This document shows positions 1 through 64,000 of a stretch of 64,000 nucleotides of DNA, piece after piece. Source of the DNA: a candidate division WOR-3 bacterium (GTDB taxonomy: Bacteria; Hydrothermota; Hydrothermia; UBA1063; CAJXJZ01); the NCBI GenBank assembly GCA_027038175.1, contig JALVYB010000079.1, positions 1,215 to 65,214 on the forward strand, in the 5' to 3' direction. Positions within the stretch are counted from its first letter, which is position 1; each line of letters starts with the position of its first letter. The notes under the pieces are model-generated. The model made no database searches. It was given only the letters and a program-made list of their open reading frames with translations, and was not told the origin of the DNA. A program made the translations under genes and the position numbers.

Positions 1-5
1 TGAAA

Positions 6-584
6 ATGAGTGGTTTAAATATCCCCATATTGAGAGGTAGACGAGTTGTCTTTGAGCCTTTCAAGGAACGCAGATTCCAGAGTTACAAGAGAGATGGAGA
101 GCGTAGTTACACAAATTTCTGTGCCATGCTATCAAGAGTTGCAATAATTTCAAAGGATTACTATGTTGAAGAAGGGTTCCATTACCAGTCAATAAATTAT
201 TTTGGCCCTGATGAAATTTACCATGAGCTTGGGTTCAAAGCTGGAAGGTTTTATCATTTTTTCTACCTTTTTAAAAATAAAAAAGAGGTTCTGGGTTTTC
301 AGAGGTACAATGGACGTGATTATGCCTTTTTTGTGGTCAAAGGAGATAAGTTCAAGGTTCTTTCATCTGTTTTTAGGGGAGAGAAAGATGTAGTTGAGAC
401 TTATGCAGAGGCATTGAGAGAATTTGAAAAGCTAACAGGACTCAAGATAGTAAATCCTGAATTCAAATATGAGAATTCAGAAGTAGAGAGCATAATGAAG
501 CGTTTGCTTATGCAGAAGGGTTTTGAGGATGTTGTTGAATTTTTGAAAAATATCAAAAAGGAGGTTGAGTTAGATGATGTGTAG
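6..584 (+). CDS. hypothetical protein (may extend upstream of the window)
   Basis: 192-aa ORF opening at the window edge, so the true start is uncertain. No recognisable motifs. Confidence 0.35.
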   Translation: MSGLNIPILRGRRVVFEPFKERRFQSYKRDGERSYTNFCAMLSRVAIISKDYYVEEGFHYQSINYFGPDEIYHELGFKAGRFYHFFYLFKNKKEVLGFQRYNGRDYAFFVVKGDKFKVLSSVFRGEKDVVETYAEALREFEKLTGLKIVNPEFKYENSEVESIMKRLLMQKGFEDVVEFLKNIKKEVELDDV

Positions 585-924
585 AGATTTGGGAGATAGA
601 TGGGTATGCGAATTTTCGGAAAGTGATATGCTGGACAAGGTTTTTAGGGAAGGGTTGAGAGGATTATATGATATGATTTTGAGGCACACCATAAACAAAG
701 GCTATGACGAATTAAAAGGATATATCGTTCCGTGGAGAATCAAAACCTCAGAGCAATTCGGGCATGAACTTGCAAAAATACTGCAAACCAAGTATGGAGT
801 GTCAGAAGGTTCTTTGGAATTTGCAAACCACGCACCTTCCTCAAGTAAAGAGGTAAGGGACAACACGATGGTAATTTACAAAGACGCAATAAAAGAAGAG
901 GAGCCAGAAATGGAACTAATGTAG
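574..924 (+). CDS. hypothetical protein
   Basis: 116-aa ORF overlapping the preceding stop, co-directional. No motifs. Confidence 0.3.
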   Translation: MMCRDLGDRWVCEFSESDMLDKVFREGLRGLYDMILRHTINKGYDELKGYIVPWRIKTSEQFGHELAKILQTKYGVSEGSLEFANHAPSSSKEVRDNTMVIYKDAIKEEEPEMELM

Positions 925-930
925 CACTTG

Positions 931-2439
931 CTACTTCTCCAAATCCATTTCATTTCCATAAATTTTTGAGAGGTATTTATCCACAATTTCTTCAATACTT
1001 TTTCTGAACCCGTTTTCGGTGCTTATTAAACGTTTCCAACCATCCTCATCCTTGCGAAATATCGTGATGAACATATGCTTGTGTGAGCCGTCTTTTGACA
1101 CAAGCAAAGTTCCGTTCTCTTCTGGTATTCCATCCACAACCAGTCTTGCATTCGCACCACTTCTTGTGAAATCCTCCCTTTGTGAGATGAAATCCAAGGT
1201 AAGTTCTTTGTTTTCATCAAGTTTAATCAATGCCACGAATTGCCTTTTTATGTGATTCCAGCTTTGTGGTAAAGATTCAAGCAGTTGCTCATCAGAAAGC
1301 GGTTCGCCATCCACATCCACTTTTTGCAGTATCTGGTATACCTTTTCACCATTAGATAACATTTTATGTATATCCTTGACATTTCTTGCATCATCTCTTG
1401 TCGTGAAAAATATGTACTCTTCTTCTTTTGAAACGTAATATTTACATTTCGTATATTTCTTCAGCATATTTATCTCAAGCCAGTCTGGATTTCCTCTAAA
1501 AACTTCAACGTATTCTTCTTTTGGGTTTATAAGCCCTTTGTTTACCATACGCATGAGTGTAGCATCATCTATTTCTAAAATCTTTTTAAAAAACTTGAGA
1601 GTTCGGGGGTTGAATGATTTATAAAATTCCTTCCATATTCTATCTTGCTCATCTAAAATTTCCAGTACTCTACTGCTATATTCCTTGTAGCCCTCAATAT
1701 CGCCTTTGAGCTTGAGTTTTTTAATTAACGCATCAATCTCCTTTAAATATTCTGTATTGTACATATAACCTCTTGCTTTTACAGATTCTTCAAATCTCTC
1801 AATTCTTCTATTCAAGGTTTTTTTGATTTCTCTTATTTCTGCCTCCTTCAGTTTCTCATTATACGTTTCCTCAAACTGCTCTAAATCTTCTTTCAAATCC
1901 TTGTAATTCTCGGCTAACTTTTTCATATTTTCAAACTTGATTTTTAAGTATTCGGTTGGTAAATTTCCCTCTAAAATGTCTTTTTTTAGGTTATGATACT
2001 TCTTCCCATCCTTTATTTTCTGGGCTTTTCTCATGCTTTCCTCTAAAAATTTTGAAGTTTCATTCTCAATATTTTTTATGCCCAGCTCTTCCAGTTCAGT
2101 AGCGATATGAACGCATTTAGTTGCTTTATTAGTGGGATACCACCCGCTCTCAACATTTCTTTTTATTTCCTCCTTCAATTGATTAAGCAGTTGCGTCTTT
2201 TTTTCAATACGTTCTTTTTTGAGTTCCTCCTCGGAACATGGATAAACCTTTACCTTCGTTCCGTACCTGCATCTCTCAACATCCACTCTCGCAGGGAATG
2301 TAATTGTTTCTCCCACGCTCCATCCTTCTGAAAATTCGTTAATGAGAATCTTTGCCTTCCAGTTTTTTTCGGGAACTATACCCTCATACCATTTCCGCCC
2401 TTTTTTTGTAATTTGATAGGTTACGTTTTTGATAGTCAT
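931..2439 (-). CDS. hypothetical 502-aa protein with a central coiled-coil region
   Basis: Long ORF. The K/E-rich heptad-like central segment (KLKEAEIREIKKTL...) suggests coiled coil. No catalytic motif. Confidence 0.5.
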   Translation of the reverse strand: MTIKNVTYQITKKGRKWYEGIVPEKNWKAKILINEFSEGWSVGETITFPARVDVERCRYGTKVKVYPCSEEELKKERIEKKTQLLNQLKEEIKRNVESGWYPTNKATKCVHIATELEELGIKNIENETSKFLEESMRKAQKIKDGKKYHNLKKDILEGNLPTEYLKIKFENMKKLAENYKDLKEDLEQFEETYNEKLKEAEIREIKKTLNRRIERFEESVKARGYMYNTEYLKEIDALIKKLKLKGDIEGYKEYSSRVLEILDEQDRIWKEFYKSFNPRTLKFFKKILEIDDATLMRMVNKGLINPKEEYVEVFRGNPDWLEINMLKKYTKCKYYVSKEEEYIFFTTRDDARNVKDIHKMLSNGEKVYQILQKVDVDGEPLSDEQLLESLPQSWNHIKRQFVALIKLDENKELTLDFISQREDFTRSGANARLVVDGIPEENGTLLVSKDGSHKHMFITIFRKDEDGWKRLISTENGFRKSIEEIVDKYLSKIYGNEMDLEK

Positions 2440-2442
2440 TGC

Positions 2443-2979
2443 TCACACCTCTACGCTTGAAAGGAGTTGATCTATCAATGCACTTGCAATTTTACTATTG
2501 CTCACGTTGTAAGTTGATGAAAGCCTGTTAATTTTATTAAAGCTTTCTAAACTTATATTGATAGTCATCGCTTTTCTTAATTCTCCTCTTTTTGGTATGT
2601 AATCAGTATCGAAATTGAGAAAGTGACTAACTTCCCTATGCTCAAAGATATTTTCAAGTTCTTTTTTTGAGAGCAGATATATCTTGAAGCCATTTTTTAT
2701 TTCTTTAATGTAAGAAATATCAAAGCCCTTGTTGGTGTAATCCCTGCAAATATGCGATGGAATGTACAATAGATGCCCAGCCTTAACATTCTTTTTAGAT
2801 GTTGCCTTAGAGGTGTTTACTTTTTTGCATTTTTGATTTTGTGTGTAAGAGACTATCACTCTATCGCTCTTGTAACAAGCGTACATATTCTCCCTCACAA
2901 GATAATAAGGGATGTACAACGCACACAGGTTGTTCTTTCTTTCTATTGAGTAAATAGGTATCTTCTTCATATTCAACAC
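2443..2979 (-). CDS. hypothetical protein, possible C-terminal ribbon-helix-helix-like segment
   Basis: 178-aa ORF directly downstream of 931-2439 on the same strand. The C-terminus MTINISLESFNKINRLS...ASALIDQLL resembles an RHH DNA-binding pattern (weak). Confidence 0.4.
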   Translation of the reverse strand: MLNMKKIPIYSIERKNNLCALYIPYYLVRENMYACYKSDRVIVSYTQNQKCKKVNTSKATSKKNVKAGHLLYIPSHICRDYTNKGFDISYIKEIKNGFKIYLLSKKELENIFEHREVSHFLNFDTDYIPKRGELRKAMTINISLESFNKINRLSSTYNVSNSKIASALIDQLLSSVEV

Positions 2980-3170
2980 CTCTTTTTGTCATTAGTGAAG
3001 ATATTGTAGTTATAATACTTAAATTTTTTGCTGAACTTTCACACTCTTATAAAGGGCAAATAACTTTTGCGTAAATGTTTAAATAGGAAAAATACATATT
3101 TAATTTCATCGTATTAAAGTCGTGATGGGAGGTGTGAATATGTATCGGTGTGGTTGTGTAAAAGTATATA

Positions 3171-3470
3171 GTGCAAGTAGGAAATATAGAGGATTCTATG
3201 GAGTTGGTTCAATCTACACGTTATGGGGTGATAACCTTGTATGATATAAATGAAATACGAAATAAAATCATACAAGGAGATGTTTTGGAGGTTTTGAAGA
3301 AAATCCCAGACGAGAGCGTAAACACGATTATTACTTCGCCACCTTACTGGTGTTTGACAGAAGGACATGAAGTCTTTTCCCAAGGCCATAGCCGAAGCCC
3401 TGAACCTCGAAGGAAAGAGCCTCGAAGTGAAACTTCAAGGCAGCAAAATCATCTTGGAGGTAGAGGATGA
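3171..3470 (+). pseudogene. N-terminal fragment of a beta-class N6/N4 DNA methyltransferase (motif IV SPPY)
   Basis: GDVLEVLKKIPDESVNTIITSPPYW is a textbook beta-class MTase motif IV context. The reading frame then degenerates (FSQGHSRSPEPRRKEP...) and ends after 99 aa. Confidence 0.4.
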
Positions 3471-3985
3471 AGCATGAATTAAAAGCAGAACCAGACACGC
3501 CACCAGAACTTGCAGAGTATCTACTGTGGATAATCTTGGAGAAATACTACGAAGAAGGAGACAGATTTTACGAACCATTCAAGGGTAAGGGTGCATTCTA
3601 TAACGCAATGCCAGAACCAAAGGACTGGGCAGAAATAGAAGAAGGAAGAGATTTCTTTGAATACTTGCCTTTTGATGGACATTGCGAACACATAGTAACC
3701 AATCCCCCATTCAGAACATACATAGATGGCAAATGGAAGAACGCATACATTCCCGTGCTGGAGAGAAGCATGAGCATAGCAACGAAAACGATAGGTTTGC
3801 TCATAAATCATAAAATCTTCAACTCCTTAACCCCTCACCGCCTTGAAAAATATAGGAAAAATGGCTGGACAATATCTCACATACACATAGTGAGCGTGAA
3901 GAAGTGGTTTGGCAGGTATTATTTCATAGTTTTCAGGAAAAACAATGGAAAATCATTGATAGAGTTTGATTTAAGAAATTGGTAA
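3467..3985 (+). CDS. DNA adenine-methyltransferase-like protein (gamma-class motif I EPFKGKGAF plus motif IV NPPF), short and possibly truncated
   Basis: LAEYLLWIILE...YEPFKGKGAFYNAM resembles the N6-MTase AdoMet motif I. HIVTNPPF resembles the catalytic motif IV. At only 172 aa there is no room for a target-recognition domain. Confidence 0.45.
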   Translation: MKHELKAEPDTPPELAEYLLWIILEKYYEEGDRFYEPFKGKGAFYNAMPEPKDWAEIEEGRDFFEYLPFDGHCEHIVTNPPFRTYIDGKWKNAYIPVLERSMSIATKTIGLLINHKIFNSLTPHRLEKYRKNGWTISHIHIVSVKKWFGRYYFIVFRKNNGKSLIEFDLRNW

Positions 3986-4023
3986 CTCTTTGCATTGGTG
4001 ATCTCCAACTTCTCACGGGGAAC

Positions 4024-4060
4024 TTCCCCTCATAAGTGAGGGGAAAATTTCAATTTATTA
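4024..4060 (+). terminator. stem-loop TTCCCCTCA-TAAG-TGAGGGGAA followed by a T-rich tract
   Basis: Perfect inverted repeat immediately downstream of the ORF ending at 3985, followed by aaaatttcaatttatt. Confidence 0.45.
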
Positions 4061-4078
4061 CGTTTTACCCTAAAACAT
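4061..4078. repeat. 18-bp exact direct repeat CGTTTTACCCTAAAACAT, copy 1 (contains the palindrome GTTTTACCCTAAAAC)
   Basis: Identical 18-mer at 49261-49278. This copy is intergenic, about 900 bp upstream of an integrase paralog. Confidence 0.6.
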
Positions 4079-4210
4079 AATAAATAATTGCACAAATAGG
4101 TGAGTTTTAGGGGTGGGATTTATATACTCCATTACAAAAATTGTTATGTATAAACTCAACAAAACAATTAAATATGATGATTACATAACAATTAATGTGG
4201 TGATGAAGAA

Positions 4211-4756
4211 ATGGTAAAAGATGAAAGAGAAATGATAAAAGAAGTCGAAGAGGTTATCAAAATAGCGTTTCCAACAGCCGAGTATAAGGAGGATGATGAA
4301 GGAATATCAGTTGAAGTGCCAACATCTGAACCATACTTTTCTGCAAACCAGTTGGGTTTTCTTTCGGAAATGTTTAGAATCATTCAAGAATTTTTAGATG
4401 AAAAACAAAGACATAGCGGATTTGTAAAGATAGAAAGTGTAGATGCAGAAAAGGGTATAAAGTTCAAGATAGTTCTCTTTGTCAAGAAATTATCTTCGGT
4501 GCCTGATGAAAGTACAGAGGCTGAAAACGAAGAAGAGGGAGAAACTGAGTGGAAGAAAATAGAGGAAAAAGTTAAGAATTTGAGTGATGTGCTAATATTA
4601 GTTGGCTACGATAGTTTTTCGCATGAGGTAGAGGTAAAAGTCAAGGAATGCGACGATGACACCTTTAAAAGCACAATAGCACTATTGAGGGAGAAAAGAG
4701 GAAGGTTTGACAAGAACACGAAGACATGGATATTAAAGAAGGAGGTTTTAGAATGA
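4211..4756 (+). CDS. hypothetical acidic protein
   Basis: 181-aa E/D-rich ORF. No motifs. Confidence 0.4.
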   Translation: MVKDEREMIKEVEEVIKIAFPTAEYKEDDEGISVEVPTSEPYFSANQLGFLSEMFRIIQEFLDEKQRHSGFVKIESVDAEKGIKFKIVLFVKKLSSVPDESTEAENEEEGETEWKKIEEKVKNLSDVLILVGYDSFSHEVEVKVKECDDDTFKSTIALLREKRGRFDKNTKTWILKKEVLE

Positions 4757-4968
4757 AGGTAGATTTAGACACGAAAATTTACATCCAACACTATTTCTGG
4801 AGAGAGATTTATTTTGCCTACAAGCCGTCCTATTACGACGATGTGAAAGAGTTAAGAGAAATCATAAACGAAAAAAAGAGGGCTGGTAGAGAGAAGATCT
4901 ACATAAATGGTTTAGGGACTATTTACATAAAAGATATGAACAAAGAGGGAAAAGAGATAGAAATGTGA
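4726..4968 (+). CDS. hypothetical protein
   Basis: 80-aa ORF overlapping the previous gene. Confidence 0.3.
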   Translation: MDIKEGGFRMKVDLDTKIYIQHYFWREIYFAYKPSYYDDVKELREIINEKKRAGREKIYINGLGTIYIKDMNKEGKEIEM

Positions 4969-5111
4969 GGTGATGAAATACGCAACCAATAATAAAGAAT
5001 GGGATAAGGATACTTCGCCCAAGAGAATATGACACACTTCTAGACACCATACACCGCAAAAACACGAAATACAGGTATAGGGAGATACTAAATGCCCTTC
5101 TTTACACGGGA

Positions 5112-5573
5112 ATGAGATATGTAGAGCTGCAAAGATTTCAAAAACACCCAGAGTGGTTTGACAAGAAAACGAGGAGCATTTATCTCCCTCCTGAAGCATC
5201 CAGAAAGAAGAAAAGAACGATGAGAGAGAGGTATGTATATCTCTCTACACAAGGATTGATTCATGTGGAGAACTTTATCCTCTATGTAGATGCTACACCA
5301 ACGAGAGAAGTTCTTGACAACACTTTATCTTTCTGGGGAAAGAAGGCAGGATTGGGAAAGATAAGCGTAAAAACATTCCGAAAAACTTGGGAATCGTGGC
5401 TCGTGGTTAGCTATCCAAATGCACTATCCTTGATAGCAATGTCTCAAGGGCATACTCTTTTCACCGCAATGAACCACTATCTAAACCTACCTTTCACGGA
5501 TGAGGATGTGAAGGAAATAAAGGTAAGGACTGCTGGATGGAGCGGATTTAGAGGTGATGAGAATGTATTATGA
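5112..5573 (+). CDS. small tyrosine recombinase/integrase paralog (XerC/D-like catalytic domain). The homologous frame is open from 4977 but has no in-frame start, so it may be frameshifted or a pseudogene.
   Basis: LNALLYTGMRYVELQ fits box I with Arg-I. KTFRKTWESWLV carries Arg-II. SQGHTLFTAMNHYLN fits the LGH...Y motif with the catalytic Tyr. About 85 percent identical to the 27195 copy. Upstream ATG at 4973 is in another frame (MKYATNNKEWDKDTSPKRI stop). Confidence 0.6.
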   Translation: MRYVELQRFQKHPEWFDKKTRSIYLPPEASRKKKRTMRERYVYLSTQGLIHVENFILYVDATPTREVLDNTLSFWGKKAGLGKISVKTFRKTWESWLVVSYPNALSLIAMSQGHTLFTAMNHYLNLPFTDEDVKEIKVRTAGWSGFRGDENVL

Positions 5574-6387
5574 TGAATGGGATTGGAGTGAGTATAAAGG
5601 AGATATAGTTTGGGTTGGAGGTAATTTGTTCAGAGGAGCGAAGATAACACTCAAACCGCAAAGGCACGGCGAAGACCCATTCCTCTACGGAACCATAGAG
5701 ATGGAATCTCTGGTATGCTTGGATTGTGTAGAACCTTGGAGAAAGAGAGTGTTTGTTGGAGAGTTCCTTCCACACATAGAAGGTGAGAAGGGAATAATCC
5801 TCGTAAAGAACAGGTTGCTTGGAGGAGAAATCAACTACGAGGTCATACACATAAACGATACCTTCGCAAAGAGCGATTGGCTTGAGTGGATTACGAAAGA
5901 TGAGAAATTTTATCACATATCCACAAGGAAAGCGAGATACTTGGTTGATAACGAGACCCTCTGGAAGCTCCATGCGGGGTTGATAGACAAGGTAGAGTTG
6001 AAGAACGGGACTTTGAGAGTTGTTGGCTGGGGTTATCCCGTGAAAGAATACAAGGGAGAGATAAGGATGAAGAAAGATAGCGAGGAATTGAAAGGAGACA
6101 TGATAAGGTTGCACCCTAAAATGCCACCCGTTCTCAAAAAGCACATCTATGGTTTCGTTGAGTTATACAGGAATGGAAAGGTAATTGACAAGGTTGAGGG
6201 AGAGCTGTTCTGGTATGTTGAGCGTGGAAAGGGAATGGTTGTTGTGGCAGATAGAGAACATCCAGAGAAATTGACTTTGAGCAAGGAGGATTTGAAAGCG
6301 GTAATCTACATAAATATGAAAGATAAGGAAGAATGGGAGATACCGAAGATGGAAGGTGGAGCGATAATCTACGGAGGTGTAGGATGA
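5554..6387 (+). CDS. hypothetical protein
   Basis: 277-aa ORF with an ATGA-type overlap with the integrase stop. Confidence 0.45.
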   Translation: MMRMYYDEWDWSEYKGDIVWVGGNLFRGAKITLKPQRHGEDPFLYGTIEMESLVCLDCVEPWRKRVFVGEFLPHIEGEKGIILVKNRLLGGEINYEVIHINDTFAKSDWLEWITKDEKFYHISTRKARYLVDNETLWKLHAGLIDKVELKNGTLRVVGWGYPVKEYKGEIRMKKDSEELKGDMIRLHPKMPPVLKKHIYGFVELYRNGKVIDKVEGELFWYVERGKGMVVVADREHPEKLTLSKEDLKAVIYINMKDKEEWEIPKMEGGAIIYGGVG

Positions 6388-6398
6388 GGTGGTAGATA

Positions 6399-6605
6399 GT
6401 GAGTGATAACTATTATGAGAAATATGTATTACGTGGTGATTTTAAGGAATGGCTTGGAGATACGAAAAATTTGAAAGAGTTAAGCGATGAAATTGGGGCA
6501 AACTGGGTTCTTGTGCAGAGGTTTTTAACTGAAACGTTAGCAGAGAACGGCTTTTTTGTGTTGAGTGAGCAGGAGATTGAAAAACTCAAGGAGGTAAGAG
6601 AATGA
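6399..6605 (+). CDS. hypothetical small protein
   Basis: 68-aa ORF in a co-directional tight array. Confidence 0.3.
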   Translation: MSDNYYEKYVLRGDFKEWLGDTKNLKELSDEIGANWVLVQRFLTETLAENGFFVLSEQEIEKLKEVRE

Positions 6606-6790
6606 CGATAGTGGAGGAAGTAATAGATTTCATAGAGCGAAAAGCAGCGAAGGAAGCGTTTGATTGGGCTAAGGAGAAAGAAATATTCGATAACAAATAT
6701 CCCAGTACAGAGGATATATTGAGGATGAAAGAAAAATACTACAACGCATATATGAGCCACTTGAAGAGGTGGTTAGATGAAAATTTATGA
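6602..6790 (+). CDS. hypothetical small protein
   Basis: 62-aa ORF with overlapping stop/start. Confidence 0.3.
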   Translation: MTIVEEVIDFIERKAAKEAFDWAKEKEIFDNKYPSTEDILRMKEKYYNAYMSHLKRWLDENL

Positions 6791-7064
6791 AGCGTTAGTA
6801 AGGGTATATGCAGATGGAAAGCAGAAGGTGGTTTTTAAGGACTTGCACGAAGCCACATCTTTTTACAGCGAGTTATTGCTTATAAAAAAGATTCGTGAAA
6901 AGGGTATGCACAATAGAGGTGCATTCATTTACTTATTAGTTCTTCCATTTGGAACCTACATAACGAGATATGAAAATGGGATAAAGGATGGCAAGACATG
7001 GTACATATCAGCAGAAATGGTAAATCTCTTACAAGAAATGCTGGAGGTGGTGCGGGATGCCTGA
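6777..7064 (+). CDS. small protein, member of a tandem paralog family (C-terminal ...EVVRDA)
   Basis: RVYADGKQKVVFKDL N-terminus and C-terminal EVVRDA shared with 7057-7359 and 8447-8749. Conserved junction GAGGTGGTGCGGGATGC at its 3' end. Confidence 0.45.
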   Translation: MKIYEALVRVYADGKQKVVFKDLHEATSFYSELLLIKKIREKGMHNRGAFIYLLVLPFGTYITRYENGIKDGKTWYISAEMVNLLQEMLEVVRDA

Positions 7065-7359
7065 TGTAATTGTAATTAAGATTTATTCGACTGGGAAGAA
7101 AAAAATAATGTGCGGAGAGAGGAGAGAAGGTGAAATTGTAGAATTTACGGCAGAGCGAATAATCAAGGAGCATGGGATGAGGAACAGAGGAGAGTTCATA
7201 GTGATTAGCCGCAGCGGGAATGAGGGGGCATTTATATCACAGTTTATGGATGGTATTTTTTTGAATGGTAATAATAGCACAATTTGGGTTGATGATACGC
7301 AGGTGCTGGTTGATGCGTTGAGAAAATTAAACGAGGAGGTGGTGCGGGATGCGGATTAA
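7057..7359 (+). CDS. small protein, tandem paralog (C-terminal EEVVRDAD)
   Basis: KIYSTGKKKIM...RNRGEF parallels the 6777 copy. Same junction sequence at 7336-7352. Confidence 0.45.
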   Translation: MPDVIVIKIYSTGKKKIMCGERREGEIVEFTAERIIKEHGMRNRGEFIVISRSGNEGAFISQFMDGIFLNGNNSTIWVDDTQVLVDALRKLNEEVVRDAD

Positions 7360-7537
7360 ATACTTTAAAGAATCTGATGATATACATGAAATTCTAAAAG
7401 AGCTGAACAGAATAAAGAGAAAAGCAAAAAAGCTTGATGATGAATGCAGCAAGATAATCAACGAACTCATAGATGTTATTGTGCGCATAGCATATGAAAT
7501 TGAGTATATAGAAGAGACGGCGGAGGTGCACGAATGA
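7349..7537 (+). CDS. hypothetical small protein
   Basis: 62-aa ORF. Confidence 0.3.
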   Translation: MRIKYFKESDDIHEILKELNRIKRKAKKLDDECSKIINELIDVIVRIAYEIEYIEETAEVHE

Positions 7538-7809
7538 GTAAGTGGATAAACATAGGGATAACTGATAAAGGAAAGATACTAGTATTCAAGGGGAAACGCT
7601 GCGAACCTAAACAACTAATTCGACTTGATAATTTTGAAAGTGATGGAATATACTTTCCAATTCTGAATATCGAAGGAACATCTTTCGACGACCTCATCAA
7701 GATCAAGGAGAATGTTAAGTTTATGCTTCAATTGTTCAAAAAAACCCTCGAAAATGAGGGTTATATAATTAAGAAGAAGGATGCAAGTAGAGGTGAGATT
7801 AATGAATGA
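7534..7809 (+). CDS. hypothetical protein
   Basis: 91-aa ORF. Confidence 0.35.
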   Translation: MSKWINIGITDKGKILVFKGKRCEPKQLIRLDNFESDGIYFPILNIEGTSFDDLIKIKENVKFMLQLFKKTLENEGYIIKKKDASRGEINE

Positions 7810-8068
7810 AGAATTTGAGAAGAAAACAGAGTTTATTAATGAGAGGCTGTTGGGAGATAGGTATGTAAAATTAAGGGAATATCTTTTAGTTCCAATATAT
7901 GCAGTGGAGTTTAGGAACGAATTGGTAGAGAAATATAATATGTTGTTAGATGACTTCGTTTTATATTATTATGGGAATAGTTTTGATAGTTCAAGATGGT
8001 ATGGAGTTGCAGTTAAAAAGAGATTATACAACAAACTAATAAGCAAAATTAGGGGTGAGGCAAGATGA
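7781..8068 (+). CDS. hypothetical protein
   Basis: 95-aa ORF. Confidence 0.35.
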   Translation: MQVEVRLMNEEFEKKTEFINERLLGDRYVKLREYLLVPIYAVEFRNELVEKYNMLLDDFVLYYYGNSFDSSRWYGVAVKKRLYNKLISKIRGEAR

Positions 8069-8454
8069 TAAGGAAGCAGATTGATGAAAAGGGTGTGCTT
8101 TGGGCTTCTGATGAGCAGTTGCGAATTGAAATACAAGTGCAATGTGAAATTCCTGACCCAATGATGTGCGAGGGAGACTATGAAACATATGAGAGTTTTA
8201 ACTCTGTCCTTGAGTTGTTTGAATGGGTTGTAAAGAACATAGATTTTCTTAAAGAAGTGGAGGACAGTGGTTATGAAATTCGCATCATATTTAAAAGCAG
8301 AGACGTTAAAGACAACTACTATGAGTGGGTTTTTGACACAGACAACAGGGGTTTTGTGCGGTTGTCAATTGAAGTAGGTGATTTAATAGATGATGAACAT
8401 AAACGCTGCCTTGAGAAGTTAAGGAAGATAGAAGAGGTGGTGCGGGATGCGTAA
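8065..8454 (+). CDS. hypothetical protein ending in EEVVRDA
   Basis: 129-aa ORF. Its C-terminal EEVVRDA and the 3' junction GAGGTGGTGCGGGATGCG match the paralog family. Confidence 0.4.
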   Translation: MIRKQIDEKGVLWASDEQLRIEIQVQCEIPDPMMCEGDYETYESFNSVLELFEWVVKNIDFLKEVEDSGYEIRIIFKSRDVKDNYYEWVFDTDNRGFVRLSIEVGDLIDDEHKRCLEKLRKIEEVVRDA

Positions 8455-8749
8455 GACGATAGAGATTTTAGTCAAAGTATACTCCGACGGAAGAAAAAAG
8501 AAAGTGTACGAGGAAGTCAAAGATGATTACAATTTTCCAAGCCTCGAAGAGATAAAGGAGAGGGCGGGGAAGAAGTACTATCTTGGTGAGTGGGATTATT
8601 ACATAATCACTTCTGACTTTGTGCACATTATCAGATTTTACAGAGGTATAAGGGAGGGGATGGGAGAAATATACCACATAGACAGAGATGAGTTTGAGAT
8701 GATTCTACAGAAAATGAAAGAACTTGATGAGGCGGTGCGGGATGAGTAA
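8447..8749 (+). CDS. small protein, tandem paralog (C-terminal DEAVRDE)
   Basis: KVYSDGRKKKVYEEV parallels the 6777 and 7057 copies. Confidence 0.45.
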   Translation: MRKTIEILVKVYSDGRKKKVYEEVKDDYNFPSLEEIKERAGKKYYLGEWDYYIITSDFVHIIRFYRGIREGMGEIYHIDRDEFEMILQKMKELDEAVRDE

Positions 8750-9218
8750 CACACACAAAATCAAGAATGCAATAAAGGATGGAATGCACATAGCGATAGT
8801 TTTTTCGTTCGACAAGTATATGAAAATAAGACGGGGAGATAAGATAGATTTATCAGTGGTAGATTTTCACGGAGAAATTGAGTTAAAAGAGATAGCGGAT
8901 TCCTACACGATAATCAGGGAGAAAGTGGTAAATGGCAAGCACATAAACATAGACAACTATGTAATCTTTAAAAGCAAATCCTATTCATCTTGTGTTGATT
9001 ACCCAGAACTTCAAAGAATATTAAGGACATTGAAAAATCTTACTGATTACGCATACGATATAGATAACTTTGATATATATTTATATAATAACAATTATCC
9101 AGTGGTTTTCATAGAAAACGCTGAGAAAAGTCATAGAGATTATTGCAGCGATTATTATGGATTTGTGATAGCACCTCTGAAAGTTGGGGATGAGGAGGTG
9201 GTGTGTGGTGGAGATTAA
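8724..9218 (+). CDS. hypothetical protein
   Basis: 164-aa ORF. Confidence 0.4.
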   Translation: MMRRCGMSNTHKIKNAIKDGMHIAIVFSFDKYMKIRRGDKIDLSVVDFHGEIELKEIADSYTIIREKVVNGKHINIDNYVIFKSKSYSSCVDYPELQRILRTLKNLTDYAYDIDNFDIYLYNNNYPVVFIENAEKSHRDYCSDYYGFVIAPLKVGDEEVVCGGD

Positions 9219-9441
9219 AGTAGGTAGAGATGCGAAATTTATATATGTGCAAATAGAAAACACTAATTTTGTAGCGTATGGAGATACAATTAAAGAGGCC
9301 TTTTGCAGACTCGGCGAACAGATTGAAGTTGCATATGATACTTATGCACAAGAGCTAGACGATAACCTCACAGAAACTGCGATTCGCTTAAAAAAATGGC
9401 TTTTGAGAAATTTTAAAGAGGTGATTGAGGATGGAAATTAG
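9184..9441 (+). CDS. hypothetical protein
   Basis: 85-aa ORF. Confidence 0.3.
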   Translation: MGMRRWCVVEIKVGRDAKFIYVQIENTNFVAYGDTIKEAFCRLGEQIEVAYDTYAQELDDNLTETAIRLKKWLLRNFKEVIEDGN

Positions 9442-9455
9442 GGACATAGAAGAGT

Positions 9456-9722
9456 TTGAAGAGATGCAGAGAAAATACCCGCAGGTTGCTCCTAAAGAGT
9501 TTGTCGAATTTGTTGAAGAGATGGAGGTTGGGCAGGATGAGTGAGCAAGTGCGTATTGGAGAACTAATCAAGGAGATGCGAGACAACGCATACGGCATAA
9601 AAAAGAGTTTTGAGGAGCTTGTTGAGATTGCAGGAGAGGAAAATGCGAAAAAGGAGCTTGAAGGAATAATAGATTATTTACAGGAATTGATAGCAGAGGG
9701 TAAAAGAGAATTGGGGGTGTGA
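9456..9722 (+). CDS. hypothetical protein
   Basis: 88-aa ORF. An internal start near 9538 (MSEQVRIG, preceded by GGTTGGGCAGG) is possible. Confidence 0.3.
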   Translation: MKRCRENTRRLLLKSLSNLLKRWRLGRMSEQVRIGELIKEMRDNAYGIKKSFEELVEIAGEENAKKELEGIIDYLQELIAEGKRELGV

Positions 9723-9815
9723 GAAAGATGTCTTGGTGGGTTAATTTGATAAGTGCTGTTGGTTTCTTTGTAATCTTGTTTTTGTTTTGTAGAGGATGGT
9801 GTGGATATTTGAAAG

Positions 9816-10223
9816 ATGTGGGAGGTGAATTTAGTGGTGAGAGAGAAGATTAAGTATAGAGGTAGAGGATTGAAGACTGATAGGTGGTTCTACGGGTACT
9901 TTGTAAAAAGCTACAAAAAGAACAAAAACGGAGATTGCTTCATAGTCGATAGTGATGGACGTTACCACAATGTGAGATGTGATACTATCGGGGAGTTTAT
10001 TGGCAGAAAAGATGCTAACGGAAAAGAGATATATGAAGGAGACGAGGTTCGGGTAGAAGACGTTAAAAAAGAGGGCATAGTCAGGTACAATGAAGTTTAT
10101 TGCGAGTGGTATGTTGAGTTTGAAGATGGGCTTACTTTGGATTTCGGTATGGTTGCCCTAATGAATTACAAGGTAAAAGTATTAGGAAATATCTATGAAG
10201 AGACGGGAGGGATTGAAAAATGA
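9816..10223 (+). CDS. YopX-like phage/plasmid protein
   Basis: KYRGRGLKTDRWFYGYF...IGEFIGRKDANGKEIYEGDEV...YKVKVLGNIYEE matches the YopX-domain signature (conserved IGNIYE C-terminal block). Confidence 0.5.
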   Translation: MWEVNLVVREKIKYRGRGLKTDRWFYGYFVKSYKKNKNGDCFIVDSDGRYHNVRCDTIGEFIGRKDANGKEIYEGDEVRVEDVKKEGIVRYNEVYCEWYVEFEDGLTLDFGMVALMNYKVKVLGNIYEETGGIEK

Positions 10224-11082
10224 TAATGATAATAGTTTTAGAGGATTTCCTAGAAAGTGCAAAGGTATTCGTGAGTGTTCCTCAGCCAGAAGATTTGAAT
10301 TTCCGAGGTGTAGATTTGAATGGGGAGGTATATTGATGTCAATATTATATGAGAGATACAAGGGAGTATTCTACAAAAAGATGATGGAAATAGAAAAGAA
10401 TGACAAGGTTTTCCTTGAAGTCAAATGTCCAACAAAAAGTAGAGGGATAGTGCCGATATACAAGATGAGTGCATCGGGTGGTGCTGTTTTTATAGGTTCT
10501 ATTCTGTATTCAAAGTTATCACCCATTCTCTTTAAGATGGATGAGGAAGCAATGGAAACATCATTTATGCTTGTAGATTTGCTAGAATACCTACATATTC
10601 TTATTGCCGACTACTCCGTTTACGCCGAGCTATTTATTGGTAGTGGATACCTCAACGAGATGCTATCCTACGTTGATTTATTGAAGAAATTGTATAAGTT
10701 AGGAGTGAGAGAGGTAATAGACGAACTTTTGGTTGGTGATAACCTTGTGTGTGATACCGAAGTAAAGAGTGTGAAGAACAAGGAGATGTGCAGGAAAATA
10801 ATAAAGGTTGAAGTAGAGAATCTTACTGACGATTTGAAGAAATATCTTTCAAGATTGAAAATGTATGTAAAAGGCATATCGGCTTTGATGAAAGATGACA
10901 GAATGGTAAATTTCTTAAAAAATTATTATACCTTAAAGTCACCGTGCAAAGATTTAGTTTTATTCATCAATAACTTGCTAAATCCCTTCATTGATGAAAT
11001 AGGAAAGAGGCCAGACATAAATAACCTTGAACACCACTTCAAAAGAAGCAGGGATAAGCCAGAGGATTACATTTATGGATGA
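10195..11082 (+). CDS. hypothetical protein
   Basis: 295-aa ORF. A start at about 10337 (MSILYERYKG after GGGGAGGTATATTG) is plausible. Confidence 0.4.
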   Translation: MKRREGLKNDNDNSFRGFPRKCKGIRECSSARRFEFPRCRFEWGGILMSILYERYKGVFYKKMMEIEKNDKVFLEVKCPTKSRGIVPIYKMSASGGAVFIGSILYSKLSPILFKMDEEAMETSFMLVDLLEYLHILIADYSVYAELFIGSGYLNEMLSYVDLLKKLYKLGVREVIDELLVGDNLVCDTEVKSVKNKEMCRKIIKVEVENLTDDLKKYLSRLKMYVKGISALMKDDRMVNFLKNYYTLKSPCKDLVLFINNLLNPFIDEIGKRPDINNLEHHFKRSRDKPEDYIYG

Positions 11083-11147
11083 GGAATTTTTATATAAAAT
11101 AATGCCATACATATTGATGAGGTGGTGTCAAAGGTTGTGTATTTGGG

Positions 11148-11591
11148 GTGCAGGAAATGGGATGGAAAAAGGTTGATTTGAGGTTTTTAAATGAGGGCGA
11201 TTGGGTTTACCTGAAGGAGATGAAAAATATCTTCATTCCTGCCAAAGTGGTAAAAGTAGGTAACAAGAGAGTGCTTCTAAAAAGCTATTCTTTTGGTAGT
11301 GAAAAATACAGGTGGCATCACGAGGTTTATACTAGCGATGATATTGTTGATTTAGAAAGAGAACTAAATGTGGTGAGTTCTATTCTTCGCATGAAAAAGC
11401 TCACTCCTTACAAATTAATGAAATTTATGAGGTTCAAAGGATTTGTAATGAATTCTGGAAACACGCATAGTAACTATCAAATATTTTCAAAAGACGGATT
11501 GAACGTTGCTGTTGAGTGGGTAAGAGACAAGTTTGGAGAGGAGAGAGCATTTCTGAAATCAATATATTACATAGATGGTGAGGTAAAATGA
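11148..11591 (+). CDS. hypothetical protein, paralog of 42597-43112
   Basis: WKKVDLRFLNEGDWVYL...IPAKVVKVGNKRVLL parallels WKRVGMDEVKVGDVVYF...VPAKVVKKGRKRIYL. Confidence 0.45.
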   Translation: MQEMGWKKVDLRFLNEGDWVYLKEMKNIFIPAKVVKVGNKRVLLKSYSFGSEKYRWHHEVYTSDDIVDLERELNVVSSILRMKKLTPYKLMKFMRFKGFVMNSGNTHSNYQIFSKDGLNVAVEWVRDKFGEERAFLKSIYYIDGEVK

Positions 11592-11677
11592 TGAAGTTAG
11601 CAGTTGCTATCGGTGTTATTGAGGTTCTGGTGTATGGTTTGTTGTTTTATTGGGAACTTTTTAAGAGATTTGAAGGT

Positions 11678-12017
11678 GATGAAGATGGATGGTATGAGGA
11701 AGATTGAGGTTCGTGGAGATAAGATTTCCGTGTATGGAGATACCTATCCAGTCAGGAATACATTAAAATCTTACAGGCTCAGATGGGACTCTTTTGCGAA
11801 AGAGTGGAATGGGAGCGTAGGCAAAATAGGAGTAAAAATGTTGTGGAAGTTAGGGTATGAAATTGGTGCAGAAATATTCGTATCTTCGTATTCTTTGATT
11901 GATGAGGTAAAAGGGATTTGCGAAAGGTTCGGTTCTTACGATGACGGGAGGAGAGGATGGATTTTCTCACCAGAAGAAACCATGAAAGTTTGGAAGAGTT
12001 TGAGAGGAGGAAATTAA
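11678..12017 (+). CDS. hypothetical protein (start refined to MKMDGMRKIEV)
   Basis: The ORF-track frame begins at 11604. An ATG at about 11678 preceded by GAAGGTGATG is the more likely start. Confidence 0.4.
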
Positions 12018-12018
12018 A

Positions 12019-12255
12019 GTGGATAAAGTTAAGCAGTTGCTTAAAAAAAAGGAGGAAATCGAGAGGGAAATTGAGAAAATAAAAAATGAGAGAGAAAGGT
12101 GGGGTGAAAAGTGGAGAAGTGGTGTTTCTGCGTCTTGGTATTTTTATGATAGAGATAGGAGGAGAATAAATACCCTTGAATTTGAGTTAAAAAAGATAAG
12201 AAGGGCTATTGAGATTGAAAAGAGAAAAAAGAAAGGTATGGATATGGAAAGATAA
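12019..12255 (+). CDS. small basic coiled-coil protein
   Basis: 78-aa K/E/R-rich ORF. Confidence 0.3.
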   Translation: MDKVKQLLKKKEEIEREIEKIKNERERWGEKWRSGVSASWYFYDRDRRRINTLEFELKKIRRAIEIEKRKKKGMDMER

Positions 12256-12268
12256 CGTGTGATGAGAG

Positions 12269-13009
12269 GTGATTTTGGTGTGGAGTGAGAAAATTAATGT
12301 GGGTGTGAAGGAGAACAGAAGGTTGAAGGATGCTTTGGATTTGATTTTCACGAACAAGGCAAAGGGAGAAACATTAGAGGATAGAAGGTTTGAGATACAC
12401 ATATCTGATTTGGTTAAAGAATGTCCAAGGGAGGCTTGGATTTCAAAGAAATATCCTGAAGATATTGAGCTTCAGAGGAAATCGGTACTAAAAATGTGGG
12501 GTGGCAAAAAGCTTCATGAAATAGAGTTAAGCAGGGAGCATGAAGTGGAACTGAGGTACAGGTTTGCGAAAGAGCCGTATGGGGTTATTGTTGGAACCGT
12601 TGATGAAATAATAAATGACATAGTTATAGACAAGAAATTTTATGCAAAGCTACCGAGAGTCCCTTACAAGCAACACGTGAAGCAGGTGAGTTACTATATG
12701 GCATTACTTTGGAGACATGGGAAGAAAGTACGGATGGGAGCCATATACTACATAAACAGGAGTAGCTTTGCCACAAGAGTATTTACATTCACCATGAGCC
12801 AAGAAGATTTAGAAAAAGCATTTGAAGAAATGGTAGAGAGAGCATCTTATCTGAGACAGGCTATAATTCACAACTGGGTTCCTCCTAAAACCAATAACGA
12901 AGTTGAGTGTAGCAGGTGTGCCTTCAAAGATATTTGCAAGAGTATAGACACAAAGAAAAACCTCGCCAATGCAAATAGGGAAAAAGATGAATATGAGATA
13001 GGCATATAA
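12269..13009 (+). CDS. Cas4-like / RecB-family PD-(D/E)xK nuclease with C-terminal Cys cluster
   Basis: GTVDEIINDIVIDKK is an E...D-x-K-like core. KQVSYYMALL is a QxxxY motif. C-terminal CSRCAFKDIC plus N-terminal VKECP gives four Cys, as in Cas4/DUF83 Fe-S nucleases. Confidence 0.5.
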   Translation: MILVWSEKINVGVKENRRLKDALDLIFTNKAKGETLEDRRFEIHISDLVKECPREAWISKKYPEDIELQRKSVLKMWGGKKLHEIELSREHEVELRYRFAKEPYGVIVGTVDEIINDIVIDKKFYAKLPRVPYKQHVKQVSYYMALLWRHGKKVRMGAIYYINRSSFATRVFTFTMSQEDLEKAFEEMVERASYLRQAIIHNWVPPKTNNEVECSRCAFKDICKSIDTKKNLANANREKDEYEIGI

Positions 13010-13026
13010 TACTTTGAGGGGTTAAA

Positions 13027-13383
13027 ATGCTGAAAATAGAGACAAAGAAGGTAAGAAGCAATACGCCTAGTAGGAAAACAACAATATACCTGCGTGATTA
13101 CATTTACGATGAGATAAAGCGAAGGAACATAAACTTATCTGGGACTTTGAGAAAGGTTCTTGAGAGAGAACTCTTTGTTCCCTTTCTAGTTGTAGAGCCT
13201 TCAATTATTGATGGGAAAAATATAAATGTTGGGAGTATTATTCTTATTCCTAAAAGCAAGGTAAATGTTGTGAAGAAGGACAGAAGAGGAAAATACATAC
13301 TATATAAGAGAGAGAAGGTAAGAGTCAAGGAAATACCTTGGGAAGTGGTTGATCGAAAAAAATATTTTTACGTGTTTGATTGA
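13027..13383 (+). CDS. ribbon-helix-helix (CopG-like) domain protein, paralog of 43109-43453
   Basis: N-terminal TTIYLRDYIYDEIKRR...LSGTLRKVLEREL is RHH-like. The C-terminal half aligns with 43109-43453 (PFLVVEP...GSIILIP...YFYVFD against PLFVVRV...GSVILLP...YVYVYE). Confidence 0.5.
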   Translation: MLKIETKKVRSNTPSRKTTIYLRDYIYDEIKRRNINLSGTLRKVLERELFVPFLVVEPSIIDGKNINVGSIILIPKSKVNVVKKDRRGKYILYKREKVRVKEIPWEVVDRKKYFYVFD

Positions 13384-13505
13384 TGGACGATGTATATATG
13401 TAGCAAGTGCTTTATTACGTAAATCTCTAAATATTGCAATACATCTTGCCAATAAGGAAAAAAGGAAAATCCACTCCTTTTTAGATAGCCAGACAAATTC
13501 TTCGC

Positions 13506-15653
13506 TCATATCTTTGCCTTGTGTCCTTTTTTTAGGTAGAAAACACCGAAACCGAAGAACCCTTTTTCCCTGAGTACTTTTGAAAGCCATCTAAGGTCTT
13601 TTATCATTCTCTTGAATCTTGTTATTATTGGCTTTGCTTCCCCATAGGTAAATAATCTAACCTTTTTCACACCTTCTCTGGCTATTATTAGAACCTCTCC
13701 AGCTTTCCAGAACCTTATGTCTCCTATTTCTATTGGCTTGTACTCCAATTTATTGTATTCGGAACCGATAACTTTTGAACCTCCTTTGGGATTTTCGGAA
13801 GATACTGAAACGGGTCTAATTGTCCATATATTCCTTGAGCCTACTTCTTCACTAACAAACTTCCTGCTTCGCTCATCTCCAAGAGAGAACGCAAATATGA
13901 ACCTATGCCCAGATACAACAGCGTCAGTTACCTCTTTCCCATAGGTGCTTTCTACCTGTGTTAAAGCCTGTATACCTATCACGCTGGTTACGTTCAAGCT
14001 TCTACCATAATTCACCAAGTTTTGGTAAAGTGTCAGTTGAGGTACGTTTTGGAACTCGTCAATTATGAAATACTTGCGTTGATTTTCGGTTCCTTTAGAT
14101 AAAGAGTATTCTATAAGCCTGTCTATAAGCATTCTGTAAATCGGTGCAAGAACATCTCCCTTACTGACATCGTACTCTATGAATAACCTTCTCCCGTTTG
14201 GATTCTTTATGTATTCTTTCATGCTTATTTGTTTGAACCTTCTCGATTCGGGGCCAAACGTTCCTTGGAATATTCTTCTGAACTGTGTGCCTAATACTGC
14301 CCAAACTGATGCAGCCATTTTTTCCGCTTGAGGATTTAAATACGCAGCCACCAATTTTAACTCTTTGTACTTGTTAAGCATTTCGTAAGTGGTCGCATAG
14401 TTGTTCTTCATCACCATATCATACAAATCTGCATTAGTTGGAAGATAATCTTCAAATAACGGCTTCTGGGGGGGAGTTGGCTTGTTTTTGAGCATTTCTT
14501 CTCTTTCTTTATCATCTACTGCTACTTTTAGATCCTCTTCCCATTCTTTTAACTCTTTTTCGTAATTGTCCATAGCAAGTTCCCATTCTTCGTAATCCTC
14601 TTTAAACATCTCTAAAGCATCCTTGTACATAACGTAAATTATTCCCTCTAAAACCTGCTGTGCTGCGTAGTTCCAAAACTTGTCTTGCGAACTCTTTGTC
14701 ATCTCTTTGAAAAGTTCGCCTGTAATCTGGGCTATGGAAATGTAAGGGTCTTCTGCAAGTTCTTCATCAGATATACCTTCCTCTTTTAACTTTTCAATAA
14801 CCTCATCCAAAGAAAGTGGCTCTTTTTCGTTGCTCCTCTCTTTTATCACTTCTTCCATAACATCTCGCATTTTCTCCTGCACTTTTAGAGGGTCTTTTGG
14901 TGCTATTTCCTTAAAAATATTCCAAGCGTACGTGCTTTCGTTAGGGCGTATTGAAAGAACGACATCCTCTTTTGTTCCAAATTCTTTCAGATAGTCTCCT
15001 TTTGGATCAAAAATCACCCACGCATAATTGTCTCTCGTCGGAAATTGAGCCACCAGCTGCTTTATGAATTCGGTTTTACCACTTCCAGCTGCACCCAGAA
15101 CCATTATTCCTGTATTTATCCTTCTCAGAACAATTGTTCCATCATCTCTTGTTGGAACAACCAAGTGATTTTCGTCATCTACCAAATCCCTGAACTTGTG
15201 ATGCTTAACCTTGTAGTAAGGCCTCAAAAATGCCAGAACAAAGAACATATATGGTATGGTTATGACTAAAAACATCGCTAAGTTCCACATAAAATCCCTC
15301 TGCACCAGCGGATAAAAATAAGGTAAGATGAACTCGCTCCAGAATCCCCAGAATGGTGCCTTTGCAGGTATGAATGGAAACACTAAAAACATAAAAAATA
15401 AAATATTCAAGGCTACTAACCAAACCTGCCAATATTTGTCCTTGTGCCATACCCTCTTGTAAGGGTTATCAAAGTTCGTTGGCTCTCTCTTGTACAAGTG
15501 ATTTAGAATTAGTGGCAAGGTAAAGATAATGGGGGCAAACAACAATAACCCGAAGGTGCCAAACCATGCCATCTTATTAAGCTCCCTGTTCTCCTCTATA
15601 TACTTGGCTCTCTCAACATTCACGTATTCAAGAGGTGTTTTCTCAATTTTCAC
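13506..15653 (-). CDS. TraG/VirD4-like type IV coupling protein (FtsK/HerA-superfamily ATPase) with N-terminal TM segments
   Basis: Hydrophobic N-terminus. Walker A VLGAAGSGKTEF. Walker B IIDEFQNV. Downstream GRSLNVTSVIGIQALTQVESTYG resembles the T4CP block R..G....QS..QL...YG. Confidence 0.55.
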   Translation of the reverse strand: MKIEKTPLEYVNVERAKYIEENRELNKMAWFGTFGLLLFAPIIFTLPLILNHLYKREPTNFDNPYKRVWHKDKYWQVWLVALNILFFMFLVFPFIPAKAPFWGFWSEFILPYFYPLVQRDFMWNLAMFLVITIPYMFFVLAFLRPYYKVKHHKFRDLVDDENHLVVPTRDDGTIVLRRINTGIMVLGAAGSGKTEFIKQLVAQFPTRDNYAWVIFDPKGDYLKEFGTKEDVVLSIRPNESTYAWNIFKEIAPKDPLKVQEKMRDVMEEVIKERSNEKEPLSLDEVIEKLKEEGISDEELAEDPYISIAQITGELFKEMTKSSQDKFWNYAAQQVLEGIIYVMYKDALEMFKEDYEEWELAMDNYEKELKEWEEDLKVAVDDKEREEMLKNKPTPPQKPLFEDYLPTNADLYDMVMKNNYATTYEMLNKYKELKLVAAYLNPQAEKMAASVWAVLGTQFRRIFQGTFGPESRRFKQISMKEYIKNPNGRRLFIEYDVSKGDVLAPIYRMLIDRLIEYSLSKGTENQRKYFIIDEFQNVPQLTLYQNLVNYGRSLNVTSVIGIQALTQVESTYGKEVTDAVVSGHRFIFAFSLGDERSRKFVSEEVGSRNIWTIRPVSVSSENPKGGSKVIGSEYNKLEYKPIEIGDIRFWKAGEVLIIAREGVKKVRLFTYGEAKPIITRFKRMIKDLRWLSKVLREKGFFGFGVFYLKKGHKAKI

Positions 15654-15664
15654 TTCTCATCACC

Positions 15665-16381
15665 TCAAAACAAGCTCAACTCTCCTATCAAATCTTCAAG
15701 AGTCAAATCCTTGGGTGCTTCTCTCTCAATCTCCTTTTCCTCTTCTTTTATCTCATTATCCAGCTCCTCAGACTTCTTCTTTATTATGGCTCTAATCTCA
15801 CGGCTTTTTGATTTTCCAAGTATCGCCTCGTAATGATTTACCTCCTCACCCAGCACGGAATAAGCAGATGCTCCAATTGGCTCTCCAAAAACCTCTCTTG
15901 CAACCTTGTTAAGACGATATATGTTCGCCTTGTTAAACATTATTTCAAACTTGTCATTGGCAACCATAACCACATGAGAGTGCGGGTGAGCAGTATTGTA
16001 ATGCAATCCATACGCAAATCTGGTCGTTACCAAATTTCTATCTTTTATATAACGCAACAGCGTTTCTCTCGTTTTTTCTGATAAAAAGCGTGGGTCATTG
16101 TAGTTTAACGGCGAAAAAATAATCATGCGGGTTATGTAGTTTCTCCTGTACGCCTCCTCCATATCGTAAAGGTTCTGGGCATCAAGCTTTCTCCCTGTTG
16201 CCCAAAATATAGTCTTGTATTCTGGCTTGTTGTTTTCAGTTTTTCTCTTGATGTACCACAACAACCTGAAAAGCATATTGTTCCCGTTTCTCTCTAACGT
16301 ATAAACTCTATTTTTTATAATCATCAACCCACCTCCTCTAACTTCCTTATGGCATCCACTATTGGCCCTATTTTCCTCCAT
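15665..16381 (-). CDS. HUH-type endonuclease (rolling-circle Rep / relaxase-like)
   Basis: NTAHPHSHVVMVAND contains a HuHuuu motif. Candidate Tyr segments lie downstream. Overlaps an upstream RHH-type gene in relaxosome-like order. Confidence 0.45.
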   Translation of the reverse strand: MEENRANSGCHKEVRGGGLMIIKNRVYTLERNGNNMLFRLLWYIKRKTENNKPEYKTIFWATGRKLDAQNLYDMEEAYRRNYITRMIIFSPLNYNDPRFLSEKTRETLLRYIKDRNLVTTRFAYGLHYNTAHPHSHVVMVANDKFEIMFNKANIYRLNKVAREVFGEPIGASAYSVLGEEVNHYEAILGKSKSREIRAIIKKKSEELDNEIKEEEKEIEREAPKDLTLEDLIGELSLF

Positions 16382-17154
16382 CTTTTATTGACTCTATCCC
16401 ATATAGAACCATCTGAGTACCTCACCCTCGTTTCCGTCACTTTGATGGGACTAACTCCCTTGACAAACGGCGGATCAGCCATCTCATCATAAAGCAAACT
16501 CTCTCCTTCTTCAACATTTTCATCTTCTTTGTTTTCCTTGCTTTGTGGATTGTTCTGTACCTCGTTCTGATTAGCAACTGCTTTATCGTGCGTGGCTCTT
16601 CTCCGTTCAGTACCTGTATTATTTCTGATAACTGCTTTTTGCGTTTCTTCCGTGTCGTATATGGTATAATTCTCCCTGCCATCTTGCGATTTTGCCTTGC
16701 TTTCATACTCTTCGTAGTAGCTGGAAATGTCCCCTATATCTTCCTCATCTTCATCATCTAAATAAGAAGGTTCTTCTTGTGGGAAAATATTTTCCATTAT
16801 GCTCCCATTTACAATATTTCTCTCAGAAAACGGATACGCCTCTCTTAACTCTTCGGCTGAGTTATACTCTAACAATGATATGCGTTCTTCAATATCCTCC
16901 AATAATTCTGACTTGAATTTCTCCAAAACTTCCCTCTCAAACCTGTCTAAAATATGTTGGAGTGAATTTTCAAGCCAAATCTCTATGTTGTACTTCTTTA
17001 TCTCTTTCGATTCCCTTTCCATTATCCATCCTCTTAACGCTTCAATGATTATGCTCTCTACTCCTCCCTTCCCAACCTCTTTTCTCACCTTCTCAACCAT
17101 CTCTTTGGGTATCTTTACCTTGAACTCCTCAAATTCATCATCCATGCCCTTCAC
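16324..17154 (-). CDS. acidic protein with N-terminal RHH-like domain (candidate relaxosome accessory / TraY-MobC analog)
   Basis: KIPKEMVEKVRKEVGKGGVESIIIEALRGW has an RHH pattern. A long D/E-rich linker follows. The ORF overlaps the start of the HUH gene. Confidence 0.4.
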   Translation of the reverse strand: MKGMDDEFEEFKVKIPKEMVEKVRKEVGKGGVESIIIEALRGWIMERESKEIKKYNIEIWLENSLQHILDRFEREVLEKFKSELLEDIEERISLLEYNSAEELREAYPFSERNIVNGSIMENIFPQEEPSYLDDEDEEDIGDISSYYEEYESKAKSQDGRENYTIYDTEETQKAVIRNNTGTERRRATHDKAVANQNEVQNNPQSKENKEDENVEEGESLLYDEMADPPFVKGVSPIKVTETRVRYSDGSIWDRVNKRWRKIGPIVDAIRKLEEVG

Positions 17155-17588
17155 CTCTCCTTTTCACCTTTCAAGTTATATCCAGCTTCTTTAATTAATC
17201 TCCAGATAATGTCCTCGTATGTTTCCCTCTTTTTTCCTATGTTAGCAAGTGCGTCTCTTAAAGCAACCGTGATTCTAATCGAAGTTACATCTCCTTTCAT
17301 ACTTCATAAATATGCACCATTATATTTAAACATATCTAATATGCGTAAATATGTTTGATATATTTGTTATGTATTATTATGCTCAAATATGCTTAGGTAT
17401 ATATACCTCATATACATATATATGTTTACATCAGTAAACAAGCTTATGTATAACTGCGAGGATTTTGTCTGGCTAATGGAAAGTTTCGACGAAACTTTCC
17501 ATTAAAAACCTTTATAAAAGCAATAAAAAATAAAAAGAAAAAAGGGTAATGCCTCAAAGGTGGGTCAAAGTAATTTCGTTCAGTAGAT
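17155..17588. promoter_or_regulatory. 434-bp AT-rich intergenic region containing the 29-bp palindrome AATGGAAAGTTTCG-A-CGAAACTTTCCATT (17478-17506); candidate oriT/promoter/terminator region
   Basis: 14-bp perfect arms. ATATG-rich repeats. The region lies between the pilin-like gene stop and the RHH/HUH operon start. Confidence 0.35.
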
Positions 17589-17975
17589 TTAACCACCATT
17601 AACTATCCAACCAAACCATAGGAACATTACTCCAGATACAACGGCTCCTATCACTATGTCTATTTCTATCGCTATCTTGAATATCTTTTTGCTCTTTGAT
17701 TCTGCTTGTGGCTCTTCTTCTACATGAGCCTTGAAAACATAGATAGCCCACACTATCCAAGGTAAAGCCATCAGTAATACTGAAGGAGCCACTATTACGA
17801 ACCAGTATATCCTGTTCAAAAACTCTTTCCAAGTCACATTACCTTGCTGGTCATTAGTAGCAGTTGCTGAAACGCTGTAATAACTCACTTTGGGTTGAGT
17901 AGCAGCAGAAACTTGCGTCGCTGCCACCATCCCGAACAACAATATCAATACCAATACCATCACAAACTTTTTCAT
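17589..17975 (-). CDS. pilin-like small membrane protein (signal peptide plus two TM helices; TrbC/VirB2-like architecture)
   Basis: MKKFVMVLVLILLFGMVAATQVSA signal peptide. Hydrophilic segment, then two hydrophobic helices (WFVIVAPSVLLMALPWIVWAIYVF and IVIGAVVSGVMFLWFGWIV). Stop/start is contiguous with the giant surface gene. Confidence 0.4.
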   Translation of the reverse strand: MKKFVMVLVLILLFGMVAATQVSAATQPKVSYYSVSATATNDQQGNVTWKEFLNRIYWFVIVAPSVLLMALPWIVWAIYVFKAHVEEEPQAESKSKKIFKIAIEIDIVIGAVVSGVMFLWFGWIVNGG

Positions 17976-20900
17976 TCTTTTCCACCTCCCATATCGGGTT
18001 TCTCCTCTATCTCTACATTGCTGGTAATAACCGATATGTGTGCTATGCCCTCAGAATCAATTTCCTTCGCAAGTAATCCCTTACCAACAGCGTACTCTAT
18101 CACAAACTTCACATCTTGCTTTGTGGCACCATCCACACGCTTTGTTATTACATCTAAAAGTGCCTTGTATTCAACGTTCTTCTTCCTGCCAAGATACGCC
18201 ATGACTTCATCAAGAATCTCTTTCTCCATCGCTGTTAATCCGTCCTCCTCATCCTCTTCTTTCTCCTTCTTACCTCTCATCAAAAATAACGCAGCTAACA
18301 CTCCTGCTATTATTAAAGGTAAGGCTATCGCAATTACTATAATGCCAGGGAAACCAGAATCACTTGATGGGTGATGTGTTGTACTACTTGAAGTGGGTTT
18401 TGCGAACACGCTCCAAGAATACTTCACAACATTCACACCATCGCTGATCTTCAAAATGACTTCATGCGTTCCTTGAGGTAGGCTCACTTTCAAGAACTGG
18501 TCATGCCCTACTACTCTTCCATCGATTATCCACGTGTAATTAACGGGATTTCCATTCGGATCTTTGGCATTTGCATAGAACGTGACATAATTGTTAGCGG
18601 TGACGTTCTGTGGAACATTATACTGTACCAAACGGGGTGGATAATTGTAATCAACTATTATTTTAGCAGTTGCTTCACCGACATTTCCTGCCATGTCATA
18701 AGCATAGATGTGTATGTAATACGTGTAGTTATTGGCAAATTTGAGATGTAGATAACTTGCGTTTCCTGACAAGTTATACTGCTTCCAGAATGCTAAATTC
18801 ATTTCTCCTAGCGGTGTGCGGTAAATCTTCACTATTATCTTTGCAATGAATGGGCTGTTTGGATCATTGGCACTCCAATCTATCGTGTAGTTAAAGGTCT
18901 TTGTGAGAGTGACGTTTGAACCACTCGTAATTTTCACAACTGGCTTAACCCAATCTACTATCACTTGGCCAAGAGTGACTATACCGCCGTGATTACCTGC
19001 CCTATCGTAAGCCATAGCTCCTATATGATAAACTCCCTGCTCCTTGAAAGTTACGGTTACAACTACCGTGATATTCGTTGAGTGGCTTCCATTAACGTAA
19101 TAAACTCCTATGTTCTCCCATCCTCCTCCAAGGAACCTCATATATATCTTGAAGAAGGATATTCCTGAGCCTGTATCATAGCCATTAACCTTGAACGTTA
19201 GATTGTGTTGATTTGTGTATTTGGGCAACTCGGTTGCATTAACTACTGGTGGTGTTGTATCTACTATAACCCATGTACTTGTTACATTGCTCTCCACTCC
19301 AACATTATTTATGAATATCGCTTTAATTGTATAGTTTCCATCTTGTGGTGCATCTACAACAATCTCACTTTTTAGAGCCATTGTCTCCCATGCCTTGTCT
19401 CCAATCTTAATTTTCATTTCCACTACTTTGAATACTGGGTCTGTTGCATTGATATAAACCGTGAACTTTACATTACTTGTAATGTGGGAATTCACTGTTA
19501 GCGTTCCTGATGGGCGATGCTGTATCTCATAAATCCATGTCTTAACCGATGAGATGTGTCCCCAAATGTCCTTGACATAAATTTCAATAGTGTAATTCTG
19601 TTCTTGGTCTGGGAGATTTACAACAACCTCTTTGCTACTGCCCCACACAATTTCTCCTCCATTAACTGAATATCCGTATCCTCCAACTTTCGTGTTGTCT
19701 GTGGCATTTACCACTATTGTTGTCTTATTCGTGAACGAAATGTAGTGTTGTACCCAAATGCTCTCGATTGTCGGCGGGGTTATGTCCACATAAACCTGCT
19801 TCTCTAAACTTGCCGTGGAACCAACATTATCCTTCACCGTGACATTTATGGTATATTCACCACTTTGAGAGAGATGCAGTTCGTAAGTGTCTTTGTAATC
19901 TATCCATCCGCTATTAAACACAACAGCACCTGCAAGGAGTGCCTGTATCTCCATTTGTGATATTCCTGCGTTAGCAGTTGCGTTAATGAGTAGAACCACA
20001 TTACCCCATCCAACTCCCTCGCTTGTCTCGTTCTGTATGGTGAAACTCAATTTCGGTGGCCCTAGCGTAACCTTGAATGATGCTGAATATATTTCACTAA
20101 CATGGCCAACGTAATCTTCAAACTGAACTTGAATGTAATGCTTTCCTATTGTATTGACATGAACTGTAAAGCTTGTGGTGTAGTTCAACCAATTACTCCA
20201 TGTGCTGTTGTCCAAGCTGTACCTGAAATAAGATACCCATGTGCCGTTATCCGTTGCATTCAATCCTATCGTTACATTTAGAGAATCATAAACGCTTTTC
20301 ACTATAATTCTTCCATAAGGTGGTTCAGTATCAACGTAGAAGGTCAGGGTATATGCCTTGCTCACGTGTCCTACTCCATCTTTTAATTTGATCAACAGGG
20401 TGTTCTTTCCTTCCTTACTACTCATTAACTGAAAGCTATGAGTGTAAGCAATGTCTTTCCAAGTATCACCATTAAGAGAGTAGATTATATCTTTAACTCC
20501 AGTCACATTATCCGTGGCATTTACCCAAACCACTACCTCTCCAGTCTTGCTATATTCTGGCACAACATTATAACTCGTAATATACGGTGGGTACAAATCA
20601 AGAGTAAATGCGTACGAATAAACCTGAGAGGTATTGTTAGCCACATCCATAAATTGCACGTATATGGTGTGCTGTCCCTCTTTGTTGGGCATTATTATCT
20701 TCGCTGAATAGGAGCCATCTTTGGGTGCGTTAGGTATTGCGTACCAAACACTCCAAGAACCATCATCCATCTTGTATCTGTAATATGCCACACCATAGTT
20801 ATCTGAAAGCTGCATATCTAATTTTGCGGTAGAATTTCCAACGACCGATGCACCATTATTTATACTTATGCTGCCTGTTGGAGGTGTGTTGTCTATGAAG

Positions 20901-23900
20901 AAGGAAACGTCTATCGATTTGCCTTCCATATTCCCAGCTGAATCTTCTCCAACCAAAGCAACTCCATACCATCCCTGTTGGGTCAAATTCATCCATACGT
21001 ATTGTGGAGTTCCGTTATATTTGCCATAGAGTACCCAAGTTATGTTGTCTTGGGTGTAATAAACATAAATACATTGAATGCCCGTACCTCTCTTAAGGAT
21101 TTCCACGTGGATCTTAACCGTCTTGTTAAAATATTTCCCATTTACATAGCCAGTTACTCTCGGTACTGTGGTACTGAGTTGGAAAGTCAAAACGTTGCTT
21201 TTTGCTGTGTTTCCTGCCTTATCCATAGCAACGACGTACCATGAGTAATTACCGTCGTTTAAAGATATAGAAGTCGTGTTTTCTGTTAAATTCTTGTATA
21301 TCACGTTTCCATTATCGGTATTTTTGATTACAAGCTCATAGCCTTTAAAGTTCTTATCTGTGGAAGCAGTCCAAACAAAAGTAACAACTCCATTTCCTCC
21401 CACAAGTCCTGATGGTTTGACAGCTTTCGGCGTGGTTGGTGCAACGGTATCTATGTTCAAAACATAGGTTTCATTGCTTCTTCTTGTGGCTCCATCATTA
21501 TTCACAGCAAGAACGTACCAAGTTATCGAATATTCGCCAGTAGGCAAAGAAGCATTGTATTTTGTGTTTGTCGTGGTAATGTTGTGATACGCTTCATCAT
21601 AATAAAGCACCAAAATGTAATCTTTTAACCCTACATTTTCATCAACGCTTTGCTCCCATTCAAATGTGACTGCGGTTTTGTTTGTGTATATATTATTTGA
21701 AGGCAAGATTAAATCAAATGGGGTCGGTAAAGATGTGCTAACAGTGAATTCCCAAGCCCCATTTGAGTCCGCAATCTCGTTTCCTACATTATCTACTGCT
21801 ATCATCCACCAGTACCAAACTCCATTTGCTAACTGAACCGTTATGTTATAATGGGTAGTGGATGCTTTTGTTATATTAAATATCCACCTTGCACCACTAT
21901 AATCTAAGAGATTCGTCGGCTTGGTTTCGCTCAACACTAAAATATAATGAGAGAACCCAGAACCACTATCTCCTGATGCAGTCCAATTGAACCCAGGGGA
22001 TGAGTTCTTTACAATGACATCTTGCTGCGTCTTATAATCTACACTAACCAACGAAAAGCTGTTTGGAGGTGTGGTATCTACAATAACACTCTCTTTCGAC
22101 ACTCCTTGATTTCCTGCCTTATCTTTAGCATATACATATATTGTGTAGGTTCCGTCAGAAACAACATTCCCGTTGGAGTTTTTGCCGTCCCAAACCCAAG
22201 AAAGTGATGTAGAATAACTGGTTGTAGTGTGCGTAATTACCAATGTTCCAGAGGATGAATAAATCTTAATTGTGAATGTTGCCTCTTCTGAAGCAGTTGC
22301 TGAAATTGTTAGCGTGTCTTTTATTCCATCACCATTTGGCGAAAAAGCGTTTAGGGATTCACTCACACTAACACTTGGAGGAACAGTATCCAAAGTGAAG
22401 TCAAACACGCTTGATTTTTCAGAATTCCCTACTTTATCATAAGCTACAACATACCACCAGTAAACCCCATCTCCTGCAAGAGTAACCGATTGCGAAGTTG
22501 AAGTTGTGTTAAACTCTTTCTTAAATCCACTTCCATTATAAACCACAAGTATATAATATCCTATACCAGAGCCGCTATCTGATGCTGCTTCCCAAGTGAA
22601 TGTTATAGTTGTTTCGTTTGTATAGGTATTGTTGGCAGGATAAGTTAGAACTGCTGCCGTCGGTGGTGTGTTATCCACATTAATTGTAATCTGTGCAGAA
22701 CCATTGTTCCCTACTTCGTCTGTTGAATAAACATAAATTACATACGAACCATCTGGCACCTTTGTAGTATCCCAAGAATATGATATTGAACCACTATTTG
22801 ATTTCTGAACCCAGCCAACATTCTTTATATATATGGCCATATTTGCCACGCCAGAAACACTATCGGTAGCAGTTGCTGAAATGGTTATTGTTCCTTTCAC
22901 CCATTCATTATTCGTTGGGTTTGTAATTGTAATTGTTGGGGGTGTGTTATCTACCGTGTATGTTTTACTGGCAGAGGCAGTTAAATTAACCTCATCGTAA
23001 GCAACTGCTTTAACTGTGTGGTTTCCGTCTGAATAGGATGTTGTATCCCATGTGTATGTGCATGGCGAAGATGTAAATGTTTTGATAAGAGTTCCATCAA
23101 TATACAACTCAACCTTGACTAGTTTAACATTATCACTAGCCGAAATCTGGATCGTAACATTTCCATTAATATAAGTCCCAGTTGGTGCAGTTATGCTAAC
23201 TGAAGGCGGTGTGTTATCTACATAATATGTTTTTGAAGTACTTGATGTTAGCCCTGCTCCATTATATGCTACTACTTCAACTGTGTGGTTTCCGTCTGAA
23301 TAGGATGTGGTGTCCCAACTATATGAATAAGGAGATGCAGTAGCAGTCCCTACCTCAGTTCCGTCTATATAAAACACCACTTTTGTTATCCCTGAGACAC
23401 TATCACTTGCTGATGCCTCTATGGTTACTGTGCCATGAACGTATGTTGATGTTGGAGAAGCGATTGATACACTAGGTGGAGAGTTATCAACCGTATATGT
23501 CTTGGTAACAGATGAAGATAATCCCACCCCATTATATGCTACTGCTTTAACCGTATGTGAGCCATCTGAGTAAGATGTAGTGTCCCAACTATATGAATAA
23601 GGAGATGTTGTCATAGTGGTGATTTCTGTGCCATCTATATACAACACTACTTTTGCTATTCCTGAAGTGCTATCTGATGCGGATATATCTATGGTTACTG
23701 TGCCATGAACGTATGTTGATGTTGGTGCGGTTATAGAAACTGATGGTGGGGAATTATCTATCGTTATGGTTATGCTTGTTTGTTTAGAATTCCCAGCCTT
23801 ATCATAAGCAACTGCGTAGATAGTATGTGTTCCATCACTCACAGAAGAAGTGTCCCAACTAACACTATAAGGAGATGTAGTAGATGAACCTATCTCATTT

Positions 23901-25795
23901 GAAGATGTTACTGAATCATAATAATACACAACTTTAGCCATACCAGAACCCGAATCTGAAGCGGAAACCTCAATAGTGATAGTTCCAGTTACATAAGCTC
24001 CGTTAGACGGCTGAGTGATGCGAACACTTGGGGGTGTGTTATCGATATAAATTGTTATTTTAGTAGAAGCCATATTGCCCACATTATCCGTGGCATTTAC
24101 CCAAATATAATATGTTCCATCTGATACTTGCGTGGTATCCCAACTATATGATATTGACGTAGAAGAAGATGTCTGAACCGTTCCTAACGTGGATATAGCT
24201 ATGCTCATTGAAGCCACGCCTGAACCCGTATCTGATGATGTTGCGGAAATGGTTACTGTTCCTCTATACCATGCGTTGTTGGAAGGAGAGCTAACGGATA
24301 TTGTTGGTGGTGTGTTATCTACATAATATGTTTTGGATGTGGTATATGTGTTTCCTGCACCATCCACAACAGTTACTTCCACCGTGTGAGAGCCATCGGC
24401 TACTTGCGTGGTGTCCCAGCTATACGTTTCTGAAGCACTTGCTGAATTAACAGTCCAACTATCAACTTCATTTCCATCTATGTAAAGGGTTATTGTAGAT
24501 ACTTCAAAATTGTCCGAGGCCGATATATCAATAGATACCGTGCTATGAATATAAGTACCCGTGGGAGCGGTTATACTTGCTGTTGGTGGTGTATTATCTA
24601 CCGTTACATTTTCGTATGCTTTCTGAACGTTTCCTGCTTTATCTTCAGCAACTGCTATGAGGGTATATTTTCCATCTTGGAGAGAGGTTGTATCCCAAGA
24701 AACAGAATAAGGAGATGATGTTACACTTCCTATTTCTTGCTGGGCCGTAGAACCAGCAGGTTCATAATAAAAAGTCACACTTGCAATCCCCGAGGTTGCA
24801 TCACTTGCCGTAGCTTCAACAGTAACTGTGCCTTTGACGTAAGAACCATCAGAAGGACTGGAGAACGACACGCTTGGGGGAGTATTATCAACTGTAACAT
24901 TAATGCTTGTCTGCTTTGTGTTTCCAACCTCATCGTAAGCAACTGCGTAGATAGTGTGAGAGCCATCACTCACCGCAGTAGTATCCCAAGAAACTGAGTA
25001 AGGGGATGTAGTTGATGAACCTATCTCATTTGAAGATGTTACTGAATCATAATAATACACAACCTTGGATACCCCTGAACCTGAATCTGATGCAGAGGCC
25101 TCCAACGTAATCGTGCTTCTAACATAAGCTCCATTTGAGGGAGAAGTTATACTCACCGTTGGTGGTGTGTTATCTACATAATATGTGGCATAAGCATAGG
25201 CGGGAGGTACTGGAGTTCCGTCAGGTGCATTTTGTGTATCAACCTCAACTTTAATTTTATGACTTCCATCCGAGTAAGAGGTTGTGTCCCAACTATATGT
25301 TTCGGTTGCAGTATTGCTGTTGGGACTCCATACTTTAACATTCGCTGAATCTATATAAAGGTATATAGCACTTATTTCTAATCTAACCCATGTACCTGCA
25401 CTAGAATCATAATACTCTCCCCCTGTTGCAGATATATCTATGTTTACAGTTCCACCAACCCAAGAATTGTTTGCAGGGCTGGTTATTTCTGCTGTTCCTG
25501 CTTGTGTTTCTGTGGTAGTCAAAGAGGGGGCATTCCCTGAAAATGCTGAAATATCCAACGCCGTATTTCTAATGATACCTGCATTCATCAAATTGTCTGA
25601 AATTGCTTGTGCGGACTTCTTAATGCCACCTATTGTTATATGTATTACTCCATTTTCAAAGAAGATGTGTGTTTGAGCTTTCTTTTGAGTTTGTTGGATT
25701 TGAACTGTTGTACTAGGTGAAGCAAATACCAACGCTGCAAACGGAGAAGATAACATTAGCAACACGATTATAAAAATGAGAAACTTTCCTTTCAT
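17972..25795 (-). CDS. giant (2607-aa) cell-surface protein with more than 15 Ig-like/CARDB-like repeats, N-terminal signal peptide and C-terminal TM anchor with acidic tail
   Basis: Signal peptide MKGKFLIFIIVLLMLSSPFAALVFA. Recurring roughly 90-aa units (VDNTPPSVSI..PSNGAYV.GT.TIEASASDS.SG...V.YY..). The C-terminus has the TM segment PGIIVIAIALPLIIAGVLAALFL, then KEKEEDEEDG. Confidence 0.8.
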   Translation of the reverse strand: MKGKFLIFIIVLLMLSSPFAALVFASPSTTVQIQQTQKKAQTHIFFENGVIHITIGGIKKSAQAISDNLMNAGIIRNTALDISAFSGNAPSLTTTETQAGTAEITSPANNSWVGGTVNIDISATGGEYYDSSAGTWVRLEISAIYLYIDSANVKVWSPNSNTATETYSWDTTSYSDGSHKIKVEVDTQNAPDGTPVPPAYAYATYYVDNTPPTVSITSPSNGAYVRSTITLEASASDSGSGVSKVVYYYDSVTSSNEIGSSTTSPYSVSWDTTAVSDGSHTIYAVAYDEVGNTKQTSINVTVDNTPPSVSFSSPSDGSYVKGTVTVEATASDATSGIASVTFYYEPAGSTAQQEIGSVTSSPYSVSWDTTSLQDGKYTLIAVAEDKAGNVQKAYENVTVDNTPPTASITAPTGTYIHSTVSIDISASDNFEVSTITLYIDGNEVDSWTVNSASASETYSWDTTQVADGSHTVEVTVVDGAGNTYTTSKTYYVDNTPPTISVSSPSNNAWYRGTVTISATSSDTGSGVASMSIAISTLGTVQTSSSTSISYSWDTTQVSDGTYYIWVNATDNVGNMASTKITIYIDNTPPSVRITQPSNGAYVTGTITIEVSASDSGSGMAKVVYYYDSVTSSNEIGSSTTSPYSVSWDTSSVSDGTHTIYAVAYDKAGNSKQTSITITIDNSPPSVSITAPTSTYVHGTVTIDISASDSTSGIAKVVLYIDGTEITTMTTSPYSYSWDTTSYSDGSHTVKAVAYNGVGLSSSVTKTYTVDNSPPSVSIASPTSTYVHGTVTIEASASDSVSGITKVVFYIDGTEVGTATASPYSYSWDTTSYSDGNHTVEVVAYNGAGLTSSTSKTYYVDNTPPSVSITAPTGTYINGNVTIQISASDNVKLVKVELYIDGTLIKTFTSSPCTYTWDTTSYSDGNHTVKAVAYDEVNLTASASKTYTVDNTPPTITITNPTNNEWVKGTITISATATDSVSGVANMAIYIKNVGWVQKSNSGSISYSWDTTKVPDGSYVIYVYSTDEVGNNGSAQITINVDNTPPTAAVLTYPANNTYTNETTITFTWEAASDSGSGIGYYILVVYNGSGFKKEFNTTSTSQSVTLAGDGVYWWYVVAYDKVGNSEKSSVFDFTLDTVPPSVSVSESLNAFSPNGDGIKDTLTISATASEEATFTIKIYSSSGTLVITHTTTSYSTSLSWVWDGKNSNGNVVSDGTYTIYVYAKDKAGNQGVSKESVIVDTTPPNSFSLVSVDYKTQQDVIVKNSSPGFNWTASGDSGSGFSHYILVLSETKPTNLLDYSGARWIFNITKASTTHYNITVQLANGVWYWWMIAVDNVGNEIADSNGAWEFTVSTSLPTPFDLILPSNNIYTNKTAVTFEWEQSVDENVGLKDYILVLYYDEAYHNITTTNTKYNASLPTGEYSITWYVLAVNNDGATRRSNETYVLNIDTVAPTTPKAVKPSGLVGGNGVVTFVWTASTDKNFKGYELVIKNTDNGNVIYKNLTENTTSISLNDGNYSWYVVAMDKAGNTAKSNVLTFQLSTTVPRVTGYVNGKYFNKTVKIHVEILKRGTGIQCIYVYYTQDNITWVLYGKYNGTPQYVWMNLTQQGWYGVALVGEDSAGNMEGKSIDVSFFIDNTPPTGSISINNGASVVGNSTAKLDMQLSDNYGVAYYRYKMDDGSWSVWYAIPNAPKDGSYSAKIIMPNKEGQHTIYVQFMDVANNTSQVYSYAFTLDLYPPYITSYNVVPEYSKTGEVVVWVNATDNVTGVKDIIYSLNGDTWKDIAYTHSFQLMSSKEGKNTLLIKLKDGVGHVSKAYTLTFYVDTEPPYGRIIVKSVYDSLNVTIGLNATDNGTWVSYFRYSLDNSTWSNWLNYTTSFTVHVNTIGKHYIQVQFEDYVGHVSEIYSASFKVTLGPPKLSFTIQNETSEGVGWGNVVLLINATANAGISQMEIQALLAGAVVFNSGWIDYKDTYELHLSQSGEYTINVTVKDNVGSTASLEKQVYVDITPPTIESIWVQHYISFTNKTTIVVNATDNTKVGGYGYSVNGGEIVWGSSKEVVVNLPDQEQNYTIEIYVKDIWGHISSVKTWIYEIQHRPSGTLTVNSHITSNVKFTVYINATDPVFKVVEMKIKIGDKAWETMALKSEIVVDAPQDGNYTIKAIFINNVGVESNVTSTWVIVDTTPPVVNATELPKYTNQHNLTFKVNGYDTGSGISFFKIYMRFLGGGWENIGVYYVNGSHSTNITVVVTVTFKEQGVYHIGAMAYDRAGNHGGIVTLGQVIVDWVKPVVKITSGSNVTLTKTFNYTIDWSANDPNSPFIAKIIVKIYRTPLGEMNLAFWKQYNLSGNASYLHLKFANNYTYYIHIYAYDMAGNVGEATAKIIVDYNYPPRLVQYNVPQNVTANNYVTFYANAKDPNGNPVNYTWIIDGRVVGHDQFLKVSLPQGTHEVILKISDGVNVVKYSWSVFAKPTSSSTTHHPSSDSGFPGIIVIAIALPLIIAGVLAALFLMRGKKEKEEDEEDGLTAMEKEILDEVMAYLGRKKNVEYKALLDVITKRVDGATKQDVKFVIEYAVGKGLLAKEIDSEGIAHISVITSNVEIEEKPDMGGGKE

Positions 25796-25796
25796 T

Positions 25797-25988
25797 TTAA
25801 TCTACCTCCTTTGGTATTTCAATCTTTTTCAAAACAATTTTGGATCCGCTTCCGTTGTTTTCCACTTTCAATAAGAATATGTCGTTTTGCTGGAAATTTT
25901 GCTCTTTGCGTATTTTTGATGGTATGGTAATCCTGCCCTGTGAATCCATCCTCACCCACTTTATCTTTTCATCACCTTCACCACTCAT
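25797..25988 (-). CDS. AbrB/SpoVT/MazE-type swapped-hairpin DNA-binding protein
   Basis: VRMDSQGRITIPSKIRKEQNFQQNDIFLLKV is a canonical AbrB-fold signature. Its stop abuts the giant gene start (25797 against 25795). Confidence 0.55.
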   Translation of the reverse strand: MSGEGDEKIKWVRMDSQGRITIPSKIRKEQNFQQNDIFLLKVENNGSGSKIVLKKIEIPKEVD

Positions 25989-26096
25989 GAGATTACCTCC
26001 ATATGAATATCCTTTAAGGGTGTTTTACTATTTAAACATTTTGAATAATCACTAAAAAAGCAATAATCAACTTCACCATTTCACCAAAAAGGTTTT

Positions 26097-26127
26097 TACT
26101 TCCTGTTTTAACGTAAAACAGGAAGTA
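26097..26127. promoter_or_regulatory. 31-nt perfect palindrome TACTTCCTGTTTTA-ACG-TAAAACAGGAAGTA in a divergent promoter region
   Basis: 14-bp arms with a 3-nt loop. Sits between the AbrB-like gene (minus strand) and integrase paralog 26219 (plus strand). A second inverted repeat, TAATACTTTA...TAAAGTATTA, lies at 26188-26220. Confidence 0.45.
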
Positions 26128-26218
26128 TATCTGGGTAGGAACCCTCTTTTTAGAGGAGATAAAGAGTGTTATGACGATATTAATACTTTAAATTTTAAGA
26201 AAGTAAAGTATTAATACT

Positions 26219-26836
26219 ATGAGAGCATATAATTTAAATATGAACGCCGACGGGTTAAATGGAGGTGGTGGAGCAGACGAGACTTTGCAGTTTCTCACGC
26301 CATTAGAAGTAGATATGTTGGCTGAACAGATTTACAGAAAAGAGACAAAGTACCCTTACAGAGAAATAATCTATGGATTACTATACACGGGAATGAAATA
26401 CCATGAACTTGTTGATTTCCTGAAAAATCCAAATTGGTTTGATAGAAAAAAGAAAATCATACACATGGGCGACGTTAAAAGAAACAACAGGGTAATTTCT
26501 CACGCCAGAACAATATACCTCTCATCCCAAGGGGTTATTTACGTGGATAATTTCCTCAGATATACAAAAGATTTGCCAAATGTGAATATTTTTAGTTACC
26601 TTCTAGCATACTGGGGCAAGAAGATGGGAAAGCCGTGGATTCGTGCAAGGGTTCTTCGCAATACTTGGAGTTGCTGGTTAGCAATTGCTTACCCACACCA
26701 CATCCCAAAGATTCTGGTGAGCTTGGGCTTTTCATCATCAACGCACTTGCTTAAATGCCAGAGAAGATATTTTTCGGAAGCAGATTTGAATGAAATAAAA
26801 TTAAGAACTCTTGGGTGGAGCGGTGCTGAATGGTGA
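26219..26836 (+). CDS. tyrosine-recombinase paralog, diverged (box-I Arg replaced by Lys: TGMKYHEL)
   Basis: Colinear with the 27195 copy (YREIIYGLLYTGMKYHELVDF, ...RNTWSCWLAIAYP...LRTLGWSG). Catalytic Arg-I is not conserved and the C-terminal GH..Y region is altered. Confidence 0.45.
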   Translation: MRAYNLNMNADGLNGGGGADETLQFLTPLEVDMLAEQIYRKETKYPYREIIYGLLYTGMKYHELVDFLKNPNWFDRKKKIIHMGDVKRNNRVISHARTIYLSSQGVIYVDNFLRYTKDLPNVNIFSYLLAYWGKKMGKPWIRARVLRNTWSCWLAIAYPHHIPKILVSLGFSSSTHLLKCQRRYFSEADLNEIKLRTLGWSGAEW

Positions 26837-27249
26837 AGCCTATGAAAGACGAAAAGTGGAGAGAAGTAACTTACGGATTGTGGGAAGGAAAGTGGGGTAA
26901 GATAAAGGTGGGCAAGGAGATTGTGTTTATGATTGACTATGTGGGATTGATGCAAGTTACTGACAAGTTCTATATCACGATTCACGGGAAGTTGTACGCT
27001 GAAAAGAACAAGGAGGGAAGGTGGGAGCTGAAGGTTTATTGGTATCCTTCAAAAAAGAAGCAGGTGCTTCACACGACAAGTGATTTTTGTGAGTTAATTT
27101 ACGTTGCGAACAGGCTAGTTGATTATCAGATGTACAAATATTACAAAAGATGGGACTGGAAACCAATAAAACTCAAAAAATGCTGGAAAGGTAAATGGAA
27201 GAAGGGATTTTTGACTACGGACAAGTTGATCAGGCCCAAGGAGGTGTGA
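26830..27249 (+). CDS. hypothetical basic protein
   Basis: 139-aa K/W-rich ORF between two recombinase paralogs. Confidence 0.35.
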   Translation: MVKPMKDEKWREVTYGLWEGKWGKIKVGKEIVFMIDYVGLMQVTDKFYITIHGKLYAEKNKEGRWELKVYWYPSKKKQVLHTTSDFCELIYVANRLVDYQMYKYYKRWDWKPIKLKKCWKGKWKKGFLTTDKLIRPKEV

Positions 27250-27848
27250 TTGTGAAAATCATTATGAAGCAGGGAATAAGAATTTTCAGACCCTCAGAAT
27301 TGGATTCCCTGATTGATGGTGTCGTGAACATTTGCACCAAGAGAAGTTGCGAGTATATGTGGTTTGAAATACTGAACGCTCTTCTCTACACGGGGATGAG
27401 GTACGTGGAATTGCAGAGGTTTGCTGGACATAAAGAATGGTTTGATAAAACCACAATGAGTATCTACCTGCCCAAAGAGGCATCCAGAAAGAAAAAGAGG
27501 ACGATGCCAGACAGATACGTGTATTTATCCTCACAAGGAGTGGTAATTGTTGATAACTTCCTGAGAAGAGTTAAAAAAGTTCCGCAACTGCGAAGTGCAA
27601 ATTGGATTTTGAAGAAAGCTTCTGAAAAGACTATTGGTTCAAAGGGGGTAAGTGTAAAATCCTTTCGCAAGACGTGGGAATCGTGGCTCGTAGTCAGTTA
27701 TCCAAATAGCATTCCTTTGATTTCCATGTCCCAAGGACACACAGAGCTTGTGAGTTTAAAACATTACCTCAACATTCCTTTCTCAAAAGAAGACATAAAG
27801 GAAATAAAGGTAAGAACTGCTGGGTGGGGTGGATTTAGAAGCGTGTAG
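27195..27848 (+). CDS. small tyrosine recombinase/integrase (apparently intact)
   Basis: Box I LYTGMRYVELQRF. KSFRKTWESWLV. SQGHTELVSLKHYLN, where the final Tyr is the catalytic candidate. 217 aa with an N-terminal methionine. Confidence 0.6.
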   Translation: MEEGIFDYGQVDQAQGGVIVKIIMKQGIRIFRPSELDSLIDGVVNICTKRSCEYMWFEILNALLYTGMRYVELQRFAGHKEWFDKTTMSIYLPKEASRKKKRTMPDRYVYLSSQGVVIVDNFLRRVKKVPQLRSANWILKKASEKTIGSKGVSVKSFRKTWESWLVVSYPNSIPLISMSQGHTELVSLKHYLNIPFSKEDIKEIKVRTAGWGGFRSV

Positions 27849-27923
27849 AAAAGTGATGTATATAAATGAATACCAAAATGCCTATTAGGCGATGCTAAAT
27901 TTTTTGGGATACCTTTATATACT

Positions 27924-29033
27924 TTGATGACAATGAGGTCTTCAGGGAGGTCGTGTGTGGTGATTCTGAAGACGATGAAGGTAGCAACAGCTGAAAAAAA
28001 CTTCAAATTCGTATTGACAGATGAAGATTTTAGTTTAGAGGTTGGGAGTCCAGACGTGGGAGCGAAAGTAACGAAGGATTCGCTGATTCTTCTGGAGAGA
28101 AGATGCCCTGATTGTGAGTTAAACTACAACCCGCAGGAATTCTCATTGTATAGTGCTTTTGTGGAAGGTTACTATTTTAAGTATGACCCCCACAGAACTC
28201 TAAAAAACCATTGGATAATATTAAAAACCGAGAGAAATTCAACTTTTGGCATATCAGACTTGTATTTTGGCTTAAAAGCAATGAGAGTGCATCATCCCAC
28301 GATTTTTATTTCAAAAAAGAGGCATTTATTCGCTCTTTTATTGATGAAGCAAATGCTAAAACAAGACTGGCTAAAGACGGATTTTGACGCAGAAATTAAG
28401 GATAAGGGCATAATTTTGCAAAGATTTATGAAAAACTATGCAACTTTCAGAAAGGTACTCTATTATTCCATCACGCATAACATTTTCAAAAACATTCCAT
28501 CAATAATTAATTATTTTCCGCTCTTTATAGATTTCTTGAGGATGCACTCTACACAGAAATTGTATGTGGGTGACCCTTACAGAATGGAAAAAGAGATTGA
28601 AAAATTAACATCAGAAGGATGGAAAAATCTAATTAAAAGTAATAAGGGAGATTACATATACCCAATAGGCATATATAAAAGCAAGTTGTGGGATGACAAA
28701 ATATTGTTAGTCCTGCCCAGAGGGCTGGTTTACACAAGTGGAATTGATTATAGAGATTTTGAAATTTTAGTTAGGTACGCCATAGGATTTGACAAGCTAT
28801 CTAGAATTCTCAAGACAAAGAGAGATTACAACTATTTCATTCCAACCAAGAATTTTTACAAGTTTATTACTCCTTGTCCCTCTCTTAAAAGAGTGGAGAA
28901 CGTGTTTTTCAAAACCTACAATCCATCAGATACGAAAATAAACCTGAAAAAATACAAGGGTATTGAAAACGCAACGAAGAGAGTATGGAACATGGAGAAC
29001 AAATGGTGGGAGGTTGATGAAATTGCCCTCTAA
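27924..29033 (+). CDS. hypothetical 369-aa protein, first gene of the radical-SAM operon
   Basis: ORF with a CPDC pair near the N-terminus and no other motifs. Its 3' end overlaps the radical-SAM gene. Confidence 0.4.
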   Translation: MMTMRSSGRSCVVILKTMKVATAEKNFKFVLTDEDFSLEVGSPDVGAKVTKDSLILLERRCPDCELNYNPQEFSLYSAFVEGYYFKYDPHRTLKNHWIILKTERNSTFGISDLYFGLKAMRVHHPTIFISKKRHLFALLLMKQMLKQDWLKTDFDAEIKDKGIILQRFMKNYATFRKVLYYSITHNIFKNIPSIINYFPLFIDFLRMHSTQKLYVGDPYRMEKEIEKLTSEGWKNLIKSNKGDYIYPIGIYKSKLWDDKILLVLPRGLVYTSGIDYRDFEILVRYAIGFDKLSRILKTKRDYNYFIPTKNFYKFITPCPSLKRVENVFFKTYNPSDTKINLKKYKGIENATKRVWNMENKWWEVDEIAL

Positions 29034-29883
29034 ATCCGTTGTATGTGATGTTTGCCCTCACAAATGCGTGTTGGAGGAGGGAGAAGTTGGATTATGTGGA
29101 GTTAGAAAAAATGTTGGAGGTAAAATCGTCAACCTGACTTACGGGAAGGTAAGCATCGTGGCCGTGGAAAGCATAATGAAGAGACCTATATTTCATTATC
29201 ATCCAGAATCAATGTTGCTCTCCCTTGGCTCAATCGGGTGCAATTTGAAATGTAAATATTGCCAGAACTACATGATTTCCCAGTTAAAAGCAGATGAGTA
29301 CAGGCACTTCCTTGAGCTACCACCTGAGAAAGTAGCAGAACTTTCGGCAAAGTACGATGGTGTTGCATTCACTTACAACGAACCGCTGATTAATTATGAG
29401 TATGTTAGAGATTCTGCAAAAATGGTGAAAGATGCTGGAAAGATTGTTGCTGTTTCAACGAATGGATTTGTTGAAAAATGGGTTTTAGATGAGGTTTTGC
29501 CTTATGCTGATGCTTGGAACGTGGATGTCAAAGCATTTACGGATGATTTTTACAAGAGATACACGGGTGCTTGGCTCAAACCAGTTCTTGATAATATTGA
29601 CTACCTGCTAAGCAAGGGAAAGCACGTGGAGATAACTTATCTAATGGTTCCAGATTTGAATGATGGTGTGAGTGAGCTTGAGAGGTTTGCAGAGTGGGTA
29701 GCGAGTAGGAACGTTAAAGCGGTTCACATACCGAGGTTTTATCCCCACTACAAGATGATGAACAAGGAGCCAACGAAAATGGAGAAAATAGAGCAATTTG
29801 CTGACATATTGCACGATGCAGGTGTGAAGAACGTTCATGGAGGATGGGAAGAGTATTATGGGTTGTGGGAGGTAAAGAGATGA
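29017..29883 (+). CDS. radical SAM enzyme, PflA-like activating-enzyme family, AmmeMemoRadiSam-type N-terminus
   Basis: CDVCPHKCVLEEGEVGLCGVRKN is the N-terminal Cys cluster. GCNLKCKYCQNYMIS is a CX3CX2C radical-SAM cluster. ...VSTNGF...WNVDVKAF... is typical of the PflA/NrdG family. Start refined to ATG 29017 after GGTGGGAGG; the ORF-track frame opens at 28963. Confidence 0.65.
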   Translation: MKLPSKSVVCDVCPHKCVLEEGEVGLCGVRKNVGGKIVNLTYGKVSIVAVESIMKRPIFHYHPESMLLSLGSIGCNLKCKYCQNYMISQLKADEYRHFLELPPEKVAELSAKYDGVAFTYNEPLINYEYVRDSAKMVKDAGKIVAVSTNGFVEKWVLDEVLPYADAWNVDVKAFTDDFYKRYTGAWLKPVLDNIDYLLSKGKHVEITYLMVPDLNDGVSELERFAEWVASRNVKAVHIPRFYPHYKMMNKEPTKMEKIEQFADILHDAGVKNVHGGWEEYYGLWEVKR

Positions 29884-31262
29884 GTATGGTAATTGAGAAC
29901 GAAAAAGAGTTGATAAAACGCCTTAAAAAAAGTGCAAATTACACAGTTGCTAAATTAAAAGATAGAATAAATAGAGCATTGGAGAGTTACGATATTGAAA
30001 AGGAGATGAATGATGCGGTTAGCAAGGTAGAAATTACCAGAGGTATTTTGAAAAGTATGCTAAAACTAATAAAGGACACAAAAGATAACGTTAAAAAAGA
30101 GGAAAATTTTGATTTAAATTACGTTTATGGCATTGCTAGAGATTTTGCAAATTTGATGTACATGATGTCTAAAAGGGATTATGATGTTAGGTTCTCAATA
30201 AGTGACAAAATCTCAAACACAATCTACCAAAACAACGCAAATGAGGAAAAAATAAAGGAAATGAATGCATACAAAGATGGTTTCATAAACATACTGAACT
30301 TTTTGGAACAAAGCATAATCAAAATTTTGGATGATTTTGACAAGAAGGTTGCAAAAGCGTTTGACAAGATGAACAAAAAGTCAGATGAGATAGATGATTT
30401 CTATAAAAAACACCCTAAATTTTTTGAAGAGTTGAAAAAAGTGTTCAAAGATGATGCTGAAAATTTTGAACTAAAGGGAAAAATAATGGACAAACTCAAA
30501 AAAGAGAAAATAGAAAATCCTCGTTTCGTTCCCTTCCCAACTGGAGACAGGTACCCTGACTCAGATGACTTTGGAAGAGCTAAATTCATACATATTTTTG
30601 CAGAAGACCCTAATACCAAAGCGTTCTTACTCAGGGTGTTGGGTGGAATAACGACTATTGGTGCGTTCTTGGATGAGCAACTGCTTAACAAATTGGATAA
30701 AATCTGGAGCCAAATAAAAAGGATTAAAATTCTGTCGTTGCTCAAAGAGAGTGTCAAAAACGAAAGGCCCAAACCTTTTGTCGAAACTCCCGTATTCAAA
30801 ATAAAGGAGTTTAATGAAAACGATTTAAATGACTTGAGAATAGACGAGTTCTGCTCCACCTCAAAACTCTTTGATTTAAAGAAGCTCAAAAGTTGGGATT
30901 ACGAAGTAAAAAACAGCCACAAAACCCTTGGAGAAGTTTTAAGAGATGTTGAAAACATAGTTTCTGACGGAAATTTAGTCGTGGCCTTTTTTGGTTTTCA
31001 TTGGATAAATAATGTATGGAGTACGAATCTTGGTGATTACATACAAGAACACGAATATAATAGTGGATATGCACTTTTCAAGAAGGAGGAAAATACTCTC
31101 AAACCTATTGTGTTTTTAGTTAAAGATCATAATTATCGTTACTCAAATGACCCACCCTTGTATGTTATCAATGATTTATTAAAAGTAGTCATAACTGATT
31201 ATGCTAAATCAATTTTGAAAAAGATGAAGAAAAATATGTCAATAGATGATATGGGGAGGTGA
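29880..31262 (+). CDS. hypothetical 460-aa K/E/N-rich protein
   Basis: ATGA overlap with the radical-SAM stop suggests translational coupling. No motifs. Confidence 0.45.
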   Translation: MSMVIENEKELIKRLKKSANYTVAKLKDRINRALESYDIEKEMNDAVSKVEITRGILKSMLKLIKDTKDNVKKEENFDLNYVYGIARDFANLMYMMSKRDYDVRFSISDKISNTIYQNNANEEKIKEMNAYKDGFINILNFLEQSIIKILDDFDKKVAKAFDKMNKKSDEIDDFYKKHPKFFEELKKVFKDDAENFELKGKIMDKLKKEKIENPRFVPFPTGDRYPDSDDFGRAKFIHIFAEDPNTKAFLLRVLGGITTIGAFLDEQLLNKLDKIWSQIKRIKILSLLKESVKNERPKPFVETPVFKIKEFNENDLNDLRIDEFCSTSKLFDLKKLKSWDYEVKNSHKTLGEVLRDVENIVSDGNLVVAFFGFHWINNVWSTNLGDYIQEHEYNSGYALFKKEENTLKPIVFLVKDHNYRYSNDPPLYVINDLLKVVITDYAKSILKKMKKNMSIDDMGR

Positions 31263-31319
31263 TGATAAACGGCAAGTTCAAAGCAAGGAATATCGCTAAG
31301 AGCAAAAAACACTACAAAG

Positions 31320-33467
31320 TTGTTTGATAGCTTTGTTTCCGAACTTCTCTACCTTTTGGAAGATAGTACATCCCTTGACCGCATAACTCAAAGCGTTAAA
31401 AATATGGACTACAAAACGTTTTCAGACGTTATAAATGAGATAGCATCCACAAAGTATAACTCTCTGAAAATGACTTTGGAGGTTCTTTATTCATTCTTCA
31501 ATAAAATAAAGAAAGACGTGTCGGATTTAAAGATTATGTCTCGCAGCGAGGGAGAAAAGGCAAATGACGAACTTTTAGAGAGCATACGTCTTTACACCGA
31601 AAAATTGAACGCTTACCTAGAAAAAAGTGGGCATAGGCATTTTCTCAGGTTCATTTTAAATTACATTTTTAAAACGCAGTTGCTACCTCTCTACCTTTTT
31701 ACTGGTAGTTTGTTCCGTGGCGATTATGATTCGTTGTTGGTTCTTGTTGCAAAGAGTCAGCGTCTCTACTTGGGCAGGGAATACTTCCCGTTGATAACAG
31801 ATTTTTATTATATACAGGATCTTGATATAAAACCAAATCACATATTTGTAGATGGAATTGTATCCTTTTTTTCAATGCTAAAAGTTGTGGCTCCAGACTT
31901 GTATGACAAATTCGCAGAAAGGATAACCGAAGCTGGAAAAAGAATTGAGATGGAGATGGAAGAAGTCAGAAAAGAGTTGGGTAACGATGTTCTTTCAATA
32001 CCATCAAAAGAAATCTTTGATTTCAATTGGCACGTTGAACAAATGCTATCAAAATCAAAAGAAGATAGGAAAAGTAAATACTTATGGAAAGTCGTAAAAA
32101 ATGAGATATTGTCCCAAATGCTGTTTGAAGGCGATGCGGGTATAAAACCCAGAATACACGTATGGAACGCTTTAAAATACATGATGAGAAATCCTCAAGA
32201 AGTCGTGTTTGTTGAAGATAGGGGGGCAAGTTTTGAGCTGGTGTCAAATCAACAGAATGCCATGTATTACATCCACAAAGCCAATTACGAAAATCCGTCT
32301 CTTGTTTTATGGAGCAGTAGAGAACACGATTTTGATTATGCGAGTGTCAGAAATGCGTTCTTGAGCAAAACCACAAGCTATCTGAGGTTCAAAACCGAGG
32401 CAATAAACTATCTCTTACACCCTGAAAAAGCACAACCAATCAAATTTATAGAGCCTGAAAAAGTTATCACAACTCCATTTTCCAATAAAAAATATGAAAT
32501 ATTCAAGACGCCTTTCTCAAACTTGTTCAGAAAATGCGTACCTGATTCTTTAAACATATCCATTCGTGCATACTCCATTTTCCCTTTCAGTTCAAAAATT
32601 TACCATCATCCCTTACTTAGCACCCATAATTTTGAGAGTAGGAAAAACACGCTAAACGTCTCTCCAATCCCGAAAAAGGTATTGAGTGTAGCAGCAGAAA
32701 ACTTTAATGAATATATGAGCTATAAAAAAATACACGAAGAGTTTTGGAAATTCTTGAGAAGAGAGATGGTTGAAGAGAATTTGGTGAAACCAAACGATGA
32801 AGAGATGATTTATAAAGCAAGTGCTACACTAAAAAATTATAGAGGAACAACCAGAAAAAGCTTTGTTGTCCTGCTCATAAAAGACTTCAAATCCGTTCTC
32901 AAAGAGATAGATGAAGAAAACACCTATCTCCCTCAATCTTTGAAGGAAATTTACCATCAATACGCACCTGTTCCTACAAGTTGTCAAGAATCTGCCACTT
33001 GCCAAGAAATTCCTCTAAACGACCCTTTGTACACTACTGATAAATTTAACAAAATATCTTACTTGAGATTCTTTGATGATTTAGTTATAATACTCCAAGG
33101 AGCCAAAAACAAAGAAGAAATAAAGAAAAAAACCAACCTCATCCGCTCTCTTGTAAAATATGCTCAGGTAATAGAATTTTACGAATACAAAAAAACGAGA
33201 GAGGCTATCGCTATAGGAGAACTATACGTGAAAGATGGGGACAGGTTCAAGCGAATAAATGAAATATATGAAAGAGGGGGATTATATTTTCAGCCGACCT
33301 CAACTCACATCCTTGAAGAACTCTTCAAAAAATTCTTTGCAAATTACTTGGAGACGGTGAAAGAGAAGCTAAAAAGGAAAATTGACGAGGCATATCTTGA
33401 TTATATGAAAGAGAAGGGATTTGTTATTGAAGAGGCAAATAAAAGAGGTGGTGAGATTGAATTATAA
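31320..33467 (+). CDS. hypothetical 715-aa protein
   Basis: Long ORF with no in-frame ATG upstream (TTG start in the track). No motifs. Confidence 0.45.
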   Translation: MFDSFVSELLYLLEDSTSLDRITQSVKNMDYKTFSDVINEIASTKYNSLKMTLEVLYSFFNKIKKDVSDLKIMSRSEGEKANDELLESIRLYTEKLNAYLEKSGHRHFLRFILNYIFKTQLLPLYLFTGSLFRGDYDSLLVLVAKSQRLYLGREYFPLITDFYYIQDLDIKPNHIFVDGIVSFFSMLKVVAPDLYDKFAERITEAGKRIEMEMEEVRKELGNDVLSIPSKEIFDFNWHVEQMLSKSKEDRKSKYLWKVVKNEILSQMLFEGDAGIKPRIHVWNALKYMMRNPQEVVFVEDRGASFELVSNQQNAMYYIHKANYENPSLVLWSSREHDFDYASVRNAFLSKTTSYLRFKTEAINYLLHPEKAQPIKFIEPEKVITTPFSNKKYEIFKTPFSNLFRKCVPDSLNISIRAYSIFPFSSKIYHHPLLSTHNFESRKNTLNVSPIPKKVLSVAAENFNEYMSYKKIHEEFWKFLRREMVEENLVKPNDEEMIYKASATLKNYRGTTRKSFVVLLIKDFKSVLKEIDEENTYLPQSLKEIYHQYAPVPTSCQESATCQEIPLNDPLYTTDKFNKISYLRFFDDLVIILQGAKNKEEIKKKTNLIRSLVKYAQVIEFYEYKKTREAIAIGELYVKDGDRFKRINEIYERGGLYFQPTSTHILEELFKKFFANYLETVKEKLKRKIDEAYLDYMKEKGFVIEEANKRGGEIEL

Positions 33468-35370
33468 AGGTGGGGCAAAGATAATAGCCAAAAACAGAGG
33501 AAAAGAATTTAAATATGTTCTGAAAGATATTCTGAAAGTAGTTGGTGAAGACGTAGAGGAAGCAAAGAAACTGATGAAAGACCCTTACAAAGCAGCCATG
33601 ATAATGTATGGAGGAGATGAATACGATTACTCATTTGGTTATTCTTTTGAGAATTTCATAAATAATATTAAAGACGATATGAGAAAATTAAAGCAAAATT
33701 CCCTAAAAGCAAAAGAGAGAGGGCTTACTGATGATGTTAATAGTTTTTACTTTGAGCTTTTGAAAACGTACAGAGATGCCCTCAGAGAAGAACTTGAGAA
33801 AGAGGGTTCCTTGGAGATTTTTGACTCAATACTCAAAAGCCTGTTCTACACGCACATTCTCTCCTTTCTCTACATTAATGGCTTCTTTTATGAACCCCAC
33901 CTTTCAAACTACGTTATAAAACGTCCCAGAGACTCCATTATCAAATTTGCAAATAGAGTTTTGTTTGATAATCCTTTTTGTTTAAATTTATTTAATGGTT
34001 GGAGTGATATGAACTTTGCAATTAGATTCATCTCGCTGTTTATGAAAGAAGGGGAAATAGATTTTCTCAAAGAGTTTCAAAAAACACAAGAAAAAGTCCA
34101 GAGGGAAATCAAAGAGATAGAAAATGAGCTTCCAGAAGGGTTTTGGGAATATGGGAAATTCTTTTTGAATAAAGATGAGCCTCCTTTCTTCAAAGATTAC
34201 AAACTTGCATTAAAATACGTAACAAGAATCACAAAACTATACTTCACAAAGTTATTTGAAGAAACCAAAAAAAATTTAGAGAAATATCGTACAAATCCGA
34301 ATTATGAAAATTGGTACGTGGTAAACTGGTGGGATGTTTTTAAAAAACTGGTATGGGATATAGAGAAGAAGGGGGCAATAATGGCTTACGAAGAGAGTGC
34401 AACTTATGGTAACGGAGTAAATGACGTTTTATCACAGGTAGGTTTTGGGTATTATGTAAAAAACAAGGAAGTATTCGATTTTCTGTTCAAAACAGACACT
34501 TTCCCCAAAATTAAGGGTTTTGAAAAGATAGAAAGGGAGGGAATCAGTTATGTTTCTCCTCTTATAAGTGGGTTACTTTACGATCCCCATATTGATATTT
34601 GTTATGATTGTCCATTACGAGATGATAAAGCAATTCTTTCTCCCATTCCCAAGGTACTAAACTACACTATTTATTCTGGAGATGAAATATACTTTTACAA
34701 GTTCAGGTTCCCGCTATTTCCTGTTAATAAAGACATAATTGATATTGCAGACAAGAAGGTTAATGAGACGATTCAGGTTGTGTTGGGTAAAATAAGAGAA
34801 ATGGTGTGGGAAAAAATCAAAAGACGAATGACACAAAGGGATGGAAAAACCAAGGAGGAAATTTTTAGAAAAATACTGAATATTCTAAACACCAAACATC
34901 CTCCAACTAAACCATCAAGCATCTACTTTTATTTTAAAGACGAAAGCATCTTTCACAAAAAGGATTTATCCATCGAACTGAGGCAACCGCTACCAAAAAT
35001 AACTGGAAATTTGCTAGAAGATATTAAAAAATACCTAGAACACGCAGACGTGGTTGCAATTAGTGAGTATTACATGACACGTGAATATGAGGGTTACATA
35101 AACATTTATTTTAAAGGATATGATGGACGTTTTCACCTAATAGAATCCGTGAACAAGTTTGGAGGTAGAAATAAACCTTTGATTAGTGATTATAATGTGT
35201 ATCCAGAATGGTTTACTGAAAACACACATGATGCAATCGAAAGCGAGTTAAAAAAGGTGCAAAAATTAATTAGAGTAGAGTTCAAGAAATTTCTGGAGAG
35301 AGAGGGTTTGATTTTGCGTGTTAAAGATTTGAACGAAGAAAAGGCCCATTCACAGGGGGTGGAGATGTGA
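33421..35370 (+). CDS. hypothetical 649-aa protein
   Basis: Long ORF overlapping the previous stop. Confidence 0.45.
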   Translation: MLLKRQIKEVVRLNYKGGAKIIAKNRGKEFKYVLKDILKVVGEDVEEAKKLMKDPYKAAMIMYGGDEYDYSFGYSFENFINNIKDDMRKLKQNSLKAKERGLTDDVNSFYFELLKTYRDALREELEKEGSLEIFDSILKSLFYTHILSFLYINGFFYEPHLSNYVIKRPRDSIIKFANRVLFDNPFCLNLFNGWSDMNFAIRFISLFMKEGEIDFLKEFQKTQEKVQREIKEIENELPEGFWEYGKFFLNKDEPPFFKDYKLALKYVTRITKLYFTKLFEETKKNLEKYRTNPNYENWYVVNWWDVFKKLVWDIEKKGAIMAYEESATYGNGVNDVLSQVGFGYYVKNKEVFDFLFKTDTFPKIKGFEKIEREGISYVSPLISGLLYDPHIDICYDCPLRDDKAILSPIPKVLNYTIYSGDEIYFYKFRFPLFPVNKDIIDIADKKVNETIQVVLGKIREMVWEKIKRRMTQRDGKTKEEIFRKILNILNTKHPPTKPSSIYFYFKDESIFHKKDLSIELRQPLPKITGNLLEDIKKYLEHADVVAISEYYMTREYEGYINIYFKGYDGRFHLIESVNKFGGRNKPLISDYNVYPEWFTENTHDAIESELKKVQKLIRVEFKKFLEREGLILRVKDLNEEKAHSQGVEM

Positions 35371-37388
35371 CAAAAAACAAAAATATCGAGAGGGGCCTTG
35401 AAAAAAAGAGATACGAAAGAAGTATAAAAAAATATTCATCCCAGATTGCCAAACGCCTTGAAGAGGTTTCAAACATCATTTTTAAGGATAAAGATTTGAT
35501 AAAAGATGAGTTTAAATCTTCGGTGCTGATTGTAAAAAATGTAGATTTGCTGGGGTCTGCGTTTGATGTCTTTTTTAAAAAGTTAAGTCTTTTCAAAAAG
35601 ATGTTGATTGAGAGTGAGCCTGATAGGCGTGAGCAGTTGCTTAATGGCTTTATTGCTGAATTAAGGGAGGAATTCAAAAAGAGGGGCATTTACAACGCTG
35701 TTGAGAGATTTTTCCAGTTTATTGTGGATTCAGTAATCATTCCAGAATATTACTATATGGGGGTGTTTCCTTACAACTTCTATGACAACATAAATGATTT
35801 TTCAAAGAGGATGATATATAGCAACAGAGATTCATTAGAAGGAAGGGGAACTTATTACATCTCTGGAAAATGGGATAGCGGTGGTTCTGAAAAAAGGTGG
35901 GTTAAAGGCAAAAAGTTGAAAATAGGAAAAAGAACCTACGACCCAACTTTCAGAACGGTAGAATACACCAATTACTTTTTTTTCAAAATGAAGAATGCCA
36001 TGATAACTTCTTCAACTATTAGTCGCATAGTTGATAGTGTTTTCCCATCCATCCACTACTACGACAAAATCAAAGAGTCGGGAGAGGTAATATCCAAAGA
36101 GGTAGAGGAGATAAAAAAAGAGATTCCAGAAGATTTCGTCAATCACTTTCTAGACTACGTGGCGTTATCAAAGGACTACTTTATGTTTAAAGATTTCGTG
36201 AGTGAGCGTATAGCAAAAGGGGAGTACTCGTTAAACTACAATGACCTTTCAAATGAATACAGGGACATTTTGAAAGAGCGTTTTTATCTCTTGTTAAGGG
36301 CCATGAAGGTAAGGATGATTAGGGACGGAAAGGCTGATGAGTGGAGAAAGATAGTGAGCTGGGGGAAAAAAGACAATTTGATTCTTATAGGCAAGAGTGA
36401 TTTGGCATCCACACGCAACATACATATTGGCTCACCAAGATGGTTAGTTACCGATATACATTTAAATAATGTGAAAGAATATTTGAAGAGGGGGACAAGC
36501 ATAAAAAACCAGAAATATCCTCATAGCCCCAACATCACTCCTTTGATTGATTGGTACAGATACAAGAACAAGGGTTCAAAGAAATCAATGAAAATATACA
36601 AATTAAGGTTCTTCATTCCAGAAATGGAAAACCTGCTCACCAGAGAGTCTTATCTTCACGAGGGGTTATATGAGTTTAACTTTTACATTGCAAACAAAAG
36701 AAGGTTTGAAAAATTCGTGGAGATGTTAAATGAAAGGCTCAACTGGTGGGTTTTACTGGAGAAGAGCAAAGAATGGATAGCAAAATCAAAAGGAAATAAA
36801 GCAACTGCTGAAAATATTATAAAAACGCTGAAAGACGGAATTGCGGATTCAAAGGCAATTATTGAAAAATACAAGAATGATACTCACCTTGCAAGTTCTG
36901 CTTTAGAGAGCTTGTCTGATGACTATGACATATATGTTCAAAAGATGGCTTCCACAAATTCCATAACCTTAATAGATATAAAGAACAAGAGGGTTCTAAT
37001 AGGCACATACAAAACCATCGAACAAAACCCTTCTAAACTTTTAGAAGCCATGAAAAATGCAGATTTGATTTTAACTAGCACTTATGATTATTCTAAACCA
37101 GAGTTTTCAACTATCACAACTTTCATAAAATTGAATGTGTACGTAAATAAAGGGGATGGTTTATTTGTTAAACGTTCATTGGGCAGCACTTACTGGCCAA
37201 TAAGAATCACATATTATCGACAATACCGCATATATTTCCCACAAAATGGCCCAGATGGGTTCGGCTCTATTTTCGAACTCTATTCAGACAAATTATACGC
37301 ATTTATTCAAGACGAAGTTAGGAAGATAATTAAGGAAATCATGTCAGCAACTGCTAAAAAAGAGGAGGTGATGGAAGTTGGAGAATAA
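35367..37388 (+). CDS. hypothetical 673-aa protein
   Basis: Long ORF with a 4-nt overlap to the previous stop. Confidence 0.45.
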   Translation: MTKNKNIERGLEKKRYERSIKKYSSQIAKRLEEVSNIIFKDKDLIKDEFKSSVLIVKNVDLLGSAFDVFFKKLSLFKKMLIESEPDRREQLLNGFIAELREEFKKRGIYNAVERFFQFIVDSVIIPEYYYMGVFPYNFYDNINDFSKRMIYSNRDSLEGRGTYYISGKWDSGGSEKRWVKGKKLKIGKRTYDPTFRTVEYTNYFFFKMKNAMITSSTISRIVDSVFPSIHYYDKIKESGEVISKEVEEIKKEIPEDFVNHFLDYVALSKDYFMFKDFVSERIAKGEYSLNYNDLSNEYRDILKERFYLLLRAMKVRMIRDGKADEWRKIVSWGKKDNLILIGKSDLASTRNIHIGSPRWLVTDIHLNNVKEYLKRGTSIKNQKYPHSPNITPLIDWYRYKNKGSKKSMKIYKLRFFIPEMENLLTRESYLHEGLYEFNFYIANKRRFEKFVEMLNERLNWWVLLEKSKEWIAKSKGNKATAENIIKTLKDGIADSKAIIEKYKNDTHLASSALESLSDDYDIYVQKMASTNSITLIDIKNKRVLIGTYKTIEQNPSKLLEAMKNADLILTSTYDYSKPEFSTITTFIKLNVYVNKGDGLFVKRSLGSTYWPIRITYYRQYRIYFPQNGPDGFGSIFELYSDKLYAFIQDEVRKIIKEIMSATAKKEEVMEVGE

Positions 37389-39300
37389 AAGCGTAGCGTT
37401 TTTATTGGGCAAAGCATTGCGAACTGCCAGAAAGATAAGTTATTTTTCAAATGGAGGTCAATTCGTGATAAATAAAGATGTATACAGGGAGATGAAGAAA
37501 TTTTTTGAAGATAGAGAAATGCAAAGATTTGTGAAAAAAAACCATCTAGATGTTCTTGAGATAATGAACGAGTGCGTGACTGAGGACTTTGAGATTGCAT
37601 ATCCTATTTATGGATACCCGACACTCGAAGACTTCAAAGAATATGTGAGAGATGTAATCGCATTGTTTGACAGAATAAAGGAAACGCAAATCGAAGGAAT
37701 AGAAAACATGGATAAATTCACCTTTCTGAAGGATTTTACACACGGGTTCGTGGATGAAAAGGACTGGGGTAAACTCAGAGGTTTAGTTTATGATGAAGTG
37801 ATGAAAATTGAAGAATACTCAAGAGAATTTGGCATAATATCTATTCTCACAAGTCGGATGAGGAAAGCACGTCCCAAGGATTTAGAAACTTTACTTTTAG
37901 CTGTAAAGATATTCGCACCAGAGCTTATGAATAAGATAAGCAATGTGATGATAAAAGCATTCATCAAAAACGATACCGAAGCCTTGGAGAGAGCTTCAAA
38001 ATACAAAAACATAATCGGTTTGAGCGATGTTGCCAGAGCAAACCTTTACATTTTCGTGGAGAGCTTGGTAACGTTTCTTGTAGAAAACTACTTGGTGAAA
38101 GATAAAAACCCAGACAAGATGAAATACCTTCTCAATGCGTTCTATTTGAACATTGAAGGAGTTGAAAAATCCTCAACCGTGGAAAACTACGGTAGGGAAA
38201 TACTCAAATTTAGCATAGCGTTCTTGCTGTCTTTAAAAGATGCTTTTAAAAGGAATGGTTTTGATATTGAGAAATTTTTGGGCGAGTTAGACAAAGATGC
38301 GGAGCATGGGTGGGTTGCGGTAGTGAGAGAGAGATACGAATCAGCCAGATTGTCTACTGTCATGCTTCTTCCTCATTACTCTACCCCCACACTATCCCTA
38401 GAAAAGCTTGAAATAGAAAAAACACCGAACTATCTCCTGCCCAAAATTAACCTTGAACATTTTAAAATGTTCAAGGTATCAAACAATTCAATAATAATAC
38501 CAAAAAAAGTAATGGCAGAAACCTTGAAAAAAACAAAAAACGGATTAAACTTCAAATACTTTCTGGAAATCTACAATGCGTTTATGGATTTGCTATATGC
38601 AAAGCCATTTGAGGAGAATTGGGATGAGAAAACCTTGCAAAGCCACGGCTTATCAAAAGACACGACTTTCCTTGATTTGATGCTCAATTATATGCCTCTT
38701 AATATGGAGATTGTTGATGATGAGAAATTCCTTGATTTCCTAAACAATGATTTTAAAAGAATCCCAATAGACAAAACCTCTAGGAAAATCTATATACTGA
38801 CTGACAAGGGAGAGGCATTTATTTGGAGTAAAAATTGCAGCAGCAAGATTAATGAGATAAAGCAACTGCTACCTCACGCATTAGTAATTGGTTACTTTAA
38901 AGAAGGTTCACGCTACACCAACAAGATTGGTTTAATCAGGATAAACGATAAATTCCTCGAAGTGAAAAATATTAAAGATCCTCTTGAAAATCTTGTATTT
39001 CCCTTTTGGTTAAGAAAGTTGAGTATGCTTGGAGACCTAATTAGCATTACCATCATAAAATACGCCTTCCGTACTTTCAATAAGGCAACTACCGAGATGG
39101 GTGAATATGAAAAATTGCCCACAATCAATGGAAAAAGGTTCAACAATTGGAATCATTACTGCAACTACATCAGAGATGAAAAATTGGAGGATGTTTCCAA
39201 CGAGAAATTTAGCCTCGTGGAATCCGAGATGCGTAAATGGCTCCATGAACTTACAGAAAAAGCAAAAATAAAAGAAAAAGAAATGGGGGTGGAATTTTGA
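37378..39300 (+). CDS. hypothetical 640-aa protein, paralog of 39297-41309
   Basis: Shared blocks: IFAPEL, KYKNII, RNGFDIEKFLGELD against NRGIDITKFLNELD, FKYFLEIYNAF against FDYFLEIYNSF, EIKQLLPHALVIGYF against EIEQLLPHALVVARF. Confidence 0.5.
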   Translation: MENKSVAFLLGKALRTARKISYFSNGGQFVINKDVYREMKKFFEDREMQRFVKKNHLDVLEIMNECVTEDFEIAYPIYGYPTLEDFKEYVRDVIALFDRIKETQIEGIENMDKFTFLKDFTHGFVDEKDWGKLRGLVYDEVMKIEEYSREFGIISILTSRMRKARPKDLETLLLAVKIFAPELMNKISNVMIKAFIKNDTEALERASKYKNIIGLSDVARANLYIFVESLVTFLVENYLVKDKNPDKMKYLLNAFYLNIEGVEKSSTVENYGREILKFSIAFLLSLKDAFKRNGFDIEKFLGELDKDAEHGWVAVVRERYESARLSTVMLLPHYSTPTLSLEKLEIEKTPNYLLPKINLEHFKMFKVSNNSIIIPKKVMAETLKKTKNGLNFKYFLEIYNAFMDLLYAKPFEENWDEKTLQSHGLSKDTTFLDLMLNYMPLNMEIVDDEKFLDFLNNDFKRIPIDKTSRKIYILTDKGEAFIWSKNCSSKINEIKQLLPHALVIGYFKEGSRYTNKIGLIRINDKFLEVKNIKDPLENLVFPFWLRKLSMLGDLISITIIKYAFRTFNKATTEMGEYEKLPTINGKRFNNWNHYCNYIRDEKLEDVSNEKFSLVESEMRKWLHELTEKAKIKEKEMGVEF

Positions 39301-41309
39301 GTGTTGAGGAAAAAGATTTGGAAACTTTGGGAAAAATACTGCGAATTTTAGAGGATACTCCGTATGTAGAGAGAGAGCGAAGATTTCACGAGGACGAAAG
39401 AATTAAGATTTTATTAAACAAAATCCCAGAATTAAAAGATATGGTTTTGGATTTTTTGGAATTTAAAGAAAATTCGATAGACATTCAACTAAACACAAAG
39501 AACCCAGCAGAGTTTTTTGAGTTTTTCTCACATTACATAAAAGCCATGACAAAATTATATACTTCCTTCAAAAATAATCATGCAAATGAATTTAAAACCA
39601 TAAACAAGACTGATTTTCTGAAATATGTTACTTATGGGTTCTTCAGGGAAAATGAGAAAATGAGAATCAAAAACATGGTGACTAATGAAATAAGATTGAT
39701 GAACAAATATTTTAGAAAATATGGGTTTGTATCGATGGTAACTTTTGTTAAGTTTCCAAAATACTATTTCAAGATGTATGGGGATAAATACGAAGAATGG
39801 GATATTTGGGAGGCTGATTATGAAAAGCTGTCATGGATTATAAATATATTTGCACCAGAACTTGGAAAAGAGGTAGCCAATATGGTAAAAAACCTATTTA
39901 ACAAAAGAATAGACGAGAATATTGCTACCGCAGAAAAATACAAAAATATAATAAATGCGTTCCGCTCCAATATATGTACTGATGAATCCTTTACCATTGC
40001 CAGAAACATTATAAAGTTCTTCATGAACTATATAACTAATGATGACAATACAGAACTGACAAGCAACTATATAGATGGAATAATTCATCTAAACATTTTA
40101 TATGAGCCATACAAAACACGCACCTCTTATGATTCATTAGGAACTGAAGTAGTCAAACGAACAATTGCATTTTTATTAACAATTTCCAATTATTTAAAAA
40201 ATAGAGGTATTGACATTACAAAGTTTTTGAATGAACTAGATAGTGCTTTAGAAAAGGGTTTTGTAGCAGTACAAAAATCCCAAAAACACACTCAGATAGA
40301 TAGAATAATGACCACAACTATGCTAGTGCCTAACAAACTATTCCCTACTATAATCAGTTATATGTGGAGGCCTATGTATTCTATGAACATTAATGATGTG
40401 GATTTCCCGTTTTTCGTGTTGAATAACTGGGATTCTGAGAATTTCACAGAGTATACTTACTTTGTAATACCAAAAAAATGGTTCTTGGAGGCTTTTAACA
40501 CAAATAGTGGGAAGAAAAACTTTGATTACTTTCTGGAAATTTACAATTCTTTCAAAAAACTTTTAGCATACAAAATTGAATTCGGCTATACTGAAAACTC
40601 AAAAATAAACACCGATGTATACACCTTAATTAAAGCACTTGACTCCCCTCAAATAAAAATCCAAAAAAATGAAGAGGTGCTGGATAATCTGAAAAACAAA
40701 ATAGAAAAACACGCTTCAGATGAAAATACACACACAGAGATTGTGATGCTAACAGATGATGGGAGATTGTTTATTTGCAGAGGTAAGTGTAGTAAAAGGA
40801 TAAAAGAAATTGAGCAGTTGCTACCTCACGCATTAGTGGTTGCAAGATTTTTCTTCATCAAAGGGAAAGACGAACATGATAAAGAAGTTATAGAGCTTAC
40901 CGATGAGTGTGCGTGGATTAGAACTGAGCAGAACGAATTTCTAAAGCTTCCGCCCCGTAATATCTACGATGATGTCTCCTATGAATCCATCATAATAAGA
41001 ATGAATGAAATTTCAGAAGGGCTACGTTTAGACTTCCCAGAGAATCTTATAAATGCCACAAACAAGTTTAACAAGATGGTAAACTACATTTTTGATGTTT
41101 TAAATAAAACTTCACAGGGAAATTTGAAAATAGGTAAAAACACAGAATTAACATTAGAAAAGATAGTACATTCTTGGGAAAAAACCGTCGAAGAAATTGC
41201 CATAAAATTCCAGAATGAGACGTCAAAACATTTTTTATCAGTAATCAAAAAGTGTTACACAGAACTGTTGGAGAGTGCAAAAATAAAAGATGTGGATCTT
41301 GAATTGTAG
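39297..41309 (+). CDS. hypothetical 670-aa protein, paralog of 37378-39300
   Basis: See the paralog blocks listed for 37378-39300. 4-nt overlap with the previous stop. Confidence 0.5.
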   Translation: MSVEEKDLETLGKILRILEDTPYVERERRFHEDERIKILLNKIPELKDMVLDFLEFKENSIDIQLNTKNPAEFFEFFSHYIKAMTKLYTSFKNNHANEFKTINKTDFLKYVTYGFFRENEKMRIKNMVTNEIRLMNKYFRKYGFVSMVTFVKFPKYYFKMYGDKYEEWDIWEADYEKLSWIINIFAPELGKEVANMVKNLFNKRIDENIATAEKYKNIINAFRSNICTDESFTIARNIIKFFMNYITNDDNTELTSNYIDGIIHLNILYEPYKTRTSYDSLGTEVVKRTIAFLLTISNYLKNRGIDITKFLNELDSALEKGFVAVQKSQKHTQIDRIMTTTMLVPNKLFPTIISYMWRPMYSMNINDVDFPFFVLNNWDSENFTEYTYFVIPKKWFLEAFNTNSGKKNFDYFLEIYNSFKKLLAYKIEFGYTENSKINTDVYTLIKALDSPQIKIQKNEEVLDNLKNKIEKHASDENTHTEIVMLTDDGRLFICRGKCSKRIKEIEQLLPHALVVARFFFIKGKDEHDKEVIELTDECAWIRTEQNEFLKLPPRNIYDDVSYESIIIRMNEISEGLRLDFPENLINATNKFNKMVNYIFDVLNKTSQGNLKIGKNTELTLEKIVHSWEKTVEEIAIKFQNETSKHFLSVIKKCYTELLESAKIKDVDLEL

Positions 41310-41586
41310 AACATGAATGTAATCTTACATTTTTAACATTTAAACTTTTCGAGTTTTCTCAAAAAAACGTTTTTTAATTTGGAGCAAAATCAAAAGCAAA
41401 GCGTTATTTTTACGTGTTCTGCTAAAAAATAATCACTTACGAAATAAAATCCTTGCGTGAAATTTCAAAAGATTTAAATAGTATATATGAAAAACCGTTG
41501 TTTTTGGTTATACAAAAATATGTTAAAATGGTAATTTCAGCAATACATTTAAATAGTTTTATTATATAACGTTATATGGTGAGAAG

Positions 41587-41847
41587 ATGAAAACTGCAAT
41601 AATAAATCTTTCCGAGATAGAGAAGTCGGGAAACTTCTGTCTATCGACCCTGCGGTACGTGGAAGAGTGCCACAAATGTTCAATTTTCAAAATGGCGTTG
41701 GAGAAGCATAAAGGAGATGTTGAGAAAGCAATTGCTTCCCTGCGGTGCAATCCCCGTGTTAATGAGAAGTGGATTGAACTCTATAAGGAGAAGAGAAAGC
41801 ATCTTAACGCAATAAGGGAAATTGAGAAAGAAATGGAGGTGGTGTGA
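41587..41847 (+). CDS. hypothetical small protein
   Basis: 86-aa ORF following a 280-bp AT-rich intergenic region. Confidence 0.3.
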   Translation: MKTAIINLSEIEKSGNFCLSTLRYVEECHKCSIFKMALEKHKGDVEKAIASLRCNPRVNEKWIELYKEKRKHLNAIREIEKEMEVV

Positions 41848-42000
41848 ATGGATTTTTGGGAAGAAATGATGTATGAAGAATACGTGAAGATGACGGATGA
41901 TGAGAGAAAGATGTTGGAATTTTGCCTGTGGCATGGTTGTGAAGGGTTGGAATGAAGGAAGGGTTTACAAGCACGAGGTAGTGAGAAGAAGAGGGGGAGA

Positions 42001-42600
42001 ATGAAAATGAAAGCTCCAGACGAGGAGGTAAAGGAAAAACTTGACGATTTCCTGCGGGATTGGGTAAATGCAGAAGAGCGGGGGTTAAAGAGAGAAGAGA
42101 ACGTGAAAGTGAAAGAACACGGAAAGGAATATCATCTGCGATATGCTCTCTACACAAAAGGAAGATATGCGTGGGTTAGTGGAAGAAGGCGTTATTTCCC
42201 GCCAAGGCTTTATGGAGGCATAACCGTTGAGAAATACGAGGAGTATAAGGAATACATAGACCGCAGGATGTATGAAATAGAGATAGAGGAAAGTTGGATT
42301 ACGCAGGTGCTGAAAAAGGGAGAAAAACTCTTTACAGACCAAGGACACGGATTATATTCTATGAGGGTAAGGGTTCCCAAGGATGTATGGGAGAAGATAA
42401 AGGAGTATTTCTTCTACGTGAACAAGGACTGGTACGAAGACATGGACATATTCACTAATGGATACTGGGATACTTACTATGGCTGGGCTACGAGAGAGCC
42501 AGAGAATGTCGTGGAGATACTGCGGGAAGAAGCGGAAAAGAGGGCAACGGAAGAACACAGAAAAGTTGCTGGTATTAAAGATGAGGTGATAGAGAAATGA
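42001..42600 (+). CDS. hypothetical protein
   Basis: 199-aa ORF. Confidence 0.45.
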   Translation: MKMKAPDEEVKEKLDDFLRDWVNAEERGLKREENVKVKEHGKEYHLRYALYTKGRYAWVSGRRRYFPPRLYGGITVEKYEEYKEYIDRRMYEIEIEESWITQVLKKGEKLFTDQGHGLYSMRVRVPKDVWEKIKEYFFYVNKDWYEDMDIFTNGYWDTYYGWATREPENVVEILREEAEKRATEEHRKVAGIKDEVIEK

Positions 42601-43112
42601 AAGCATGGAAAAGAGTAGGTATGGATGAGGTAAAGGTTGGAGATGTGGTTTATTTTATGAGATATGGGACATACGGGGACTATGTTCCTGCGAAGGTTGT
42701 GAAGAAAGGAAGGAAAAGGATATACCTTGAATACACAATTGGGTTGATGAAGAAGAATTTAGTCGTAAATAACGTTTTCATACCTTACGAGTGGGACATA
42801 AACTTAGAGAAGGAGATGAGATTTCTCTACTACGATGTTCCAAAGGCGGGAGGTAGGGAAGGAACGAGAAAATTGCTACGAGAGAATGGCTACAACCTTG
42901 TTGATAGTGGAGAGAAGCATGATATTTTCAGGAAGGAGAATTTAAATGTAGGAATATACTACAACGGGAATATGCCAATAGTAGAATTCGTTGAGGACAC
43001 GGAGACAGGAGTTCAGTATTACAGGGTCGGGTGGAACATAGAGAGAGCGATAGAAATGGTAAAGGAAGTAGCAAGTGCTAAAAATAGCGAAATGGAAGAA
43101 CAGGAGGTTTGA
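42597..43112 (+). CDS. hypothetical protein, paralog of 11148-11591
   Basis: See the paralog evidence given for 11148-11591. Confidence 0.45.
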   Translation: MKAWKRVGMDEVKVGDVVYFMRYGTYGDYVPAKVVKKGRKRIYLEYTIGLMKKNLVVNNVFIPYEWDINLEKEMRFLYYDVPKAGGREGTRKLLRENGYNLVDSGEKHDIFRKENLNVGIYYNGNMPIVEFVEDTETGVQYYRVGWNIERAIEMVKEVASAKNSEMEEQEV

Positions 43113-43453
43113 ATATGAAAAAGATAGATAGAAAGAGGTTTGATTGGGTTCGTGTGAGCGTGATAATAAGAGAGGATCAAAAAGAGAATTTGTTGAAACT
43201 GGGCATAAACTTTTCAGAATTTGTGAGGGAGAAGATTGACGAACTTCTTTACATTCCTCTCTTTGTTGTTAGAGTGGAAGGAGAGAGTAGCATACCAGAA
43301 GGTTCAGTAATACTTCTACCAGTTGAGGAGAGAAACAAAATAAAAGTTGTGCGGGGAAAGGAATACATTAGAGATGGAGCGGTCAAATACTACGTTAAAG
43401 AAGTCGGGTGGGAAGGAGTGAAAAGAAGGAGGTATGTATATGTTTACGAATAA
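43109..43453 (+). CDS. RHH-domain protein, paralog of 13027-13383
   Basis: RVSVIIREDQKENLLKLGINFSEFVREKI is RHH-like. The C-terminal half aligns with 13027-13383. Confidence 0.5.
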   Translation: MNMKKIDRKRFDWVRVSVIIREDQKENLLKLGINFSEFVREKIDELLYIPLFVVRVEGESSIPEGSVILLPVEERNKIKVVRGKEYIRDGAVKYYVKEVGWEGVKRRRYVYVYE

Positions 43454-43707
43454 TCAGAAAGTCCCCAATGAAGTAGAAAATCCGCCTTCGCCAAATTTAA
43501 AAGAGCAAGACAAAGTCCACGCAAACGGGGTTCAGCACATTTTCAACAAACAAAATTTGTTAGTAAATTTTAATACAAAAATTTAAATAGGAGTAATCTA
43601 TTAAGTATTTGGTGGCGGGAGATGGTGTATGAATGGAGGTGGAACATATATGCGTCTTGAAGGTTCTTGTTTTAGGTGGGGCTCTCTCTCTATGATGATA
43701 GAAAGGG

Positions 43708-44796
43708 GTGCAGGAAATGAAGTGGAAAGATGAGATAAACAAGGGATTGATATTTTTTGGGAGTTTGGATGAGGCTGTTAGAAGAATAAGTGAGCTGAAA
43801 GCGAGTTTAGACATAGCTAGTGAAGAGTTAAAAGCCAAGGAAGAGAAGATAGATATGCTTGTGGAGAGAGACCTGCACGATATGTATGAGAAAGTTGAAA
43901 AAGCGAAGCAAAGGTATTTATCTCTCAAGAGGGAATACGATGAGGTGTTTGAAAAGCGGAAGAACGAGTATTTATCCGAGCTTTTCAATGCTGTGAAAGG
44001 AGCAAAAACTTCGCTGTATTCTAACTTTATACGCTATTCCAAGTTTGCGTATGCTGTATTCCTGCGTAAGATTTTAAAATACACCAACAATGGTTATTCA
44101 ATAGTAGAGGTGAGGATGAAATACGTGTATGGTGGTGGGGTAAAATTAAAGCTTGGGAAGAACAGGGCAAAAGAAAGTGTAAAGGACATCATCGGGTTCG
44201 GAGTGGATGATGACGGATTGTTCTACATATACCGAGAGGAAAACATAAATTACAAGGATTACCTTCCTTTAAAAGAGGATGAGAGATTTCTGGGAGATTT
44301 AGGAGTTCCGTATTATGCCAAGGTTAAGATGGTGATGGGAAGCAAGGCTGTTGTAATCACCTTCAGGGTTCTGGACAACTTCAATGAAATTTACGAGCAA
44401 CCCATCAGGATAACAAAGATGAATGCAGGAGAAGACATGAATGGGGAAATCACGAAGCTCAAAGAACACATTTATCAGGTAGTCAAGGACGCAAAGAGGT
44501 TACCCATCACCCATCTGTTGAAATTTGGAGAGGGGCCTAGCATTCTGCGTTCAAAAAATTATCCTCACCTTTACTACATTAAAGGCATAAGGTTAGACGT
44601 TGCACGGGCAGTCGAAGAGTTAATAAAAGAGGGAAAAGTGGGTGTTGCACCCGAGAACTTTGTTAATTTAATATCAGAGGGATACGCTCCAAATATGCCT
44701 CTTGCCACCGATTACAGAGAATACTCAGAAGACCGATGGTTTCCTGTAAGTTTGGTGGTGGAAGGGGGGACTGACGACATAGAGGTGATAGAATGA
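43708..44796 (+). CDS. hypothetical 362-aa protein
   Basis: Long ORF with an N-terminal coiled-coil-like segment. Confidence 0.45.
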   Translation: MQEMKWKDEINKGLIFFGSLDEAVRRISELKASLDIASEELKAKEEKIDMLVERDLHDMYEKVEKAKQRYLSLKREYDEVFEKRKNEYLSELFNAVKGAKTSLYSNFIRYSKFAYAVFLRKILKYTNNGYSIVEVRMKYVYGGGVKLKLGKNRAKESVKDIIGFGVDDDGLFYIYREENINYKDYLPLKEDERFLGDLGVPYYAKVKMVMGSKAVVITFRVLDNFNEIYEQPIRITKMNAGEDMNGEITKLKEHIYQVVKDAKRLPITHLLKFGEGPSILRSKNYPHLYYIKGIRLDVARAVEELIKEGKVGVAPENFVNLISEGYAPNMPLATDYREYSEDRWFPVSLVVEGGTDDIEVIE

Positions 44797-44815
44797 ATGG
44801 TTTTGTTGGTGTTTT

Positions 44816-45166
44816 TTGTGGAGGTGGGGTGGTTTGACGTCTTGTGTAGCAAAGCACCACAAGTGTGCGGAAGTAGGAGATGATGAGAAGGAGAAGATAA
44901 AAAACATAGTTGGTGAGGCTTTAAGGGAAAGCCACAGAGCCAGAGATGATGATAGATATTTGGTATGGTATGTCTGGCATAAGCTTTCCAGAAGGACATT
45001 TATTCCGTTTGAAGACTTTGAGAAGTTGCCTTCGCCAGAAACAATCACCAGATGGCGAAGGTATTACCAGAACACTTTGGGCTTGTATGTTGGAAGGAGG
45101 CAGAAAGCGAGGAAGAAGTTAAAGGAGCAAAAGAAGAAGTTTTGGAGGCAGATGAAGATTTCGTAA
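44816..45166 (+). CDS. hypothetical basic protein
   Basis: 116-aa ORF with a K/R-rich C-terminus. Confidence 0.35.
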   Translation: MWRWGGLTSCVAKHHKCAEVGDDEKEKIKNIVGEALRESHRARDDDRYLVWYVWHKLSRRTFIPFEDFEKLPSPETITRWRRYYQNTLGLYVGRRQKARKKLKEQKKKFWRQMKIS

Positions 45167-45178
45167 AAGGAGGGTTAG

Positions 45179-45802
45179 GTGATGAAAAATATGATAAAAG
45201 ATGATGAGGTACGAGCGGTTGGGTTCATAGATGGAAAAGAGGTTCAGCTGGAACTACCAAAAAAGTATTTCAGGCCCAGAATTAGTAGTAGTGTTTTTGT
45301 AGTAAGTGATGGAATGGTAAGCATGGCTCTATTCAGGATAAAGTATGGGAAAAACAGGATGCTGGTACCAAAAAGCCCAGAGTTGTACATAAAAGGTGAT
45401 GAAGTTGAATATGCAAGGGATTTCTTGAGGAGGTTAGAGGGTAACGGAGGAATAAAGATAATACGCTATGTTGTGGGATGGAGGGATTTTTCCTATGCTC
45501 TTGTTCCAGAGACGATGAAAGAATACGACAAGGAAGTTATAGAAATCCTAGGAATACAGGGTAGAAAAATAGGGGATGATTTCATAACAAGAATGTCCAG
45601 TTATGCTTGGAAGTACAAGGCAGAGATAATTATGAGCGAGATACTCAAAAAAGATGTTGAAATTTCCAACGGTGCTTTTATCTGGGCAGTCATAGAGGAG
45701 ATAAAGGAAGGGAGTGATAGATTCATAATTGAGATGGTGGAAAATACCTCTATAATTAAAATCAGAATGGGAGTTGAGGTGGTGGGTATTGGAAAAATAT
45801 GA
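45179..45802 (+). CDS. hypothetical protein
   Basis: 207-aa ORF. Confidence 0.4.
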   Translation: MMKNMIKDDEVRAVGFIDGKEVQLELPKKYFRPRISSSVFVVSDGMVSMALFRIKYGKNRMLVPKSPELYIKGDEVEYARDFLRRLEGNGGIKIIRYVVGWRDFSYALVPETMKEYDKEVIEILGIQGRKIGDDFITRMSSYAWKYKAEIIMSEILKKDVEISNGAFIWAVIEEIKEGSDRFIIEMVENTSIIKIRMGVEVVGIGKI

Positions 45803-46280
45803 AATATCTAAGTGTGTGATACAGGGAATTCGTGGAAAGAGCGTTGTGTATTACGAAGGGTTAGAAACCACCAGTGGTAAGAAGGTGTTGATTGTCAGGA
45901 ATGCCATTAGTTTTGGTTGGAAAGTTGGGCAAGAGGTTCACTTCTATTCCAGAGCAGAATACAAAAAAGATGGAAGAAAAATCCTCACACCAGTGCCGAG
46001 AGATGTTTTCATCAGGGTTATGAAGCCATTGTGGGTAAGCGAACTTGAAGATTATGTAAAGATAATAACGGATGACCCGACAATCATCAAAAAAAGGCTC
46101 AAACTCATTGTGCCAAGGATGATAGAGCTTTCGTTGTATCTTGACTCATTCGATGAGGTAGAGGAAGTATTGAAACAAGCCGTCGCAAGGATTAATGATG
46201 ACACAGTTGCTAAACAAGTTGAAGCGGAAATTGAGCTTGGAAGACACATATCTGAAAAGATGGGCAAAGGTGATGCTTAA
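45774..46280 (+). CDS. hypothetical protein
   Basis: 168-aa ORF. Confidence 0.4.
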   Translation: MRWWVLEKYEISKCVIQGIRGKSVVYYEGLETTSGKKVLIVRNAISFGWKVGQEVHFYSRAEYKKDGRKILTPVPRDVFIRVMKPLWVSELEDYVKIITDDPTIIKKRLKLIVPRMIELSLYLDSFDEVEEVLKQAVARINDDTVAKQVEAEIELGRHISEKMGKGDA

Positions 46281-46696
46281 TGGTGAGGGAGGAAGAGTTG
46301 CTGGATGGGGTGCGTGTAAAAGATATAGCAAGGCAGCAAAACATTGTGTTGCGTGTGATGGGGTTTGAAGAAAAAGCCACCAAAGAGTTTGAGGTGTGGT
46401 TATATTCTTTATTTCCTCCCTCACCAAGATGGTACATTAGCAAGATTTTCTCTATCTACAATGTTAATGAGGATTGCTACGTTGTTTTTGAGAACGGAAA
46501 GGGAGAAGCGATGAACAAAGTATCTCTTGTTGAGTTTTTAAAAAGTTTAAAAAATTCTCTAAAAAATAGCGAAAGGTATTCCATCAAGGTCAAGAATGGA
46601 GAAGTTGGTGTGCTTTGGGATTCTCTAACGAAGGAGCGCATCAAACCTCCAGAGGGAATCAAATTGTGGAGAAGGGGGTATGTCAGAAATGAGTGA
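46280..46696 (+). CDS. hypothetical protein
   Basis: 138-aa ORF. Confidence 0.4.
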   Translation: MVREEELLDGVRVKDIARQQNIVLRVMGFEEKATKEFEVWLYSLFPPSPRWYISKIFSIYNVNEDCYVVFENGKGEAMNKVSLVEFLKSLKNSLKNSERYSIKVKNGEVGVLWDSLTKERIKPPEGIKLWRRGYVRNE

Positions 46697-47651
46697 AGCG
46701 GTTGCTAAAAAGGTTTTGCTTTCGTACCTCGTGGATGTTTATGACGATACTGCTGAGTTGCACAAGAAGATGAAGATAAGGTTAAGGGATTTAGATAACG
46801 TTGAGTTTGCCGAGACGGGCTTTGTAAGGGAACTCATGAAAAGCAGGGCAGAAGCTTTAAACAAAACAAAAGAGTTGTTAAAAAAAGAAATTATGAAAAT
46901 AGCCAAAGATTTTCCTCTCTACAACAGGTGGTGTGCTTATGTTCATGGCTTCTCTCCTTTATTTTTCGGGTATTTTATGAGGTACATAGATTTTGACAAA
47001 GCCAAGCACGTTTCGTCTCTCTACTCTTACGCTGGGTTAGTGGTGGATGATAAAACAGGGTTGGCAGCCAAGAGGGGCATAAAATACAACCCAAAATTCA
47101 AGTCGTTTCTCTATACTGTTGGAACTTCATTCGAGAGAAGAGGGAGAGGGTACAGAAAAATCTATGAAGAGTTCAAGGCGGAAGAGATGAGCAAGGCAAA
47201 GATAATAGTGAAAGTCAAAGAACTAGACAAATACAAGGGCTATTACTTGGGAGACAAAGTCCTGAACAGCAAGATCATTGAAAAGATAAAAAGAGAAGAG
47301 AAGGGTTTTGTCGAGGTAAGAAGGTCTTATGCACACATCAGAATGAGGACTTTGAGAAAGCTAGAGAAAGTGTTTCTGGCACATATGTTCATAGTTCATA
47401 AATGGCTTTCTGAAAAGAAAGTTGAGGTACATTATCAAGGTTTAAAGGATGGTTGGACATATATGCCTGTAATAGACGTGCCGAAGATTCTTCTTGAAGG
47501 TGATGACAGGTTTGCTTGGTGGTTTGAATTAAAGGATGCTTATGTAGATGAGGGCATAAAGCCAATACCTGTTTTTTATGAAGCGAGGCAAAGCAATAGC
47601 GACCACTCATACAACGTTAAAGAGCAAATTGGGGGTGAAGTAGATGAGTAA
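46680..47651 (+). CDS. hypothetical 323-aa protein with a helix-hairpin-helix-like segment (remote resemblance to the IS110-family C-terminal DNA-binding module)
   Basis: HVSSLYSYAGLVVDDKTGLAAKRGIKYNPKFKSFLYTVG loosely follows the pattern L.SYAGL.P...SG....I.K.GN..LR..LY. No DEDD N-terminal domain is seen. Confidence 0.35.
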   Translation: MSEMSEAVAKKVLLSYLVDVYDDTAELHKKMKIRLRDLDNVEFAETGFVRELMKSRAEALNKTKELLKKEIMKIAKDFPLYNRWCAYVHGFSPLFFGYFMRYIDFDKAKHVSSLYSYAGLVVDDKTGLAAKRGIKYNPKFKSFLYTVGTSFERRGRGYRKIYEEFKAEEMSKAKIIVKVKELDKYKGYYLGDKVLNSKIIEKIKREEKGFVEVRRSYAHIRMRTLRKLEKVFLAHMFIVHKWLSEKKVEVHYQGLKDGWTYMPVIDVPKILLEGDDRFAWWFELKDAYVDEGIKPIPVFYEARQSNSDHSYNVKEQIGGEVDE

Positions 47652-48456
47652 TAAGTTATCGAAAAATGAGATGAACCAAATTGTGAGAGAAAGAAATTAC
47701 GCAAGGTATGCGGTGAAGAAATATATTGGTGGAGATGTAAAAGAGGTACTTGCAGAGCTGGTGATGAGAGACAGGATAGAGGCAGAGATAGATGGTAGAA
47801 AACTACTGCTATCCTCAAAACCACTATTCATTGGGATATACAAAGGGCCTGACGGAAACTTATACATATACAACAACGGGACGGTTGGGTTTGGCACGAA
47901 GAAAGTTACAGATGATCTCAGAATGTTAAAAGCAAAAAGTAAAGAGAGAGGAAAGAAGCTCTTAGTTATTGAAGCAAGTGAAGAAGGAAAGAAGCTCGTA
48001 GGGGATGTAGAAAAGATGGATAATGGGACGGAGGTTCTGAAGAGTGAAGTTAAACTGTACGAGGTAATGGATTTAATGTTGGAACTTACGTTAAAGAGAG
48101 TGTGGAACGGTAACGAGAACAAAGCTCTTCGCTATGACATCTATGACGCTGTTGCTACGCACAAACCAGACATATACACAATATACAAAGGAAAGAGAGA
48201 TAAATGGGAGGGCTATTACTTTGTGTTTAAAAACGGGTTGAATGAGCTTGTACTTCATGGTGATGAACAAGTGAAGAACTACGTTGGGCGTTTGATGGGT
48301 GTTGATTCCATAAAGGGAGTGACAAAAGAGATAAAGATAATGAGGTATGCAGAAGAGTTTAAACCCTTGGTTGAGAGAATTAAGGATGAGGCAAGGAGAA
48401 GTGAAGTGGTGAAAATTGAGGATAAAACTTTGGGAGATGATTTGATAGAACTTTAA
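47644..48456 (+). CDS. hypothetical protein
   Basis: 270-aa ORF. Confidence 0.4.
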   Translation: MSNKLSKNEMNQIVRERNYARYAVKKYIGGDVKEVLAELVMRDRIEAEIDGRKLLLSSKPLFIGIYKGPDGNLYIYNNGTVGFGTKKVTDDLRMLKAKSKERGKKLLVIEASEEGKKLVGDVEKMDNGTEVLKSEVKLYEVMDLMLELTLKRVWNGNENKALRYDIYDAVATHKPDIYTIYKGKRDKWEGYYFVFKNGLNELVLHGDEQVKNYVGRLMGVDSIKGVTKEIKIMRYAEEFKPLVERIKDEARRSEVVKIEDKTLGDDLIEL

Positions 48457-48463
48457 AAGTTGT

Positions 48464-48883
48464 GTGAGGTGGTGTGGTGTGGTAAAAGTAAAAGGAATTA
48501 AAGGAGAGATAAAAAGCAAGGAAAGAATGTTGCTAGTGTTGAGCGAGAAAATAGAGTCTATCAATCAAGCGATTGGTGACAAGTATGTCATACTCTTTGA
48601 GGATGACGAACCTTTTACCAGACTCAAGTTGCTTGATACGGAGTACGGCATTCCTCTCTATGTTCGTACAATGGAAGGAGCCAGTTTGAAAGAGTTGGCT
48701 TGGCTTTATGAGAAAGGGATAAGAGATATGCTATCTATGATTAAGCAATACGAAAGTGGTAAAGTTGTAAAAGAACCTTACATTTTCAACAAGTTAAGGG
48801 GCAAAGCTTGGGCAAGTCATAACGTTTATGAAAAGAGTCACTTGATGGGTAAGGAAGGAATAAGGACGGGGGTGATGGTATAA
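48464..48883 (+). CDS. hypothetical protein
   Basis: 139-aa ORF. Confidence 0.35.
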   Translation: MRWCGVVKVKGIKGEIKSKERMLLVLSEKIESINQAIGDKYVILFEDDEPFTRLKLLDTEYGIPLYVRTMEGASLKELAWLYEKGIRDMLSMIKQYESGKVVKEPYIFNKLRGKAWASHNVYEKSHLMGKEGIRTGVMV

Positions 48884-48894
48884 TAGACTACACT

Positions 48895-49194
48895 ATGATT
48901 ATGGTGATATATTTCGGAAAAGAAGGCACAAAGAAGATGTCTGGTTTAATGAGAGGAGATGAAAATCCCACGAAGTTAGCACTAGATTTTCTGAGAAATG
49001 AGAACTTGGATGCGAAGAATCCTGTGTTTCTATTTTACAGAGACCCTGTTGCAGAGTCTTTGTTGCGTTTTGTCTATTACAGAGATGGTTTGGTTGATGA
49101 AAAGGGCAACTGGATAAATCCCACGGATGTGATTACGATTCCTCTAAACCATGCCAGAGATTTGGTAGAAATGATGGAGAAGGTGATAAAATGA
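48895..49194 (+). CDS. hypothetical protein
   Basis: 99-aa ORF. Confidence 0.35.
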   Translation: MIMVIYFGKEGTKKMSGLMRGDENPTKLALDFLRNENLDAKNPVFLFYRDPVAESLLRFVYYRDGLVDEKGNWINPTDVITIPLNHARDLVEMMEKVIK

Positions 49195-49772
49195 GATTAA
49201 AAGTATTGCACAACTGGGATGCACCTTACAGGTACATAGACAAGGTTCCTGCCTTTTGTCCGTTTTACCCTAAAACATCCATGATTGCGACCATAGGATA
49301 CAAGAAGACGCACAAAAGCATTCACTTCATTTTTAGCAGGTGTGTTGATACGAAGAAAGAGTTGAGAGAATTGCAGCCAGAGGTTGCTTACTGGAATCGC
49401 AGCGGGTTAATGGCAATGGCTCTTTCGGAATCTGATAAAAACGTGTCTTCGATACTTTTCAATCTGAACTATTTAGGAGAGGGGATACAGATAATTCCCT
49501 ATGATTATCCAGAAAGTGATGAACAGGTGAAAGATATTGTGGAGGCTATGCGGGAGACGAAGGAGGAAGAGGGAGAAGAATATAAAGAACTATATGGGGA
49601 CATTGAGGTTCTGGAAAAAAGGATGCTAGAACTCAAAACCATTTATCCATTGATAAAAAAGGTATGGGAAAAAGACGAGAAAGAGATGATAAAAAATATG
49701 AAAAAATACAAAATGAAACCCACGAAGCAAGTGCTATCTTGGGCGGTGGGTATAGAGGTAAACCGCTCATAA
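49191..49772 (+). CDS. hypothetical protein (contains copy 2 of the 18-bp repeat near its 5' end)
   Basis: 193-aa ORF. The repeat encodes CPFYPKT. Confidence 0.4.
   Translation: MRLKVLHNWDAPYRYIDKVPAFCPFYPKTSMIATIGYKKTHKSIHFIFSRCVDTKKELRELQPEVAYWNRSGLMAMALSESDKNVSSILFNLNYLGEGIQIIPYDYPESDEQVKDIVEAMRETKEEEGEEYKELYGDIEVLEKRMLELKTIYPLIKKVWEKDEKEMIKNMKKYKMKPTKQVLSWAVGIEVNRS
49261..49278. repeat. 18-bp exact direct repeat CGTTTTACCCTAAAACAT, copy 2
   Basis: Identical to 4061-4078. This copy lies inside ORF 49191-49772. Confidence 0.6.
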
Positions 49773-49774
49773 TA

Positions 49775-49824
49775 CCCCGTTCCACGCATCGTGGCGAGAA
49801 CGGGGGCTACTCCCAAAAGGGAGT
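49775..49824 (+). terminator. two adjacent hairpins (CCCCGTTC-N15-GAACGGGG and CTCCC-AAAA-GGGAG) downstream of ORF 49191-49772
   Basis: Inverted repeats immediately after the stop codon. Followed by AAGGAGGTG for the next gene. Confidence 0.4.
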
Positions 49825-49840
49825 AAGGAGGTGAGAAAAG

Positions 49841-50251
49841 GTGAAAAAGACAATATATCACACAGGAAAAGAGGAAGGCGAATACAAAGTGCTGGAGATG
49901 GAGAAAAACGACAAGGGAGAGATATTTTTACGCATGAAGCACGGGATGAAAGGGGAGAAAGAGAACATAAAGCAAAAAGCTTTGAGACTGAGGGACGAAG
50001 AACTGGCCCACATGGTGCTTGGTCTTGAATCTATGTTGCTCTTTGACAAGAACAAGGTTTCACTCATTCACACAAGAGAAGAGAACAAATACAAGGTAGC
50101 AGAGATAGAGAGAAGCGAGAACGGCATATTCTTCCGCATGGTTGAAGGGATACAGGGTGATAAAGAGAGTAGGGATATGCTTGTTACGAGGCTAAATGAA
50201 GATGAATTGGCTGGGTTGTACTTTGCAGGGAAGAAAATCCTCTTTTCCTGA
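49841..50251 (+). CDS. hypothetical protein built from two roughly 60-aa tandem repeats
   Basis: EYKVLEMEKNDKGEIFLRMKHGMKGEKEN...DEELAHMVLGLESMLLF parallels KYKVAEIERSENGIFFRMVEGIQGDKES...EDELAGLYFAGKKILF. Confidence 0.4.
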   Translation: MKKTIYHTGKEEGEYKVLEMEKNDKGEIFLRMKHGMKGEKENIKQKALRLRDEELAHMVLGLESMLLFDKNKVSLIHTREENKYKVAEIERSENGIFFRMVEGIQGDKESRDMLVTRLNEDELAGLYFAGKKILFS

Positions 50252-50269
50252 CTCTTTTATTTTTGGGAG

Positions 50270-50623
50270 GTGGTAATGTTGAAAATCGTATGCACGAAGG
50301 CGGGAGATGGTTGGATATGTGAGTACGACGAAAGAGAGATGAAAATGTTTGTGTGGGATAATGGTTTAGATGGATTTTACAAAGAGCTGCTGAAAGCAAC
50401 GCATCCAAACATAGAACCATCGGAAGAAAAACTTTCGCTTTGGAAGATAAACCCAGAAAAAATCTACATTCCCGTGGAATTAAAAAACCACATTGAAAAG
50501 GTAGTAAAGGTAAAGGATGGAGAAAAGGCACTTGAGAACGCATTAATAAAAAATTTAAGAGATGAAGAATTTGTTAAAAGCGGGTTTGTTGTGATAAATA
50601 AAGGTGCATTTGAGAGAAGGTGA
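50270..50623 (+). CDS. hypothetical protein
   Basis: 117-aa ORF. Confidence 0.35.
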   Translation: MVMLKIVCTKAGDGWICEYDEREMKMFVWDNGLDGFYKELLKATHPNIEPSEEKLSLWKINPEKIYIPVELKNHIEKVVKVKDGEKALENALIKNLRDEEFVKSGFVVINKGAFERR

Positions 50624-50630
50624 TCTCAAG

Positions 50631-51413
50631 ATGGTAGTCCTAAGCAACGATGCCAGTACTATACTTGGAAAGAAGGTGTTTTCGTGGAACCCGCTGAAAG
50701 GTTCATGCAAGTATAAGTGCAGGTATTGTCTAGCCAAAGAAATGATGAAAAAGTATCCTCACATTAAAAAGAAGTATTCGGGAGAGATTGATATTGATGA
50801 GGAGGCTTTGTCTGTAAAGTTCCCAAAGGGAGCAGCTATTCTAATTTCTTCCATGAACGATTTGTTTGCTGATTATGTGGATGATGAGAAAATAGAGAGA
50901 GTAATTGACGTCACGAAGAAATGGGATGAGAAAGAAAGAGAGTTCATATTCATCACGAAAAACCCAAAAAGGTACTTTGAGTTCATAGACCTTTTTCCAT
51001 CGCACACTTACCTGTCTACCATCATAGAATCCACAAAAAATATCAACAAGACAAAAGCCCCGCACCCAAAAGATAGGTACGCTTATATCAGGGATTTATC
51101 CTTTAAGCTCAATTTACACATGATTGAAGGCATCCATACGGGATTGTTCTTGCATCCCTTGCTTGATTTTGATTTAGAGACTATGTCAAAGTGGATTAAA
51201 AATGTAAGCCCAAAGTTTGTAGTAATTGGTGGAGCAAACATAAAAAATGCACCAAAGCCAGAGGGAGAGAAAGCATACAGGCTCGTAATGGCAATTTTGG
51301 ATGCCAAAATCCCTTGTATCAAATTGAGAAAAGGGTTAAAGTTGGTTATTGGTAAAGAGTATTACAAAGAGTTAATGGGTTATGCCGAAGCAGTTGCTGA
51401 AATGAGGGTATGA
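50631..51413 (+). CDS. three-Cys-motif radical-SAM-like protein (phage Gp37/Gp68, DUF5131-like)
   Basis: SWNPLKGSCKYKCRYCLA fits the WNP..GC...C..CYA signature. Start refined to ATG 50631 after GAAGGTGATC; the ORF-track frame opens at 50604. Confidence 0.45.
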   Translation: MVVLSNDASTILGKKVFSWNPLKGSCKYKCRYCLAKEMMKKYPHIKKKYSGEIDIDEEALSVKFPKGAAILISSMNDLFADYVDDEKIERVIDVTKKWDEKEREFIFITKNPKRYFEFIDLFPSHTYLSTIIESTKNINKTKAPHPKDRYAYIRDLSFKLNLHMIEGIHTGLFLHPLLDFDLETMSKWIKNVSPKFVVIGGANIKNAPKPEGEKAYRLVMAILDAKIPCIKLRKGLKLVIGKEYYKELMGYAEAVAEMRV

Positions 51414-51597
51414 GGTTTGTGAGGGGTGTGTGTTTATGAAGGTTAAATATATGGAGAGAAAAATTGTTCTTGATGTAAGCGATTTGGATGAGTTTGAAAA
51501 GAACGTTGTTATGGAAGAAATAAAAATGTTGGAAGAAACAATGAACAGATTTAAAAAATGGAAAGGAAGTAATCTTGGCGTTGCTTAGGGGGGTGAT

Positions 51598-51876
51598 GTG
51601 GTGAACGAGATAAAAAAAGTAATGATGAGCATAATAATGACGTGGGAAAGAGAGGGAAAAGGTACAAAATTCACAAATCTTGAGATGTACAGAGAAATCG
51701 AAAAAGTAATCAACAGAAAGTTAAACAAAAGGGAGAAAATGTCCGTCGGGAACTGGTTAAGATACCATGCAGTCGTTGTCAATGCCACACCTATAAAGAA
51801 AAAGGGTGCGAAAGAGATAACTTACGTGCTTCCATTAACAAAATATAGGTTTCCAAGGAAAAAATCATCAAGGTAG
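51598..51876 (+). CDS. hypothetical small basic protein
   Basis: 92-aa K/R-rich ORF. Confidence 0.35.
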   Translation: MVNEIKKVMMSIIMTWEREGKGTKFTNLEMYREIEKVINRKLNKREKMSVGNWLRYHAVVVNATPIKKKGAKEITYVLPLTKYRFPRKKSSR

Positions 51877-51886
51877 CAACTGCTTA

Positions 51887-51918
51887 ATTATTGTTCCCTG
51901 CACTGGGCTTAGCCCAGT
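51887..51918. terminator. 32-nt perfect palindrome CCCTGCACTGGGCT-TA-GCCCAGTGCAGGG
   Basis: 14-bp arms, GC-rich in an AT-rich context. Sits between convergent genes 51598-51876 (plus) and 52074-53675 (minus), so it is likely a bidirectional terminator. Confidence 0.5.
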
Positions 51919-52073
51919 GCAGGGTTCCTCTTTGCCACCAAAAAGATTTAACGCCGACGGGAGGTGGTGTGGTGGGGTCGTGCATCTTTTCTTTCTGGGG
52001 GCAGGAACATTTACATTATTGAATTACTCATATATAAAATTATCTTCAACGTGGCCAAGATGGCTATCGGTAC

Positions 52074-53675
52074 CTAAATCAGCGAAACTATCGCATAGTA
52101 TCTCTCTTTACCATCATCATCCACATCCCTTATGTACACTATGCCCTCTTCAATAAGACGTTGTAAAAGTCTTGAAGCTTTTGCTTCATCGCTCTCTATA
52201 TCCCTAGCTAATGCCTCTCTAACAAAAGATTCCTCATACCACCCGTCTGGATTCCGCATATTTAAAGATTGCAGCATTTCATTGATCCTTATTGTCTTCA
52301 GAAAATTTCTCCTTTCAAGCAGGATAGTTGATGCTATGTTATGCTCATTTCTAATCCTGTTAATATTTGCGTCGTAGAACCTATCAAGCATAACTTGAAG
52401 GTACTCTTCCCAGAAAACGCTGTCTGTGTTCTGAATGCCCAATCTATCTAATGAGTCAACCACCCTCATTATATGCTCTCCAAACCCTCCCGCCTCACGC
52501 AAAGAAAACAACCTCATTCTCAATCCTTCGTTATGAGCAACATCATCTGGAATTAACGTCAAGTTGTAAATTTCTGGGTAATTCTCCTTGATTTTTTCGA
52601 TTATTTTTGGTATGACTATCTCCCTCCCGCTAGTGTCTATAAGAGGCGATTTAACATAATTGTAAAACGAAAAATAGGCAATATCAAAAATTTCCTCTTG
52701 CAATATGTCCTCTTCTATAAATATCGCCTCGCTTCTTTCAGGCACGTATATTAAATCAGACATGGTAGTTATGCCAACCTCTTCATTAAAGGCCTTGGAA
52801 TAATCAACCTGTGTGATTTCGCTGTGTTCCACCCTGCTCTTATCCGACCTGTGCCACAAAAATGAGAAGTATTCTAAGGGTTTTTTCACAAAATAACCTA
52901 CTGGGTGAGTGTAAGTAGCAGTTGCTACATTAAGTTTGTCATAGATTCTTACCTTGGGCTTGAATCTCTTGTAGAGGTGGGATGGTATGATGCTTTTGAG
53001 TGTGTTCCACTCTTCGTTTTTTACGGAATAAGACTCTCCAAAAGTGAGAAGGCTAGTGGTTATCCCACCCACTCTTCCGTAAATTGTTGAAGAAGCGGTG
53101 AGTTTCAGTAAAAGAGGTTTGGCCAAATCTTCCGAAGCAGAACGATAAACGATAGCACGGACATTTCTCCCGTTGAGTTTTGGCGGAACAAAGTTGAGAT
53201 ATTCGTTTCTACTTACCTTTGAAATGTCTTCCGCCAGAATAAACACTCCTTGAAGTGAACTTGCCTTATAAGGCAGGTATTCTCCAAAGTGCATTAATTT
53301 ACCTTGAACACGAAAAATATTACCTTTCATCTCGCTCTTCAATTTTCCTATACTACCCACCTTGCTTTCAAGAAGCAGAACGAACACTCCATTATTTTTT
53401 AACTTAGAAACACTGCCCAAGGCATTCACGTCAAAAGAAGGTGTTAAGATAGCAAGTGCGTATTTTTCTCTACCCCTGAACAGATAACTGAGTGCATTTT
53501 CATAGTTTTGTATTCCTCTTACTCTAAACAGATAGCCTATCAAATCAACCTCTTTCCTATCTCTAACTGAATAATTTGAGAGCTTTTCGACAAATTTGCG
53601 ATACTCTCTCTCCATATAGGATTCTTCTGAAATCAGATAGTCGTCTAACCTTATGTCCCACAACTCTTTAGACAC
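52074..53675 (-). CDS. hypothetical 533-aa protein with C-terminal winged-helix-like segment, transcribed away from the iteron region
   Basis: Long ORF. The C-terminus RLLQRLIEEGIVYIRDVDDDGKERYYAI is wH-like. Its promoter would lie in the repeat region. Confidence 0.45.
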   Translation of the reverse strand: MSKELWDIRLDDYLISEESYMEREYRKFVEKLSNYSVRDRKEVDLIGYLFRVRGIQNYENALSYLFRGREKYALAILTPSFDVNALGSVSKLKNNGVFVLLLESKVGSIGKLKSEMKGNIFRVQGKLMHFGEYLPYKASSLQGVFILAEDISKVSRNEYLNFVPPKLNGRNVRAIVYRSASEDLAKPLLLKLTASSTIYGRVGGITTSLLTFGESYSVKNEEWNTLKSIIPSHLYKRFKPKVRIYDKLNVATATYTHPVGYFVKKPLEYFSFLWHRSDKSRVEHSEITQVDYSKAFNEEVGITTMSDLIYVPERSEAIFIEEDILQEEIFDIAYFSFYNYVKSPLIDTSGREIVIPKIIEKIKENYPEIYNLTLIPDDVAHNEGLRMRLFSLREAGGFGEHIMRVVDSLDRLGIQNTDSVFWEEYLQVMLDRFYDANINRIRNEHNIASTILLERRNFLKTIRINEMLQSLNMRNPDGWYEESFVREALARDIESDEAKASRLLQRLIEEGIVYIRDVDDDGKERYYAIVSLI

Positions 53676-53780
53676 ATAAACTTAATGTTTTTTAAAATAT
53701 ATTAATTTTGCGTTGCTTTAAATACTCATGATAAGGGCAAAAAATCAATTGCCGAAGGGTAGCAATCGTCGAACTTTGTT

Positions 53781-54370
53781 AATTTCCGCTCCAAAGTGAT
53801 GCAAAAATTCGTGTATTACTTGTTCGGGAGATAAATTTTACCTCCTTTCACATATATATATTCGATTTCCGCTCCAAAGGGGTAAGAAGGCAAACCCTCT
53901 TTAACCATTTTTATAAGACACATGATATTGAACAGAATAAGGGTCATTCTACCCAATATCGTGTAATATATCTTATTTGTGTTTAGATATTTATGCCTTT
54001 TCATTTTTATTTAAATGATAAAGATATACTATATATATATTCCGAAAAATACTTAAAAAGAAAATATACTCCCTCATTTTTTGTCAATTCGTTGATTAAC
54101 GAAATGTTAAATTAAACATATCGGTTTTGAGAGCAATATGGGGATACCCTTTTCACATTTTAGAGCGGAAATTGAATATATAAGACAAATTTCCGCTTTT
54201 TTTGACGCAAAATTAGTGTAGAACTCAATTTCACAATTTTTAGAGCGGAAATTAACGGTAAAACGTTGCTTTCAAGCAAAATTAGTGTAGAACTAAAAAA
54301 CTACATTTAGAGCGGAAATTAACGGGCGGTTTTTTCCGTCACTCTATACACTATTAATTTCCGCTCTAAA
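53781..54370. repeat. iteron cluster: at least 7 copies in both orientations of TTTAGAGCGGAAATT(AACGG), plus 2 copies of CAAAATTAGTGTAGAACT, in a 700-bp AT-rich intergenic region; candidate replication origin and/or centromere
   Basis: Copies at 53781, 53864, 54158, 54187, 54238, 54306 and 54355. Tandem roughly 67-bp units at 54238 and 54306. Adjacent to an Orc1/Cdc6 gene and a ParA operon. Confidence 0.55.
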
Positions 54371-54391
54371 CACTTTCACAATTGCCGAAAA

Positions 54392-55021
54392 TCATCTTTC
54401 TGGTGAGTGTTCCCACCATCCATCCCTGTCCAGCTTCTTCACGAAACTTAACATTTGAGAACCAAACCTCTTCGCATAGCTGAACAGTTTTCCCTTGTCC
54501 AGTTCCTCCAAGAACATATCGTCCAGATCGGAGAGTAGGCTATTCAAGGAATACTTGCCTTTGAAATAGCGGAAGTAAATCATGTCCAGTACTGCCTTTT
54601 CAGGTTCGGCGAAGGCAACGCCAGAAGGATGTTCCGTGTATCCAAAGAACAGCACGGGTGAGATTTGATGGTACTCCACGAAGTAATTTCCCAGAACCAA
54701 GGGCTTCGTTTTGACATTCTTCAAAGTCACGATGGTGAACGTGTAAATGTTCTGCTTGTAGATGTCTCCAGATAACGCATACTCCATGGATGCGTAAGAG
54801 GGCTTTTTGTAATCCAAGGCAATTTTGAGGTAGTTTTGAGGCACAAAAGGGTTCAAGTACTGCCCACGCAATCCTTTTGAAACCACTCCGCTCTTCACCA
54901 GACGGCTCAGGGCAGTTGATAGAGTTTCTCTTTTCATGTTTAAAGCACCTGCTAACTCACTCACGGTGAATACTTTTTTTCCACTCTTACGCATATATGC
55001 CAGAATTCTCACGGCACTCAT
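54392..55021 (-). CDS. winged-helix regulator with AbiEi-antitoxin-like architecture
   Basis: N-terminal FTVSELAGALNMKRETLSTALSRLVKSGVV is a wH/HTH. The C-terminal domain resembles AbiEi_4-type proteins (weak). Confidence 0.4.
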   Translation of the reverse strand: MSAVRILAYMRKSGKKVFTVSELAGALNMKRETLSTALSRLVKSGVVSKGLRGQYLNPFVPQNYLKIALDYKKPSYASMEYALSGDIYKQNIYTFTIVTLKNVKTKPLVLGNYFVEYHQISPVLFFGYTEHPSGVAFAEPEKAVLDMIYFRYFKGKYSLNSLLSDLDDMFLEELDKGKLFSYAKRFGSQMLSFVKKLDRDGWWEHSPER

Positions 55022-55119
55022 CTCTTCACCTTCAAATTCTTACATATATGTTATATATAGCCGTAAAATATATAAACATTTCTGTTTAGAGTGGAAAATT
55101 TAATATAACAAAAATGTAG

Positions 55120-55151
55120 TTTTTGATACAAGATGATTATTTTTGATACAA
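55120..55151. promoter_or_regulatory. two direct copies of TTTTTGATACAA in the AT-rich cdc6 upstream region
   Basis: Copies at 55120-55131 and 55140-55151. A degenerate iteron (TTTAGAGTGGAAAATT) lies at 55087. Confidence 0.35.
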
Positions 55152-55191
55152 TTACAAAAAAGTTATATACAATTATAGCAATACCCTAAGT

Positions 55192-56613
55192 ATGTGTGCT
55201 GACGGGTTTGGTGGGGACGATAACTATCTTCTAAAAATACTCAAAGAAAGAGATAAGGGATTCTCTTATAACTTGAGCGTGTTTGATGACTACAATATAC
55301 CTCCCAAGATTCTTCATAGAAAAAAAGAGATTGAAACGTTGCTTGGATATGTTCTGGGAATAATAAGAGGAGAGTTGAATAAGGTTGATTTGAACATTTA
55401 CGGGCTAACAGGAACGGGGAAAACAGTTACCACCAAAAAGATAATGAGAGACACAAAAGAGTTTATGAAAAGGAAAGACTATAAACAGCAAGGTTTTAGG
55501 AAAATTGATTTCCTTTATTTCCACGTCTATTCCGAGATGTTACCAGCATCTTTTTTTAGTGAGATGAACAAGTGGTTGTTCAAGAAAACATATAGCCCAA
55601 AAAAAGGCCTGTCTTCTCTCGTGAGTTTATTTATGGGCAACTTAGATAAATACATGAAATCAAACGGCTTGGACGCTTTAATTCTTGTTATTGATGATAT
55701 TCACAGGGTTAAAAATATGGATTATTCTGCTTTTGCGGGAATACTGAGAAACACGTATAACAACAACGTTTCCCTGTGGCTCATATCCAATAGTGCCATC
55801 AAACCGCATCTTCCGTTAGAACTTCAAGCGAACCTTTTAGGAATGAAATTCAGGAGATACGATGTGGGAGAGCTTCTGGAAATATTTGCGATGTACGTTC
55901 AGAACGCAGGTGCTGAACAATGTTTTAGTGATTTGACTGCGTTTATGAGGGATTTGGCCAGTTGGGTGGAAGTTCATGCAAAGTCAAGTGTGAGGGCTGG
56001 ACTAATTGTTCTGAAACACGCATTGCTCTCTATGATTAATGACGGTAGAAACACAATCACTCAGGAAGATATGGAAAAGGGCAAAGAGATGGTTAAAATA
56101 GTTGATATTACAGAAATGTTAGAGACGATGAGGAGCGAGTTAGTTTTGACTCTTGTCCTTGCATTAAGGAGAATGGCAATTGAAGGGAAGGAAGGCATAA
56201 ACACCATCCAGTTATACAAAGATTTCAGGAACTATGTGTCTTACTACATACCTTTTTCAAGATCAAAGGATTTGAGCATGAGGGAGTTCAGGAACTTTAT
56301 AGCCGATTTGGAAGAGCTTGGTTTAATTATGAGAGAGCAGGTTGGTAAAGGAAGGGGCAAAGGGAGTGAGAGTTTGTTGTATGTGCAGGAAGGATTAAGT
56401 ATTGTTCAAGCTTTTGTGGATTTGATAGAAGGAAACAAGAACACTTCTTGGGTTTTTGAAGACCCGAAGTTACTGGTGAGCATATCAAAGAGCAATGCAC
56501 CGCTTGTTCTCTACGATAGCTTCACGCAGAAAATAAGAGGCATGGTGGATATGTTTGAGAAGGATGGGAAAGTGTATGTTTCTTATTCAAAGCCTTATGA
56601 ATTCGGGGGGTGA
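55192..56613 (+). CDS. Orc1/Cdc6-family AAA+ initiator protein
   Basis: HRKKEIETLLGYVL...NIYGLTGTGKTVTTKKI is the Orc1/Cdc6 N-terminal arrangement with Walker A. Walker B LILVIDDIH. The length (473 aa) allows a C-terminal wH domain. Confidence 0.6.
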   Translation: MCADGFGGDDNYLLKILKERDKGFSYNLSVFDDYNIPPKILHRKKEIETLLGYVLGIIRGELNKVDLNIYGLTGTGKTVTTKKIMRDTKEFMKRKDYKQQGFRKIDFLYFHVYSEMLPASFFSEMNKWLFKKTYSPKKGLSSLVSLFMGNLDKYMKSNGLDALILVIDDIHRVKNMDYSAFAGILRNTYNNNVSLWLISNSAIKPHLPLELQANLLGMKFRRYDVGELLEIFAMYVQNAGAEQCFSDLTAFMRDLASWVEVHAKSSVRAGLIVLKHALLSMINDGRNTITQEDMEKGKEMVKIVDITEMLETMRSELVLTLVLALRRMAIEGKEGINTIQLYKDFRNYVSYYIPFSRSKDLSMREFRNFIADLEELGLIMREQVGKGRGKGSESLLYVQEGLSIVQAFVDLIEGNKNTSWVFEDPKLLVSISKSNAPLVLYDSFTQKIRGMVDMFEKDGKVYVSYSKPYEFGG

Positions 56614-57107
56614 TTCGTGTGCGTTTAGAGAAGGAGGAGAGAATATTGCTCATTCAAAACAACATACTTAGGAAAAAAGAGGATTTGTTTGCCTTCAAAG
56701 CAACCGTTAGAAAGAGGGGCAATGGATGGGTTTTTTTTGTACCCAGTTATATAGTCAAGAAGTTTAACATAAGAGAGGGTTCTGTTTTGAGTTTTTATAT
56801 TTTAGAGCTTTGGCAGTCGGTTAAATCACTAAAAGGGAAGGAGATAATCAAAACGGAACTTTTGAGCGAGATGGGAAAACCGATAATAAAATTCAAAGAT
56901 TATGAAGTTTCTTTCTTAAAAGTTAAAAGTTTTGGAAAAAGATACAAGTATGCGGTTATATACATACCAAAGGATTATATATCAAGATATAATATTAAGT
57001 CTGGAGATGCAATAGGCGTTCACATAACGTCTGTCGGGGGTGGTGGTATTCGTGAACATTATGACTCAGAAGGATATGATAGAAGCGATAAAGAAGGCAA
57101 AACCTGA
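56610..57107 (+). CDS. protein with two AbrB/MazE-like swapped-hairpin repeats
   Basis: FKATVRKRGNGWVFFVPSYIVKKFNIREGSVLSF and KRYKYAVIYIPKDYISRYNIKSGDAIGVHI both fit the pattern ..IPK.....I..GD.V. Overlaps the cdc6 stop. Confidence 0.4.
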   Translation: MIRVRLEKEERILLIQNNILRKKEDLFAFKATVRKRGNGWVFFVPSYIVKKFNIREGSVLSFYILELWQSVKSLKGKEIIKTELLSEMGKPIIKFKDYEVSFLKVKSFGKRYKYAVIYIPKDYISRYNIKSGDAIGVHITSVGGGGIREHYDSEGYDRSDKEGKT

Positions 57108-58143
57108 AGAAAGGTACAAGTTCGCAGGAGACGAACTTTTGTATGAGAATTGCCCTGAATGCTTTTTTATGTTGGCGATGGATGAAAACAACAGGGTTCG
57201 CATGGAACTTGCAAAGAGGTTTTATGTTTACAAAGACAGAATGAGATTTCTCACGATTGCTACTGACCCCAACCCAGGGGTTAGGAGAATTATGTTTGAA
57301 GAGATAATGAAGTTCAAGCCACATTTTATGGAATTGTTTGTTGAGAATCCACCTCTTGCAGTTATGTATTCGCTTGGAAGAGACAAGGCTTTGGTGAAAA
57401 AGTTTTGGCTGTCTTGGTATAGCTATTTGAGACATAGGGTTGGGTATTTCATAGAGACTCCTGAAGAAGAAAAGACCCGTGGCAAGATGGGGTTAGCGAA
57501 GTGGTTGCATCTATATGAGGAGGAGCCAGAAGAATACGAGAATATGTTAGCAACTGCTAAAAAGGCAGTATTGATACAATTGTTATCTAGGCCTGATGTT
57601 GGGTTGGTGTTGCGGAAGTTATCCAAAGATGAGATGAACTTTTACGAAAGGGCGAATGGGTTTGGGGCTTATTTGGACAGGTTACAATTAAGTATGCACC
57701 CGTACTTTGCTTACTACTCTCCATTTAGCAAAGCGGTATTTTATATTAATGAAATCAACAGGGCTGTAAAGAAGGTGTGGAAGAAATGCGGGAGGTACAA
57801 TTCAGAAGTAGGTTATTTTCTGGTGCCAAAAAGAAGCAGTAAAGATGTTTTAAAAAATCCGATGGTTATTTGGGAAATGTTGCAGTTGAATTTTGTAGGA
57901 ATTCACAAAATTTTGTTTGACTTGAACGCAATAAAGGGCAAATGGACAAAGAACGATTTTGTAAGGAGAGTTATGAAGAAAGAAATATTTGAAGATAGAG
58001 AAGTCATAGAATCGATATTCACGCTGCTTCTTTCAAGGGCGTCTCTGGTTGAATTTTTTGATGGTAAATATTCTGCTGTCAATCTTCATTTGGGTCTCAA
58101 TAGTTTTGTGAGGGAAGGAAGTTTTGACATAGATATTAGTTAA
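57040..58143 (+). CDS. hypothetical 367-aa protein
   Basis: Long ORF. A start at about 57067 is possible. Confidence 0.4.
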   Translation: MVVFVNIMTQKDMIEAIKKAKPEERYKFAGDELLYENCPECFFMLAMDENNRVRMELAKRFYVYKDRMRFLTIATDPNPGVRRIMFEEIMKFKPHFMELFVENPPLAVMYSLGRDKALVKKFWLSWYSYLRHRVGYFIETPEEEKTRGKMGLAKWLHLYEEEPEEYENMLATAKKAVLIQLLSRPDVGLVLRKLSKDEMNFYERANGFGAYLDRLQLSMHPYFAYYSPFSKAVFYINEINRAVKKVWKKCGRYNSEVGYFLVPKRSSKDVLKNPMVIWEMLQLNFVGIHKILFDLNAIKGKWTKNDFVRRVMKKEIFEDREVIESIFTLLLSRASLVEFFDGKYSAVNLHLGLNSFVREGSFDIDIS

Positions 58144-58150
58144 GAAGTAT

Positions 58151-58195
58151 TAATTTCCGCTCTAAAACCATTAACGGTTAACCATTAACCGTTAA
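58151..58195. promoter_or_regulatory. iteron copy TAATTTCCGCTCTAAAACC followed by the perfect palindrome TTAACGGTTAA-CCA-TTAACCGTTAA upstream of parA; candidate operator/centromere
   Basis: The same 15-mer as the ori-region iterons. 11-bp perfect arms. The TTAACGG core is also the 3' part of the iteron unit. Confidence 0.5.
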
Positions 58196-58235
58196 AAGAT
58201 AATTTTATATACTTACAATACATATCGTCATACAG

Positions 58236-58970
58236 ATGTCGGACATAAAATATGTTGGGATTTTTACAACGAAGGGGGGCGTTGGGAAGACAACAATATC
58301 CGTGAACGTGGCGGAGATGGTTGGCTGGAGGGAGAAAGTTCTCCTGCTTGAGATGGATACGAATCACTCAATAACCTCACTTCTCAAGGTTCGGGCAACC
58401 AAAATTAGTGAGATAAAGAAAGGTGTTTCTCCTCGCAAGGTTGGTAATTTTTATCTAGTTTCTATGGATGGAGAAACACAGAAAGTTGAGAGAACCATTC
58501 CACCAGAAAAGATTATGAATGGGATTGGCAAAGCACTTGCTGATTTTGATAAAGTGATAGTTGATTTTCCCAGTACTATTTCGCCTTTGGTTCTTTATTT
58601 AATGGACAGGATGGATTTTGTTGCGGTTCCGTTTGTTCCTTCTTTCTTGGGTTTGGGTGCATGGTATTACACTAAAAACATTTTTAAAATTTTAGGGTAT
58701 GATTCTTATGGTTTGTTTTTGAATATGTGTAAGTTTTCCCTATTTAGATCCAAGGAGGAGAGAGAGTTAATGGAGAGGTTAAATAGGGAGGAGAAGTTCA
58801 TGAAGGGTTTGGCTATTCCTTATGACAGGCGGGTTTTAAGAGCGGAAAAGCTCCATGTACCCGCAGTTGCTGAATTTCCCAAGTCAAGGTTCTCCAAAGG
58901 TATTGAAAAGTTTGTTAAACGTGTTTTTGGGGGTGATATGGTTGCCAACGATAGGATTAAAAGTAGATGA
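58236..58970 (+). CDS. parA: ParA/MinD-family partition ATPase
   Basis: Deviant Walker A GIFTTKGGVGKTTIS. A short ORF follows immediately. Confidence 0.65.
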   Translation: MSDIKYVGIFTTKGGVGKTTISVNVAEMVGWREKVLLLEMDTNHSITSLLKVRATKISEIKKGVSPRKVGNFYLVSMDGETQKVERTIPPEKIMNGIGKALADFDKVIVDFPSTISPLVLYLMDRMDFVAVPFVPSFLGLGAWYYTKNIFKILGYDSYGLFLNMCKFSLFRSKEERELMERLNREEKFMKGLAIPYDRRVLRAEKLHVPAVAEFPKSRFSKGIEKFVKRVFGGDMVANDRIKSR

Positions 58971-59184
58971 TGAAACGAAAAAGTTATGGGATATACTGAA
59001 CAAGCATCCAGATAGGGTAGGTACTGCTGAATTGAGAAAGGCTTTGAAGCGGATTATAGAAGAATACAGGTGGTGGATTGAAAGGTACGAATCCATAACG
59101 GAGAAAAAGGGGATTGAAGAAGGGTTGGATATTTCAGAAGTATTCGTCATGGCTGAAAAGGACATATTAAAAGAATTTGAGTGA
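58933..59184 (+). CDS. small protein downstream of parA (candidate partition adaptor / centromere-binding partner)
   Basis: The frame overlaps the parA 3' end. The likely GTG/TTG start near 58933-58942 gives about 83 aa. Confidence 0.35.
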   Translation: MIWLPTIGLKVDDETKKLWDILNKHPDRVGTAELRKALKRIIEEYRWWIERYESITEKKGIEEGLDISEVFVMAEKDILKEFE

Positions 59185-59258
59185 GCAGCTGCAAAACTAT
59201 TATGAACTAATAAAAACATTTATAAATCATTTTCGCATTTACTACAATAGGTGAATGG

Positions 59259-59777
59259 ATGATAGTCTGTGAGAGTGAATCTTGCCTGATGAAATGTCGG
59301 TTTTGTGGCAAAGTGGTTAAGCCACCTGATTCGTGTCGTGGGTGTGGGCAAGAGAGTTTTGTTTTTGTAGAGAGGGGTTCGTTAGAAAGTTATGTTGCAA
59401 GGAACGTTCATTCCAGTGTCTTGATTCCAAGGGCAGTTTATGACAGGTTTTGGATAGTTGAACGTTACAATTTTAATGCCCATTATCTTGATAGAACCAA
59501 GAGAATAATATACTATGCAAGTAAAAAGATTCCAAGCGAAATAGTGGAGAAAGCGTTGGATAAGATACAAGCGTATTACCTTCTTTACCCTGATTTAATC
59601 CCAAATATTGTGGAGACACATATGATTTCCGCAGATTTTAAAAAGGATTATACCATACATAACTATATGGTGACTTATCCCGTTCACCAAACGATAAAAA
59701 ACATAGCAAATGCTTACGGGATAACGGTTTTGGATTTAGTGACTGCGTTTTTGATTTACGTTTACGGGGGTGTGTGA
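59259..59777 (+). CDS. zinc-ribbon-containing hypothetical protein
   Basis: N-terminal CESESCLMKCRFCGK...CRGCG is a Cys4 zinc ribbon. Confidence 0.4.
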   Translation: MIVCESESCLMKCRFCGKVVKPPDSCRGCGQESFVFVERGSLESYVARNVHSSVLIPRAVYDRFWIVERYNFNAHYLDRTKRIIYYASKKIPSEIVEKALDKIQAYYLLYPDLIPNIVETHMISADFKKDYTIHNYMVTYPVHQTIKNIANAYGITVLDLVTAFLIYVYGGV

Positions 59778-61956
59778 TGTGTGGAGTAAAATAAGATTGT
59801 TTGTGGTTATGGGCATAATATTGGCAATCTTGTTTGGTGTTTGGGCAACAACCACGTATGTCAATCTCGGTGCTTTGACTGCTTTGGGAGTTGCCAATAC
59901 TCCTTTTGACATAAAAAGCACCAGCTCAAAAGTTACGCCGTTGGGTGATGAAATGTCCAGCTATTCTGGTGAAATGATGTCTTTAACTTTCAATTCTTTG
60001 CAGGATTTGGAAAAATTTTACTCAACCAATTATTTTGTTTACTACCATTACAAATCTCCATCAAATCCGTGGGTTGGTTATTCTGTTTCTGCACAGTTGA
60101 AAACATCATCTCTTCATTACTTCTTTGGGGGGAAGGAATATTTTGTAATTTTGCCCATGGGTGTTGTAAACAAGAACACTAACGAGCTGAGAACGATTAC
60201 TCCTAAAACGCAGATTTCTATATCAAACCTCCCTAAGAACGTTGTAGTAATACTCACGGGCTTTTCATCATCCCAGATAACATTAAACAATATTCAAGGT
60301 ACAGTTTTGATCGGAGTTCTTGTCCAGCCTGAAGTGGAGTATCACACAACAGTTCTATGGTTTTTCCATACCACAACGATTTCAAAGGCAGCAGGTACTT
60401 CTGGAATACAGAACACAGCCATCATTTCCAAAAACGTAAATAAACTGATGATAACGTCTTATCTTTCAGATAGTGGCACAAGCAATATAATAACCGTGCA
60501 ACATTCTAATGAAGTTATATTAAGTGGTGTCTCCACTTTTGCGTGGGCTACAAAAAACAAGGGATGGCAAACCAATGTTCCAGTGGTGATAAAGCACGTT
60601 CATAATTTCATAATAAAAGATAGTATCGGGGTGTATTTTGACGAAAATAACAGGACAACAGAGGGTGTGTTTGGATATTATTCAAGAGGTTATGGAGTTG
60701 GGTTATACTTGCAGTATATTGATAATTTTTACCTCAATGGTACGTTATATTTAAGTGGGTTCTCACCGAATAACAATACAGGGCTATTTGCGGATCACGT
60801 CTATCATTTTGGAAGTAATCTAAAAAATAATGAGATACAGTTCAACGGGGATGAGGGAGATTTGTATATGTATTACAACGTGACGGAAAGTTACAAGGTT
60901 GGAACCAAGAGGAATGGGGATACTGTGGTATTTGACAGAAAGAACACCACCAGATATTATTTCTTTGTTCTCAGTAGTAGTAGGATTAATAAGGGAAATC
61001 CTTTTGATTATGCGGTAATTTCAAAATTTTATGGGAATTATGGATTGAATGGTAGTTTTTTCTCATATAAGAGATATGGAGAAATTGAAGGCGGAGTTGA
61101 TTTAAACGAGATGAAATGGAATGATTCAAGTCAGAGTGGGAACTCTTTTGTTCCATCAGATAAGAATTATCTTTTAAACAATCCAAAACTTGTAAAAGAC
61201 TATCTTACTTTTTACATCTATTACAAAGCACACCATATAACCCACCATTTCTATTATTTTGAGGATGTGAAGGTTCTGCTTGTTGGAAAAACATATACAT
61301 ATAGTTCAGCTATATTCGAGAGAACGCACAACGGAATCACTTACTATTACACTACTGAGTTCTCCCCTACAAATGTCTTTATTTACAAGCATTTGTTATC
61401 AAACACAACACTTGTTTTGAAGAATGGAGGAAATGGAGGAAATGCAAGTATCAACGGGACTTCTGGAAACATATATCCTGAGTATGTTCGTGTAATTGAA
61501 CATCAATACAAATGGGATGGCTTCGTGCATTTCAAGGTTTTAGTGTGGGCTAACGTGACGATGAACGGCTTTATAAAGTTAGACAATTTAAATTATGGTA
61601 TATCTGTTCCAGATAATGGGGGTAATGAATCTTCACTGGTGGCGTACGTTAAACAGCTAAACGGAACACCAGCAGCGCAGAACGTGAAACAAATCGTGCA
61701 GTATTATGCAGCATATAATTCATATTACACACCTTTGAATTTTCTCTTTCCTTACTTGTCTTTAAGCACGTTTATGGTTTTCCTAGTGTCTTTTGCATTT
61801 GTGAGGTGGGCTTATTTGATGATTCTACACAACGACACGCCAGAAGAAGTGGCAAAGAATAAGCAACTGCTTAAACACATATTTATAGGGGCGGTAATAA
61901 TTTTCTTTGTGTTGTACAATTATGGGGTGATTCTCAATGTTTTTAGCTTTCCGTGA
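59770..61956 (+). CDS. membrane-anchored surface protein with many N-glycosylation sequons
   Basis: N-terminal TM helix IRLFVVMGIILAILFGVWA. A roughly 600-aa S/T/N/Y-rich ectodomain with numerous N-x-S/T sites. C-terminal TM helices. ATGA-type overlap with the next genes. Confidence 0.5.
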   Translation: MCDVWSKIRLFVVMGIILAILFGVWATTTYVNLGALTALGVANTPFDIKSTSSKVTPLGDEMSSYSGEMMSLTFNSLQDLEKFYSTNYFVYYHYKSPSNPWVGYSVSAQLKTSSLHYFFGGKEYFVILPMGVVNKNTNELRTITPKTQISISNLPKNVVVILTGFSSSQITLNNIQGTVLIGVLVQPEVEYHTTVLWFFHTTTISKAAGTSGIQNTAIISKNVNKLMITSYLSDSGTSNIITVQHSNEVILSGVSTFAWATKNKGWQTNVPVVIKHVHNFIIKDSIGVYFDENNRTTEGVFGYYSRGYGVGLYLQYIDNFYLNGTLYLSGFSPNNNTGLFADHVYHFGSNLKNNEIQFNGDEGDLYMYYNVTESYKVGTKRNGDTVVFDRKNTTRYYFFVLSSSRINKGNPFDYAVISKFYGNYGLNGSFFSYKRYGEIEGGVDLNEMKWNDSSQSGNSFVPSDKNYLLNNPKLVKDYLTFYIYYKAHHITHHFYYFEDVKVLLVGKTYTYSSAIFERTHNGITYYYTTEFSPTNVFIYKHLLSNTTLVLKNGGNGGNASINGTSGNIYPEYVRVIEHQYKWDGFVHFKVLVWANVTMNGFIKLDNLNYGISVPDNGGNESSLVAYVKQLNGTPAAQNVKQIVQYYAAYNSYYTPLNFLFPYLSLSTFMVFLVSFAFVRWAYLMILHNDTPEEVAKNKQLLKHIFIGAVIIFFVLYNYGVILNVFSFP

Positions 61957-61968
61957 GAGGTGGTGTGA

Positions 61969-63129
61969 GTGAGAGTCGTGCTGAACAAAAAGGAAGAAGG
62001 TCAGTTTGGTGTTGCGACGATACTCTTTGCCATAGCTGCCTTTATTTTAGTTATTGCAATCAATAGGGGGCTTGTGTATTATTCATGGCTTGGATTTGTA
62101 ACGAATATGAAACCCGATGCACTTTATCCATCACTACTGAACTCCAAAGGATTTCCCATATCAGAAATTGTGCAAAATGATGGTTTTAGGTCTATTTTAT
62201 ACGGTTCAATATGGTTACAGCAGAATATTGTAATGAGGTATATAGTGAATGTTCTGTTTTTGTTGCTTTTGCTATTTGTGGGAATAGCTTATCTCTACTT
62301 CGATTTGTTTGAAAGGTTTTTAAATACGAGGCTCAAAGAGTTCATTCCAAGGATTGTGTTTGGTTTAATTTTAGCTTACGGAGGAATTTATATCTTGGAA
62401 GCACTTATGTATTTTGCAAAGGGAGGATACGTGTTGTTTTATGATTTGCCATATCCGTTTAAAGCTTGGCAAGACCCTGGCTTTTTAGAAGGGATTGGTT
62501 TACCGCAATTATCTTCGCCAGAAGGTGGAATGTGGGGAAATTTGCTCTCAGGTTTGGCATCACATTATATTTGGTTTATTTGGGTATTTATCGCTGGTTC
62601 AGAGGCAATAATACTTCTTGTTCTGGTTGCGGTTAGAGATATGCTGTTTGGGGTTGTGTTGGTATTATTGCCGATAGCTTCGCTTTTGCTAATTCACCCG
62701 TGGACAGAACGCATAGGTTCAAGGTTGTGGTGGCTCTCAATTGATTTGTTGTTTTTGCCGATAGTGATGATTATTCCTCTTTCTTTGATGGGTTTGGTTC
62801 ATAATTCTGTTTCGTTTACTATTGCTGGGCTTACAATAACCATAGGTACGCTTTACCTCATTTCGAGGGAGCCTATGGTTTTGAGTGGAGCTGGTTTCAC
62901 CAGAGGAGGAGAAGTGTTGAGAGGTGGTGTGCAGGGAGGTATGTTGGGTGGCAGTATCATAACCCCTGGGGGATTGGAGAGACGAGGTTCGGAATCTCTT
63001 GTTGGGGCCCACAGGGCAGGAGCAGCATCTCTTGCCAATTGGGCAGGAGAGAAGTGGAAGCAGAGATCGGGTGGTCAAACGTTTCTCCAATTTGTTTCTA
63101 ACGCTGTCCGCTTAAAGAATAAGAGGTGA
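61969..63129 (+). CDS. polytopic membrane protein (VirB6/TrbL-like topology) with Gly-rich C-terminal tail
   Basis: At least 6 predicted TM helices followed by the hydrophilic tail GGEVLRGGVQGGMLGG. Confidence 0.4.
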   Translation: MRVVLNKKEEGQFGVATILFAIAAFILVIAINRGLVYYSWLGFVTNMKPDALYPSLLNSKGFPISEIVQNDGFRSILYGSIWLQQNIVMRYIVNVLFLLLLLFVGIAYLYFDLFERFLNTRLKEFIPRIVFGLILAYGGIYILEALMYFAKGGYVLFYDLPYPFKAWQDPGFLEGIGLPQLSSPEGGMWGNLLSGLASHYIWFIWVFIAGSEAIILLVLVAVRDMLFGVVLVLLPIASLLLIHPWTERIGSRLWWLSIDLLFLPIVMIIPLSLMGLVHNSVSFTIAGLTITIGTLYLISREPMVLSGAGFTRGGEVLRGGVQGGMLGGSIITPGGLERRGSESLVGAHRAGAASLANWAGEKWKQRSGGQTFLQFVSNAVRLKNKR

Positions 63130-63914
63130 TGAAAATGGCAAGTGACACAGATATAAATGTAAATTTACCAGAGAAGCTGGGCAGAAAAGTATCTTTTGGA
63201 GTTTACACAATAGAAGATATTTTGAGAGGCGGTGCCTTTCTCTTGGTTTTTGTAATTCTTGCAGCGGTATCTGGTAATATTTTTGTTGCTATGTTTTTAG
63301 TGTTTGTTGGCTTTGTGCTTTTTTGGTTATTTGGATTTGTAAAAATTGACGGGGTGAATTTTCACAATTACCTCATGCTGAAATTTGGAGAGGGCAGGAA
63401 AAACCCAACTCTTAACGTTCCATACTTGAAAGTTTATGAGAACGGAATCGTGTTTAACGGGGAGTATTGGTTCAAGATACTATCGGCGGAAACCGTGGTT
63501 TCTTTGGATTTTATGAGTAGGGAAGACAAAGAGTATGTTTTCTCTCAATTTCAGCAGATGCTTAATTCGGCACCATTCCCCATACAGTTCATCGTGCATA
63601 GTTGGAAAGTAAATCCAAACGCTTTTGATGAATACATTAAAGCGGAGGGAAAACTTGCAGAAGGATACAGGAATTTAATAAAAAAACACACGCAGAACTT
63701 GTATTTACAATCCTATTACATTGTTCCTCTTGTGAGCAAGTATGAAGTCAGAAGTGGAAACGAGATGTTAAGTTGGAAGAGAGCCAACGAGATACTAAGC
63801 GTCTATGTTGACCATATCAAGAAATCTCTTTTCTCAATTGGTATAAGGGTATCAGAGGTTAATAGAACTTCGGAGATATTCGATGTGATAAGTGAAATAA
63901 TGGGAGGTGAATGA
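63126..63914 (+). CDS. membrane protein with two N-terminal TM helices and a soluble C-terminal domain
   Basis: TM helices LLVFVILAAVSGNIFVAMFLVFVGFVLFWLFGF. Overlapping start suggests coupling with the upstream membrane genes. Confidence 0.4.
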   Translation: MMKMASDTDINVNLPEKLGRKVSFGVYTIEDILRGGAFLLVFVILAAVSGNIFVAMFLVFVGFVLFWLFGFVKIDGVNFHNYLMLKFGEGRKNPTLNVPYLKVYENGIVFNGEYWFKILSAETVVSLDFMSREDKEYVFSQFQQMLNSAPFPIQFIVHSWKVNPNAFDEYIKAEGKLAEGYRNLIKKHTQNLYLQSYYIVPLVSKYEVRSGNEMLSWKRANEILSVYVDHIKKSLFSIGIRVSEVNRTSEIFDVISEIMGGE

Positions 63915-64000
63915 GTTGGCAAAAAAGGAAAAAACTCAAAGATACATAGCAATTGATTACAATACCACACCAATACAACTTTTTAAAGCTCTTCGCTTTA

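Follow-up and report, generated by a model that had tools for sequence, protein, structure and literature searches.

A candidate replication origin with ORB-like iterons near a divergent Orc1/Cdc6 gene on an archaeal conjugative plasmid

Archaeal origins have been described as an AT-rich region flanked by ORBs beside a cdc6 gene, the ORBs being diverse in sequence and specific to their initiators (PMC4010727). Extra ORB clusters flank cdc6 in Pyrococcus (PMC1904270), and a regulatory role for such clusters has been proposed in Haloarcula (PMC4010727). The large plasmids of Methanoperedens, which are ∼100–200 kb in length with a GC content of about 39%, have repeats on either side of an Orc1/Cdc6 gene together with a long intergenic region rich in AT, and encode ParA without an obvious ParB; their origins were predicted from sequence only (PMC9674854). 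Few origins of archaeal plasmids have been defined, and it is from replicator-initiator pairs that shuttle vectors are made.

We analysed a 64-kb stretch of plasmid DNA (its full length is called the window below), and place at roughly 0.62 the probability that its 716-bp intergenic region at 53676–54391 is the vegetative origin of an archaeal conjugative plasmid, circular and ∼94 kb in size, and that its repeats are diverged mini-ORBs for the plasmid's own Orc1/Cdc6. The locus resembles the Orc1/Cdc6 origins of archaea (Pyrococcus oriC, Sulfolobus oriC1 and oriC2, and those of Methanothermobacter and of haloarchaeal chromosomes and megaplasmids) in having polar inverted repeats around the most AT-rich DNA near cdc6, extra copies around cdc6, and a repeat sequence that co-varies with the initiator. 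It differs in that four central consensus bases are changed (TTAGAGCGGAAAT versus TTWCACTTGAAAT) and no G-string is present, in that an AbiEi-like gene lies between the array and cdc6, and in having an initiator of a very rare clade with a C-terminal extension of ∼75 aa, whose gene is always followed by AbrB-like and CxxC-motif genes. With the Methanoperedens plasmids (PMC9674854) the window plasmid shares its size class, GC content, Orc1/Cdc6-repeat layout and a ParA without an obvious ParB, but it has no detectable close protein homology to them, its repeats resolve to a specific ORB-like motif, and it carries type IV secretion-like conjugation genes, which are found on at least this plasmid and its closest relative (L062).

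Bacterial Rep-iteron plasmids (F, P1, pPS10, R6K) likewise have initiator sites at the origin and more at the initiator promoter and elsewhere, with possible autoregulation or copy limitation. Here, however, the initiator is an AAA+ Orc1/Cdc6 rather than a Rep_3-type winged-helix Rep, DnaA boxes are absent, and the host machinery is archaeal. No neighbouring protein matched a Rep-family initiator (Rep_3/RepA-type), and a bacterial Rep-iteron replicon was rejected on this ground, the initiator candidate being Orc1/Cdc6.

The iteron array and its AT-rich core

The iteron, TTTRGAGCGGAAATT(RA), is present in eight copies with at most two mismatches in the window, every one within 53781–58166. Five are exact (54159+, 54239+, 54306+, 54356−, 58152−) and three have one or two mismatches (53781−, 53864−, 55085+). 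The rest of the window and the extra plasmid sequence of L001 and L078 contained no further copy at this threshold; the plasmid sequence scanned comes to about 84 kb. When TTTAGAGCGGAAATT was searched in the window at up to three mismatches, 14 matches were obtained versus 3.8 expected, a count reached in 0 of 100 shuffles. The features of the array and its two outlying copies are as follows:

53781–53795, minus strand: outer left ORB-like iteron TTTGGAGCGGAAATT, one mismatch
53864–53878, minus strand: inner left ORB-like iteron TTTGGAGCGGAAATC, two mismatches, followed by GAATATATATATGTGA
53950–54100: candidate duplex-unwinding element, 22% GC
54159–54173, plus strand: inner right ORB-like iteron, exact, followed by GAATATATAAGAC
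54187–54196, minus strand: half-site AGCGGAAATT, 10 bp, forming a 10-bp inverted pair with the 54159 iteron with 14 bp between
54201–54297, plus strand: second repeat of 28 nt in two copies, core GCAAAATTAGTGTAGAAC at 54207 and 54276, iterons interspersed
54239–54258, plus strand: ORB-like iteron, exact, with the 3' extension AACGG
54306–54325, plus strand: ORB-like iteron, exact, with the 3' extension AACGG; 17-bp inverted pair with 54354–54370
54354–54370, minus strand: ORB-like iteron, exact, 22 nt beyond the stop codon of the AbiEi-like gene
55085–55099, plus strand: degenerate iteron TTTAGAGTGGAAAAT in the spacer between the AbiEi-like gene and cdc6; candidate autoregulatory site
58150–58166, minus strand: solitary exact iteron between the 367-aa gene (stop 7 nt before it) and parA (start 70 nt after it)

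The 716-bp intergenic region thus holds six full iterons and one 10-bp half-site, so the count of at least seven copies in ∼600 bp given in the preliminary description is reached if the half-site is included and falls to six for full copies; their occurrence in both orientations is as described there. Minus-strand iterons at 53781 and 53864 and plus-strand iterons at 54159, 54239 and 54306 bracket an AT-rich core. The stretch between the opposed iterons is 280 bp long with 28% GC, and positions 53971–54070 (17% GC) are the lowest-GC 100 bp in the whole window. The arm that contains the 53864 iteron pairs with 54140–54182 as an imperfect inverted repeat of 43 nt. GC skew in the window tracks the coding strand and gave no origin signal. 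TATA-like sequence follows several iterons, an arrangement that would be compatible with promoters as well.

It is extremely improbable that the array is non-functional, whether as chance repeats, a known structured RNA, or the degenerate CRISPR-like array that the preliminary description had allowed for. The shuffles never reached the observed count, an Rfam scan returned no matches, and the iterons are 15–17 nt long, lie in two orientations and are irregularly spaced (80, 67, 50 and 83 bp), an orientation and spacing unlike CRISPR. In addition, the architecture is kept on L062, where the Cdc6 is only 38% identical. A tRNA scan of the region was also negative.

The Orc1/Cdc6 gene and its neighbours

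The genes around the array, including the operon of cdc6, are these:

52074–53675, minus strand: 533-aa protein, the gene's start towards the origin-like region; weak wHTH signal at the C-terminus
54392–55021, minus strand: AbiEi-family winged-HTH protein, 209 aa
55192–56613, plus strand: 473-aa predicted initiator, a divergent Orc1/Cdc6 with Walker A (GTGKT) and Walker B (DD) motifs, a winged helix and a C-terminal extension of ∼75 aa
56610–57107, plus strand: 165-aa protein with two weak AbrB/MazE-like segments, in the same operon as cdc6 in 4 of 4 family members
57040–58143, plus strand: third gene in the conserved operon of cdc6; its 367-aa product has a conserved CxxC motif and matches HEAT repeats below threshold

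Because both genes that flank the array are on the minus strand, they do not flank it divergently as had been stated; the array is downstream of the AbiEi-like gene (3' side) and upstream of the 533-aa gene (5' side). Similarly, the 170 bp that had been given as the distance from the array to cdc6 is the length of the 22%-GC spacer from which the AbiEi-like gene and cdc6 diverge, which holds only the degenerate 55085 iteron. The main array is about 820 bp away, with cdc6 starting 822 bp from its last iteron, and this separation by the AbiEi-like gene is a point against the origin reading. The 533-aa protein had been called a wH protein, for which there is a weak signal, with matches that are sub-threshold and limited to the C-terminus; when compared with the 489- and 502-aa proteins beside cdc6 on L062, it proved unrelated.

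By profile match and predicted fold, the 473-aa protein is a genuine, if divergent, member of Orc1/Cdc6. TIGR02928 (orc1/cdc6) matched residues 28–392 with E = 1.8e-26, although its score of 92.8 bits is below the curated cut-off of 181, and the Cdc6_C winged helix matched weakly (E = 1.1e-4). Sulfolobus solfataricus Orc1-3 and Orc1-1 ranked first in a profile search of PDB sequences. The predicted fold, from a model of moderate confidence (pLDDT 68 overall, 70–90 in the core), is nearest to DNA-bound archaeal Orc1 (2v1u_A, TM 0.71; 2qby_B, TM 0.72), and all top matches were ORC/Cdc6. Both GTGKT and DD are invariant across a four-member Cdc6 alignment.

The clade is very rare, with four cluster representatives among 1.84 billion. 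An exhaustive profile search added two distant homologues on contigs of 2.3 and 6.3 kb, which contain no iteron array and are too short to show an origin. With the Cdc6 profile, a metagenome scan found only distant generic Orc1 (21–32% identity) and a viral scan found no matches. The same pair of accessory genes comes after cdc6 in 4 of 4 family members. PADLOC identified the 209-aa protein as AbiEi (E = 7.8e-25) and found no defence-system match for any product of the cdc6 operon (Cdc6, AbrB-like and 367-aa proteins). An AbiE toxin-antitoxin pair was rejected because no AbiEii partner was present among the neighbouring proteins; the AbiEi homologue of L062 is paired with AbiEii.

The preliminary description of an origin-like region beside an Orc1/Cdc6 gene is therefore borne out, the inverted repeats lying around the lowest-GC DNA of the window and the adjacent protein being Orc1/Cdc6 by HMM and fold. 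Since opposed iterons around the lowest-GC DNA with cdc6 nearby fit the published description of archaeal origins, the layout counts in favor of the origin reading.

Comparison with the ORB consensus and with a sister plasmid

A BLASTN search of 53400–59000 against plasmid and phage collections gave no match, and scanning a genome collection for the exact 17-mer iteron returned 60 loci with one chance match each and no related replicon. A word-indexed protein search yielded one close homologue, the only close relative of the Cdc6 (38% identity), which is encoded on L062, another conjugative element of like architecture; comparative support comes from this one related locus, a point to be set against the origin reading. 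The repeat of L062, TTACATTTGAAAT, agrees with 12 of 13 positions of the Methanobacteriaceae ORB consensus TT[TA]CACTTGAAAT (Ori-Finder 2), and a scan of L062 with this consensus at up to two mismatches gave 7 matches versus 1.8 expected, with 7 reached in 0 of 200 shuffles. Three minus-strand and two plus-strand copies of TTACATTT(G/A)AAATTAA are arranged around an AT-rich core in L062, two more lie upstream of cdc6 (one overlapping the cdc6 TATA box), and one lies just past the operon. Short flanking blocks are also common to the two plasmids, e.g., AAATT(G/A)AATATATAAGAC and AGTGTA(G/C)AACTAAAAAA; in addition, the GAATATATAAGAC block that follows the 54159 iteron is kept at 14539–14556 of L062, which also retains AGTGTAGAACTAAAAAA, a portion of the second 28-nt repeat.

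The window repeat matches 9 of 13 positions of the same consensus, keeping the frame TTA.A....GAAAT, and agrees with the L062 repeat at 12 of 17. It was missed by a consensus scan at up to three mismatches and differs from every published ORB consensus at four central positions. The preliminary description had taken the repeat to be unlike ORBs and hence a different recognition element, a claim that comparison with its L062 equivalent does not support; the window repeat is best read as a diverged mini-ORB. Because the L062 repeat is close to the ORB consensus and the window repeat retains its frame, we interpret the array as the origin of a plasmid, made up of diverged mini-ORBs, most likely a new example of a known origin design and not a new type of element.

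From this architecture we infer binding, unwinding and a regulatory role as follows. Each 15–17-bp iteron would hold one molecule of the plasmid Orc1/Cdc6 through its winged-helix and AAA+ domains. The opposed iterons (two on the left in minus orientation and three on the right in plus orientation, with the fourth, inverted copy and the half-site) would frame the site of DNA opening, and the host MCM helicase would be loaded at the most AT-rich DNA of the window. The solitary iterons at 55085, in the cdc6 promoter spacer, and at 58152, past the last gene of the operon, would by analogy with Haloarcula most likely serve autoregulation or copy-number control. The locus offers a compact testable pair, a 716-bp origin candidate and a 473-aa initiator, and L062, with a different repeat and a 38%-identical initiator, is a natural specificity variant that could be used to map how the Orc1 winged helix reads its site.

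The AbiEi-like protein and the tandem AbrB-like protein encoded nearby are other candidate binders, which also tells against the origin reading. The iterons might instead be operators of a plasmid transcription factor, either the tandem AbrB-like or the AbiEi-family wHTH protein, with the array acting as a regulatory or copy-control hub rather than an initiation site; such a factor would determine how far the 533-aa gene, cdc6 and parA are expressed, or would drive small RNAs. Both candidates are encoded beside the array (the AbrB/MazE signals, although weak, are present in all four operons), TATA-like sequence follows many iterons, the L062 copy noted above overlaps a TATA box, and in bacteria there is a precedent for direct control of plasmid copy number by an antitoxin (PMC7848731). 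Nevertheless, most copies on both plasmids are aimed at the 3' ends of convergent genes, with no gene there for them to drive, the AbiEi promoter region of L062 has no copy, the motif is missing from every other plasmid promoter, and the near-perfect ORB consensus of the L062 repeat points to Orc1/Cdc6. We thus consider operators unlikely. We also rejected a general promoter motif, since no other operon carries it and most copies are directed at the 3' ends of convergent genes. A sigma-70 promoter scan was uninformative (17 found versus 15.4 expected).

The parA promoter region

Downstream of the cdc6 operon, the solitary iteron adjoins the following features:

58171–58195: four TTAA heptads (TTAACGG TTAACCA TTAACCG TTAA) directly upstream of the parA TTTTATATA box; candidate operator or centromere of the ParA partner
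58236–58970, plus strand: ParA-type Walker ATPase, 244 aa (Pfam ParA, 2.6e-10; PHROG ParA-like, 8.6e-16)
58942–59184, plus strand: candidate ParA partner, 80 aa, with 54% identity to its positional counterpart on a third plasmid (L082)

The palindrome with 11-bp arms noted earlier, TTAACGGTTAA-CCA-TTAACCGTTAA, is present at 58171–58195 and can be read equally well as four TTAA units with an exact 7-bp period. In pSM19035/inc18, 7-bp repeats precede the partition ATPase gene, the idea being that one small repressor, omega, ties copy control to partition. The 7-bp repeats in front of parA are alike in this respect, but the ORB-like iteron of the window plasmid has a different sequence from its heptads (TTAA, period 7). 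The 80-aa protein had no family match and its model (pLDDT 66) was too low in confidence for a fold search; from its sequence pattern, a ribbon-helix-helix fold is our guess. On L082, which has a homologous parA operon, ∼9 CTTAA repeats with a 7–8-bp period lie upstream of parA, where neither version of the ORB-like repeat occurs. The heptads, and not the iteron, are therefore probably the par-associated element, a partition operator or centromere separate from the neighbouring 58152 iteron. Placed ahead of the parA promoter, they would be recognised by the ParA partner.

The centromeres of plasmids often consist of short repeats arrayed in both directions (R1 parC, TP228 parH, the pSM19035 heptads), and on this pattern the iterons themselves could be a parS that the ParA partner, or some other centromere-binding protein, recognises, the origin-like region doubling as a segregation site. 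One exact iteron abuts the parA promoter region, and two iterons are extended by TTAACGG, the first heptad at parA. We regard this as very unlikely, as the L082 parA operon has its CTTAA array without the iteron, the equivalent copy of L062 precedes a gene that is not parA, and ATTAACGG is weakly enriched (4 found versus 1.6 expected, with 4 reached in 5 of 100 shuffles).

The preliminary description had proposed that a site shared by the origin and parA couples replication with segregation through one protein. On such a reading, parA might be regulated, or the partition complex tethered to the origin, by Orc1/Cdc6 sitting at 58152. The exact 58152 iteron is 5 bp from the heptads with its TTAA in phase (21 bp, three heptads), the site is identical in a sister-sample contig, and CAAAATTAGTG of the origin array recurs within parA and just upstream of the L082 heptads. 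The last of these is not decisive, since CAAAATTAGTG was found 6 times versus 2.8 expected and 6 was reached in 5 of 100 shuffles; CAAAATTAGTG and CAATTGCCGA were rejected as additional shared sites because their statistics were too weak. The position of the 58152 copy is accounted for by conservation of the end of the cdc6 operon: on L062 the matching copy directly follows the gene for the 268-aa homologue of the 367-aa protein, with a gene other than parA coming next. With the L082 parA also free of either repeat version, a single protein acting at both places is quite unlikely, and functional coupling of origin and partition is possible but unsupported. An elaboration, in which the 58152 ORB copy and the heptads, lying in helical phase, would form a composite site joining Orc1/Cdc6 with the ParA partner and coupling origin licensing, parA expression and segregation, perhaps with the AbrB-like and CxxC proteins as new accessory factors for an archaeal initiator, is equally doubtful. 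Neither claim to novelty, a non-ORB recognition element or a shared ori/par site, is supported on present evidence. Given an operon-end copy without parA on L062 and a parA without the repeat on L082, the juxtaposition of iteron and heptads is better explained by two adjacent modules.

Repeat copies and layout of the origin-like region

The preliminary description had reported a short repeat in this part of the window, and its presence and non-randomness were borne out: a search of the 64-kb window for TTTAGAGCGGAAATT with ≤3 mismatches returned 14 sites against 3.8 expected, a number reached in 0 of 100 dinucleotide-preserving shuffles. When the copies were aligned with their flanks, TTTRGAGCGGAAATTRA emerged as the conserved unit, and the aligned flanks contained neither a conserved upstream sequence nor a G-string. 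All eight copies with ≤2 mismatches fall between 53781 and 58166; at this threshold, no further copy was found in the rest of the window or in the extra sequence of its plasmid (contigs L001 and L078). Instead of the seven or more repeats originally counted within 600 bp, there are six full copies, the seventh being a half-site.

Iteron copies in the window and versions of the repeat
53781, minus strand: copy with 1–2 mismatches
53864, minus strand: copy with 1–2 mismatches
54159, plus strand: exact copy
54187–54196, minus strand: 10-bp half-site AGCGGAAATT, pairs with the 54159 copy
54239, plus strand: exact copy
54306, plus strand: exact copy
54356, minus strand: exact copy
55085, plus strand: copy with 1–2 mismatches
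58152, minus strand: exact copy
Version in the window: TTTAGAGCGGAAATTAA
Version in L062, a contig of a sister plasmid: TTACATTTGAAATTAA

The minus copies at 53781 and 53864 and the plus copies at 54159, 54239, and 54306 point away from a 280-bp core (28% GC) that includes the lowest-GC 100 bp of the entire window (53971–54070; 17% GC). A 43-nt imperfect inverted repeat takes in the inner iteron pair, and a second repeat, of 28 nt, interleaves with the right-hand copies. The 62-aa ORF called in this region has no homologue and no family match; overlap with small orphan ORFs has also been described for Thermococcales origins (PMC4640148). Both edges of the intergenic region carry a direct repeat, CAATTGCCGA (53746–53755 and 54379–54388), which is not statistically significant within the window alone; in L062 (14666–14679), CAATTGCCGA forms the centre of a perfect palindrome, CCTCGGCAATTGCCGAGG, adjoining an ORB copy.

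Because the flanking 533-aa (52074–53675) and 209-aa (54392–55021) genes are both on the minus strand, the array lies 3′ of the 209-aa gene and 5′ of the 533-aa gene rather than being flanked divergently as first thought. Nor does it lie about 170 bp upstream of the Orc1/Cdc6 gene: the main array is ∼820 bp from the cdc6 start, and the 170-bp spacer adjoining cdc6 carries only the degenerate copy at 55085. Two direct copies of TTTTTGATACAA (55120–55151; 20 bp apart) closely precede the likely cdc6 TATA box and might serve the AbiEi-like or AbrB-like protein encoded nearby as an operator.

The initiator and its relatives

The 473-aa protein encoded at 55192–56613 is a divergent Orc1/Cdc6. It matches TIGR02928 over residues 28–392 (E = 1.8e-26, with a score under the curated cut-off), Sulfolobus solfataricus Orc1-3 and Orc1-1 rank first among PDB sequences when a two-sequence profile is used, and Walker A, Walker B, and the sensor arginine are invariant in the Cdc6 alignment. 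Its structural model is of moderate confidence (pLDDT 68; core 70–90); the top fold matches are exclusively ORC/Cdc6 structures, with best TM scores to DNA-bound archaeal Orc1 of 0.71 (2v1u_A) and 0.72 (2qby_B). The operon's second product, of 165 aa, has two weak AbrB/MazE-like segments; the third, of 367 aa, has a conserved CxxC motif and no assigned function. Of the genes flanking the array, the 209-aa product is an AbiEi-family wHTH protein (PADLOC E = 7.8e-25), and the 533-aa product has C-terminal wHTH matches, all sub-threshold. The AbiEi-family gene, situated between the array and cdc6, is an orphan, as no AbiEii partner was found nearby; AbiEii genes are present in L062 and in L082, a third plasmid.

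This Cdc6 clade is very rare: when a profile was searched exhaustively against 1.84 billion cluster representatives, only four proteins fell below 1e-30. The AbrB-like gene is next after cdc6 in all four members, and the 367-aa gene or its homologue comes after it in the window, L062, and L080 (the L081 contig ends before this point). Only L062 (57.6 kb) has a contig long enough to be inspected for an origin. Its Cdc6 is 38% identical to that of the window, and the two plasmids have in common a coupling protein, a relaxase-like protein, a giant Ig-repeat protein, a radical-SAM protein, and an AbiEi homologue. The repeat in L062, TTACATTT(G/A)AAATTAA, is analogous to that of the window but not the same; three minus and two plus copies surround an AT-rich core, and two more lie upstream of cdc6, one of which overlaps the cdc6 TATA box. 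Among the short blocks that the two origin-like regions have in common, AAATT(G/A)AATATATAAGAC follows the inner plus copy; another is AGTGTA(G/C)AACTAAAAAA.

The L062 repeat, as TTACATTTGAAAT, agrees with the Methanobacteriaceae ORB, TT[TA]CACTTGAAAT (Ori-Finder 2 Table 1, PMC4164010), at 12 of 13 positions, and L062 contains seven ORB-consensus sites with ≤2 mismatches where 1.8 would be expected, a number that none of 200 shuffles attained. The repeat of the window, TTAGAGCGGAAAT, retains the frame TTA.A....GAAAT, matching the consensus at 9 of 13 positions and the L062 repeat at 12 of 17; since its four central bases are replaced, an ORB consensus scan allowing ≤3 mismatches does not pick it up. 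At the positions where the homologous module has a bona fide ORB-type repeat, the window has its iteron, and the simplest reading is that this iteron would be a mini-ORB specificity variant, the partner of a diverged Orc1/Cdc6. The earlier view that the repeat is not an ORB, and so a different kind of element, came from a comparison limited to the TTCCAGTGGAAAC type and is not supported.

As the main rival explanations, the repeats could be binding sites of an AbrB-like or AbiEi-like transcription factor, or could form a centromere. Because the sister plasmid's repeat matches the ORB consensus and most copies lack a gene that they could drive, an origin is favored over both. At such an origin, each polar site would be bound by an Orc1/Cdc6 monomer, and the inverted sets of sites would hold these monomers on both sides of the AT-rich core, where host MCM would be loaded; the solitary sites in the cdc6 promoter spacer and at the operon end could serve autoregulation or copy-number control. 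The locus would add a replicator-initiator pair to a known archaeal type, and its conjugative plasmid family is new and rare. Noteworthy are an apparent natural switch in ORB specificity between the window and L062, the C-terminal extension of the initiator, and the conserved operon that joins cdc6 to the AbrB-like and CxxC-protein genes.

The copy beside parA

The iteron copy at 58152 starts 7 nt past the stop of the 367-aa gene, and a clear ParA gene follows at 58236–58970, then an 80-aa ORF encoding its putative partner. Because an L062 copy is equally placed, directly after the homologous gene, ORB-like copies bracket the cdc6 operon in both plasmids, recalling Pyrococcus, in which cdc6 lies between two ORB clusters (PMC1904270), and Haloarcula, in which a downstream cluster is proposed to be regulatory (PMC4010727). 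In L062, the next gene encodes a small Orc1-like ATPase, not ParA. Each of the L062 copies bracketing the operon has a short hairpin, TCCGCAC(T/C)TGCGGA, in front of it; the 40-nt blocks concerned (9830–9869 and 12526–12565) are 93% identical. In the window, the palindrome near parA comes likewise before the 58152 copy when read in the orientation of that copy.

That palindrome, with 11-bp arms at 58171–58195, was confirmed, and consists of four TTAA units with an exact 7-bp period. L082 has a homologous gene cluster (parA, 80-aa gene, conjugation genes; partner protein 54% identical) with ∼9 CTTAA repeats of 7–8-bp period upstream of the parA TATA box. Extending the motif search to related replicons yielded an analogous repeat in L062 and no match to either version in L082. 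Because the L082 parA has the CTTAA array without the ORB-like repeat, the heptads are the par-associated element, and probably the ParA partner's operator or centromere; the 58152 iteron, as judged by these comparisons, belongs to the replication module. One site shared by origin and partition loci, as originally proposed, therefore finds no support in either relative.

Functional coupling of replication and segregation is possible, and the pointers to it are statistically weak: the heptads keep the phase of the TTAA within the iteron, TTAACGG closes two of the origin iterons, and CAAAATTAGTG turns up again near parA. The last, an 11-mer of the second origin repeat, occurs at 54208, 54277, 58400 (within parA), and 9261, and at L082 1881 directly upstream of the parA heptad array; with ≤1 mismatch, six sites were found against 2.8 expected, a weak enrichment. 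Iteron and heptads are identical in a sister-sample contig. A weak ninth iteron-like site, TTAAGAGCGGAAAAG (58836–58850, plus strand; core AGAGCGGAAA exact), in the 3′ part of parA ∼100 nt ahead of the partner gene, may be due to chance.

The plasmid

Judging from its genes, the element is a conjugative plasmid. The window encodes a VirD4/TraG-type coupling protein (TrwB_AAD_bind E = 2.6e-35; conjugation genes at 13506–17154), and a VirB4-like ATPase lies just past the window end (L001 19095–20942). Next to the coupling protein is a protein of 238 aa, the L062 homologue of which matches Relaxase weakly, and the cluster leading to VirB4 starts with parA in both this plasmid and L082. The window spans both ends of a 94,018-bp ENA contig (JOHN19-1_SAMN10217875 scaffold_82) unbroken, and coordinate offsets make the molecule appear circular, with a 55-bp terminal overlap and a length of about 93,963 bp. 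Over its first 5.7 kb, the window is 99.84% identical to the ENA copy and identical to a Logan contig.

A 2607-aa ORF (17972–25795, minus strand) is made of many ∼270-nt (∼90-aa) repeats; because its L062 homologue has bacterial Ig-like (Big) domain matches, the product probably serves the conjugation apparatus as a surface adhesin. Five successive ORFs of 640–715 aa (31320–41309, plus strand), with no Pfam match, may be a paralogous series, as at least the last two have in common a 73-nt stretch of 73% identity. A ∼480-bp segment covering paralogous small genes is duplicated at 5082–5563 and 27366–27850 (71–76% identity, 22.3 kb apart). The plasmid also encodes a Cas4-like PD-(D/E)XK nuclease and a DUF5131 protein (12269–13009 and 50604–51413); in an unrelated contig, L063, DUF5131 adjoins a Cdc6-MCM pair. 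At 7041–9219 and 37362–37389, the junction motif GAGGAGGTGGTGCGGGATG, a strong Shine-Dalgarno sequence with a start codon, recurs at successive gene boundaries, which suggests translational coupling in a small-gene operon.
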